Assembly: GCA_030704615.1 (NCBI GenBank)
Contig: CM060734.1
Coordinates: 4,092,001-4,156,000, forward strand
From: Takakia lepidozioides
Taxonomy: Eukaryota; Plantae; Bryophyta
DNA length: 64,000 nt
Direction of reading: 5' to 3'
The notes beneath the pieces were generated by a model that was not told the DNA's origin, ran no database searches, and saw only the letters and a program-made list of their open reading frames with translations. The position numbers and the translations under genes were made by a program. Positions 1-64,000 of this stretch are shown one piece after another (within the stretch, counting starts at the first letter, position 1; every line of letters starts with the position of its first letter).

Positions 1-9
1 CAACCAAGT

Positions 10-632
10 CTACGTCAATGGCCAGTTCACGAGACACATGAGATTGGCCGAACCGCCATTCAAAATCCTTGTAACGAGCACCCCGACGTGATGTTCTCCA
101 ACTTTCTCACAAAGTATCACCTCGTCAAGATGACATGCTTGAATTCTGCCCTCGTACAAAGCACTTTGTTCATTTCCAAGGAGAATACACAATTTATTTC
201 TCCAACTGTCTCTACCCATAGCAACATCATTATTCGGAGACGACCTTGACATGTCATATTCAATTTGTTCATTGAATTTTGGATGGTAATCAGCCCCAGA
301 TGTCAATTCGACCTCCGAGAACCGAGGAACCTCATTGTTGGTGTTGGTATCAGTCCCAGTATCTTTTTGAATTTGCACCACATCCCAAACGACAGGTGTT
401 CCGATTGCTTCTCCCAAAGAATCCGCATCCATGTGCGGATATGGCAACGACACAGAAGAATGTGCGGATCGCAAGACACTATAACAACAGATATTGTGGA
501 CCTGTTTAGCTGTCGTCCATGGCAACTTCCGCAACCAGTCACGTTGAGACATTCTGCTGTTGCGACGATAGAGTTCGAGCCCTCAAGAGTGAGAAAAACT
601 TGTTGACCAGTTTGGAACAACGACATTTCCAC
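10..632 (-). pseudogene. Frameshifted exon with two Tnp1/En-Spm (CACTA TnpA C-terminal)-like domains
   Basis: ORFs 303-632 and 10-552 join into VFLTLEGSNSIVATAECL..GSCHGRQL..VVIV..LPYPHMDADSLGEAIGTPVVWD, resembling the Tnp1/En/Spm pattern; a second degenerate copy ends LVNWP. Confidence 0.45.
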
Positions 633-2893
633 GAACCTCGCGCGATCGCGTGTGTATCCTACAGTAGAGATTCTGGTGATTAATGATTCGGCACTATATC
701 GATGGACACTAAGAAAGAGTGAAACAATAAGTTACTGAAGTTTGTTTAAAAAAACTGAGGATGAAGATGAAAAAGAACCTCGCGCGATCGCCCGCGTTTA
801 GGGTTATAATGATTTGGATATTGAAAATAGAACTCGGACTCTCGGATTGTCTACTAAAATGTAGAACGTAGATCTCTTTTGGTCGAAACAGAAATTTGTA
901 GAAACTTAAAGGATTTGCTAAAGCTACGACCCGAATGCACAACATTGTCTACGACTCCATAACAAAAATAGAACCACATCGACGGACGTTCGCGCGTGGT
1001 TCAGATGGATGAAATGAATGATGGATGAATAATGGTAGACGACTTTCGGATGACAAGTCAACAAATGGATGAATAAATGAAACATGGATGAACGAAACAG
1101 CTATAGTGCGAGTGATCATTCGAAGTACATAAAACGGTCGGGTGTGTATGTAAGATCTTTGCAGACAGTGGATGGGAACAAAGGAGCAGAGAGACAGAAG
1201 AGAAACCCAGATGAAGTGGAGATGCTCTCAATATTGAAAGGAGTACAAAAGGAAGAATGAACGTAAAACAGACAGTCCTGAAGATCAGCGAGCCAGAGCA
1301 ACTGAGAGGGAAAAAATGGCATGCGTGCACAGGGCAGGCTCTTATACGGATTGTCAAACAGTGCAGTACGAGGTCGACGTGTTCACATTACAGAGGTGCG
1401 TTTTGGAGTGTCATGGATCGACAAATTGTCGCCCTGGATATGCTCTTTCGTGTAATCTAGTGGCTATTATGTGTCCTCCAGAGCATAAATTCAAGTAGGA
1501 GTCTAAAATCCACCGAACATTAATGGGTCTCTAAGTTATTGCGTCCAACGCGAATAACTAACGGATTCAAGATCTGGAATCTGACATCCAAAGCACCAGA
1601 GAAGCAGAAAATCCAATGTTGAATTAATGATACAAGAGAAGAAATAGTCGGCGACGAAAGTGGCCGCCTCTTAAGGCCATTGTGATGAGCCGGCGGCCAT
1701 CTATGGCATGGTGACATTACGTAGCTGCAATGAACGTGGGGCCGTAGATGAGGTGTAGGTAGAGAAAACGTGAGACCGATCAAATCCCAGATGCACGTCC
1801 CGACACCTCATTATTGAACCTATGAATAATATTTTATCATTGGATGAAATAAGAGCCTTCGCGGATGAAACAGACGTATACTGGATGAGATGACTGCCCT
1901 AGTGGATGATTCAACTCCCCTCATGGATGAGCGCCGTCACGGGAACCCGTAATAATTCCAGGGTGTTCACTTTATGAAGGCGTCGGATTGCCGCGCCTAA
2001 CGCTCTGGACAAACTAGTGGAGTCCATTCATTACTGACAGTCATGTCACATCATTGATTGTACCTGCATAAATTTAGGGGTCGTCAGCGAATCGTTGGGA
2101 AACATCCCGCCTTTCATTCATCCATGCATCGAGGCCACAAACCGTAGGATGCGACATAACACCGACGGTTGAGATCACAGGTGGTAAGGCATATAAGGAG
2201 GAGTGACCGAAAGGAGTCTCCTTTTGCATTCATTTGATACACGCAGAAGCCCTGTTCAATTTTGGACTCAAGGAAGAGGTGCGAGAGAGAGCGGCTGAGC
2301 GAGAGAGGTAGAGAGGTGGAGATTGAGTAAGCGAGAGAGTGAGAGATCGAGGGAGCGTGAGTTGGAGTGAGTGTGGGTTTGAGCAATTCACTGTGTGCAG
2401 GGGAGTGTGATAGAGTGAAAGGAGGGCAAAACAAGACTGTAAAGTGTTTTGGAAGACATTAGTTATACAATGCCAACTAAAATCTTCCGTCGCACTTTAT
2501 CTGTCTTGCCATGTACACAGAATATGATAATTCCTGTATGTCGTGACATGGTCACTCTTATGTATGATGGGTGGAGGTGTTCAGTGTGGACACAATAGTA
2601 TACAATAGTATCCAAATATCAATCCAAAAGTCCAGGGCAGTTTGAAATATTACTTGTTGTCAACATCGCTTAGGTTGTTCATCGATTATGTCGACCACTG
2701 TTTCTGATTAGACAGTGAAGATGTGATGTCCATGAATGGTTAAAAAAAGCGCGCGCGATCGCACGTGTTTCATTTAGTGCAAGTCGTCACGTATAGAAGC
2801 CCTATCGAACAGTGGCTAATACCAAACTGTACATGGTCGAAGAAATCATTCATTAGTAGGACAATGAACTCAGTGTTTTCAATTAAAAGGATT

Positions 2894-3175
2894 ATGCAAT
2901 GATTGATTGTTGTGCAATCGCGCGAATTTGACTCCGTAGTAGATACCCAAGATTATACACCCGGATCCCCGGAGTATACTCCCGTATCACCAGAGTACAC
3001 TTCGGCATCCCCAAAGTATACACCCTCATCGCCATGGTATACTCCGGGATCCCCAGAATACTCACTAATAGGATACTTTAGCCACCTCAGACCCGGGTCG
3101 GCTGCATTGGCCTCATTTTTGGCACAGTACACACCTACGTCAACTGTAAGTTCCGACCATTCAGAATCATCATAA
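2894..3175 (+). CDS. Small ORF with RNA Pol II CTD-like heptads (probably decayed)
   Basis: YTPGSPE-YTPVSPE-YTSASPK-YTPSSPW-YTPGSPE-YS; ATG at 2894 is followed by an in-frame TGA at 2900 (possible CGA>TGA). Confidence 0.4.
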
Positions 3176-3270
3176 ATAGATTGATTCTTCATAGGCTCTT
3201 GAACCAGTTCAGAATTTCAACATGGTTCCATCGAATACCCACAATAATCAGTAGGATCACTTTCTGGGGG

Positions 3271-3991
3271 TGTCGCGCACCTCACTTCGGTAAGCTCCCC
3301 CCCCCCTCAAGTCATAGTTACTAGCTTGATGCGCGCGCCTAACTCCCAACCTGGCCGCCGGGCCAACTTGGAGCTTCGGCTGCTCACCGGGGCATAACGG
3401 TCCCCCTTTGATCTCCCAAAGAACCCTCCAACGATTTGGAGTCAGCGGAATTCCCTTTGGTAGTTGGCAGTCCGGAACAGCTCCCCACTCTTTGGTCGCT
3501 TTCCGGCTCGCTCGCTTACTCATTAGTTTTTGGTCACCAACGGGCTTGCACCGTTCTACTCCCCTATATATACTTCTGTAGCTGTCCGCGGGGGTTTCAC
3601 AAACAACCATGCCATTTTATGGCGAACCACCACGAACACCCTCGACTCCCGGTGATGAGTCGCGGTGAGTCTTGGCCCGCCCACCACGGCCCCTATGGAC
3701 CGTGATGAGTCCCAAGACTCCCCACGACTCCCACCACGAGGTCTCCGCCCCAGGGTGAGTCCTATGTCACCCCCACTAAGTCCCGCTAAGCTACCACCAC
3801 CCCTTGTGGAGCCACCCCCGCCGCAACCCGGTGTGCGGGGCTCCACCTAGTGAGCGCCTCCGCCTCCTTGAGTGCCTTGGGCACTCAAGGGTGCTTCAGC
3901 CCCTCATACCTATCGCTGCCACTACCCCCACCACAGGGGCAGCCCCTCTTGTGTCCCAACCCCCCTGCCCTCAAGGCAAAGGGCCGCGACA
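3271..3991 (-). repeat. Chromovirus LTR (~720 bp)
   Basis: TG...CA termini; homologous to LTRs at 24461, 29937, 34585 and 53641. Confidence 0.9.
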
Positions 3992-5615
3992 CACACCCCT
4001 ACCAACAGGGAGTCGATGTCCTCATCGGCTTGTCCATTTTGTGGAAACGAACATCCAAGTTGTGGCGTCCCACATCAAGGAGTTTGTTTCCGTACCATGG
4101 CGTCCCATGGCAAAGAACCAAACCCCACACTTGACTCTACTCTTCACTAGCTAGTTCGGCCGACTTCCTCCAAGTCCCGGCCAAGGGTGGAGCCTCTCAA
4201 GCTCCTCCCAGTGCACGCTTCTTGGCCTACTTCAAGGCCAAGGAACGATCCTCCCCGAGGATCGAATCGCCTTACTGCAACAACATTGCTTGCGATCGCT
4301 CATGATGCCGCTTTTGGCATCACCTTGAGCAAGGGTTCACCTCGAACCCTCTTTGACTAGGAAGATAACCTTGAACCAACCGCGCGCCCCAATCACTACA
4401 ATTGGGTCCGCCTTGGAATGCTGGCCTGAGGTACGGGAACACGCCGAAGCCGCACTACGACTTTGTCCCGAGGCTACACGATTAAGTACGTGAACGGAAG
4501 CACGTAGCTTCCGCGTTAGCCCGTACTACAAGACAACCCCCTCGGTAGCGCAGTTATAGTACGCGCACGCGCCAGGTGCGCACTAGCACGTGAACTCCTA
4601 AAGAAGGCGCAAGTTTCCTTGCCCCTTGGATGGGAGTCACCCAATTTCGGCACTGCGCAAACACACGATTAACCCAATTTACCTCTCCCACTTTTGTAAG
4701 CTAGCATGCATTCTACACACTAGCCAACCACACCATGCATCACCATTCCAAACAAAATAGGAAGCACAACATTTGGAACCCATTTCCTTTATCACAAATT
4801 TTTGTATAATACAAGTTTTTGCAATCGGATTCCTAAGCTAGCTAAGCCAGGCTAAGCATGCATTTCCTCCCCCACGCTCCAAGGTTGATGTCCCCATCAA
4901 CGCTTCTTCCGCTTTTGAGGTCGCCCTTCGAAAACTGCAACCGCCTCGGATGCGTTTCCCATTTCTGAGGCACGCACCCAAGATGCCTCCACATGATGAT
5001 AGCCCTTCCATTTGACGAGATACTCCGTTTCTCGGTTCTTGAACCTCCTCGACTTAAGTATTGCCTCCACCTCGTACTCAGGTTCATTTTCATGATCCAA
5101 CAGCACAGGTGGCGGACGCAACACTTGATGCCGATTCGGACGCGCTTCATCTTTGAAGTAAGGCTTCAAAAGAGAGACGTGGAATACTGGATGCACCTTG
5201 CTGTTGGCCGGCAACTCCAATTCATACACATCTTCATTCATAACCTTCTGGATGCGAAAGGGTCCCGCATACGGAGGTACGAACTTTGGACTCACTTCCG
5301 GAGGTAATCGGAAATTCTTGATGTTCAACCAGACCTCCGTGCCCGCCTCAAACTTCACATCCCTCTGCTTCCAATTCGCATGCCTTTCATACCGTTTCCT
5401 AGCTTTGGCAATGTTGTACTTTGCGAGCTTCAACAAACGCTCGCGTTCTTCCAGTACCGCCGCTACTGCCGGTTCCTCAATGTCCTAGGCGGCCCAACTT
5501 GTCGGCACCAGAGGTGCTTTTCCATAGACCAATACGAAAGGGGAAACTCCCGTTGCGGAGTGTTTTGTGTTATTATAACAGAACTTTGCCGCGTCTAAGT
5601 GTTCCACCCAGTCTG
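3271..5615 (-). mobile_element. 3' fragment of chromoviral Ty3/Gypsy element (3' LTR, 3' UTR, integrase C-terminus with chromodomain)
   Basis: LTR 3271-3991 with TGTCGCG...CGCGACA ends; ORF 4897-5436 has GPF motif and chromodomain EYEVEAILKSR..EYLVKWKGY; near-identical to 24461-26800. Confidence 0.9.
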
Positions 5616-5620
5616 TTACT

Positions 5621-6640
5621 TGAGGATCAATGAACACTTACCTGGCAGCTCAAACAGTGTGCGTCAACGCACACTGTTTGAGCCCACATGTCATTGTTTT
5701 TTCGTTTGAAAATCGGCCACACAGGGCTGTCTCTGAGGATCAATCATCACTTACCTGGCAACTCAAACAGTGTGCGTCAACGCACACTGTTTGAGCCCAC
5801 CTTCTCATTGTTTTTTCGATTGAAAATCGGCCACACAGGGCATGTAACTGAGGATCAATGAACACTTACCTAGCAGCTCAAACAGTGTGCGTTGGCGCAC
5901 ACTGTTTGAGCCCAACTTCTCATTATTTTTTCATCTGAAAAAGGCCACAAACAACATGTATTTGAGGATCAATCATCACATACCTGGCAGCTCAAACAGT
6001 GTGTGTCAACGCACACTGTTTGAGCTCATATTGTCATTGCCTTTGTCATCTGAAATCGGCCACATAGGGCATGTATTTGAGGATCAATCATCACTTACCT
6101 GGCAGCTCAAACAATGTGCGTCAACGCACACTGTTTGAGCTCACCTTCTCATTATTTTGTCATCTGAAAAAAGGCCACAAAGGGCATGTATTTGAGGATC
6201 AATCATCACTTACCTGGCAGCTCAAAGAGTGTGCATCAACGCACACTGTTTGAGCTCACCTTGTCATTGCCTTTCTCATCTGAAAATCGGCCACATAGGG
6301 TATGTATTTGAGGATCAATCATCACTTACCTGGCAGCTCAAACAGTGTGCGTCAACGCACACTGTTTGAGCCCACCTTGTCATTGTTTTTTTCCTATGAT
6401 ATTCGGCAACACAGGGTACGTCTGTGAGGATCAAGGAACACTTACCTGGCAGCTCAAACAGTGTGCGTCAACGCACACTGTTTGAGCTCACCTTTTCTTT
6501 GTTTTTTTCATCTGAAAATCGGCCACTAAGGGCATGTCTTTGAGGTTCAATGAACACTTACCTGGCAGCTCAAACAGTGTGCGTCAACGCACACTGTTTG
6601 AGCCCACCTTGTCATTGTTTTTTTCATTTGAATAGGGCCA
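5621..6640. repeat. Tandem array, ~9 x ~115 bp, each unit with a 36-bp palindrome
   Basis: Unit starts TGAGGATCAAT and contains GCTCAAACAGTGTGCG-TCAA-CGCACACTGTTTGAGC (16-bp arms). Confidence 0.95.
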
Positions 6641-6823
6641 AATATCATGTTCAAAACACTTGAATTTGGAAGCTGAAACATTGTGCGGCAACGCACGGTG
6701 TTTTCGGCCCCACAATGCTTGTTTTCTGGTGAGAAATTTGGCCACACAGGGCCTGTCTGCCATGCTCAAACACCATCGTTTCATGCCTCTCTCTTATATC
6801 AATTTGAATGAACAACCCTGCAG

Positions 6824-9800
6824 GAGAAGATGCAAAGTGTGGCGGAGGCTGCCCTTCAGGGCAGGGGAAGGAGATCATTGTTGATGTTGACGATGAGTTC
6901 TATGAAAGCAAAGCCACTGAGATGCTGGGGGGTCAGAAGGTAAACTCTCAGCTTGTGGTGTAAAGTATGCTTGCCCCGGGTGGGAGGTTGAAGATTCCCC
7001 TATGTAGGTTGGTTTCCATGCCCGTCGTTCGTCCACCCCTCATCAAGGACATTCTCAAGCTGGAGGCCGAGTTTGTTCATGGGTATTTGGATGGATCCGC
7101 AGTCTTTTACGTTTCTACAAAGGATTCCAGAGGCAATGAGCTCCTTGTGGATGAGTCAATCGTGGACTCCTGGGATCCCATTTGGAGACAGGTGAACGAA
7201 TCCTTCGAACTTCTTCTCTCCAGGAAACCTTCCACCCGGGCATTCTCAGGGAAGATGTTTCACGTTTGGGATGGCAACCACCGGTTGTTTGCATGGATGG
7301 CTGTCATTGGGAGGCTGCACTCACAGGAGGAAGAGTGGCATTACTCTGTTCGATCGATGGTGTTGGATTGTGACGGGAACATGATGGGTCTTCTGACGGC
7401 AATGAATGATGTGAACAGGTTGGTTTCTCATTCTACATGTTCCACTTGTGGTTCCGAGGTTCTTTGATTCAAGTCCTTCAATTTCATTCTGACTTTCAGA
7501 TATCATTCTGCAGAGGGACGGAGACATCACATGTCAAAACGAGTCTGGTTCACACACTGTATAGGATACAAAGGATCGGGCAGATGCCCTTGACCAACTT
7601 CAAGACCATCCTTTCAGCAGAGACGTACAAGAAGTGCGAAAGCTCCAAGACATCGGAAACATGGTACTCGTTGACCCGTGAGGCTTTCATGGAGTACATG
7701 TACACGGTGAGATACATCTTCCTTCATCTGGCCTTTCCATATTCCTGCTTCCACATGTTTGTTTCTGTTTGTTTCCCTTGACCTTGGGTTGATGCAACTC
7801 TCATGCATTCCCTTGCAGCAAGACATTGCAGATGCAGGGGAGCGTGGCAAACTGGAATACTACAGCTCAACCCCTGAGGAGAGAAGGACAGCAAAGGGGG
7901 TTGAGAGTCACATCCAAAAAGAGATGACCGCTATAAGAAGGACTATAATGAGTGCTTTTGTGAAGCAGTTGAGAATTGCCGACCCATCATTCGGATCGCA
8001 GTTTCTCCTGGAGATAAAAAACCATTATAACAAGCCAGGCAAGCCAGAGATGGCCCAGGAGAAGTTGCACAGGTTGTCTACCGCCGTTGTGTCTTCAGAA
8101 CAGAAGGTGAAGTGGCTACAGATATGGAACTCCGATCCCACAGTTAGGGATACCCACATGTTCCCCAGGCCGGAGAAAGAGAAGAAGACCCAGCATGTCA
8201 TTTCTGTCAGTGACAATGTGTTGGACACGTGGCTTCACAAGGCCACTTACTGGAGCCAGGTGTGATGTCCTTTCCTGTGTCACTTTCTTTTCTCTTTTCC
8301 TGTCCTTCTCTTTCCATTGCCTCTTACATTTGCTGTGATTGTTTTTGGGTTCATTCTTGCATTTGAATTGTTTTGCAGTTGGAAGAAAGGGCCCGGTCGG
8401 TTATGCATACTCAGCTGGCTGACTATGGCATCACTATGACAGCACCGAAGGTCTCCTTCGAAGCATACATGAGAAAATGGAGAGCCACAGTGTGGCACTC
8501 TTGTTTCTTTAGAGAGTTCAGCAAGGAGGGTGGCATCAGTCGAACAAATGACCTTGACCAGCAAGAAAAAGGAGAGGAAGCCTGGAAACGATGCCTTTAC
8601 AGGTGCACACCCTGGGCCGTTTCAGGCTACTTAGTGTGTTGTGGTTGCAATGTACTGTGCCACATACTGTTTAAGGGGGTCTTCCTGGTGTGATGGAAAA
8701 GCTGAGAGACAATAATTGCATTGCATGATGAGGCTGTCTCTGTTCCTGCAGGTACATAAAGTTTGTTCTCATGGAAGAGAATTGCTTAGACAAACATCCA
8801 GATTTCGTGGACCTTTGGCTTGTCCCTACTGGCAACCAGACCATGTTTACTACTGGGATCTTGCATGACTGGGGCCCAGACCATCTTTCTTCTTGTGGTT
8901 GGTATTTGGATTGCCCTCCTTCTGAGACCCCAGCTCCGGAGGTGTCTTTGAGGAGAGAGAATGAGCGTATTGCAGCCACTGCCGCAGCAGCCGACCTCGA
9001 CATTCATGAACAAAATTTGAGGACTCTTGCAGAGAAGGAGCCTCCCGCTCAGGATACCCCGGGTAGAGGAAGAAAGGCAAAGGGAAAAGATGTTGCTGGT
9101 GTTGTGGGGAAAGGAAGGGGTAGAGGGAAGGTGGCACAAGGGCAGGGAAGTGTTGCAGATATTGGCCCAGTGGTGCATGTCCAGCAGACTCCACCGCATG
9201 GTAGGGGATCCGTGAGAAAGAACAAGGGGGTGGTTGATCCCAATGACCCGTACCATGCAGTGGAACATCCCACGAGGGTCATTCGCCCTACCAGGTTGGA
9301 GATGGCCAACGTCGGGTTCCTTGCCATGATGGAGTCTAAGAAATCTGATTTCAAGGGCGAGCCATCACCAGTGTGGGAGAGGATTGTGGAGTTCCTCGGC
9401 ACGGTGTGTGTTCTCTTTTGCTTCTTCTCTGCTGTGGGCATGGATCGTTTCAATCCTCTTGAGTATTCCATTGTAATTTTGTTTGCAGGCTAAAATGACC
9501 AAATCCTGGGTGAACGGGAAGGAGAAGCCATATGCAGCCGAACTCATCATCTTGGACATCCCTGATGGGTTGGAAGTCCCGGATGTCCCTCCATCGGGTG
9601 CTTGTCCGGGTTGGAATGCTTTTGATGAGCGCTACTGGCGGTGGGTTTTCTCCTTTTGCAAATTTTTCCTGTCCGATGTAGGTGTTTTGGTGCTCATCCA
9701 GTCCATCGACGTTCGCTGTCGCCGTGCACTTGCCAACTATTTGAAAGCCTCGGGCATGAGAGTCGTGAAGACTTGGATTGTGTGAACAACATGTACCTTA

Positions 9801-10922
9801 CGAAGGGGGATCGTCCGGGAGAGATGGTAAATTTGCCTTCTTCTTCCTCTTCTTGGTGGTTCTCGGATGGAGTTGTATAGGTCGCTCGAACTCATATGTA
9901 GGGGCCTGATTTTTTAAGCTTCTTAGTTCCTTGTGGATGTCCTATTCACAGACTCGTTTGTTTGAAGCTGTTTGTCTCGTCCGAGTGCATCCACCAACGA
10001 CTCCGGCCGGCATTGCGGAGTTCGCCATCACTCATGGGGGCAAGTTCATAGACGACAGGACAGATCCTCCCACGGATGACATGCACCACAACTACGTCGA
10101 CAACAACGTGTGCTTGCGAAGGGGGAATGGGGTTCCTTGGAGAGGGGCGAGCCCGGCTTTCATTCAAACGATTGTGGAGTGCTGCATCTACACGGACGCC
10201 AGAGTTCTGGATTTGTCAATGGGCACAGGTTCGTCTCTTCAACATTCACATTTCATGAGGTTTGATTGAGATTGCACTTTCAGCACTTCCCACCGTTCCA
10301 AATGTGTCTTCAATGTCTGCTTCCTTCATTCTATTCCACTGCAGGTGCTTCGTACCACGCTTGCAAGGCCAGTGCGTGACATCTCTTTGGGATTGAAGGG
10401 GATGCTGAGATTTACAAGAACCTCCTGATGGGTTTGGGTGGACACACTTCTCAAGTCCTTCCGAAGCCCCGTCCCACTGATATTGATACAGAGGAGACTT
10501 CCGACAAGGAGCTAGACTCCGACTTTGCCTGTGAGTAAGTTCAACCTGTGGATGCTTGCATTGTTGTTTCAATATCGAGAGTCACTGTTCTTGAGGCAAA
10601 GTTCACATGGGAGACATCCTCTTCGTTGGACTTGTGCATTGCATCATTGTGTTCAAAATGGGTTTTTGTCGACATGTGCAGGAGTCCGCGTGCTTCCACT
10701 TACCCTCCAGGGCTATCACACCTATTTGGACTTCTTTCCAGTCCTCCTCGGTCTTGCATGCTACCTGTCTATGCGGAGGCACTTGCAGCAAGCATGTCCG
10801 TTCATGGCACTCGGAGTCCACCCATCGACGGCCGTGGTAGAAGACGTGGTGTTGGGGCCAGAATCTTTGTGGATAACATAGCACAGGAGGTCGAGACTGA
10901 TTCTGATGACTGTGACACTTGA
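6824..10922 (+). pseudogene. Multi-exon ParB/Srx-like domain + beta-class N4-cytosine/N6-adenine DNA methyltransferase fusion
   Basis: GT-AG exons 6824-7418, 7514-7706, 7819-8259, 8379-8602, 8752-9403, 9489-9826, 9952-10228, 10345-~10530, ~10682-10922. N-terminal HVWDGNHRLFAW (ParB/Srx DGxHR); C-terminal ELIILDIPDG (motif IV position) precedes VLDLSMGTG-ASYHACKASA*HLFGIEGD (motif I/II). Stops at 6961 and 10377, frameshift ~9780. Confidence 0.7.
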
Positions 10923-11680
10923 TATGAAGTTTTCTTTTGGTTTTATTCGGGGCCAAATTTGAAATGGGATGGTTGTGTGTCCTTGTTGTCCTGTTTGCAA
11001 TGTGTGCGTGGAATGCACATTCATGGGAACAAAGTATTGTTGGAGATGGGGGTTGCATGGACTGCCCGGATTGTTCCTTCAATCTATTTAGTGTTTTGTG
11101 GACCTCACAGACTTGAGTGCATTGCAAAAACAAACAAACGACTTTGGTTCGTGTAGAGCATTCTCGCATCATTTGCTCGTTGGTCTCCAAACCATTCCTG
11201 CTAGAAGAATGGTTGGTGAATCCATCACGGTGAAGTCCACCTCATCAAAGAGCGTTCAGGCATTCTCAAATCTAATGAGCATCCATGATGCTCCCGCACA
11301 TACCTGGCATGTTCGCAAGGGTGGTGAGTAAGAAAAGATTTCGCAGGGATCCGCTTTAGATGATGTCAGTGTGCACCTCCTCACGACGTACCCACATAAA
11401 CTTGTGAGGGCTTGGTATGTTGATAACATCTGGATGGATGCAATGGATACAATGGATGTAACATATCCACTCTGCATTCCCGGGAAATGGCTGATCAACC
11501 CGCGGAAATAGGTGACACCCGCGGAAATAGACCCTGTATGCATGCTGACGTGGCGTGAGCCTGTGCTGGGCTCACGGTTTCCTGGGCTCACAGGCTCACG
11601 CCTCCAGGCTCACGGAATAGCACCCCCCGACTGTGGCAACCGCATTATAGCAACCACGCCAGGTCGACAGTGTTGATACC

Positions 11681-12781
11681 ATGGCACTGCAGCAATCACT
11701 GTCTGAGGTTTGGGGTGATGCTTCTTTTAACCCACCTACTACTCTTGCTGCACTTGACTACAATCGGGCTATGATTCTACCCTTCAACCGAATTCCCGTT
11801 GTTATGGATTTGGCTTGGAAAGAATTCAGTCCTCCAGAGTCTTTGGCACACTATTACCAGATTATGCGCATTTGGTTGCCAGTGGCAACTCGGACTAAAG
11901 TTCTTCCAAATGACAGACCCATTGAAGATCACCATTTTGCATGGTGCTGGTCTAAGGCAAGCACCATGCGGAAGGAATTAATTGCCTTCCAGATTGTTCA
12001 TGGATACATCTACACCAAGACCAAAGAGGTACCTAGTTTGGTCATGGGTTGTGGATTGTATTATGCTGCTTGTTTTATTTCACGCTATCACATTGAACAA
12101 CAAAAGATGCAGATGAGATTTCAGACTTATTCCAATGGGGAGCATTGGGTGTTACCTTCAGTTCCATCACATACATATCTGTATGATGTAAGGATCATGC
12201 TTCAGAAGGATCCCCAACTTTGTTCTTTGTTTACTTTTGCTCTGGAGAATTTGGCCAAGGAAAACTTGGGTCTTGACCACATTTTTCCTAAGGGGCATGA
12301 AGCCAGAAAGTGGTTACACTTTTCCAATGTCATTGGCACACCACTCAGCTATACAGACGATGAACTGAGGGCATACACTAATTTTGCCAGAAAGCGGTTG
12401 ATACAAGTGTTAAAGTCTAAGCTTCCAGACATGGTGGGCATACACTGTATGCCAGTTAGGATTCTTGAGAAGCCACATAAGGTCAGGGCACCGAAAGGCC
12501 ACCGGGGGGAAGATGATTCGAATACTACTAGTTATGTGGAAGGGAGTTTTGACATGGCTGAGGATTATGCGATACAAATGGCAGAGAAGAAACGACGGGG
12601 ATCTCCTATGCCTGAGAAGTTACCTCCTTATCAGCCAAAGGCAAGGCAATCAGTTCCATCCAGTCGGCAGTCATCCCCACCAACCAGCGATATGGCTCGG
12701 GCTCACACACAGAGCCCTCCGAGGGACTCTCACCAGCAGAAGGGTGCTCACTTACAAAGGTTTGCTGATCCTAAACAGTAA
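11681..12781 (+). CDS. Uncharacterised 366-aa ORF, likely first exon of a TE-encoded multi-domain gene
   Basis: Long open frame with globular-looking N-terminal ~270 aa; followed by intron-like sequence and a P/G/Y-rich exon at ~13000-13330. Confidence 0.55.
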   Translation: MALQQSLSEVWGDASFNPPTTLAALDYNRAMILPFNRIPVVMDLAWKEFSPPESLAHYYQIMRIWLPVATRTKVLPNDRPIEDHHFAWCWSKASTMRKELIAFQIVHGYIYTKTKEVPSLVMGCGLYYAACFISRYHIEQQKMQMRFQTYSNGEHWVLPSVPSHTYLYDVRIMLQKDPQLCSLFTFALENLAKENLGLDHIFPKGHEARKWLHFSNVIGTPLSYTDDELRAYTNFARKRLIQVLKSKLPDMVGIHCMPVRILEKPHKVRAPKGHRGEDDSNTTSYVEGSFDMAEDYAIQMAEKKRRGSPMPEKLPPYQPKARQSVPSSRQSSPPTSDMARAHTQSPPRDSHQQKGAHLQRFADPKQ

Positions 12782-13479
12782 ACCATGAGGACACGACTTA
12801 TGGTACTGGGAGGACATCATTGGGGCCAATCAAATTTGGGAGATTTACTGCCCAAGATCATACTGACTTTTGGGTAATCTTGTCTTTACAAATCATATGT
12901 GCTTCCAGTTTGTTATCTTGAATTCAAGGATTTGCTGCTTGTTGCCTATATGTATGTGTAATCACCCACATTGTACTGGGGGAATTTCTTTTTAGGGCAA
13001 GCACAAGCGCTCTGGATCCACGATCCATGCTGCTAGCAATGGAGATGGCGCCCACAAGAACGCAGGAGGTGGCCCTAACTCTCCCATCGTTTTGGGTTCT
13101 GTGCCACCGGTACCCCCACCTTATTGTGGTATGCCTCAGTACCCACAATCTGGCACTCAATATGGTCAGGGTCAATATGGTAGTGCTCCTCCATATGGGC
13201 AGCATGGCTAGTATCCCCCTCCACCATATTTTCCACCCCCTAGTAGCTATGGAGGTGGCACGCCACCGGAATATCCTCCTGCTTATGGACAGTATGGCCA
13301 GTATGGTTTGGCCTTCTGGCCAACAGCCATGGCCACCAGTCCCTACTTGGCAGGATCCTGCTGCGAATTCTCCTGTGCGCACGGAGGTCTCTGAAGGAGG
13401 GGAGGGTGCCGTTTCAAATAATGATAGAACCAATGCTTTAAGGAAAGGCTAATAGCTTAGCCAAAATTGAAGCTCCAAG

Positions 13480-13953
13480 GTGAAGGAAGAGATAATAGCT
13501 GCAGGTCTTCCTCCCACGGTGATTGTGACGAACCTCAAAGGAGCCCCGTATGGTCAGACCCGGAATGTATGGCACGCTGCCCTTAAAGGACAGGCTTATC
13601 GCAAGCTAGATTGTTCCCTTGCCATCAACAACCAACCTGATGAATTTGTATACGAAATCAAAGATCACCTGGCTAAGCTATTTTCATATACGCCACACAA
13701 GTTGAAAGACTTCCACCTAAAACAAACAATTGGCAGAATAATAAAGAGCCAGCGTCATGAAGCACACACTGCGTGGTTGGGTGGTAAGGGGAAACCCATT
13801 ACTGTATCTGATGAGGTATGAAACAAGCTTGTAAGTTACTGGGAGACAGAGGTATTCCACAAAGTGTCGGGCAACATGAAGAAGGCAAATGGTGCAATTC
13901 AGAATCCTACCAAGACTGGCTGTGATGAGAAGGCAATGGTGGAGGCACGCTTG
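13480..13953 (+). pseudogene. Ptta/En-Spm (Transposase_24/TnpA)-like exon
   Basis: ..AWLGGKGKPITVSDEV*NKLVSYWETEVFHKVSGNMKKANGAIQNPTKTG.. resembles the W..LV.YW....S..N...R..H..G pattern; in-frame TGA at 13819; donor GT at 13954. Confidence 0.5.
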
Positions 13954-14869
13954 GTAAGTGGCATCATCACGACTCTGTATTTTGTTCCTCATTGAATTGC
14001 TATGTGTATATAGTCAGCCCTCACATTGCTTACTGACTTGTGGCATGGGTTTGTTTGTGGCATGGGTTAATTAATTTGCAGGAAACACTATCAGGGTGCC
14101 CTCCTACATTATATGAAATTCAAGAGGGTTCAGTGTCGCGGTTGTCAGCTGGGAACGACAGGCGGGTAAGTGTGTTTTCCACGTTTGCTAGAGTGGTTGC
14201 TTCATCATAGGTTGCTAGGGTTTTTTTCAAGGTTTTTGGCCTGGGTTTTCTTTCCAGTCGTTGTTCATGCTAGGTTTTTTTATGTTTGATTCATACTTGG
14301 GCAAGTTTTCATGGATTGGCAGGAGGGAAGTCTCGCATATTCTACAGTAGTTAGCAGGAGGGATGGCTTGGACAAATTGGTGGAATCACAAGGACGTGAC
14401 ATGGCAGACTTAAAATTACAGATGCAGAGCATGATTGAGTACCAGAAAGCCATTGTGGCCAGATTGGGGATTAATCTACCTGGCCCAGGACCAGTGACAT
14501 CTACGATGGATGTGTCTGCTGTGATAGTATCAAAATGTTTGGAATCCCAATTTCAGACGGTAACTGGTGCTCACTCTAAGCCCTTATCTCTTCCTGTCAC
14601 TGATGATCGTTTGAATTTGACCGAGCAGCAGCAGGATACAGGGAAGGCGCGCTGTGAGGTACACGTGGAAATTCAGCCCTTGCCACGTACAAAGGCAGTA
14701 GCAGTCCAGGGGGCAATGGTGACAGAGCCGCCTGACACACCGGATTCTGGTATGCAAGTATGTGGGAGTTTAAATGGGGAGGAAGATGCAGACGGGGACA
14801 AAACAAACAAACAAGTTGCTTTAATTTCTCCCGCTCACATGCTGAAGCCAAATGACAGTTTACTTCCTG

Positions 14870-15493
14870 GACCAGCGAGGAAGCATTTGCTAATTCTGGA
14901 CTTAAATGGTCTGTTATGTGAATCTTTGAACATTCTGCTAATGGGCCTGCATCCCTTCCCAAAGGTTTTGTGGGGAAGATGTGTGGCAAGAAGATGGTAG
15001 TTTTGAGACCACGCTGTTATGAATTTTTGCAAAAGTGTTTTGAACACTTTGAGGTGGCGGTGTGGTCTTGTTGCCAAGCTCGCAACTTCTTCCCAATGGT
15101 GGACTATATTTTTCCAGCCCACACTAAGCTTGTTTTCCAGTGGGATGCGAGGATCCAGTCCTCCCATCTCGTAAGGGGTCTGATTCAAAGCGATTATATT
15201 TCAAGAACTTGTCTAAAGTGTGGGCAGACTGGCCAGAATGGACTTATGATGACACTGTTCTTATTGACGACACTCCAAGAAAGGCGGCAAATAATCCTCC
15301 CTTCAGTGGGATTTTCCCAGAGCCATGGAAAGTGCAACCAGATTCACCAACTAATGAGTATCTAACAGATGTGTTGTGGCCTTTCTTGTGGAAGGCATCG
15401 AAAGCTGCCAGTATTCCCAAGTTTTTGGAGTCTCAGCCTGTTTTCGAACAACAACCATACAACACTGCTACTGTGAAGGTACAAATATTCTGA
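14870..15493 (+). pseudogene. FCP1/SCP (NIF) HAD-family CTD-phosphatase-like domain, frameshifted
   Basis: KHLLILDLNGLL..VVLRPRCYEFLQKCFEHFEVAVWS..YFKNLSKVW..DTVLIDDTPRKAANNP across ORFs 14311, 14970 and 15140. Confidence 0.8.
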
Positions 15494-16050
15494 TAGTGCT
15501 CCAGAGGCTAAAAGGTTTGTGGGTTCATTCATTGCATTGCTTTCCTAGATGCTTCTCCTCAGTTGCTTGATTAATGCTAGGTTTTCTTTGCAGGTTTTTA
15601 TGTTGGCTTTTTTTGTTTGATTCATACTTGGATTTTGTTTTCTGTTCACTGTTCCTGTTTGCTCATTGCTTTCCTGGTTGTTCTCTGGTCTGTGACACAT
15701 GAACTTGTGACAAACAAAGGTGATATTGTCGACAAGCCGGTACAGACCAGGGGCAAGAGTGTCAACCCCCCGAGTAGCCCCCCAAAAGAGGTCTCACAAC
15801 CACTCGAGACTGCAAATGGAGTAAGTCCAGGCCCTTGTCTTGTGTGTTTTATTTTTTCCAACCTGGGGCTCTCTTTAATTCGTAAATGTTGAGTGTCCTA
15901 GTCGTGTGCAGGTCATGGGTTTTCACATCTTGTTCTATTTTGTGTGGAGTTGGGATCACAGTTCAGGGTGGGTGACGAGGTTCGGCTGTTGGATGTGAAC
16001 TCCAAACGCAAGAAAGTTGGAGTAGGGCTGATTGTTGCTCTTCAAGGTGC

Positions 16051-17619
16051 GATTTGATGACTTACCGCCTAAGTACACAGGTACACTTGCCTCAGATCAA
16101 TGAGTCTCCATGAATGCCTTGATCGGGTGCTCGAAATCAGTTAACTTGCAGCCATTTCAGACAGTCCTTCCCGGCCCTATAGATGACCATAATGTGTAGA
16201 TTGTACAAGTAAGTTGGAGCTTCTAGCATATTGCTTTGAGGCCTGGTGTTTTCAGGTCGTAGGGTTTTGGGAGCCAACAGTCTGTCCCTATGTGGCATTG
16301 CTCTAAAGGAAATCCCGTCCACAAACTGAGGCGATTGTATGGGTTTCATCGGTGGCACAGGTGAGGCCCTTGATATGGGTCGAGGCGCAAGTTGAGCGAC
16401 ACTCCAGAAGTCGTGTAGAGTATATGGTCAAAGCGCGCAGTCAGTTCAAGGAGCGCAGGTACTTTTGACTTTTTTGATACTCCCCTTATTTCCAGTTCAA
16501 GGTTGCTGGGATGAAGTACTTTCTTTGAGCATTTTACCTGACAATGGTTGGGAAGTACCAGCCATCAAGTTATTACATCTTTGAGCTTTTGTCACCCAGG
16601 GAGCAAGCACGTCGTTTTGTATTTACTGCGAAACTGGTCGTGAGTGCCTGTTGAGTTTGTAAAATTGCCTTGTTGTGGGTGTAATAGTACGGCTACCAAC
16701 GTGGAGATTGACTTGCCAGTATCGTCAGATGCCACAACCCCAGTAATTCGCACATCCATGGGCACTGCAGTTGATGCTCCTGAAAAGGATGCACTATATG
16801 GAAAAGAAAGATGTTTGCCGGTGGAAAAGTACATCCTCTCTCTGGCCCTTGATTCCCTTAGTGTACCTTGGAAGTGTCCCCAGATGTATGCATAGTTCCA
16901 TAACTACCTTAGTGGTTTACATTCATAAAAGTTGGTCTGAGCTGCTTATTATCGACGAGTGTTTGGAAGCTTTTGAGAGACTCGTTCTTTCTTCATCAAG
17001 AGTATTTCATTGAATCATGGTAGTCTGTCTTTATGCGGAAAATAAATTCAGATGGTCAATGACAGAGCTGTAAGTTGATTTTCATCCCTGAAAGATGTCT
17101 CCTTGTGCACATTCAGAATATTAGTCTTGTTTGTCAGTTCTGGCTTGAAGTGTCAACCCATCAGAACTAGCAACTACAGGGTTCGAACAGTATGGAGGGT
17201 GCCGGATGTGATCTGATTTTGTTTCTATGGGGGCTTCACAGGAGTATATGTTGAGAGCAAAGTTTGCTCTGCCAAGCATTGAAGCCGAAGAGACTGCAGT
17301 CGGGAAGCGGCCACCTATCCGTGTCAAATTTGAAATCCCTTATTTCACCATTTCTGGCATTCAGTTGTACATTCTGATTGACCGCTTGCTATTGTAATTC
17401 AGTTGGTTTCTTTTGCGTTTCCTGTTTCCTCCTCTCAAAGGGATCCAAGCTTTTAGTTTCTATGCAATTTGCGGCTCAATGTGCTTTTGTTCCCATTGAC
17501 TCGGTCTTATGCAGGTTCGGTACCTCAAGATTATTGAGAGGAGTGGGTATCAGGCATTGCCTTGGGTGCGTTATATCACCACTGCTGGTGAGTACGAGCT
17601 GAGGATGATCTCTGTGTAA
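16051..17619 (+). pseudogene. AP1M: 3' half of AP-1 adaptor complex mu subunit gene (five exons, introns retained)
   Basis: Exons 16051-16080 DLMTYRLSTQ; 16361-16458 VRPLIWVEAQVERHSRSRVEYMVKARSQFKER; 16688-16828 STATNVEIDLPV..APEKDAL (frameshift); 17242-17364 EYMLRAKFALPS..PIRVKFEIPYFTISGIQ (donor GT>TT); 17515-17619 VRYLKIIERSGYQALPWVRYITTAGEYELR. Confidence 0.9.
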
Positions 17620-17750
17620 CTGCCATTGATATTATAAAGCTAGATAGATTCCAGGTGTTGTTGGGTTCTACTCTCATCAGTGAAGACAGCCGTCAACTGA
17701 CCCCTTGATGGTATCAAAGGGCTGGAGAGTGCTCTGGAAACGACCTTCCT

Positions 17751-18455
17751 TCACCTTAGCGCCCGAAATTCGCAAAGTGGGCTTCCTTGGAGCAATGATT
17801 GGCCCTTCATGTGGGAGATTTGGAATTTCAAGTATTTTTTTGTAACATGGAATTCATGTTTCCACCCTATGTGAACCTTTATTCCATTTAATTTGATTAA
17901 AATGGCCTCTGTCCCCTTTCTCTTTAAAAAAAAAATCATGAAAAGAAATAAATTGATATTTTGTGGAATATGGAATTTGAAGTACTTTTGGTCGCTGGAA
18001 ATTCATGGAAAATAGCAAAGTGGGCTTTCCCGGAGCAATGATTGGTCCTTCATTTGTCTTTTGTGCACGTGGACGTAAATTGGGCTTTTTTTAATATTAG
18101 TGTTCACAATATTGTTTGTAGGGTCGTTGAGATCTCTCAAACCGCGGGGCCTCTGGCCACGATTTTAGTATTGTTGCAAAGCCCTTAATGAGTAGGAGTG
18201 CACCGACTTGGTTTCACAAGGTTTGGACCTACAGGCCGAGACTTATGGAATTATAAATAATTTTGGTCGCTGAAAAATTCAATTAAATTACACAATCAAG
18301 TGTTGGAAGGACACCGGAGGTTTCACTTGGGCTTAGCTTAGATAGAGCCCATGATTTTGGTACCGTTGGAAAGCCCTCGATGAGTAGGGATGCACCGACT
18401 TGGTTTCACAAAATTTGGATCTATGGGCCGGGAATTATAGAAATATGAACAATTT
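17751..18455 (+). repeat. Fragment of repeat family homologous to the interior of the TIR element at 51441-52521
   Basis: Shares GAGATCTC.CAAACCGC.GGGCCTCT.GCCACGATTTT and GGTACCGTTGGAAAGCCCTC.ATGAGTAGGGATGCACCGACTTGG with 52125-52230. Confidence 0.7.
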
Positions 18456-21400
18456 TGTGCTATGGATGGTGTCGACACTGTCTCCGCCAATGTGAATGAT
18501 TGAGGTAGCCTAGCTTGACGGCTTGCCTCCCCACGCTGTGGATCCAACTCCACCTCTGCACCTCGTGGCTCAGGAACTCGTGCTGCTCCTCGAGTCACAG
18601 CTGCAGCAGACTTCACCTGCACTAGTGGTAGTGTTGCCCCGCACATGAATCCCATGTCTCTCATATCTCCTCCCTCTGGAGCAGGAGGTGGACTCTCAGG
18701 CCTTGGAGCTGGTACCACCTGAGCTGTGGCCATGACAGCAAGCCTCTGCTCCAGCTGCTGCAGCCGGTTGGCCATGCCTTGGTCAACATCCTGACCTCCA
18801 CGTCCTTGGCCATGCTGAGCTTGCCTTTGGCCTGCACCTCGTCCCTGACCACCTCGTCCTCTCTGAGCTGCTCCACCTCGCTCCCGGCTACCATTGTTCC
18901 GTTGGAACTGGCCTGGCCGCAGCTCAGGGTGCAAGTCATAACATTGGGTCTCTCCATGCCCATACTTGCCACAATGCCCACAGTGCAACTGTGTTGGTTG
19001 TGCCTGTGCTGGCCCTTTGCCTCTCTCGGCAATCCTTCTTGACATGAGGTCCTCCACATGTCCAACACACTACACACGCCTATTGCTGGCCTGCAAATGA
19101 AGGGAGAGATCCCTGTATTTGAGATCCTCTCTGTCATTTCCTAGGCTTTGCCTGAGCCCCTTTGTTGCCTTGAGCACGTTGGGGTAGTGGTTGGCTAGGA
19201 GCACCACTACCCCGTGGTGTCTCCTTAGCAAATCCCACCATAACCACTCGTTCCTCCACCATATTTGCTCTATCCGTTCTATCAGCAAAAACACATTTGT
19301 TAAGGTGGGTTGGGCCGCTTGTAGGAGAGTTGCATCATGCACCCTTCTCCTCAGCTCCTTGTCCAATATCCCATACCATGATTGGACTGCCTGAGCTTCC
19401 GTAACCTCTTGGGTTACATTTATCAAGCGTCTCATGCGAGTGAAAGCCTCCCTCAAGCTCTCATTAGGCTTCTATTGGAACTCTTGCAAGCTCCGCAACT
19501 TCTCTGTCCTCACCCCTTGGTAGTTCCCTCTCAACTCTTCGAAGAACTCCGATAACCAGTATGTAGCCCAGTGGTAATGGGCACATACCACGTTGGATGT
19601 GGTTGTGGGTTCAAACCACGGTCTGGTGTGTCATGAAGGTGTCCACCTTTCAGCTGGAAGCTAGTAGCCCTTGGGGTGAAGAGACACCATAAGTTACGCT
19701 CCCTTCGGGAGGCGTCATTTTTTTTGTTTTTTTTTGTTTTTTTGTTTTTTCGAAGAACTCCACAACAGGGTTGAAGGCAGGCACGGGTACTGGTGCTGGT
19801 GCGGCAGTGGCTTGGGTGGACGTCGTAGCTATGGTACCACTAGTCCCACTGCTGCTTGTTGAAGCTGCCGGTGTAGCTACCGGTGTGGCTACTGCCCTTG
19901 TGCCTCTAGTGATGGAGACATAGTCGGGTGACCAATACATCCTCCACTCCTCGATCTCAAGCTCATGCCCCCGCCTAAACTCATGGTAATCATCCATGGG
20001 CGGCCCCTCAAGGTGCTGAAACAGCCCCTTCCATGCCATGAAAGGCGTAAACAGTTGTGGATTGCGCATTTGCTGCAAGTCACACCAACTATCAAACTCT
20101 TGGATAAAATCGTCCAGCTCAATGGTGCCCATTGCTCTTGAGTACCTACGTGGCCCCTTGGTAGCTCCATACATCTCCTCCATTGTATCCCACAACAATG
20201 GCAAGGAAGTAACTTGCACCGTCGGCGTGAACCCTCCTGATTCAGAGTTTGAATCAGAACCTTCATTGGAAGGCCAGTTCGAGCACTAGTGATACTAGTG
20301 GGTACACGAGACGAGGTGTGCGGTTTAGGCCACCTTCACCTCCTGTAACTAGTGGCACCTCCATGTTGAGAAATTGACACTCAACCGGTCATGAACATGT
20401 CTCTAACCCCCTTTCCACAAGGTAACCGGGTAGAGATCCTGTTGCGGCTTATGGTTTGAAATACTAGGTTCCTAACATAGTCTGCACCTGCACCTGCACC
20501 TGCATTCACCGCAAGCACTCCTATGGTTGGTTGTTCATTACCTCCAACCTCACCACAGGAGAAACAATGATGGTTTGACTAGTCATCACCCCAGCCTCAC
20601 CATCGACAGCACGCTCTAGGACTGGCCGGTGATCAAATCCGGATCAATCACCTATAAAAGCAAGCGCCCACACAAAACTAACATGACGCACAGTCAAGCA
20701 TGCAAGTGTGGAGGGGATCCAAACACAAGAAATGAAAACAACAACTCCCCCACACCAAAAATCTCTCCACCGTGTCGCTCCTGCAAGGACACCCTAGCCC
20801 AAACCAAGACTGACTCTTGCCTCCACCTACGGAAAGGTCTCGGCCTATGGAGAGGATGGGAAACTACGAGGAAGAGAAGCTAAAGCAATGCCTATCCCCA
20901 GCATGCTCTCATCCCAGTACTCTCCTTCTCCTCTCTTCCCTCACTTGCATGACCATGGGGAGTATCCCATAGATACTCCTCAAACCGCCCTCCACGAGCT
21001 TCGAAATTTGGCCTTCAAGGCCACATGCCAGTCCTCAGGCAGTCCACCACTGCCTCATTGTGTCCTTCAACCATTCCTAAGAATGGAACCACCTCAGGAA
21101 ACCACGCCATCCACTGAAGATTCAAACAAACCTCCACAGGCCAGCACAGGCCGTCCACAGGTCCGCACATGCCACACACAGGTCAACACAGGCCGGCATA
21201 GTCCCACACAGGTCCAGGGTCACAGCCCATCACAGCCCCACACAGGTCACAAGGTCACAGCCCGTCACAGAGTCACAGCCCCACACGGGTCACAGGGTCA
21301 CAGCCCCCTTCATGGCCGCTCATGGCAGTTTAGCCATTTCTCCAAGGGGCCTAGCCACACCAGGCTAGGGTTTGTATCTCCTTGAACTCTATGCTTCCTT

Positions 21401-22873
21401 GCACCGAGCTATGGTGGCTGTAAAGAAATCGACAATGTATTCTTGCTCTCTTCGGCTCTCACACACCACCAATAGTAGCTCTAAGTCATGAGGAAGATGC
21501 TTGCCACAAACCAAGCCCTCTTTCTCACTTAAACTCCCCGAACACGCCACTCAAGACCGTGACAACCAACCACGCCTTGCTGGTTTCCAGCCCTTATAAG
21601 CACTAATTCATGCGCTCTCCTTGGCCATAACATGTATCTTAGAGCCTATTCCAGCCCCCTACACCTACCACTTCAAGACCCATGCTTTATCTAGGCTTGA
21701 AGTTGAAACCCCAACTCAAAACATGCTCTACAAGTGCCGGACTGTCACATAAGAGCAAATCAGCCCCTTACCTTCCCTTCTAGCTCTCCAAAGCTTAAAG
21801 ATAGAAGCTTCAATGGGCTGAATGCATGCTCCACACATGCATCCCCTTCACACAAGAGGTAATATCAGCCCCCTATCTTGGCTGAATGCATGCTCCGCAC
21901 ATGCATCCCTTCACACAAGAGGTAATATCAGCCCCCTATCTTGGCTCCTTGGCTCATTGATGCTCTCTAAAACAAGACTAAGCACTCCACAGCCTTTGCA
22001 AGCTCTTGAAACCCAAGGTTTACATTTCCAGCCACAAGACACTCCTCTTGTGATGCAAGAGCTCTTCTTCCAAGCTCTGAAACCCTAGGTGCACATTCCA
22101 TGGCCTTGCCGCACCTCTTAGCTCCTATTCCAGCCCTACTCTTGCCATGGTACGAGCCTTCTCAATGCTGAAGCTCGAGATTGAAACCCAATCTCAACAA
22201 ACTCCACAAAGTGCACTGATTTGCCCAAAGCCAAATCAGCCCTCTCGCTTGGTCTTTTAATCCTTCGCATTCCCAAGGCCAGTTCTCAGCTTTGCCACTA
22301 GAGCCACTATAACCTGCTCTAGACTGATCCTCTTCCCAATCGTGCTTGTTCGTGCATGTACACAATCTGAAGTTCCATCAAGGTGCTCTAGAATTACCTG
22401 CAGCACGGTGATTTCATCTCTGAACTGAAGATCAAATGCCAAGGTCCACCTTATTCGTAACCAGCATTGCCTCCGCTTCTAACAACCAAGAGCTCCACGG
22501 TGCTCCTTGCATAACAACCTGGTTTCTCTCGTTTTCCAGCAAAAGCCACAAGTGCTACAACTAACTCGTGTCTGGCACTCACAGATACGAGCTTATCTTT
22601 CTCGAGTGATAAATAAGAAGAATACAAGCTCTCTCGAGCTCACAAACTTTGCACATGAGATCATCACTCATATAAAGTCAAGCCAAGTACACCCCATGCT
22701 ATGGGGAATCCATACTACGGCGCCATAGCTAGGCGCGGTGAGGCTCAACTCGAGAAAGATGAGCCTCCCTGCGCTTGCCGTAAAGATAACCACTTCAGGG
22801 CCCAAATCTGCCTTGACCCCTGGATTGACACTTGGGCCAATCCCAAATGTCAATATGTAAAAGCTAGCTATTT
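18456..22873 (-). mobile_element. Truncated relative of the DNMT-Gypsy element (5' repeat, leader, gag; broken before protease)
   Basis: gag MEEMYGATKGPRRYS..FDSWCDLQQMRNPQ and CGHCGKYGH knuckle match 39700-41215; 22607-22873 is homologous to repeat B. Confidence 0.85.
19551..19748 (+). mobile_element. tRNA-derived SINE with T-rich tail
   Basis: A box TAGCCCAGTGG, B box GGTTCAAACC, (T)nG tail; 13-bp TSD TTCGAAGAACTCC at 19538-19550 and 19749-19761; interrupts gag. Confidence 0.85.
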
Positions 22874-22959
22874 GCACCTTCTTCTTCAACCTATTTCAGC
22901 CTGTTTTGCGCTCTCATCAGACTCGGCCCTGAGATGCATACTGAATTGTTAAGGACAAT

Positions 22960-24460
22960 GTGGTGAGGGCACCTTGATGTGGTGAGCAAATGATGCGCAA
23001 AGGGGTGAAGCCCAACCACATCACGTTCATTTGTGTTTGCAATGCATGTGCAAGCCTAGGGAAAGAGGTCCATGACGACATCGTCAAAGCTGGGATTGTA
23101 CCGGATGTCATTGTGAACACTACCCTGGTGGACATGTATGCCAAATGTGGGTGCATTAAGGATACGAAGGGAGTTTTCAACACTATGGCTGAACGAGATG
23201 TGGTGTCATGGAACACAATGCTTGCAGGGTATCCACAACATGAACGTGTTATGGAGGCTTTGGAGACCTATGATCAAATGATGAGGGAAGGGGTGAAGCC
23301 CGACCACATCACGTTTCTGTGCATTTGCAATGCGTGTGCAAGCCTGGCAGCTTTGGAAAAGGACGCAGAGGTCCATGGCGACATGGTTAGAGTTGTAGTT
23401 GTACCAAATGTCATTCTGAACAATACCCTCGTGGACATGTATGAAAGGAGTGTTCGACAGTATGGCTGAACGAGATGCGGTGTCAGTGCAAAGAGGTCCA
23501 TGGTGACATTATCAAATCTGGAATTGTACCCGATGTCATTCTGAACACTGCCCTGGTGGACATGTATGTCAAATGTGGGTGCATCAAGGATGCAGATGGA
23601 GTGTTTGACAGTATGGCTGAACGTTATGTGGTGTCGTGGAGTGTGATGATTGCAAGATATGCACAGCAAGGGTGCGGGATGGAGGCTTTGGAGACCTATG
23701 AGCAAATGATGTGCGAAGGGGGTGAAAAACCCTAAACTTTGTGGAATACACTTTACATGCATTGAGAAGATTAAAGAAAGTAATTTCCACGCGAGGGGGA
23801 ATGGTGCTTATACCTTATAGGGTAATTTTTTCCCTTGGACATCATCCCGATATCAGTCTTTCTTGCACTTTGGGCACTTGGTGAGACGCGAATCCTCTCC
23901 GTAGTATAGGGTTTTATCAATGGACATGCATGAAAAATCTTATAGCCCATCCCCACAGAGTTCAAGACTTCGCGCGCCTCTTTCCGCAACCGTGGCATCT
24001 TGGGTTTCAAGTATGGAGCAAGGATATAGTCCGCAATAGTTCGCATTATGGCAGACATCCCAACATTACTTATGCCAAATCGAATTTGAAGATTGAGCAA
24101 AAGTAAGATGTCACATCACATTTGTCTGTGTTTCAATGCGTGTGCGAGCCTAGGAGCTATGGAAAAGGGGAAAGAGGTCCATGGTGACATTGTCAAAGCT
24201 GGAATTGTACCAGATCTCATCCTGAACACTGCCCTGGTGGACATGTATGCCAAATGTGGGTGCATTAAGGATGCGAAGGGAGTTTATTGCAACACTATGG
24301 CTGAACAAGATGTGGTGTCGTGGAACGCGATGCTTGTAGGGGTATATACAGCAGGGCCGTGGGATGGAGGCTTTGGAGACCTCTCGGAGGCCTATGAGCA
24401 AATGATGGGGGAAGGAGTGAAGCCCAACCACATCACGTTTGTGTGCATTTGCAGTGCGTG
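22960..24460 (+). pseudogene. Degenerate PLS-class PPR repeats
   Basis: Repeated DVVSWNTMLAGY / PNHITF.C.CNAC / [15 protein letters not shown] motifs with frameshifts; interrupted by 23735-24105. Confidence 0.9.
23771..24100 (-). pseudogene. CACTA (TnpD) transposase N-terminal fragment
   Basis: MPRLRKEAREVLNSVGMGYKIFHACP then frameshifted KCPKC, typical of the En/Spm transposase HACP..CP.C region. Confidence 0.7.
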
Positions 24461-27299
24461 TGTCGCGCACCTCACTTCGGTAAGCTCCCCCCTCAAGTCA
24501 TAGTTCCTCGCTTGATGCGCGCGCCTAACTCCCAACCTGGCCGCCGGGCCAACTTGGAGCTCCGGCTGCTCACCGGGGCATAACGGTCCCCCTTTGATCT
24601 CCCAAAGAACCCTCCAACGATTTGGAACCAGCGGAATTCCCTTTGGTAGTTGGCAGTCCGGAACAGCTCCCCACTCTTTGGTCGCTTTCCGGCTCGCTCG
24701 CTTACTCACTAGTTTTTGGTCACCAACGGGCTTGCACCGTTCTCGGGGTTACTACTCCTTATATATACTTCTGTAGTTGTCCGCGGGGGTTTCACAAACA
24801 ACCATGCCATTTTATGGCGAACCACCACGAACACCCTCGACTCCCGGTGATGAGTCGCGGTGAGTCTTGGCCCACCCACCACGGCCCCTATGGACCGTGA
24901 TGAGTCCCAAGACTCCCCACGACTCCCACCACGAGGTCTCCGCCCCAAGGTGAGTCCTATGCCACCCCCACTAAGTCCCGCTAAGCTACCACCACCCCTT
25001 GTGGAGCCACCCCCACCGCAACCCGGTGTGCGGGGCTCCACCTAGTGAGCGCCTCCGCCTCCTTGAGTGTCTTGGGCACTCAAGGGTGCTTCAGCCCCCC
25101 ATACCTATCGCTGCCACTGCCCCCACCACAGGGGCAGCCCCTCTTGTGTCCCGACCCCCTACCCTCAAGGCAAAGGGCCGCGACACACACCCCTACCAAT
25201 AGGGAGTCGATGTCCTCATCGTCTTGTCCATTTTGTGGAAACGAACATCCAAGTTGTGGCGTCCCACATCAAGGAGTTTGTTTCCGTACCATGGCGTCCC
25301 ATGGCAAAGAACCAAACCCCACACTTGACTCTACTCTCCACTAGCTAGTTCGGTCGACTTCCTCCAAGTCCCGGCCAAGGGTGGAGCCTCTCAAGCTCCT
25401 CCCAGTGCACTCTTCTTGGCCTACTTCAAGGCCAAGGAACGATCCTCCCCGAGGATCGAATCGCCTTACTGCAACAACATTGCTTGCGACCACTCATGAT
25501 GCCGCTTTTGGCATCACCTTGAGCAAGGGTTCACCTCGAACCCTCTTTGACTAGGAAGATAACCTTGAACCAACCGCGCACCCCAATCACTACAATTGGG
25601 TCCGCCTTGGAATGCTGGCCTGAGGTACGGGAACACGCCAAAGCCGCACTACGACTTCGTCCCGAGGCTACACGATTATAGTACATGAACGGAAGCACGT
25701 AGCTTCCACGTTAGCCCGCACTACAAAGCAACCCCCTCGGTAGCGCAGTTATAGTATGCGCACGCGCCAGGTGCGCACTAGCACGTGAACTCCTAAAGAA
25801 GGCGCAAGTTTCATTGCCCCTTGGATGGGAGTCACCCGATTTCGGCACTGCGCAAACACACGATTAACTCAATTTACCTCTCCCACTTTTGTAAGCTAGC
25901 ATGCATTCTACACACTAGCCAACCACACCATGCATCACCATTCCAAACAAAATAGGACGCACAACATTTGGAACCCATTTCCTTTATAACAAACTTTCGT
26001 ACAATACAAGTTTTTGCAATCGGATTCCTAAGCTAGCTAAGCCGGGCTAAGCATGCATTTCCTCCCCCACGCTCCAAGGTTGATGTCCCCATCAACGCTT
26101 CTTCCGCTTTTGAGGTCGCCCTTCGAAAACTGCAACCGCCTCGGATGCGTTTCCCATTTCTGAGGCACGCACCAAGATGCCTCCACGTGATGATAGCCCT
26201 TCCATTTGACGAGATACTCCGTTTCTCGGTTCTTGAACCTCCTCGACTTAAGTACTGCCTCCACCTCGTACTCAGGTTCATTTTCATGATCCAACAGCAC
26301 AGGTGGCGGACGCAACACTTGATGCCGATTCGGACGCGCTTCATCTTTGAAGTAAGGCTTCAAAAGGGAGACGTGGAATACTGGATGCACCTTGCTATTT
26401 GCCGGCAGCTCCAATTCATACACATCCTCATTCATAACCTTCCGGATGCGAAAGGGTCCCGCATACGGAGGTACGAACTTTGGACTCACTTCCGGAGGTA
26501 GTCGGAAATTCTTGATGTTCAACCAGACCTCCGTGCCTGCCTCAAACTTCACTTCCCTCCGCTTTCGATTCACCTGCCTTTCATACCGTTTCCTAGCTTT
26601 GGCAATGTTGTACTTTGCGAGCTTCAACAAACGCTCGCGTTCTTCCAGTACCGCCGCTACTGCCGGTTCCTCAACGTCCTGGGCGGCCCAACTTGTCGGC
26701 ACCAGAGGTGCTTTTCCATAGACCAATACGAAAGGGGAAACTCCCGTTGCGGAGTGTTCTGTGTTATTATAACAGAACTCTGCCGCGTCTTAGTATTCCA
26801 CCGAGTCTGTTTGGTCTGTCGACACGTAATTCCGCAAGAATTGCTTTACTACGGAATTCACTCTTTCCGTTTGGCCGTCGGTCGTAGGTCGGAAGGCGGT
26901 GCTCATCTTCAGCCTCGTCCCCATCTTCTTCCAAAGTGCCCTCCAAAATTTACTCGTAAACTTTGGATCGCGGTCCGAGACAATATCCTTCGGGACTCCA
27001 TGATGCTTTAAGACGTGGGCGAAGTAAAGTCGCCATGTTTCCTTCACCGTTGCGTCTCTTTGGTGGGGATGAAATGGCCCATTTTACTGAACCTATCCAC
27101 CACCACCATGATTGCATCGAATCCTTTTGACAGTGGCATAGCAGTCATGAAATCCATCGAGACGCTTTCCCAAGTCCTCTCTGGAATCGGCAAGGGTTGT
27201 AAGAGCCCTGCTTGCTTTTTGTACTTGCTCCGGTTTTGTTGGCATGTGGTGCATGTCTTGATATACTCCTCTGCCTCCTCCCTCAGTTTGGGCCAGAAT
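24461..27299 (-). mobile_element. 3' half of chromovirus (integrase + chromodomain + 3' LTR 24461-25185)
   Basis: CTTC zinc motif, SMDF, SDRD, TDGQTERVN integrase core, chromodomain; flank GCGTG at 24456-24460. Confidence 0.9.
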
Positions 27300-27699
27300 T
27301 GAAGTATTTTGCCACGCAGCCCAAGTTGTCCCCAAAACAACTTAGGTGGCAAGATACTTTGGCGGTGTTCGACGTGGATATCCAGTACAAACCGGGACAG
27401 GACAACGTGGTGGCTGATGCTTTAATTAGAAAGCAGCAGCTCTTGTTGGTGTACAGGGGCGAGACGGCGCTCCAAAAGAAGATCCGGAAGGCTTGCCGAA
27501 AGGATGAGCTGGCGAAGTAGGATGGGGGTTAAATCGCAGTTCCACTTGCAAAATGGACTGCTCCGGTATAAGCAAAAGCGTCTCTACGTGCCGAAGGGAG
27601 GGATCAGAGATAGCCTCTTGAGAGAATGCCATGATAGCCCGCTTGCGGACCACGACGGAGCCAAGCGCACTGCGGCACTCTTGAAGAAATGTCATTCTG
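27300..27699 (+). mobile_element. Inverted internal piece of the same chromovirus (RNaseH end to integrase start)
   Basis: KYFATQPKLSPKQLRWQD..LLRECHDSP; starts at the base where the 53641-57318 copy stops. Confidence 0.85.
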
Positions 27700-27866
27700 A
27701 ACATTCCCATGGTGTACATCTACATCAAATGTGAGCCTGGCAGCCCTGGCCAGAGAAGAACATGAAGAGGGCTTACAATTTCGTTCGCCCGGGCATAGAC
27801 ATTACTGGCAATGAGAAGAAGGCAGGAAAGCAGTTCAGTGTTCCTAGCATGCATGCGGAGACGCCG

Positions 27867-27949
27867 TGTCGTGCGCATACACCTCGCTACACAACTACAT
27901 CGCTGTCCAAACCACACAACATATATGCACAATAAAGTAGTCTGCCACA
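27867..27949 (-). repeat. Repeat A, terminal copy (83 bp)
   Basis: Matches 28241-28323 with ~3 mismatches; TG...CA ends. Confidence 0.9.
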
Positions 27950-27950
27950 A

Positions 27951-28238
27951 TGAAAAGATGCACAAAACCAAACCAACATTTCACTCATAAAATAAGAATC
28001 AAGCCCGCTGCACCCCCAAGGCTTAGGGGAATCAACAGTATACGCGCCATAGCCGACGCGGGAGGCTTAACTCGAGAGAGATGAGCCTCGCCGCGCGTTC
28101 GCCGTGAAGATAAGCCACGCCCAGGGGCCAACAAATATCTTGACCCCTGGGTTGACACTTGGATCAAGCCCAAGTGTCATATATAAAAACTAGTTATTTA
28201 TTGGCTAGTTTCACACTACTAGTAAACTTTACTTGACA
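27951..28238 (-). repeat. Repeat B, 3' copy (288 bp)
   Basis: Matches 44482-44769 with ~3 transitions. Confidence 0.95.
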
Positions 28239-28240
28239 GC

Positions 28241-28323
28241 TGTCGTGCGCATACACCTCGTTACACAACTACATCGATGTCCAAACCACACAACATATAC
28301 GCACAATAAAGTAGTCTGCCACA
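28241..28323 (-). repeat. Repeat A, internal copy, preceded on the minus strand by a polypurine tract
   Basis: Minus strand reads a G-run polypurine tract, then CGAT|TGTGGCAGAC. Confidence 0.9.
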
Positions 28324-28580
28324 ATCGCCCCCCTAGTTGGTGGTTAGGTCCCTCTAACTCCAGATAGCTATAAGTTGTAATACCCACAGCCGTACTAAGT
28401 CATTTATCACTGTCCCTATCGTACTCAAACTCTATAGACCAAGAGGCCGGGTACAAAAGTAGCCCCATCGTTAGTCGTTGTCTTGTTATCTGTGAACTTG
28501 AGCCAAGATCTCGTATGTTGGTCTCCTAGTAGTTTGACCTTGCATTTCTTGTTAGCCTTCCATGGTTGTATCCACTCCCA

Positions 28581-29936
28581 CTATCCAATGCAATGCGGAC
28601 ATAACCAATCCTCATCAAGAACCATCACAAGAGGTGGAGTCAAGCATCCTATATGCCAACCTCTAGAGCATCGATCACACACCAGCATGGTGGTTGCCCC
28701 TCTAGCAGACCCACACAACATGCACCTCAAACTTGCAGGTACCACTGCCAAGTTTGGGTCAATCCTGCCATCGACATTCGGAAGGTGACATGGCACGCAA
28801 TTACGTACATGGTCCTTCCAAGTCATGCCATCCCGACCCTCCAAGATCAAGATGCCTGAGGGCAATACCTCTCGAACCCTCAAAATAACACGTCTTGCAG
28901 TCACATCCAGGGTCGTTGGAGCAGTCTGCTGCAAATAAACATAGTCACCAGGGTGAAATCTCCAAACCCCAGGACGATAGCCCCCACCACGTATGATAGC
29001 ATACCTCAACATATCACGATGTTGTGCAATGACAAGGTTCTCGAAAGCCATGGGCATGACTTTCTTGAACAACTCCGCGCGCTGACCATATGCACGTGCC
29101 CACACGTCCGGATCGTCAAGGTTGAGAACTGTAGCAGCTTCTCTACGAATGGATTCAGGCAAATCTGGCTCTCGGCCAAAGAGAAGAAAGTATGGTGAGA
29201 AGGAGGCAAGTGATGCTTGCTTGCTGAACCTGTAGCCCATAGCTAACCAGGGTAACTGAAGGTCCCATTCTCCTAGGTGTCCCTTCTGCAAGCCATACTT
29301 GCGCAAACCCCTCTTCACTGTCTGAACAACCCTCTCTGCCAAGCCATCGGCCTCAGGATGATCCCGAGAAGTGGTGCGGTGGTCTACCAAGGCATTGTCA
29401 CACAACGCCTGAACCTCAACCAAGAACTCTCTGCTTTGGTCCGTGAGTACCTCAGCTGGAGCACCAAATCGGCTAAGTACACAATCCAAGAATGCATACT
29501 CACTAGCCTTATCAGGCAATAAACCAACTCGATCCACTTGGAGAAGTGCTCCACCATCACCAACACGTACTTGTTGTGGCGCATGGTCAATGGCAACGGC
29601 CCTGGAAAGTCAAGACTCCACCTGTAGCCCAATCCCATGAGGGTGCAACTGTGGTGTAGGGGCAATGAATGAAGCATGCACCCTGTCACACACCATGCAC
29701 CTAGCCACAAATTGTTGCACCTCTGTGTGCATACCACGCCACCAATACTGCCCCTGCAGTAGACTATGAGTGCGTCGCACCCCAAAATGCCCCAATTCCT
29801 CATGGGCATGCCGCACTAACCGTGCCCGCTGTGTTGGGTGAGGCACAATCCTCACTCGACCATCCTCCCACACTCGGAGCAGGTGTGTCCCCTCCCACTT
29901 GAACCTCTTGGCTTGTTGTAGGATCTGATCCCTCTC
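28581..29936 (-). pseudogene. Gypsy integrase with C-terminal PHD finger
   Basis: HEELGHFG..CMVC zinc domain, VLTDQ, EADGLAERVVQ core; C-terminal CMLC..LVCDRCSRGWHIGCLTPPL..WLCPHC (C4HC3). Confidence 0.9.
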
Positions 29937-32900
29937 TGTCGCGGCCCTTTGCCTTGAGGGCAGGGAGGTCGGGACACAAGAGGGGCTGCCCCTGTGGTGG
30001 GGGCAGTGGCAGCGATAGGTACGGGGGCTGAAGCACCCTTGAGTGCCCAAGGCACTCAAGGAGGCGGAGGCGATCACTAGGTGGAGCCCCGCACACCGGG
30101 TTGCGGTGGGGGTGGCTCCACAAGGGGTGGTGGTAGCTTAGCGGGACTTAGTGGGGGTGGCATAGGACTCACCATGGGGGCGGAGACCTCGTGGTGGGAG
30201 TCGTGGGGAGTCTTGGGACTCATCACGGTCCATAGGGGCCGTGGTGAGCGGGCCAAGACTCACCGCGACTCATCACCTGGAGTCGAGGGTTTTCGTGGTG
30301 GTTCGCCATAAAATGGCATGGCTGGTTGTGGAACCCCCGCGGACAGCTACAGAAGTTATATAAGGGAGTAGTGACCCCGAGAACGGTGCAAGCCCGTTGG
30401 TGACCAAAAACTAGTGAGTAAGCGAGCGAGCCGGAAAGCGACCAAAGAGTGGGGAGCTGTTCCGGACTGCCATCTACCAAAGGGAATTCTCCTAGTCCCA
30501 ATTAGGTGGAGGGTTTAGAGGAAGCAAAGGGGGACCGTTATGTCCCGGTGAGCAGCCGAAGCTCCAAGTTGGCCGGCGGCCAGGTTGGGAGTCAGGCGCG
30601 CGCATCAAAGCGAGTAACTATGACTTGAAGGGGAGCTTACCGAAGTGAGGTGCGCGACACTTGGTATCAGAGCTTAGAGTTCAGTACGCGATTGTCCTTG
30701 GGATTGGCCTCATCATGGGGTCGGGCAAGCCGAAGCGAAAGCGGAACGGCCCAAAAGATGATGATCCCGGTGAGCCCGATGGGGGCGACGCGTCACCGAG
30801 GCGGCCGTTTGAGGAAGCGATGCATGTTTCCGAAACGAGGCCGCTCAAGAGCGGGAGGAATCCGAGGAGTCGGAGCCGAGGAATCCTTGAGAGCTCCGAT
30901 AAACCAAGAGATGCCTCCCATGCCGGCAGCCTTTTGGAAGGGTTGTTGGCGCAGTTTGGCGGGACGTTGAGAGACGTGTTGAAGGTGGCTAATGCCACTT
31001 CCACTAAGGCAAAGTTTAAGGTGAACCTAAGGAACCCGCACCTTCGAGGGCGTCCAAATCGGAAGGCACTCAACACCTGGCTCCTGGAGCTAGAGCAGTA
31101 CTTCCGGGCGGCCAAGTTGAGTGACGAGGATCGGGTGGAAGTGGCTCCCACCTATTTGAGGGGCTATGCTCAACAATGGTGGCAAAACGCCTTCACGACC
31201 GAGGTCCAAGCCCGGAAACCTTGAACTGGAGTGGGTTCAAGGAATTGATGAAGAGACAGTTTGTGCCCCTCAACGCGTCCTGGCTTGCCCGGGACAAGAT
31301 GAGAATTTGAAGCAAACAGATGACATTCGGGGTATGTCCGGGCTTTCAATGTGCTGTTGCTCGAAGTCGCAGACATGGCAGAACCAGAAATGGTCTTCAA
31401 CTTTGTGGCGGGACTGGCCCATGGGCCAGACGGAAGTTGGAGGAGAAGCCACCCAAGACTTTGAACGAGGCAATTGAGAGGGCTGAATGTTTCTCAGATG
31501 TCCCTAGGGGTGAAAGACAAGGCGGTACAGAGCTGAACCACAAGAAGATTCGGCGGGAAGGTGACTCATTCCGACCGGAAAAGAAGTGGGATAGGCCACG
31601 CGGCAAAAATGGCACGTGGAAATCGAAGGGAGGGCCTTCACACGTCAAGGCGACACCCGGTGCTTCAAAAGGAAAAGCGGGTGGAGCGGCTTATGGCGGA
31701 CAGAAGGCGACCTTTGATGGAGTGTGTTTCAATTGCGGGGAGCCCGGCACATGGCCAAGAAGTGCACGAAGCCCCGGCAATTGAACATGACTCAGGCGAC
31801 CACGGAGCTGTCGGAAGATACCATCAGTCGCTTGGTGGAAGCGGTGGTCGCCAGACTTGCAAGGTAGGCAAATTTTCTTGTGAGTTGTATCAGGAAACTG
31901 GCGCCTTACGAAAAGGGAGTCAGTTATTGTTCGTGGATGGGATAATATCCGGAACTAATGTGTCGTTGTTGGTGGACACAGGACGGTCGCACTCCTTCAT
32001 GACACCGGCAACGACACAAAAGCTGGGACTCCCGACAAGTGACGTGGGGGCCTCTATTGAGGTGCGTTCTGCCAAAGGAGAAACACAGTGGGCGACAAGG
32101 TTGGCGATTGATGTTCCTCTTCAACTGGGAGTTGGGAGGGACGTGAAAACTTCACCATCTGCGAGATCGATGGAGTGGATCTCATTTTGGGGATGACCTT
32201 TTTGAGCAAATCCGGAGCGGTCATAGATGGCCGCAAGAGAGTAGTCACGCTGCCATGTGGGAATGGTGGCGAGGTTTTACGAGTGTCTGAAACGCCCAAA
32301 TCCGTGGGAGGGCAAATAAACCTTCTGTCAGCAAAGGAGTGGGCCGTGGAGGAGACACACGAGCCCCAGTTTTTGCTTTACGTTAGAGAAGTGAAAGGAG
32401 AAGGCGATGGGGAGCCGAGCCCAGATTGGATCAAGGGGATTTTGGAGAAATACCAGGATGTGATGCCGGAGGATTTACCAAGCGGCTTGCCACCGCGAAG
32501 AGGAGTTGACCACAAGATTGAGGTGATACCGGGATCGGAACCGCCTGCCAAGGCACCCTACCGGTTGAGCCACAGAGAATTGGTCGAGCTGAAGACTCAG
32601 CTCAAGGATCTAATGTCAAAGGGGTACATCCGGCCGAGTAAGTCACCTTACGGAGCCCCGGTGCTATTTGCAGACAAGAAGGATGGGACGCTGCGGATGT
32701 GTGTCGATTACAGGGCTCTGAATAAGGTGACTATCAAAACCGGTACCCTTTGCCAAGGATCGACGACCTCTTCGATCGGTTGGCAGGAGCGAAGTATTTC
32801 AGCCGGGTCGACTTGCGCTCCGGCTATCACCAAATTCGGGTGGCAGAAGGAGATGAGGAGAAGACCGCGTGCAGGACAAGGTATGGTTCATATGAGTTCT

Positions 32901-35311
32901 TGGTGATGCCTTTTGGGCTCACCAATGCACCAGCGACATTTAGCACGCTGATGAACAGCCTTTTCCAGGAGTGGTTGGATGACTTTGTGATCGTGTACAT
33001 CGACGACATCTTGGTGTACTTGAAAACAAAGGAGGAGCACCTGGAGCACCTCAAAAGGGTGTTCCAAAAATTGCGGGAAGGGAAGCTGTATGCCAAAGCT
33101 TCAAAGTGCGAATTCGGGGTCACAAAAGTGGAGTTCCTGGGGCATGTGATTACACAGGATGGGATCAAAATGGATGACATAAAGGTGAGGGCGATCTTGG
33201 ACTGGGAGCCTCCGACTTCGGTCCCGGGAGTGCGATCCTTCCTAGGACTCGCCTCCTATTACCGGAAGTATGTGAGAAATTTTGCCAAGATCGCGGGGCC
33301 GCTGTCAGACCTTCTGTGTAAATCCAAAGTCTGGGTATGGAACACATTTTGTGGCCAAGCTTTTGCTGAATTGAAGCAGCGGATGACGGAAGCTCCAGTC
33401 TCGATCGTCCGTTTGAGATTCATACAGATGCATCGGACTTCGCGATTGGGGGTGTTCTTATGCAAGATGGACGTCCAGTGGCTTACGAAAGTAAGAAGCT
33501 GAATGAAGTGGAGCGACGGTGGCCGACGCACGAAAAAGAGATGAAGGCGGTGGTGCATTGCCTTGAGCTCTGGCGCCACTATGTTGGTTCCAACCCAGTG
33601 AAGGTGTTCACGGACAATGTCACGGTGAAGTATTTTGCCACGCAGCCCAAGTTGTCCCCAAAACAACTTAGGTGGCAAGATACTTTGGCAGTGTTCGACG
33701 TGGATATCCAGTACAAACCGGGACGGGACAATGTGGTGGCCGATGCTTTAAGTAGAAAGCAGTAGCTCTTGTTAGTGTACAAGGGCGAGACGGCGCTCCA
33801 AAGGAAGATCCGGAAGGCTTGTCGGAAGGATGAGCTGGCAAAGTCCGTGATGCAGGACTTGAGAATGGGGGTTAAATCGCAGTTCCACTTGCAAAATGGA
33901 CTGCTCCGGTATAAGCAAAAACGTCTCTACGTGCCGAAGGGAGGGATCAGAGATAGCCTTTTGAGAGAATGCCTTCTTTGGGAGTTCACGTGCTAGTGCG
34001 CATCTGGCGCGTGCGCGTACTATAACTGCGCTACCGGGGGTTCCTTGTAGTGCGGGCTAACGCGGAAGCTACGTGCTTCCGTTCACGTAGTATAATCGTG
34101 TAGCCTCGGGACGAAGTCGTAGTGCGGCTTCGGCGTGTTCCCGTACCTCAGGCCAGCATTCCAAGGCGGACCCAATTGTAGTGATTGGGGCGCACGGTTG
34201 GTTCAAGGTTATCTTCCTAGTCAAAGAGGGTTCCAGGTGAACCCTTGCTCAAGGTGATGCCAAAAGCGGCATCATGAGCGATCGCAAGCAATGTTGATGC
34301 AGTAAGGCGATTCGATCCTCGGGGAGGATCGTTCCTTGGCCTTGAAGTAGGCCAAGAAGAGTGCACTGGGAGGAGCTTGAGAGGCTCCACCCTTGGCCGG
34401 GACTTGGAGGAAGTCGACCGAACTAGCTAGTGGAGAGTAGAGTCAAGTGTGGGGTTGGTTCTTTGCCATGGGACGCCATGGTACGGAAACAAACTCCTTG
34501 ATGTGGGACGCCACAACTTGGATGTTCGTTTCTACAAAATGGACAAGTCGATGAGGACATCGACTCCCTGTTGGTAGAGGTGTGTGTCGCGGCCCTTTGC
34601 CTTGAGGGCAGGGAGGTCGGGACACAAGAGGGGCTGCCCCTGGTGTGGGGGCAGTGGCAGCGATAGGTACGGGGGCTGAAGCACCCTTGAGTGCCCAAGG
34701 CACTCAAGGAGGCGGAGGCGCTCACTAGGTGGAGCCCCGCACACCGGGTTGCGGTGGGGGTGGCTCCACAAGGGGTGGTGGTAGCTTAGCGGGACTTAGT
34801 GGGGGTGGCATAGGACTCACCATGGGGGCGGAGACCTCGTGGTGGGAGTCGTGGGGAGTCTTGGGACTCATCACGGTCCATAGGGGCCGTGGTGAGCGGG
34901 CCAAGACTCACCGCGACTCATCACCGGGAGTCGAGGGTTTTCGTGGTGGTTCGCCATAAAATGGCATGGCTGGTTGTGGAACCCCCGCGGACAGCTACAG
35001 AAGTATATATAAGGGGAGTAGTGACCCCGAGAACGGTGCAAGCCCGTTGGTGACCAAAAACTAGTGAGTAAGCGAGCGAGCCGGAAAGCGACCAAAGAGT
35101 GGGGAGCTGTTCCGGACTGCCATCTACCAAAGGGAATTCTCCTAGTCCCAATTAGGTGGAGGGTTTAGAGGGAAGCAAAGGGGGACCGTTATGTCCCGGT
35201 GAGCAGCCAAAGCTCCAAGTTGGCCGGGCGGCCAGGTTGGGAGTCAGGCGCGCGCATCAAAGCGAGTAACTATGACTTGAAGGGGAGCTTACCGAAGTGA
35301 GGTACGCGACA
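29937..35311 (+). mobile_element. Nested chromovirus with two LTRs, integrase deleted
   Basis: LTRs 29937-30659 and 34585-35311; 5-bp TSD CTCTC; PBS TGGTATCAGAGC; gag/PR/RT (YIDD)/RH with frameshifts; deletion junction ~33972. Confidence 0.95.
30662..30673 (+). promoter_or_regulatory. Primer-binding site for initiator tRNA-Met
   Basis: TGGTATCAGAGC 2 nt after the LTR; also at 54356-54367. Confidence 0.9.
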
Positions 35312-37030
35312 CTCTCCTTGACAGTCACAGTGGCTGCCGTGTCTCCAGTGCGGAGATAGTCCAACACAGCTGAATCCTCATGTATATCTTTGGCGCCACC
35401 TTGCTCATTGTTGGCCTCAGGGTCCTCAGACACTCGGTCTACAGTCATCCTGTTGTAAGTCCAACGAGGCCTTCCGCTGCCAAGATACACAGAAATGCAG
35501 ATGCATGCCATCCGGGCACCATCTCCTCGTCCGTCTCACCATGCCACCGAGCTCCAGTGTCATCCTGCTGGCTCGTGCATGGATTGCGACTCAACCCATC
35601 TGCATTGCGATTGACCAAATCCGGTCGATGCACCACCTGAAAGTCATACTCTTGAAGGATGAGTGCCCATCGTGCAAGCTTCCTCGTAAGCTTGTCTGAC
35701 TCCATCAACCACTTGAGTGGTTGGTGATCCGTGACAAGGGTGAAGAGATTGCCATATAGATAGCACCTGAAGTGTGCCACGGCCCACACTGCAGCTAAGC
35801 ATTCTCCCTCATATGAGCTATACTTAGACTCTGCATCATTGTTCGAGCGGCTAGCATAAGCCACTATGAACTCTCTTCCCTCATCATCCACCTGTGTGAG
35901 CACCGCTCCAAGCCCCAGCATGCTCCAATCTATATGCAGCTGAAAAAGGACGCCCCCTGATAGGTCGTCTCAAGATGGGCGCCGAGGTCAACCTCGCCTT
36001 GAGCTCTTGGAAAGCTCGTTCTTGCTCATCTTCCCACTGCCACTCCTGGTCCACCTTGATCAGCTTGGTTAGAGCCTTTGCAATGGCACTAAATCCCTTG
36101 ACAAACCGTCTATAATAGTTTGCCAACCCCATGAAAGCTCGAACTCGACTCACATCCGTGGGGCGTGGAATTTGTGCAATGGCCTCTACCTTAGTCTACT
36201 GTACCCCCAATCCTCCAGGATATATCATGTGACCCAGATACTCAATATGGTTGTGAAAAAACTTGCACTTCCCCGGATGTAACTTCAATCCGTGTGCCCT
36301 CAAGCGCTCAAATACGACCTAGAGGTGTCTCTCATGCTCCTCCACCGTAGCACTAAAGATGATGATGTCATCTATGTAGCACCAAGCAAACTCCACCCCT
36401 GCTAGAATCCTGTCCATGACTCTCTGAAACTCTGCAGGAGCGTTCTTAAGCCCAAATGGTAAGAACCGCCACTGGTATAGGCAATCCTTCCGTGCTCATT
36501 GATCCCCCAGAATGTCGTCTTCTGCTTATCCGCCTCCTTGATCGGCAACTGGTGATATCCGGATTGTAAATCCAAAGTGCCAAAAACCTTGGCATGCCCA
36601 ATGGCATCAAAGATCTCCTCTGGTGTTGGCATGGCATACCTATCGGACTTGGTCTGACGATTTACAGGCCGGTAATCACCACACATACGTCTCTCTGTCC
36701 AATTGCCATAGACATCCTTCGTGGCTGGCATCACTGTGGCTGAAGCATACTCTCCACTAGATAGCTCCACCAAACCAGCCTCCCAGAGGTCCTGAGTCCT
36801 CATCTGAATCAAGGACCTCTCCATGTCACTGTATCTATAGGGTCTCCAAAAGATTGGCGAGTCAGTGGCCAATTCAATGCGAATCTCTTGACCCTTCAGT
36901 GCTCCCAAGTCCTTCAAACTGAAGGCAAAGCAGTTCTTGTAAGCCCTCAAGAACCGCCGTATACGTCGTCTCTCTCCTCCGGTAACTATGGGTCCAACAT
37001 CAGGCTCCCAGTTGTCCTCCATGACTGCAA
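35312..37030 (-). pseudogene. RT and RNase H of the DNMT-Gypsy element
   Basis: RMCGDYRPVN, LDLQSGYHQ, YIDD (~36370), AYASRS, TDHQPL, NADGLSR. Confidence 0.95.
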
Positions 37031-37388
37031 CCTTGAGTCCAGCAGGCTTGGAGGTAGAAGACGCGTCCCGTGGTTGCTATGCTGCAACCTCTTGAGCAGT
37101 GACCACTACCTTCTCTGTCAGTGACAATGTCTCATCCTACCCCATCATCCCATCCTTAAGGACATCCTCAACCCGAGAAAAATCCCCAACCTCATCCATC
37201 ACCGCCGCCTTGGCTGCCAACTCCCTCTGAACTTCGAGCACCTCCCACGTGTGCCATGGATGTGGCCTGCACCTCGTGGTCCTCACCTGTTCGCCCCCAC
37301 TCATTGCTTGTACCGTCTTGGTAGGCAGAGAGACCATCAAGGGAAGTGTACTCCATACTCTGCGCTGCTCAGCCATAGCCAAGCTGAT

Positions 37389-38323
37389 AATCCAGGTCAA
37401 GCAATTGAGATCCATTGCTTGCCCCAGCACCTGACGACGTGATCCCCCAGAAAGAGATGGCACCGCCATGGTACCAGTGGTAAAACCCATCGCCCGCTCG
37501 CGCTCGTCAGCATTGGGCTCCACTAATTGCTGCAACTGGCTATCCCACAAGAGGCCAGGTCCACCATCCCGAAAACCATGAGATCCTGGAAAGCTGAGGA
37601 GTGTAGGCAATGCTGCCGTGGGTGACCCACCTTATTGAACACTGCCAAAGGTGATCGGTCATCGTGTCTCACACGCTGAGACTGCCTCCCTATGTCCAAA
37701 TGCTATCAACCGTGAGGTTTGGTGGCCGCTGTACCCCATCAAATGCACGTTTGAGCATTGCAGGTGGCATCAAGTTGGTCCACCATAGTCGTGGGCGATG
37801 AGCCCGTGACCCTACTGCAGCTATCTAGCAACACTGCTGACCCAAGCCAAGACCGCACTTGATATATATTGGCCATCACCTTGGCCCGAGAATCACGCAT
37901 CAATGGCACATTCTCCAAGATATATGTCGGAGAGTCTGTCTTCTGAAACTGTAAATAGTGCAGAACCCTCAACATCTCCCAAAACAGGCGTGACCTTGAG
38001 TCTTGTAACTCATTGTCATACCCAGCTGATGAAAGCCCTTGGCAGGGCCAACCTGCCACTACTAAGTGAATAGGGCCAACCTGCTCCAAATCATGCGCTC
38101 CCAGCAAGGAGATGTCTGCTGGCAAGGCTTGTTGGTATCCACGAACTATAGACACTGGCAACAAATCAGGGTACTGCTGCACCAACTGAGCAACATGGCG
38201 CAGTGAGACGCGTCGTGCAGTCTCATCCCTCTCCACATATAGGTAACATCGAACTCGTACACCTGTCTGCAGCACTGCAGCCAATCCAGTGCTAATCCCG
38301 CCAAACAAGTCCAGAAGGCATAT
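37389..38323 (-). pseudogene. DNMT3-like DNA (cytosine-5) methyltransferase domain within the polyprotein
   Basis: Motif I LDLFGG, II YVERD, IV AGWPCQ, VI LENV, VIII (after frameshift ~37820) AHRPRLWWTN, IX-X ERERAMGF..RRQVLGQAM. Confidence 0.9.
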
Positions 38324-38699
38324 GCCTTCATCCGGGCACTGCCACACAAGAGGTGTGGTGTCCAATGGCGACAACTGAGGTGGTCCTGGTGCAATCACCG
38401 CACTTTCCTCCTCTCTTGACGGTACAAAGGCCTCTACCCAGGCTTGTTGCACCCGTCTATCAGCAGCCTGCTGCAAATCCTTGCTTGTACCCCACAATGG
38501 AATGTGAGCAGCCATGGCAGGTAACTCCGCCATACCATGCATGTCATCTTGCTCTGCTAGAGGTGGCACATCCTCTGTATGGGCATTGCCCTCCAGCAAC
38601 TCTCCAGGCCAACTAACTACAGCTGTGAAGGCTGCTAGTGTTGGCATCTTGCCCCGTTGGGCAGCAGCAACACCCCCAATGAACGTCACAGAGAGCTGT

Positions 38700-39100
38700 A
38701 CATGACAACCATCCCCTGACTGCCATCCAGGCTTGTAGGATGCTGACTCCTCCCAAAAATCCAGGGTGAAGCCCATGGGATACAACACTGCCCCACCAAC
38801 GAGGACATCGTAAGAGACCGCGTCTGTCACAATGGCCTTGGCTCGCATCACTGAGCCATCTATAGGATGATCCGACTGTAGTCTAATGGCCAACTCACGT
38901 CGTGTCATGCCCCGAGCCTGCTCTGATCCTCTCAAAGATGTTTGTATCTGGAAAGGACAAGGCTCCATATCCGCCTCCATGAGGCCCAAACCTGTAATAG
39001 CAGCTCTGCCCAACATCAGCGGCTGAGCTCCCGAGTCCAACAAGACCCGTAGTGGCCAGTACCTCTTGCCTGCCGGTCCACTCAAAGAGAAAATGTCATC
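38700..39100 (-). pseudogene. Retroviral-type aspartic protease
   Basis: RVLLDSGAQPLM...YDVLVG, in the same frame as the MTase (ORF 37739-39670). Confidence 0.85.
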
Positions 39101-39699
39101 TTGGTTGTCTAACAAGACAACTCCAGATGTTACCATGGCGCACTCAAAGGCTGGCCTAGCTGGTAGCTCCGTCAACCTGGCAGCTGCAGCTTGCCATGGC
39201 GCAACCATGGCAGTCTTGACCCTCAAATCCAAGGATCCCTCTGCCACTACACCTTCCACTAATTCCGCAGAAGATGAAGTGATCTCCCCACTCTCGCAGA
39301 ATGTTGCTGCTAGTCTGAACACTGCAGCTGGTCTTACCCCCGACGTCGCAATCATGGTTTCCGAGAACAGTGGGGCCTGACACACAGAGGTGGCCGCCCC
39401 CAGCAACACACTGGCTGCACTAGCCTTGGCAGCAGGTGTCAGTGCTGCACGTGTAGCTCTCCCCAATGACACAATAACATCCGCCTTGGTATCCATCGGG
39501 CGAGAACTAGGTGCCATGGATGGCGTCGACACTGTCTCCACCAAGATGAATGATTGAGGCAACCTAGCCTGACGGCTTGCCTCCCCACACTGTGGATCCA
39601 ACTCCACCTCTACACCTCGTGGCTTAGGAAATCGTGTTGTTCCTCGAGTGACGGCTGCAGCAGATTCCACCTACACTAGTGGTAGTGCTGCCCCACACA

Positions 39700-41215
39700 T
39701 AAATCCCATGCCTCCCATGTCTCCTCCATCAGGATGACGCTGTTGAGGAGGAACATTAGGTGGACCCTCAGGTCTTGGAGCTGGTACCGCCTGAGCTGTG
39801 GCCATGGCAGCAAGCCTTTGCTCTAGCTGCTGAAGCCGGTTGGCCATACCTTGGTCAACACCCTGATCTCCACGTCCTTGGCCATACTATGCTTGCCCTC
39901 GTCCTGCACCTCGTGCCTAACCACCTCGTCCTCTCTGAGGTGCTCCACCTTGCCCTCGGCCACCATTGTTCCCTTGGAACTGGCCTCGCCGCAACTCATG
40001 GTGCAAGTCATAACACTAGGCATCTCTATGCCCATACTTGCCACAATGCCCACACTGCAACTGTGCAGGCTGTGCTTATGCTAGCCCTTTGCCACTCTCT
40101 AGGCAATCTTTCTTGACATGGGGTCCTCCACATGTCCAACATACCACCCCTGGTTGCTGTTGGCCTGCAAAAGAAGCTACTGGCCTCTGCACCTGAGGTC
40201 CCCTGTAAGCTCCATGGAATTTGGGTTGGGCAACCTTGCCCCCCTGACCACGCTGTTGGGCAGTCCCTTGTGCTTGTTGGCTAGCAGCTGCGCCTCGTGC
40301 ATGCATGTCCTTGCCAAATCCTATGGTAACAACTTGCTCCTCCACCATGTTGAGCTCAATCCGCTCAGCCAGTAGAAACACATCTGTTAATGTGGGTTGG
40401 GCCGCTTGTAACAGGGTTGCATCCCGCACCCTTCTCCTGAGCTCCTTGTCCAAAATTCCATACCAGAACTGGATTGCTTGAGCTTCAGTAATCCCTTGGG
40501 TCACATTTATCAATCGTCTCATACGAGTGTAGGCCTCTCGCAAGCTCTCACTGGATTTGTGCTGGAAGTCTTCCAAACTTCGCAGCTTCTCTGTCCGTAT
40601 GCCTTGATAGTTCTTCCGCAACTCCTGGAAGAACTCCACCACCGGGTTGAATCTAGGCACATGTGTTGTAGTCGTGGCAGCAAGAGTGGTAGCACCTTTA
40701 GAACTGGTACAACCTGCAGAAATACCGGCACTACTTGTTCTACTACTAGTGCTGGCAGTGAGAGATATTGGTGCTGATGCAACTACTGGTCGCGTCGTGC
40801 CTCGAGTAATGGAGACGTAGTCAGGTAACCAATACATCCTCCACTCCTCAATCTCTACTTCATGTCCTCGCCTGAACTCGTGGTAATCGTCCATAGGCGG
40901 GCCTTCCAAATGCTGGAACAGTCCCTTCCATGCCATGAATGGGGTGAACAGTTGTGGATTGCGCATCTGCTGCAAATCACACCAGCTATCGAACTCCTGA
41001 ATAAAGTTATTCAGCTCGATTGTGCCCACAGCTCCAGAGTACCTACGAGGCCCCTTGGTAGCTCCATACATCTCCTCCATGTCGTCCCACAACAATGACG
41101 AAGGAAACTGCACACCTGTTGATGAAGCCTCCGAGTCTGTGTCAGACTCTGCACTAATTGGGTGGAGGTGAAGGTGGTCTGAAACGAACACCTCGTCTGG
41201 TGAACCCACTCTCAC
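39700..41215 (-). pseudogene. Gag with two zinc knuckles
   Basis: ORF 40076-41215 with Q..SESLREAYTR, CWTCGGPH..DC, then CGHCGKYGH..QC after an in-frame stop. Confidence 0.85.
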
Positions 41216-43194
41216 GTACTCCCCTCAAAACCCTTGGGTAACTCCGTGATGACACTCACAACCCGCACCTCCCCCACATGACACTATAAGGCTCTAGTAC
41301 TAATTCTAATAGTGACACGGGTGAGCACCTGTTGCGGATTAAGGGTCATATCCCAGTGGCTAAGGGCACTTGCACCTGCATCCACCGCAAGAACTCCTAT
41401 GGTTGGCTGGTCATCAACCCAGCCTCACCATAGAAGAAACACTGGTGGTCTTGCTGGTCATCACTCCAGCCTCACCACCGACAGCATACTCTAGGATTGA
41501 CCGGTGATCAAATCCAGCCTAATCCCTATGAAAGCAAGCGCCCACACAAAACCAACATGACGCACAGTCAAGCATGCAGGTGTGGGGGGATCCAAACACA
41601 AGAAACCAAAACATCAACACCCCCACACCAAAAACCCTCCGCAGTGCTGCTCTTGCAGAATATTGCAGCCCAAAAACCCCGGACTAACTGGCCTCCACCA
41701 AGAGAGGCTTTGGCAACTACAAGTACAAAGTAATGAAAATAGTAAAGAGAGGGAGGGGAAGAATAGACGTCCGACCAAGCAATATCTAATTCTGATCTAT
41801 GCTATCAACTGCCAGACTTCTCTCAAAGTGCCTCGCTCTGCATGATGGTAAGGTGTGGGAGGTATATCTATATCTAGAAACCTGCCACTAACCTTATCCC
41901 AAGCTACAATAGCTCGCTCTAACCAACCCTCCTCCTCTCTCTGCCAGGTAGAGACAAAACAATACTCCCCTATCTCCCACTCGCTGAATACTAAAGAAAA
42001 TAAAGGTAGGGTCTGACAGTCTCTCAACTAGAAAGCTTTGAGACGGTTGCGGGTGTCCTTGTTGCGAATGACTGCATCTCCTTCAAGCAAAACAAACTGT
42101 TCGTTACTAATGAACCCCCGTTCGTGGTTGCCTCGTATAGAGTGTGTCCGGCTGCAACCACGTCTGATTGCAGAAACTTGTGCAGTTCCTGCTCCTCTGC
42201 TCCAGTACACCACGGCCTTGTGGCTGAACACCTTGGTCCCCGGGGTTGTCTTTGGCTGTGTTCCAAGCCTAGCTTTCACCCACTTTGGTATTTCACCTAC
42301 AGCTGCAGAACTGCTTGCTCCAACAGAATTCTGACTGTCCAAAGCAATATTGAGGCCCTCAACGCCAACTACAACAGTTTGCTGTCTATTGCTAATGCCT
42401 GACTCCCAGTATGCAATCAACTCGTCCAACTGCTCTCCACTCAAATCAGTCTGAGTTCCTTGAGAAACATAAATCTTGTTTCCTTGTGTGCACAGGCTAA
42501 GAGAAGAGACCTGCCCTTCAATTACGTCCTCATTGCCCCCAGCCATATAAGGAGGACATCCACAGACTTGTCTCTCATGTAGACCACAACAGGTTCTAGA
42601 AAGAGAATTGTGGATCTTTCATAGCACACTCACACTCACACTCAAAAAATTCCATAGATTTTTAGCTAAGTATGTAGATTTCCACAATCTGCAGGTCCTC
42701 GCGCAAATTTGAGGTCAAACAACCTTTGTATGACAAAGTTATGGCCAAACAGGCTCTTCAAACATAATATATGTCATTCAAATGAAAAGTCTATTTCCAA
42801 TAATCCGTCTTGGTTCCCTGTTCCCTGGTTCCCTGCGAATTCTAAGTTCTCCACTATAAACAACATTTTTGAGCTCCCAGCACGAAAATATCTTGGGCTA
42901 CGATCCACCCCATCCGGCCTCCCTTATAGAATGTGAAGATCTCACTCACAGCAAGAATCCTGGAAGGAATGACAAGGGAGTCAGTTCATCCCAAACCTGT
43001 TTCGTTAAATCCGAGATGCGATCTTGCAAGCATGGTCGTTACAACTGTACCCAGCCGTTTTGGTAACTATGGCCATTGCTGCTCGTTCTTTGGAGAAATC
43101 TTCAACTTCGGGAGTTGTTGTGCAGGGATTGTCTGTCCCCAAACGTGCACCGGCGTCCTTCTCCCTCGTTCAGGAAGCCTGGCTACCACAGATA

Positions 43195-43580
43195 CGTCTT
43201 GTCATGCGTCAAGCATGGCTATGTACTGCAGGGCAGATGCAGCATTTTTGTGTGTAGGTTGCGATGGCAAGGTGCATGGCATAAACAAGCTGGCGTGTGT
43301 GGATGTGCGAGGTGTGTGGGCTAGCTCAAGCCATTGTCACTTGTAAGGACGATGTAGTTGCGCTTTGCGTTTCAGGCGACACAGATATCCATTCAGCCAA
43401 CTCACTTGCCCGTCAGCATGAGCATGTATCAGTCACTCATTTCTTTGAGTGTCCGAATGTTATAAAAGAGGCCCGCGTTAACAACTCCGTTGTTGCAGTG
43501 CCTGAAACTGAATGTAGTGACTTGTTGAATGATGATAATCAAACTACCGTGGCTGACGCTGCTTCATGGCTTCTCCCAGA
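43195..43580 (+). pseudogene. CONSTANS-like double B-box fragment inside the retroelement leader (antisense to gag-pol)
   Basis: [22 protein letters not shown] / VWMCEVC..AIVTCK.D..ALCV..DTDIHSANSLARQHE..AASWLLP. Confidence 0.85.
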
Positions 43581-44481
43581 CCTTAACCAAGCCTTGATGG
43601 AACTAGGTGTCGTTGTCTGCACCCCTTCATCACCCTATTCTTGCTCTCCTTGTCCTATTACAATCCACAGCTAATCGAGGACAGCACCATCGCCACTTGG
43701 CCAGTTCATCCATGCTCGTTTTAAAAATATATATATTACAGACCCGTCCAAGATCGAATTCCTCAAGCATAATCACCAAGCCTCACTTGCTTGTTGATCT
43801 TATTTGACTACAAATATTCCCACCGGTTCTGCTGTAATTATTCCACATGAAAGCCAACGACGGCACAATCTGCCTTCATGCCAGCCTGTCCCTGCTCGCT
43901 GACCAAGAAAACCAACGATAGCCAGCCAACTTCTCAACTCGGCCTTTACTGATTGCACACCATGATATATGCCATGAACAACTTCACCAAATCGTTTGTC
44001 ATCAGTACCGATATAACATTGGCACAACGACTTGTAGACATGAGCCCATCAACCAGTCCAACACCTTGGCTGCTCACTATGTGCAGGTCTGAAACCATCA
44101 GTCTGCTCAAGAATTACCTATAGCATGGTATTTTTATCTCTGCAGCTGAAGTCGAAGACCACGGTCCACCTACTCGCGTAACCATCTGCACCTCCGCTTC
44201 TAACCACCAAGATCTTCACAATGAAGGCTTGCATCCCAGCCTTGCGAGACAACAATAATGCTGATCGTTTCACCATGCTCGGCTCTCAATCTGCCACTCA
44301 GCCAGTGACCGTTATAAAGGGAGAATACCATGCACTTTTGTGTTACCGCTTTCAACACTAGAAGCCTAACTTGCCATTGCACCCTCATGTTTCTCTCTCA
44401 TCTTCACACAAAACCCACAAGTGCTAAAAACTAATTAAGCTCACATCTTGCACTCACAGATGCAAACTCATCTCTCTCGAG

Positions 44482-44769
44482 TGAAAAGATGCACAAAACC
44501 AAACCAACATTTCACTCATAAAATAAGAATCAAGCCCACTGCACCCCCAAGGCTTAGGGGAATCAACAGTACACGCGCCATAGCCGACGCGGGAGGCTCA
44601 ACTCGAGAGAGATGAGCCTCGCCGCGCGTTCGCCGTGAAGATAAGCCACGCCCAGGGGCCAACAAATATCTTGACCCCTGGGTTGACACTTGGATCAAGC
44701 CCAAGTGTCATATATAAAAACTAGTTATTTATTGGCTAGTTTCACACTACTAGTAAACTTTACTTGACA
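44482..44769 (-). repeat. Repeat B, 5' terminal copy (288 bp)
   Basis: Direct repeat of 27951-28238. Confidence 0.95.
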
Positions 44770-44773
44770 GCCG

Positions 44774-45737
44774 TGTAGAAGTTAGGCTCAGACTTTTATC
44801 ATGGCTAGATTTTGTTGACAGTGTTCCAGCACTTACTTTCTGGGATTCTATTTTATTTTGTGGAGCTTGAATCCCCAATGGTACTTCTTTCACTACAATA
44901 GTGGTATGTGTTCTTCTAGTCATGTTCATAATCACTTGCACGCCACTGTAATAGTGGTATAATTTAAAACTGTAAGAGTAGCCAAATACACACAATTGCC
45001 TCCATTACCACTCCTGTAGTGGTATAAGTAATCACCTATATATTACTGTATTAGTGGTATGAATTCCTCCAATGGTATTCCTAATCACTTACACACCACT
45101 CTGTTAGTAATCATTCCAATCCATAGTTCTCACTCATAGAGACACCATGGATGATTCAAACAGCTTACATACCACTATGTGGGTAATCATTCCAATGACC
45201 TGCTGAGAGACGTCATCCACTCACATAACCACGGTTTGAGTGATATTGTATATTCTCAGTTTTCATATAATGACTCTGTGAGTCATTTCACGATCACTCA
45301 ACAAGTGGTTTCGGAAGTCATTGAATTTTTCACTCCATCCATTTCGTAGCACCGACACAGGACACGTGTCCATGTTGAGAGTGTCGCCACGTGTCAACAT
45401 AATCTCCAATATCATCCACGGACCACCGACTTCCACGTGTCCACTGGAAAACGGAAGTGGTTACTTTGCCACTATGACACGTCAGTTTACCACTGTGACA
45501 TGTCAGAAGTGGTTGGTTTACCTCAGTGACACGTCACAGTGGTTAATTTACCACTGTGACATGTCAGCGAACAGGTGGACCCGAACGTGAGTGGTTCGAA
45601 CCACTGTCCTTAACCATGTAATGTCTTTTACCACTCACTTGTCCTAATCCACTGGTTCTTCATCATTTTGGGGCTAGAGTGGTTTAGTATCTTTTACCAC
45701 TCAAAATGAGTGGTTATTCCGCATTTTCCTTCTAGTG
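44774..45737 (+). mobile_element. Right end of a CACTA element (host of the DNMT-Gypsy insertion)
   Basis: Ends TTTTCCTTCTAGTG; dense ACCACT/AGTGGT subterminal repeats; paralogous to 50250-51116. Confidence 0.8.
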
Positions 45738-48700
45738 CACTAAAAGGAAAACGCAGAATAACCACTGGCCCTTTAACCACTACTGTCTTTTTCCACTCTA
45801 TAAACCACTAGTAACCACTTGCCAGTGGTTAATCCCGATGAAATGCCACGGTGGCATCACAGACAGTGGTTGGAAGTGGTTTCAACCACTCAGTAGTCCA
45901 CGTGTAATAATTTGTTTTTATTTCTTATTTCTTATTTGGTAATATATTTTAATTAATAAATATAATATTCCACGTGGACGGGTGCAGTGGTACATTGTGA
46001 GTGGTTATAGACACCTAAGTGATGGGAAGTGGTTGAAACCACTTGCTACTCCACGTGATAATTTCAATTTTATTTATGATTTATGATTTGGAAATCTATT
46101 TTAATTAATATAATATAATATTCCACGTGGATGGGGACAGTGCATGTTGAACTTGAGTGGTTAAAGACACCTCAATGATTTTTACCACTTTGATAGTGGT
46201 GGAGAGTGGGTGGTGAAAGACACTGCAATAATTGGAACCGCTATTCTGGTGGTCGTTCATGAGTGGTTGCCTACACAACAGTGATTGGTATCACTTTTGT
46301 GGTGATACATGAAAAACTTTAAGTGGTTTGTGCACCTGTGACAGACTTTGAAAAACAGACAAGTGTCCAGACCATTGTAGGATGATGCTATTGAACAAAT
46401 GGTTCCATTAACAATAAACTTTATTCTGAATCTGAAACATATTTGTCAACCTCTTAATCACTTTCCTCAACTAGAATAGCGGTTGGTTGTACAAATGCTG
46501 CTTGAATGCAGGTAGCCAACATAGCCAGGTCTTTAGTCTCTCACGTTAGTTCTAGAATGTTATGTGGTTAAAGACACCTCAGTGATTAGTACCACTTGGA
46601 CAGTGGTACATAGTGAGTGGTTAAAGACACCGCAGTGATTGGTATCACTTGGATGGTGGTAGATTGTGAGTGGTTAAAGACACCTCAGTGACTGGTACCA
46701 CTCTTGTGGTGATACATGAAAATGTTTAAGTGGTTTGTGTACCTGTGGTAGACTTTAAAAAACATACAAGTGTCCAAATCATTGTAGGATGATGCTATTG
46801 AACAGATGGTTCCAAACAATCAACTTTATTCTGAATCTGAATCACAATATTCATTCTCTGAAGCAATTTCCTCTACTGGAACAATGTTTGGTCATACAAA
46901 ACTAGCTTGAAATATGGTAGTCAACATAGCCAGTTCTTCTCCACTTAGAGCCGTGGCACCATCTAATGACCTAGGTATGGGCTGATATGATAAAGTAGAG
47001 GGTGCCCGTAGACCATCAAAATTTGCATTTTCTCCAATGTTCAAACTTCAACAATGAATTTTAGAATGAAAATAAATTAAGTCAGTTCCAAAAATACAAA
47101 AACTTTCAAATAATTGAACTCGCTACAAGGCTTGACAATAGTTGTTTACATTTCATTCAAATTTTTATATGTCACATCTAGTAGATAAGCCTGATTTGTG
47201 AGCTGTAGCTCATAGGTGTTTTCCTTTATTTTTTATTTTTTAAAATAGATAATCTAATATACTTTGGAAAAATCTATAGACTTTTTGCAAGAGCCCAAAA
47301 ATGAGGTGTAGGTGGGTAGCATTGTAAGTCCTGAAGCTATCCCCCCAAAAACTACGTCAAACAGGTTTCATATGACCCGGATATGGCCAAACATGAATAA
47401 TTTAAATTTGGTCATATTAATTAGTTCATTTTGGCCTGCTTTTATCGATTTCTACTACCACTTCATAAAAAAAGTTAACATTGTACTCATTACAATAAGG
47501 TGAAATTCACATACCGTACCACATATAAAAAGGGCGTAGTAGGATTTGAGCCCCAAACCACTGGGGTAACAAAAAGTGTACTATCCAATAAAAGTTCAAA
47601 ATAATTCAAAATGGATTTACGGTTGTGGGGTTGTGTGCTGAATGATGAGTCTTGGACTTGGTCGTTTTTCTTTGTTTGTGTCGTGGGATGATTTGCAGGT
47701 GCATAGCTAGGGTCCGAGATGGAAGCTTTGGAGACCACCTGCGCTCAAGCGATGCGGGGAGGGTTGAGCTCGACAGCTTTGGAGACATGCGCGCAATCGA
47801 TGCGGAGAGGGTTGAAGCTCGACAGCTTCCTAGCTTTTTCATACGGCCCTCAATATCGTCCTCTCCACCCTCCTCTCTACCCCATCTTACTTTCACATTG
47901 TCTGCTTCTCCTTAGTCCACGCCCAAGCGCTCTCCAACTTTCCATCAATCTTGCTCCCACCCTCTTCATTTCTTATGTTTTTGCTGCAGTAGGTCGCTCG
48001 AGGCTTGGGTCTTCTGTGGCCGGTTCTTTAGGGGCACCATTGCCAGGAAGTTGCATTCTAGGGCTCAGCCATTTATATATTCATGAAAGGGAAAAAGAGG
48101 TCCATGGTGACATCGTCAAGGCTGGAATAGTACCAGATGTCATTCTGAACATTACCCTTGTTGATATGTATGCCAAATGTGGGAGCACTGTGAATGCAAA
48201 TGAAGTGTTTGATGGGCAAACGAGACGTGGTGTTCTAGAGTGCTATGATTGCATCACATGCACAACATGGATATGGGAGATGGAGGCTTTGGAGACCTGT
48301 GAGCAAATGCACATCAGCAGGGGGTGAAGTCAGACCGAGTCACATTCATTTCTGTTGTGCCCTATCTTCATGCCAATTTCTCCAATTTGGGTGTGCTATG
48401 GCTTGGTGGATTTGTAGCAAGTAGGGTGATGAAGATATGCTAGCCTTCATAGCAATAAAGATTTTCAAGGGGTTGTGGTCTGGCCCCCAGTATAGCTGCA
48501 CTCAATGTTGTTCAAGTTTCCAGATATTCAGCTACTTTGATGGGCCTATCTTCTTGCCAATTCCTCCATTTGTGGTGTGCAATGGCTTGGCAAATTTCTA
48601 AAAACTAGTGTGATCAAAATATGGTGGCCTTCAGAGCTTTGGAATTTCTTAAGGGGTTGTGGTCTGGCCCCCAACAAATATGCACTTGCTGTTCAAGTTT

Positions 48701-51116
48701 CCGGACGTTCAGGTACTCAAATGGGCCTCTCTTCTTGCCAATTGCTCCAATTGTGGTGTGCTATGGCTTGAAATATTTCTAACAACTAGTGTGATCAAGG
48801 TATGGTGGCCTCATGAGCTCTGAATCTTATTAAGGGGTTGTGGTCTGGCCCCCAACAAATCTGCACTTGTTGTTCAAGTTTCCGGACGTTCAGGTACTCA
48901 GATGGGCATATCTCCTTGGCAATTGCTTCAGTTGTGGTGTGCTATGGCTTGAAACATTTCTAACAACTAGTGTGATCAAAATATGGTGGCCTTCCGAGCT
49001 TTGGAATTTTTGTGGTCTGGCCCCCAACAAATCTGCACTGGTTGTTCAAGTTTCCGGACGTTTAGGTACTCAGATGGGCCTCTCTTCTTGCCAATTGCTC
49101 CAATTGTGGTGTGCTATGGCTTGAAATATTTCTAACAACTAGTGTGATCAAGGTATGGTGGCCTCCTGAGCTCTAAATCTTATTAAAGGGTTGTGGTCTG
49201 GCCCCCAACAAATCTGCACTTGCTGTTCAAGTTTCCGGACGTTCAGGTACTCAGATGGGCATATCTCCTTGGCAATTGCTCCAGTTGTGGTGTGCTATGG
49301 CTTGAAACATTTCTAACAACTAGTGTGATCAAGGTATGGTGGCCTCCTGAGCTCTGAATTTTCTTTAGGAGTTGTGGTCTAGCCCCCAACAGATCTGCAC
49401 TTGTTGTCAAGCTTCCGGACGTTCAGGTACTCAGATGGGCCTATCTCCTTGCCAATTGCTCCAGTTGTGGTGTGCTATGGCTTGAAACATTTCTAACAAC
49501 TAGTGTAATCAAGTTATGGTGGCCTCCCAAGCTCTGAATTTTCTTAAGGGGTTGTGGTCTGGCCCCCAACAGATCTGCACTTGTTGTTCAAGTTTCCGGA
49601 CTTTCAACTTATATTCAGATGGGCCTATCTCCTTGCCAATTGCTCCAATTGTGGTGTGCTATGGCTTGGAGAATTTCTCACAACTAGTGTGATCAATATA
49701 TTATGGCCTCCAGAGATTTAAGGGGTTGTGGTCTGGCCCCCAACAGATCTGCACTTGTTGTTCAAGTTTCCGGACGTGTAGGTACTCAAATGGGCCTATC
49801 TTCTTGCCAACTGCTCCAATTTGGGTGGGCTATGGCTTGGTGGATCTGTTACAAGTAGGGTGATGAAGATATGTAGCCTCCATATCCATAAACATTTATA
49901 AGGGGTTCTGGTCTGGCCCGCAATAGATCTGCACTTGTCATTCAAGTTTCTGGATGTATAGGTACTCAAATGGGCCTATCTTCTTGCCATTTTCTCTAGT
50001 TTAGGTGGGCTATGGCTTGGTGAATTTGTTACAAATAGGGTGATGAAGATATGATAGCTTCTAGAACCATAATGGTTTTTAAGGGGTTGTGGTCTAGCCC
50101 CTAGCAGATCTGCTGGGAAGCTGTAGTAGCAGCGGCACAATTGATAAAATCAGGCACTGCTAATGAAGGCACCTTCTTCAACACATTCCATCTTGTTTTT
50201 CCCAACATGAAAGTAGTTCATGGCTTTTAGCATGCCTATAGAGACGTAGTGTAGATGTAGTATGTCACCCTTTATCATGGTTGGATTTTGTTGACTCTGT
50301 TCCAACACTTATTGTATTGGATTCTATTCTATTTTTTGAATGGTGAATCTTCAAGAGTATTTGGATTTGCAGATTCATTTGGAATGTATGGGAATTGTAG
50401 GAGAATTATATGGGAACGTATGAATCACTTACACACCACTCTGTTAGTGGTATATGTAAGACTGTGACAATAGGCAAGAGTGGTTGTACTCCTCCAGATG
50501 TAGCCCCAATCACTTACATACCACTAAGGTAGTAATAATTCAAATACATGGTTCCTACTTGGTGGGACACACTGGATGACTCAGTCGGTGGTTTTAGCAC
50601 ATAATCTAACCACTACATCAATACTGGTAGAACCACTCCGTCAGTGATTTTAGCACACAACCTAACCACTACATTGATACTGGTAGAACCACTCAGTAAG
50701 TGGTTTTAGCACACAACCAAACCACTACATCAATACTATTAGAACCGCATTTGTAATATAGCCACGTGTCTACATAATGGACAATATAATCATCTAACTG
50801 GTTTCGGCCACGTGTCCGTGTGAATACGGACACGTGTCCGTCGATTGCTAAGTATGATCGACGGATTTGTGGCATCCACGTGCATACGGTGGAAGTGGTA
50901 TGTTCTGAAGTGGTTAATTTACCACTGTGACACGTAAGCGAACAACAAGTGATCGTAACCACTGTCTTTAACCACTTCGGACACGACATGTCTTTAACCA
51001 CTACTGAGTCAAAATCCATTGGTTCTAGACCACTCTGGGGCCAGAGTGGTTGGGTGTCTTTTCCCACTCAAAATGAGTGGTTACTAGAGTGGTTATTCCG
51101 CGTTTTCCTTCTAGTG
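45738..51116 (+). mobile_element. Non-autonomous CACTA element carrying a PPR fragment and a tandem array
   Basis: TIRs CACTAAAAGGAAAACGC / GCGTTTTCCTTCTAGTG; subterminal ACCACT repeats; PPR fragment ~48085-48350. Confidence 0.85.
48360..50110. repeat. Tandem array, ~10 x ~180 bp
   Basis: Recurrent GGGTTGTGGTCTGGCCCCCAACA.ATCTGCACTTG at ~180-bp spacing. Confidence 0.95.
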
Positions 51117-53000
51117 CATTTGAACTATGGCTTGCTTACCTCCTGGTGTAAGCTCTTTTCTTCCTGCCATGCTGCACTTTCTGGATATTGTTTCCGGTCT
51201 TCTTCGGATTCAGACTCCTTATCTGGAGGTTTTTGTTTCTTGGCCTGAGTTTGGGTTAGATCGCAAGGGTATCCACTACAGGGGTTACCATACTCACGGC
51301 TACACTTGGTCTGGCTTCCATATTTCCCAATTTTGTCTCATGCTTGAGTCGCAACTGGCATTCGTGTTTCCAATGTCCCTCTTTCTTGCAATAGTGACAT
51401 CTTGTGGTTTCTTTGTTTCTAGGTTCATGTTCTCTATCCCCCTGGGGGGTGCACCCCAGCCAACCTGTACCAGCCACGTGCGTGCACAGGAGGGGGTATT
51501 TTTAACCCCCCCATGTACAACATTATACATACATAGGGGGGGTTAGCAACACCTTAAATATAAGTCTACAACATGGATTTTGCAAGATTAGGAGGGTAGC
51601 GTAGTGGTAAGGGTCACCATTGTCACGACTCTCATCGCGGGTTCAAATCTCATGGTCTCTTGAATTTTTCGAAAACTTTGAAAATATGTATATATCACAA
51701 TGCAAATTTGAGCTCAAGACCACCTACACATCACAACCATCTCCATACCACTAGGCTAGTCCACAATTCTTGAAACAATTGTAATGTTAAACAGTAATAT
51801 ACAATAAAGACAATATTTTGTTTTGTATCATTGTTGAGATCTCCCCAACCGCAGGGCCCCAGCCCTGGTGTTTGGTACCATTGGAAAGCCCTCGATGAGG
51901 AGGGGTGCACTGGCTTGGTATCATAATTTTGGAACTTGCGGTGTGGGAGATATGAAATTTCAAGTACTTTTGGTTGTTGGAAACTCGCGAAAAATAGCAA
52001 AATGGGTTTTTTTGCAACAATTACTGGCCATTTATTTATCCTTTGTACACGGGGACATAAATGTAAATAATTGGGTTTTTTTTTTTCAAATATGGCATGA
52101 ACACAATATTGTTTGTAGGGTCCTTGAGATCTCCCAAACCGCAGGGCCTCTAGCCACGATTTTGGTACCGTTGGAAAGCCCTCAATGAGTAGGGATGCAC
52201 CGACTTGGTTTCATAAAATTTGGACCTACATAGTAGTACAGGTCGAGGTCTGTTTTTAAATGAATAAACTTGATATAATAAAAAAATACATATACATATT
52301 TGAGGGTATTTTTTAATGATTCAAAAAGAAATATACATACAGCAGGGGGTACTTTTTAAAAATTACAAATTTCTATATATTTACAGGAGGGGATTTTATA
52401 ATCTTCAAAATGTATGTACAGAGGGGGTATAAATGATCCAAGGACCCGTATACAGGGGGTTTTTTTATTAGGCGGCGAACGCACGTGATACAGACATTTT
52501 ATAAAGAGTGCACCCCCCAGGTCTATCCCATACTTGTATTGTATCGTCGTGATCCATCCAATGATTTCCAATCCTCCCCGTCGGACTTGGACTTGGTGTA
52601 CCCCCACCTCTTGTGTGTACCCACTCTTCTTGGCCCGTTGATTGTAAATACAATGGCTGGTATTATGGTTGTTCATATGACAAATATCACAATATTTGTC
52701 TTTCATATGGCATTCTGTTGCCAGATGTCTTGTAGTCCCGCATTTGTGACACCATGTTGCCTTTCTTGGTCCTTCGTCTTTAAATTTTTTGATAGCCTCT
52801 ACTATCTTCTGGTCCAAGGCGGTTTTATCAATCACCTTCTTCTTCTTTGGCTTGGGTTTTCTTCATCATCAGAGTCTTCATCTTCCAACGTATCTTTGGA
52901 ATCCTTGCTTCTACTCTGGTGGAACCCAAGTTCCAATTTCTTTGCAGTGCCCACTGCTTCAGCCAAAGTGTTGTTAGGCATGACTGTAACCATGGTTACA
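51117..53000 (-). pseudogene. Retroelement gag fragment with zinc knuckles, split by a TIR element
   Basis: CHKCGTTRHLATEC, CDICHMNNHNTSHC (52356-52835) and CHYCKKEGHWKHEC (51256-51477). Confidence 0.7.
51441..52521. mobile_element. Non-autonomous TIR element, hAT-like
   Basis: 14-bp TIR CCTGGGGGGTGCAC; 8-bp TSD TCTATCCC (51433-51440 and 52522-52529). Confidence 0.85.
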
Positions 53001-53004
53001 TACT

Positions 53005-53640
53005 CGGGACATCTTCCTTCATTCAGTAGGCCAGTGTGGCTGCATGCAGAGAGAACATATATAAAGGTGATCAAGCTGTTATTTTGCATTCTTTCAAATA
53101 GTTGCGGGACCTCCCTATGACAACCATGCTGGGCATATCCTGCGATCATCGCATTCCACGACACCACAATTCATTCAGCCACATTTGTCAAATACTCCCT
53201 TTGCATCCTCAATGCACCCACATTTCGCATACATGTCCACCAAGGCAATGTCCAGAATGACATTTCGTACAATCCAGCTTTGATGATGTCACCATGCACC
53301 ATTTGCCCTTTCCCAGGGCTGCCAGGCTTGCACAAGCATTGCAAACGCACACAAACGTGATGTGGTTGCACTTCATCCCTTCCCCCATCATTTGCTCATA
53401 GGTCTCCAAGGCCTCCATCCCGCACCCCTGCTGTGCATATCCTGCAAGCATGGCGTTCCATGACACCAAATCTCTTTCAGCCATACTGTTGAACACTCCC
53501 TCCGCATCCTCAATGCTTCCACATTTGGCATACATGTCCACGAGGGTATTGTTCAGAATCACATCTAGTACAATTCCAGCTCTGACGATGCAACCATGCA
53601 CCTCTTTGCCCTTTTCCAGGGCTGCCAGGCTTGCACACGC
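53005..53640 (-). pseudogene. PLS-class PPR fragment, continuation of 24110-24460
   Basis: [54 protein letters not shown]. Confidence 0.9.
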
Positions 53641-56600
53641 TGTCGCGGCCCTTTGCCTTGAGGGCAGGGGGTCGGGACACAAGAGGGGCTGCCCCTGTGG
53701 TGGGGGCAGTGGCAGCGATAGGTATGGGGGGCTGAAGCACCCTTGAGTGCCCAAGACACTCAAGGAGGCGGAGGCGCTCACTAGGTGGAGCCCCGCACAC
53801 CGGGTTGCGGTGGGGGTGGCTCCACAAGGGGTGGTGGTAGCTTAGCGGGACTTAGTGGGGGTGGCATAGGACTCACCCTGGGGCGGTGACCTCGTGGTGG
53901 GAGTCGTGGGGAGTCTTGGGACTCATCATGGTCCATAGGGGCCGTGGTGGGTGGGCCAAGACTCACCGCGACTCATCACTGGGAGTCGAGGGTGTTCGTG
54001 GTGGTTCGCCATAAAATGGCATGGTTGTTTGTGAAACCCCCGCGGACAGCTACATAAGTATATATGTAGTAGTAACCCCGAGAACGGTGCAAGCCCGTTG
54101 GTGACCAAAAACTAGTGAGTAAGCGAGCAAGCCGGAAAGCGACCAAAGAGTGGGGAGCTGTTCCGGACTGCCAACTACCAAAGGGAATTCCCCTCGTTGG
54201 AGGGTTCTTTGGGAGATCAAACGGGGACCGTTATGCCCCGGTGAGCAGCCGGAGCTCCAAGTTGGCCCGGCGGCCAGGTTGGGAGTTAGGCGCGTGCATC
54301 AAGCGAGTAACTATGACTTGAGGGGGGAGCTTACCGAAGTGAGGTGCGCGACACTTGGTATCAGAGCTTAGAGTTCAGTACGCGATCGTCTTTGGGATTG
54401 GCCTCATCATGGGGTCGGGCAAGCCAAAGCGAAAGCGGAACGGCCCAAAAGATGATGATCCTGGCGACACCGATGGGGGCGACGTGTCACCGAGGCGGCC
54501 ATTTGAGGAAGCGATTCATGTTTCCGAAAACGAGGCCGCTCAAGAGTGGGAGGAATCTGAGGAGTCGGAGCCTGAGGAATCCTTGAGAGTTCCGACCAAC
54601 CAACAGATGTCTCCCATGCCGGCAGCCTTTTGGGAAGGGTTGTTGGCGCAATTTGGCGGGACGTTGAAAGACGTGTTGAAGGCGGCTAATGCCACTTCCA
54701 CTAAGGCAAAGTTTAAGGTGAAGCCTAAGGAACCCGGCACCTTCGAGGGCATCCGAAATCGGAAGGTACTCAACACCTGGCTCTTGGAGCTAGAGCTGTA
54801 CTTCCGGGCGGCCAAGTTGAGTGATGAGGATCGGGTGGAAGTGGCTCCCACCTATTTGAGGGGCTATGCTCAACAATGGTGGTAGAAACGCCTTCACGAC
54901 CGAGGTCCAAGCCCGGAAACCTTGAACTGGAGTGGGTACAAGGAATTGATGAAGAGGCAGTTTGTGCCCCTCAACGCGTCCTGGCTCGCCCGGGCAAGAT
55001 GAGGAATTTGAAGCAAACAGATGACATTCGGGGATATGTCCAGGCTTTCAATGTGCTTTTGCTCGAAGTCGCGCACATGGCAGAACCAGAAATGGTCTTC
55101 AACTTTGTGGCGGGACTGGCCCCATGGGCCAGGCAAAAGTTGGAGGAGAAGCCACCTAAGACTTTGAACGAGGCAATTGAGAGGGCTGAATGTTTCTCGG
55201 ATGTCCCTAAGGGTGAAAGAGAAGGCCGTACGGAGCTGAACCACAAGAAGACCCGGCGGGAAGGTGACTCCTTCCGACCGGAAAAGAAGTGGGATAGGCC
55301 ACGCGGCGACAATGGCACGTGGAAATCAAAGGGAGGGCCTTCACAAATCAAGGCGGCACCCGGTGCTTCGAAAGGAAAAGCGGGTGGAGCGGCCTATGGC
55401 GGACAGAAGGCGACCTCTGATGGAGTGTGTTTCAATTGCGGGGAGCCTGGGCACATGGCCAAGAAGTGCATGAAGCCCCGGCAATTGAACATGACTCGGG
55501 CGACCACAGAGCTGTCGGAAGATACCATCAGTCGCTTGGTGGAAGCGGTGGTCGCCAGGACTTGCAAGGTAGGCAAATTTTCTTGTGAGTTGTATCAGGA
55601 AACTTGCGCCTTACGTAAAGGGAGTCAGTTATTGTTCGTGGATGGGATAATATCCGGAACTAACGTGTCATTGTTGGTGGACACAGGAGCGTTGCACTCC
55701 TTCATGACACCGGCAACGGCACAAAAGCTGGGACTCCCGACAAGTGACGTGGGGGCCTCTATTGAGGTGCGTTCTGCCAAAGGAGAACCGCAATTGGCGA
55801 CAAGGTTGGCGTTTGATGTTCCTCTTCAACTAGGGAGTTGGGAGGGATGTGAGAACTTTTCCATCTGCGAGATCGATGGAGTGGATCTAATTTTGGGGAT
55901 GACCTTTTTGAGCAAATCCGGATGGCCGCAAGAGAGTAGTCACGCTGCCATGTGGGAATGGTGGCGAGGTCTTACGAGTGTCGAAAACGCCCAAACCCGT
56001 GGGAGGGCAAATAAACCTTCTGTCAGCAAGGGAGTGGGCCGTGGAGGAGACACACGAGCCCCAGTTTTTGCTCTACATTAGAGAAGTGAAGGGAGAAGGC
56101 GATGGGGAGCCGAGCCCAGATTGGATCAAGGGGATTTTGGAGAAATACCGGGATGTGATGCCGGAGGATTTACCAAGCGGCTTGCCACCGCGAAGAGGAG
56201 TTGACCACAAGATTGAGGTGATACCGGGATCTGAACCGCCTGCCAAGTCGCCCTACCGGTTGAGCCACAGAGAGTTGGTCGAGCTGAAGACTCAGCTCAA
56301 AGATCTAATGTCAAAGGGGTACATCCGGCCGAGTAAGTCACCTTACGGAGCCCCGGTGCTATTTGCAGACAAGAAGGATGGGACACTGCGGATGTGTGTC
56401 GATTACAGGGCTTTGAATAAGGTGACTATAAAAAACCGGTACCCTTTGCCAGGGATCGATGACCTTTTCGATCGGTTGGCAGGAGCGAAGTATTTCAGCC
56501 GGATCGATCTGCGCTCCGGCTATCATCAAATTCGAGTGGCGGAAGGAGATTAGGAGAAGACCGCGTGTAGGACAAGGTATGGTTCATATGAGTTCTTGGT

Positions 56601-57318
56601 GATGACCAACGCTCCCGCGACCTTTAGCACGCTGATGAACAGCCTTTTCCAGGAGTGGTTGGATGACTTTGTGATCGTGTACATCGACGACATCTTGGTG
56701 TATTCGAAAACAAAGGAGGAGCACCTGGAGCACCTCAAAAGGGTGTTCCAAAAATTGCGGGAAGAGAAGCTGTATGCCAAAGCTTCAAAGTGCAAATTCG
56801 GGGTCACAAAAGTGGAGTTCCTGGGGCATGTGATTACACAGGATGGGATCAGAATGGATGACAGGAAGGTGAGGGCAATCTTGGACTGGGAGCCTCCGAC
56901 TTCGGTCCCGGGAGTGCGATCCTTCCTAGGACTCGCCTCCTATTACTGGAAGTATGTGAGAAATTTCGCCAAGATCGCAGGGCCGCTGTCAGACCTTCTG
57001 TGTAAATCCAAAGTCTGGGCATGGAACACCTTTTGTGGCCAAGCTTTTGCTGAATTGAAGCAGCGGATGGCGGAAGCTCCAGTCTTGAAAATCCCGGAGT
57101 TCGATCGTCCGTTCGAGATTCATACAGATGCGTCGGACTTCGCGATTGGGGGTGTACTGATGCAAGATGGACGTCCAGTGGCTTACGAAAGTAAGAAACT
57201 AAATGAAGTGGAGCGACAGTGGCCGAGAAAGAGATGAAGGCGGTGGTGCACTGTCTTGAGCTTTGGCGCCACTATGTTGGTTCCAACCCAGTGAAGGTGT
57301 TCACAGGCAATGTCACGG
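53641..57318 (+). mobile_element. 5' half of chromovirus (LTR 53641-54353, PBS, gag, PR, RT, RH)
   Basis: CFNCGEPGHMAKKC, LVDTGA, YIDD, TDAS; left flank CACGC. Confidence 0.95.
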
Positions 57319-58159
57319 AGCTTGAAGTCCCGCCCTCTTGGATGAATCTGGACTGGCCAGACTCTACCCCTGTTCCCTCGGCTATCCAAGCTCTGCACAA
57401 ATCATGCATATATGCTTCCCTTGCTGCTAACGGCTGACAATGACAACCTACAATTGTTCCAGCAAACACCCAACCCTACTTATCACCCATGCAGAATTCA
57501 ACATGCATCTCAGGGCCAAGTCTGATGAGAGTGCAAAACAGGCTGAAACATGCCCTCACCACATTGTCCTTCACCCATGGAGGATTTGACCGACCATCAA
57601 CCCAAAAAAACCTCTTGTGTGTGTTGTTTGTCTGTAATCAGGTAATGTCGAATTGGTCTATGAGAACCACCACGGTGCAGCTGAGCAGGCACAGATTGAA
57701 ACACGGCCTGCTAAGACCTGCAAGCTGACTCTTCCAACATTAGGAAGAATACCAAATCATGGTACTCATATGAGTCAAGAGCCCACCTTTGCACGATGGA
57801 CGAACTTCTTCACATCATACATTAAGAAAAGCCACACCTGGTGATTGCGGTTGTCCCACCATCGTGAAGGATCGGTATAAAACTCATGCAACCTCACATC
57901 ACGAACGAGCTAACTTGTAGAATTCTACATGAAAATTTAAGGACTACTCTGGTAACAGGGAAAAACAGGGTGAAATGTGTTGAAGAAGGTGCCTTCATGC
58001 CGCACGTTCAGCCATCTCCACATTGCCATGGATTCTGCAGGCACCAAGCAAGGCCTTCATTTTGCAAACTTGTCGACCTCTTTCCCCTTTTCCAGAGCTG
58101 CCAGGCAGTGTTCAGAATGACATTAGGTACAATTCCAGCTTTGAACAAGGCATGGCCTG

Positions 58160-58710
58160 CTAGACCAAGCTGACTCTCTCTCTTGCACCAACGAGCTAAC
58201 TTACAGATTTCCAATATGCATATCAGGCCCGAGTCTGATAAGAGGGCAAAACAAGATGAAATAGGTTGATGAAGAAGGTGCCCTCACGGCCTGCTAAGAC
58301 CAAGCTGACTCTCTCTCTAGCACCAACGAGTTAACTTACAGAATTCAATATGCATATCAGGCCCGAGTCTGATAAGAGGGCAAAACAGGCTGAAATAGGT
58401 TGAAGAAGAAGGTGCCCTCACGGCCTGCTAAGACCAAGCTGACTCTCTCTCTTGCACCAACGAGCTAACTTAACAGAATTCAATATGCATATCAGGCCTG
58501 AGTCTGATAAGAGGGAAAAACAGGCTGAAATAGGCTGAAGAAGAAGGTGCCCTCACAGCCTGCTAAGACCAAGCTGACTCTCTCTTTTGCACCAATGAGC
58601 TAACTTACAAAATTCAATATGCATATCAGGCCCGAGTCTGATAAGAGGGCAAAACAGGCTGAAATAGATTGAATCGAGAAATGAATCAGCGGGCTGCTAA
58701 GACCAAGCTG
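58160..58710. repeat. Tandem array, ~4 x ~134 bp
   Basis: CTAAGACCAAGCTGACTCTCTC units; part of the unit is the reverse complement of 22875-22950. Confidence 0.85.
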
Positions 58711-59207
58711 ATTCTCCCAAGAACCTTGTAAACATCAGGAAGAATACCGTACTAACAAGAGCCAAAAGCCCACATTTGCAGGATGGACAAACTTCTTCAC
58801 ATCCTACATTGAGGAAAAGCCACACCTTATTGCGATTGTCCCACCATCGGCAAGGATCGGAAAAAAACTCATGCAAGCTCTGAAATAGGTCGAAGAAGAA
58901 GGTGCCCTCACCACATTGTCCTCGACCTTGTGTCATGACCCATGGAGGATTTGACTCCCCATGAACCCAAACGGACCTCTTGTGTGTGCTGCTTGTGTCT
59001 GTAGTCTGGTAATGGCGGATTGGTCCATGAGAACCACCACGGTGCAGCTGAGCGAGCAGAGATTGAAACACGACCTTGAAACACGACCTGCTAAGACCAA
59101 CCCGACTCTCCCAAAAACCTTGTAAACATCAGGAAGAATACGAAATCATGGTATGTCTAACAGGAGCCAAGAGCCCGCATTTGCAAGATGGACAAACTTC
59201 TTCACAT

Positions 59208-59575
59208 CGTACATTGAGAAAAAGCCACACCTTGCGATCGCGATTGTCCCACCATCGTGCACGCCTTCATGCCCCGATTCTAGGGCTTGAGTCCCTGTCT
59301 GCCCTCTATCCCACCAGCTCCGCTCGTCATTGTACATTGAGAAAAGCCACACCTTGCGATCGCGGTTGTCCCACCATCGTGCACGCCTTCATGCCCCGAT
59401 TCTAGGTCTTGAGTCCATGTTTGCCCCCTATCCCACCAGCTCCGCTCGTCATTGTACATTGAGAAAAAGCCACACCTTGCGATCGTGGTTGTCCCACCAT
59501 CGTGCACACCTTCATGCCCCGATTCTAGGTCTTGAGTCCCTGTCTGCCCCTATCCTACCAGCTCCGCTCGTCGTC
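59208..59575. repeat. Tandem array, 3 x ~123 bp
   Basis: GTACATTGAGAAAAGCCACACCTTGCGATCG units. Confidence 0.85.
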
Positions 59576-59779
59576 TCTCATGATCAGACTCGACACTATA
59601 AGAAAACAAACACAGCTCTGTCATGTTTGTCTCTCATGATCAAACTCGACACGAAGAAAACAAACAGATGCCACAGTGGCAGGGAGACAAAAAAAACGCT
59701 AAGTCCCCTCTACTCATGACTGGATGGATGAATATAGCGATAGATGGATGGATTTTGGATTTTCCATCAACACACAAAC

Positions 59780-60652
59780 CACTAAAGTTTTTCATATATC
59801 ACCACAGAAGTAATACCAATCACTGGTGTGTATGTAATCACTCATGCGTAACCACTGGCCGAGTGGTTCCAGTTACTAAATAGTTTGTAACCACTCACTC
59901 TACACCACTCTAAAAGTGGTACCAATCAATGGGGGTCTTTAACCACTCCAGATCTACGTATATTGTTCCCGTCCACGTGGAATAATATAGTTCATAATTA
60001 AAATATATTTCGAAATGATAAATCTTAAATAAAAATTGAATTATTACACGTGGAGTAGCAAGTGGTTTCAATCACCTCCCATCACTCAGGTGTCTTCAAC
60101 CACTCACAACCTACCACAGAAGTGGTACCAATCACTCACGTGTATGTAACCACTCACAAGTGCCCACTTGAAGAGTGGTTCCAGTTACAAAAGGGTCTTA
60201 ATCACTCACATTCCAGCACTGTGCAAGTGGTACCAATCACTGGGGGGTCTTTAACCACTCCAGATCACGTATACTATCCTCGTCCACGTGGAATAATATA
60301 TTTTGAAATGATAAAAATCTAAAAAAAAAAATTATTACACGTGGAGTAGAAAGTGGTTTCAACCACTTCCCATCACTGAGGTGTTTTTAACCACTCATAA
60401 TTTATCGCTGTACCCGTCCATGTCGGATATTATCATTATTAATATAAATATTTGATCAAATGTCGAATAATAAATATAAAATTAAATATTACACGTGGAT
60501 TACTCAGTGGTTGAAACCACTTCCAACCACTCCATATGATGCCACCGTGGCATTTCATCGGAATTAACCATTGGCCAGTAGTTACCATTACTTGGAGTGA
60601 TTTATAGAATGGTAAAAGACAAGAGTGGTTAAGGGGCTAGTGGTTATTCCGT
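59780..60652 (-). mobile_element. Inverted CACTA left-end subterminal region, TIR lost
   Basis: Reverse-complement homology to 45750-46700 (GCCACCGTGGCATTTCATCGG). Confidence 0.75.
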
Positions 60653-61199
60653 CAGAAACACGCCCCCCTCATCCTAGCTATTCGCCGGCAGGGGTGGGCC
60701 ACCGGCCCACTCTCTGTCATCTCCGCTCGCACCAGAGGGGGCATACACAACGACAACATCTCAACACTTCAAGACAAATTTAAACTCCCCATCACCTCCA
60801 TTCATACATGCTTCAAGGACATCCACCTCACGACGCTCCGATCCTTTATAGGTATCATAACTAATAAGCAAAAACTCAAATCCACTCCATCTTTGATACC
60901 CCCGGGTACCCCAGGTACCACATACCCCTGGTCACCTGGTGTCCCACAGACATCTGTCATCTTTTAGGGCCCACCCTCGAAATGGGGCAGTAGCCGCAAG
61001 CCGAAGTGGCTCTTAGTTACGCCGGCCTCAGCCGGAGTCTTCTCTTCGTTACAACTTGGAAGACCATGGTTAACCCAAGCCCAATCTCACCACGATTGGG
61101 GAAGTCAGACTCTCACGATCAAGAAAGGATCATAACAAGTCACTATCACCACGAAGCAACAATGTACGATCCCACAAGAGAAATGACCTTGCCTAGTGG

Positions 61200-63830
61200 A
61201 AGAGTATGATTAGTCCAGTGGATTGTGGGATGAAGAAGCTACAGTGTATGCAGCGCATCCACAACTAGAACCTATTGGTCAACTAGTGGTCAAGAATACC
61301 ACGACCGTAGGATGTCACATGGTGAACACCCAAATGACAACAAACAATCCAGTAACAGATGATCCTGAAGAAGATGCCATGGACACACCTCAACACCCCG
61401 CTCGTTTCTATCAAGAAAGAGAAGATGATATCAGAATTAGTGAAATACCAGCCACGATTGCTACCATTGGACAAGAGATTGCAGGATAGACAGTGACGGA
61501 AGAAACTCAACTAATCAAGTGAATCTTGGTACAGTGGAAGACCCACAGATAATACGAGTAAGTGCAGACCTTGAAAAATCATTCCTTCAGGAGGCCACTG
61601 CACTATTCACTGAATACAAAGATGTATTCGCTTGGAACTACAAGGATCTGAAGGGAATACCTCCAACATCTGTCAACACTGGATTGAGCTGGAAGTGGAC
61701 ACTAAACCAGTTCGACAGAACCGATACAAAATGAATCCCAACTATACAGCTAAGGTTTGGGAAGAAATCAAGAAATTAGTGGATGCAGGATTCATATACC
61801 CAGTAGAGACACCACAATGGTTATCACCCATTGTAATAGTGCCCAAGAAGAATGGCAAATTGCAAGTATGTGTGGATTACTGCAAATTGAATGTAGGAAC
61901 CAAGAAAGATCCATTTCCACTACCTTTTACAGAGATAGTGTTGGATACAGTGGCAGGACATGAGATGTACTCATTCATGGATTGATGGATTCAGTGGGTA
62001 CAATCAGGTACAGATGGCAGAAGAACACCGATAGAAGACCGAGAGAAGGCCGCATTCATCACTGAATGGGGAGCTTATGCTTACAAAGTCATGCCATTTG
62101 GACTTTGCAACGCACCTCCCACGTTTCAAAGAGTAGTATCTGAAATCTTCAAGAGCTATCTCAACGACTTTATGCAGGTGTTCTTAGACGATTTCAGTGT
62201 CTTCGGACAAAAATCCAAATACTTTGGCACAGTTAAAACTCTGCCTACAAACCTGCAGAGACAATGGAGTAAGTCTCAACCCCGAGAAATGCACATTTTG
62301 TGTGAATTCAGGATTACTGTTGGGAGAGAAGACTCCGGTTGAAGCTGGCGTAACTAAGAGTCACTTCTCCTTGCGGGTACTGCCCCCTGTCGGGGGTGGG
62401 CCCTATATAAAAAGACAGGTGACCGGTTGGTCACCTAGTAACCAGGGTATGTGTGTTGTGGTGCTATAAAGGAGAATGAGGGGGTATTGAATCGGGGGGG
62501 GAGGGGGGGGGGGGGGGCAAGGGGGGGTGCCTTAGGGTTCCTAGGGTACTGATGTTGGATTGGGCTCGAGTTTTCGTTTATTGGTGATAATAACTGTGAG
62601 AGAACATTACTGTTGGGACACATTGTGTGCCAACAGGGAATTTTGACCCAAAGAAGGTAAACAGTATCCAGAAAATACCACCACCAGAAACTCCAAAGAA
62701 ACTCAAAAGATTTCTGGGACAAACAAGTTATTACAGAAGGTACATGGTCAAGTATGCTCACAGAGCAGCACCAGTCTATAGACTGCTAAAGAAGGATGTC
62801 AAATACCAATGGTCTCCAGATTGTCAGGAATCATTTGATTCACTAAAATAGGCCTTCATAACGGCACCAATCCTGATCAATCCAAGATGGGACCTACCAT
62901 TCCATGTACACAGTGATGCATCAGGCATCGCCCTTGGAGCAGTTCTAGCTCAGAATGTGACAGGCACAATAGATTCACCAATCTATTATGCAAGCAGACT
63001 GCTGACATCTGCTGAAAAGAACTACAGCACCACAGAGAGGGAGGCATTGGCAATGATTTACGTTGTTCAAAAGTTTCGGCATTATTTACTTGGCAATCGC
63101 TTTGGTTCATTTGGCAAATCGACCACTAGCTAGTGGCAGGGTTGCTCAATGGTTATTACTTCTTCATGAGTATGATTTTGAAGTGGTTCATAAACTTGGA
63201 AGATTACATGTTCCAATAGATCATCTGTCAAGGCCTACCACCAGAGAACCAGCAACAAGAGTAGAGGATTAGCTTCCCGATGCATTTTTGTTTGCTGTTC
63301 AACCTGAAGCACAAAAAGAAGAGACAGACCCTTTGGACACTCTAGGAGTGTTTCAAGCAAATTATGATCTTCCAGATTCTCTTAAATTGTTTGATGGGAC
63401 AGATGAAAGAGAAACAACAAATGATGAAGAATCCACAAATGAAGGAGAAACAATGTATGAGGAAGACTCAGAACCATAAGAAGATAACAAGGAAAATGAG
63501 GAGCCAATCACTCAAGGATTGACCAACATTAGCATTGGGACTTATGCAGTCACCAAGGAAGAACCAGAAGAACCTCAAGATCAAGATGATTGGGAGTGGC
63601 CAATCAAATACTATCTGAACACAGGAAAATTTCCTGAAGATTACACCAAAGATGACCTGGGAGGAAGCCAATGGGCCGCATACAGCGAACTTCAAAAATC
63701 AAGAAAATCCTTTGCAAACATAAAAATTTCCTCATGGAAAGCAATGGTGCCATTGCACATGCCTGCCTTCTTGTACTGCCAGATTGAAGGGCCCCACACC
63801 TCACATCTCATACTCAATGCACACAACTAA
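61200..63830 (+). pseudogene. Decayed pol (RT-RNaseH) of a separate Ty3/Gypsy family
   Basis: WLSPIVIVPKKNGK..CVDY, MPFGLCNAP, VFLDDFSVFG, HSDASG, YYASR; many stops and frameshifts. Confidence 0.9.
62326..62605. mobile_element. 280-bp insertion with 13-bp TSD and G-rich tract
   Basis: TSD ATTACTGTTGGGA at 62313-62325 and 62606-62618; RT coding sequence resumes after it. Confidence 0.75.
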
Positions 63831-64000
63831 GCTAGTAGTATCACAAGGTGCTGATCAATAGATGAGTATAGTCTGCCACTTGAGAATGAGCTACCCTACT
63901 TCAAAACTATGGACTTGGATTGGGCATGGATTCTTTGCCACACAGTTGCGCATCAGAGGGCCTTCCCTCTAGGACCTGTTTAGCTAGTTGATAAGAGCTT

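Follow-up and report, generated by a model that had tools for sequence, protein, structure and literature searches.

A probable land-plant relative of KnitGypsy-Dnmt3: a dead Ty3/Gypsy copy with a DNMT3-type methyltransferase and a PHD finger on its integrase

The DNA analyzed here is a stretch of 64,000 nucleotides (the window, to which all positions refer). We consider it probable that its element at 27867..44769, minus strand, is a dead member of a Ty3/Gypsy family, kin of KnitGypsy-Dnmt3, that occurs in high copy number in non-seed land plants and combines a DNMT3-type methyltransferase with a PHD finger on the integrase, and in which the methyltransferase was likely made together with Gag, the transcript likely primed itself, and integration likely proceeded via a site inside the terminal repeat.

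The element has TG...CA ends and spans 16.9 kb including a nested chromovirus; the first-pass annotation had confined it to 28581..41215, which proved too short. It is flanked by the 4-bp target-site duplication GCCG (plus strand), at 44770..44773 on its 5′ side and 27863..27866 on its 3′ side, and empty-site read contigs from runs X2 and X5 have a loose end at 27869. The interruption by a nested chromovirus, claimed earlier, is borne out: a chromovirus-type Gypsy lies at 29937..35311 on the plus strand, with LTRs at 29937–30661 and 34585–35311 that are 0.8% diverged (6/724 sites) and a 5-bp duplication, CTCTC, and contigs without the insertion (joint 29931>35312) were recovered from all four read runs examined. 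A domain search placed a chromodomain of this chromovirus's family at 4900–5484. Without the insertion the coding span comes to ~2370 codons, carrying at least eight premature stops (40078, 40018, 39919, 39889, 39673, 37139, 36321 and 36198) and about eight frameshifts (near 37825, 37705, 37615, 36489, 35943, 35450, 29640 and 29510). Of the single decayed frame of ~2400 codons running gag-ZnK-PR-MTase-RT-RH-INT-PHD that was first proposed, the domain order and the length stand; the single open frame does not, since a TAG at 37079 is conserved in the family.

All coding domains lie on the minus strand. Gag (39700..41080) has two zinc-knuckle motifs, recognized by eye, and several premature stops; its Retrotrans_gag match (E 0.0014) is below the cut-off. 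The aspartic protease (38711..39148) shows an LDSG motif by eye; a Pfam search of this piece gave no protease match, and the relative P0276 matches Asp_protease_2. The reverse transcriptase with its YIDD motif and the RNase H (35565..37004) match RVT_1 and RT_RNaseH, and the integrase, zinc finger plus core (28770..29930), matches Integrase_H2C2. Both profiles suggested as checks in the first-pass annotation were matched, PF00145 by the DNMT3-like C5 cytosine methyltransferase domain at 37362..38338 (E 1.9e-10) and PF00628 by the PHD finger at the integrase C-terminus, 28584..28733 (E 2.5e-9), which is without the aromatic-cage Trp. The C5 motifs LDLFGG, GWPCQ, ENV, ERAMGF and LGQAM are present as described; HRPR is present too, but in another frame after the frameshift near 37825. 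Upstream, a 196-codon open frame (42031..42618, minus strand; ORF list and read contigs) is common to many copies; a phage-capsid identity for it was rejected, the look-alikes being weak and of low recognition. Antisense to the element, at 42930..43671 on the plus strand, is a piece captured from a CONSTANS-like host gene with two B-boxes, giving weak zf-B_box matches (E 0.006–0.008); read depth over it is low, and it belongs to a subfamily-specific 5′ region.

The methyltransferase is a family feature. Its piece has 47 longer relatives, up to 74% identical, many of them named Marchantia, Sphagnum or Calypogeia, which bears out the occurrence in land plants, and an alignment-based metagenome scan confirmed 136 loci, of which 80 were kept, with constant PR-DNMT-RT-RH-INT-PHD spacing; the scan with a single protein as query gave no matches. 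Ranking against PDB profiles places the domain with DNMT3A (6e-22) ahead of DRM (2e-11) and bacterial enzymes (3e-7), and the fold match of its model (pLDDT 92.6) is DNMT3A/3B, both agreeing with the affinity to DNMT3 first judged by eye. As in KnitGypsy-Dnmt3, sequence and fold indicate a Dnmt3-like domain without the DRM rearrangement and with the key residues kept, and dN/dS between lineages (0.10–0.19) indicates purifying selection. For the reverse transcriptase, dN/dS was 0.09–0.10 in non-saturated comparisons. Our trees were built without host DNMT3 or Klebsormidium DNMT sequences; viral contigs matched only through distant phage methylases, which were taken as outgroup.

Where the methyltransferase sits has consequences for how it would be produced. 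The earlier statement that it lies in frame between protease and reverse transcriptase is right as to position and frame; it does not run on continuously into the reverse transcriptase, because of the conserved TAG, and in this copy the domain itself has three frameshifts. The TAG is followed by CAA-CCA (37071..37079, minus strand), a readthrough-type context of the CARYYA class (PMC5382211, accessible part). Among 45 independent loci, 39 have TAG or TAA plus CARYY at the same codon (TAA at 12 of the 39), so that DNMT and RT share a frame and are stop-separated, unlike the single ORF of KnitGypsy-Dnmt3; in the near-intact locus L017, 766 codons are open downstream. Fusion of DNMT to RT with no stop between occurs in more distant relatives, e.g. 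P0276, P0280 and P0166. The conserved in-frame stop and its context therefore suggest that the DNMT is likely produced at the level of Gag. The main product would be Gag-PR-DNMT, with RT-RH-INT-PHD reached by readthrough of the stop, and particles would accordingly contain far more DNMT than RT.

What the enzyme does is less direct. As first proposed, the family's DNMT may methylate the element's own cDNA and the PHD finger may guide its targeting. CG at synonymous junctions stands at 0.45 in the window element and 0.10 in L017, against 0.75–0.79 in the chromovirus, with CWG not depleted. Other retroelement pieces of the moss-type loci, used as a control, are equally CG-depleted (0.20–0.51), and moss-type copies lose CWG as well as CG; CG depletion as proof of self-methylation was rejected, being unspecific by these controls. 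One rival, which we regard as rather unlikely, is that the DNMT is kept for another job, such as nucleic-acid binding in the particle, RNA methylation, or protection of the internal site against self-cutting. The placement at Gag level would suit such a role, as would the Klebsormidium domain, the sole Gypsy DNMT assayed, which did not methylate in yeast according to the available text of PMC5890265. In the sister clade, where the DNMT sits between RNase H and integrase, 61 of 108 domains moreover have E-C-Q in place of P-C-Q. However, the group with DNMT before RT retains the full fold together with the catalytic Cys and the motifs ENV and RxR (PCQ in 31/44, ENV in 39/44), the window element and L017 show CG-specific loss, and the related Dnmt3 domains of Symbiodinium DIRS elements methylate CG (PMC5890265, same portion).

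The PHD finger may read a different histone state from that recognized by ING/BPTF-type readers of H3K4me3. At the aromatic-cage Trp position, which we take to be two residues before the His, 122 of 131 parsed PHD fingers have Gly and one has Trp. The top PDB matches are CHD4, ATXR5, KDM5 PHD1, UHRF1, BAZ2 and BHC80, whose PHD fingers read unmodified H3. Because proteins with integrase plus PHD are also found in Klebsormidium and in the chlorophytes Tetrabaena and Chromochloris, the domain is, on this sequence distribution, ancestral to a larger clade and no land-plant addition. The PHD would tether the integrase to H3K4-unmethylated nucleosomes, and the DNMT would methylate CG of the new cDNA, which would arrive pre-silenced or resemble host heterochromatin.

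The ends of the element are not ordinary LTRs. Reading along its minus strand, repeat A1 (288 bp, 44482..44769; three substitutions relative to A2), taken as the 3′ part of U3 plus R-U5, is followed by the coding region, a polypurine tract (28325..28334), the adjoining repeat B1 (84 bp, 28241..28324), repeat A2 (27951..28238) and repeat B2 (27867..27950), the last being the 3′ end as judged by repeat comparison and empty-site contigs. B1 and A2 meet in a palindromic joint, CA-GC-TG (28235..28244, unstranded), a putative internal attachment site that recurs in moss-type loci. The layout of split repeats is thus A-coding-B-A-B with 4-bp target duplications, and B plus A behaves as a permuted LTR. 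The gag-PR-RT-RH-INT order with a DDE integrase is that of Ty3/Gypsy, as are the TG...CA ends, the short target duplication, the polypurine tract and a primer site, here predicted to be self-priming; instead of a complete direct LTR at each end there is A-coding-B-A-B or A-coding-B. A DIRS-like repeat layout with Gypsy domains also characterizes KnitGypsy-Dnmt3, by comparison with that paper's figure legend. The 4-bp duplications are perfect in 8 of 11 elements having both ends (L031 and L067 taken as one), with three of four bases in two and two of four in one; the NCGN target preference of Phygy was not seen in the flanks listed.

No TGG tRNA site was found at the primer position. Instead, a predicted self-primer at the transcript's 5′ end, inside A1 (44601..44616, minus strand), forms a 16-bp inverted match to the sequence directly after A1, where the predicted primer-binding site lies (44467..44481, minus strand). 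There are 16 Watson-Crick pairs in the window and 12 in a second copy, and 6 of 11 positions are changed on both sides between the window and moss-type loci; of 20 loci, only 11 form at least 10 pairs and only 5 pair better than all of 100 shuffled versions. We propose that the transcript's 5′ end would fold onto the site after A1 and prime the minus strand, as in Tf1/Tcn1, and that B plus A would act as a normal LTR (polypurine tract, TG...CA). The integrase would act at the CA-GC-TG joint inside the 5′ LTR, which would set free a B piece; end-joined to the right end of the cDNA, this piece would yield A-coding-B-A-B, and merged with B1 it would yield A-coding-B, a dead end. The A-coding-B layout can equally be explained by later recombination between B1 and B2. 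A random cut of either site of a 2-LTR circle was rejected: it would also give A-B-A-coding-B, which was seen at 0 of 22 5′ ends, so the model has to assume that the 5′ LTR is preferred.

An alternative that we judge unlikely is copying in the manner of PAT/Ngaro (DIRS-like) elements, in which the RNA would span A1 to B2, the cDNA ends would be completed from the internal B1|A2 joint, and a linear DNA with 2-nt extensions would be trimmed normally by integrase. It accounts for the missing A-B-A 5′ ends, and A-coding-B-A-B is the very layout ascribed to DIRS and KnitGypsy-Dnmt3 (PMC5890265, available portion). Against it, the primer site after A1 and the polypurine tract before B1 mean that B2 would be lost in a normal first strand jump. 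Moreover, the A|B joint is variable, with a primer-site remnant once (L014/L023) and a 20-nt filler once (L040), and three independent truncated copies (L052=L075, L032 and L055; seven right-hand rearrangements examined) are joined exactly at B's first bases, as expected if B were a separate piece added in each cycle. Returning to integration at the internal joint, we tentatively extend it, at a little under an even chance, to a green-lineage Gypsy superclade abundant in bryophyte-grade plants, with a de novo methyltransferase at Gag level, a PHD finger aiming the integrase at H3K4-unmethylated chromatin, and integration by an internal palindromic site rather than by the LTR ends, with host end-joining restoring a competent copy; for a retroelement with a DDE integrase this would be a new means of forming its ends.

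That the methyltransferase was captured by this copy alone, or that the host is a charophyte alga, is extremely improbable: one-off capture is refuted by the relatives, the metagenome loci and a 5009-nt contig of organism B that runs from DNMT through PHD at ~7% divergence, and the whole domain order recurs in proteins of Marchantia and Sphagnum, and its PR-DNMT part in Calypogeia, while the RT tree groups the window copy with liverwort and moss-type copies (UFBoot 98). The window also contains PPR fragments of PLS type and a cage-bearing chromovirus, which point to a non-seed land plant. In the integrase tree, P0159, an integrase-PHD protein of K. nitens, is placed within the group with DNMT before RT, with weak support (0.65); no named K. 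nitens DNMT was among the matches listed, and K. nitens yielded only this INT-PHD fragment.

DNMT-Gypsy elements are already known from Klebsormidium. Our literature search turned up no report of land-plant members, the PHD, the readthrough or the end mechanism, and land-plant DNMT-Gypsy elements are absent from the accessible parts of PMC12344493, PMC6453930, PMC8616336, PMC12885004, PMC8557442, PMC5382211 and bioRxiv 363937. The family extends retrotransposons with their own methyltransferase from algae to land plants, including the model Marchantia, which opens a genetic test of the question of de Mendoza et al. (2018), whether and why such elements methylate their own cDNA. It also carries two warnings: some annotated bryophyte DNA methyltransferase genes are transposon ORFs, and LTR finders that require two LTRs will miss the family. 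If the end model is true, integrase action at an internal site with host joining of LTR ends would be an unusual integration route.

The PAT and Ngaro elements are split-direct-repeat elements using a tyrosine recombinase; they share the A-coding-B-A-B layout with the window family, which instead uses a DDE integrase, ends in TG...CA and has duplications of 4 bp. That layout is described in the peer-review file of de Mendoza et al. (PMC5890265, in part). KnitGypsy-Dnmt3 of Klebsormidium nitens, the known Gypsy DNMT element (de Mendoza et al. 2018, PMC5890265), resembles the window family in its set of Gypsy domains, its Dnmt3-like domain without rearrangement, its DIRS-like repeats and purifying selection, and differs in having the DNMT in one ORF with RT and RNase H and an algal host, as opposed to an intervening stop and land-plant hosts; the available text of that paper has no occurrence of PHD, which the window family carries, and gives no end mechanism, as is proposed here. 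SymbioDIRS-Dnmt3 and SymbioLINE-Dnmt are also retrotransposons with a cytosine methyltransferase, but with tyrosine recombinase or LINE machinery (PMC5890265, same text). EpiLTRs likewise join a cytosine methyltransferase to a chromatin reader, though their DNMTs are sister to DNMT4 and accompanied by DAM and a chromodomain; the accessible part of that preprint names 'streptophytes (Gypsy-DNMT3)' and neither Marchantia nor embryophytes (bioRxiv 10.64898/2026.05.21.726589). Neumann et al. (2019, PMC6317226) list Phygy and Selgy, with no occurrence of methyltransferase in the available text. According to the same source, Tf1/Sushi and the plant Tcn1 chromoviruses have ordinary LTRs, a chromodomain rather than a PHD finger, and no DNMT, but share with the window family self-priming (predicted here) and a reader domain at the integrase C-terminus.

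The first-pass annotation had described a Gypsy polyprotein carrying a C5 methyltransferase and a PHD finger. Indeed, the minus strand of the window matches PF00145 (the DNMT, within 37742-39670, Pfam E 1.9e-10) and PF00628 (the PHD finger, within 28584-29609, E 2.5e-9), as well as RVT_1, RT_RNaseH, Integrase_H2C2 and, weakly, gag. The whole element occupies 27867-44769 (minus strand) with a GCCG target duplication, and empty-site contigs were found in two of four sequencing runs. It hosts a nested plus-strand Gypsy (29937-35311) of a chromodomain-bearing family. The LTRs of this insertion show 6 differences over 724 sites, a 5-bp duplication accompanies it, and all 4 runs examined contain contigs that lack it. 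Subtracting it leaves a coding span of ~2370 codons (~2400 in the first estimate); the single reading frame then assumed is not upheld, as a conserved stop separates DNMT from RT.

Judged by its sequence, the window copy is dead, with at least 8 premature stops and ~8 frameshifts, 3 of the latter within the DNMT. Three sites distinguish the 288-bp repeat copies A1 and A2, and three the 84-bp copies B1 and B2; thus the insertion is young, slightly older than the nested Gypsy. That ~16 breaks exist despite repeats less than 2% different may reflect a copy defective before moving, or assembly errors. Antisense in the 5′ region lies a two-B-box CONSTANS-like gene fragment (42930-43671, plus strand), and near-identical contigs at higher depth suggest that a small subfamily carries it. 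A 196-codon open frame upstream of gag (42031-42618, minus strand), in a high-depth region, gave no Pfam match and no credible Atlas match.

The methyltransferase is a family feature, as opposed to a single-copy capture, since named bryophyte proteins and metagenome loci share its position. A protein search returned 47 longer relatives of the DNMT piece (≤74% identical), many of them named Marchantia polymorpha, Sphagnum and Calypogeia fissa proteins, and the 13 examined have gag-PR-DNMT or PR-DNMT order, some continuing into RT. Of 189 stretches from a metagenome scan, 136 were confirmed and 80 loci retained (61 after near-identical ones were merged); within the limits of each contig, these show PR-DNMT-RT-RH-INT-PHD at a spacing that does not vary, and a single contig from a second organism covers DNMT through PHD. 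The DNMT3-like assignment also held: in profile comparison DNMT3A ranked first, with DRM and bacterial enzymes far lower, and a structure model from 50 sequences (pLDDT 92.6) has DNMT3A/3B as its closest fold. DNMT dN/dS is 0.10-0.19 between lineages, where dS is near saturation, and ~0.5-0.9 among close copies of the moss-type loci, the expectation for post-insertion decay.

The stop between DNMT and RT reads TAG-CAA-CCA in the window (37079, minus strand). Of 45 independent loci, 39 carry TAG or TAA followed by CARYY at the homologous codon, 4 deviate from this pattern and 2 lack a stop there. Readthrough of the tobamovirus type is signalled by UAG-CARYYA (PMC5382211), and in one metagenome locus, L017, the frame stays open for 766 codons past the stop. 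We infer that the DNMT would be translated together with Gag, and RT-RH-INT-PHD through stop readthrough.

The element is laid out A1-coding-PPT-B1-A2-B2, PPT being a polypurine tract. The B1/A2 joint is a palindrome with CA-GC-TG, also present in moss-type loci. Among merged loci, 3′ ends are B alone in 15, B-A-B in 5 (4 insertions) and A-B in 1, a further 3 being truncated; at the 5′ side, A stands alone in 22 of 22, never as A-B-A. Where both ends of an element are present, the 4-bp duplication is perfect in 8 of 11 cases. Many different flanks adjoin the B end at 27867. The A2/B2 joint is variable, in one case with a remnant of post-A1 sequence and in another with a 20-nt filler; 7 right-hand rearrangements included 3 independent truncated copies fused to the first bases of B. 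We propose that B+A would be the LTR, with integrase acting at the internal B/A joint and the true LTR ends joined by repair; a bias to the 5′ LTR is assumed, as the absence of A-B-A ends requires. One family member (L027, 5319-5569; L029, 5329-5579) has an inverted PPT-B piece in place of A at its left end, possibly an aberrant integration with two B ends.

No tRNA primer site was found in the sequence after A1, which is complementary to a stretch within A ~30 nt past a TATA-like box. Between window and moss-type loci, 6 of 11 pairing positions are altered on both sides; the pairing reaches 10 or more pairs in 11 of 20 loci and exceeds every shuffle in only 5 of 20. The element probably self-primes its minus strand through this pairing. 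A second, truncated family copy (18457-22873, minus strand; 72-84% identical to the main copy, gag dN/dS 0.105 between them) has its own covarying self-primer pair.

The PHD finger best matches CHD4, ATXR5, KDM5 PHD1, UHRF1, BAZ2 and BHC80, and its cage position is glycine in 122 of 131 parsed (of 148 PHDs). PHDs without the cage residue are linked to reading unmethylated H3K4, which is therefore the likely, sequence-predicted target here. Klebsormidium nitens, Tetrabaena and Chromochloris proteins are among the 120 integrase-PHD matches listed of 203, two names suggesting a chlorophyte range for the wider clade; the Tetrabaena protein showed no DNMT. At E ≤1e-30, a representative search gave 270 clusters. 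A second order, RT-RH-DNMT-INT-PHD, is shared by many relatives, which form a single clade (UFBoot 97 for RT, 90 for DNMT) nested among DNMT-before-RT forms, in agreement with FastTree on all sequences. In protein relatives with DNMT after RNase H (P0180-P0407), motif IV is E-C-Q, not P-C-Q, in 61 of 108 domains. Another integrase-PHD Gypsy, more distantly related, lies beside the DNMT element at metagenome locus L041 (14727-16607).

Three features point to a non-seed land plant as host: PPR fragments in L-S-P order (by eye), a fragment with two B-boxes, and an aromatic-cage chromodomain, a type confined to non-seed plants (PMC6317226). Maximum-likelihood trees place the window with Marchantia and moss-type copies, both for RT (48 of 94 sequences, UFBoot 98) and for DNMT (49 of 225, support 100, unnamed proteins also inside). 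The young chromovirus family, with cage-bearing chromodomain, has four pieces or copies (3270-5617, 24460-27630, 29937-35311, 53641-57318), three inserted in PPR fragments or the DNMT element. Decayed PPR fragments of the PLS type, numerous and 70-84% alike (22978-24500, 48085-48336, 52835-53841), are scattered as though a mobile element amplified them. Tandem arrays lie at 5621-6726 (~115 bp, the unit with an internal palindrome), 48361-50123 (~181 bp) and 58151-58716 (~134 bp), and exon-like open frames of a large element or gene at 6964-15490, including a NIF/FCP1 phosphatase-like piece (14922-15490).

At codon junctions the window chromovirus has 0.75-0.79 of the expected CG, whereas the window element has 0.45 and L017 0.10. 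CWG is lowered in neither of the latter two, but moss-type loci contain other retroelement pieces just as poor in CG. The depletion is compatible with, but no proof of, CG self-methylation. In yeast, Symbiodinium DIRS domains methylated CG and the Klebsormidium domain did not, a result its authors term inconclusive (PMC5890265).

The openly accessible literature searched yielded no land-plant DNMT-Gypsy, stop readthrough or end mechanism of this kind; later papers repeat ‘streptophytes’, citing PMC5890265. The text of that paper mentions neither PHD nor Marchantia, though its Fig. 4c and main supplement may show domain order or a PHD. In Chlamydomonas elements, PHD fingers often occur as accessory domains (PMC8557442). 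KnitGypsy-Dnmt3, the Klebsormidium nitens element with DIRS-like repeats (PMC5890265), resembles the window family in mode of working, but carries its DNMT within the Pol ORF, whereas here a conserved stop parts DNMT from RT. Because of this difference, and because our trees represent Klebsormidium by an integrase-PHD fragment, not by a DNMT, we do not assign the family to KnitGypsy-Dnmt3; the observed element itself is real.
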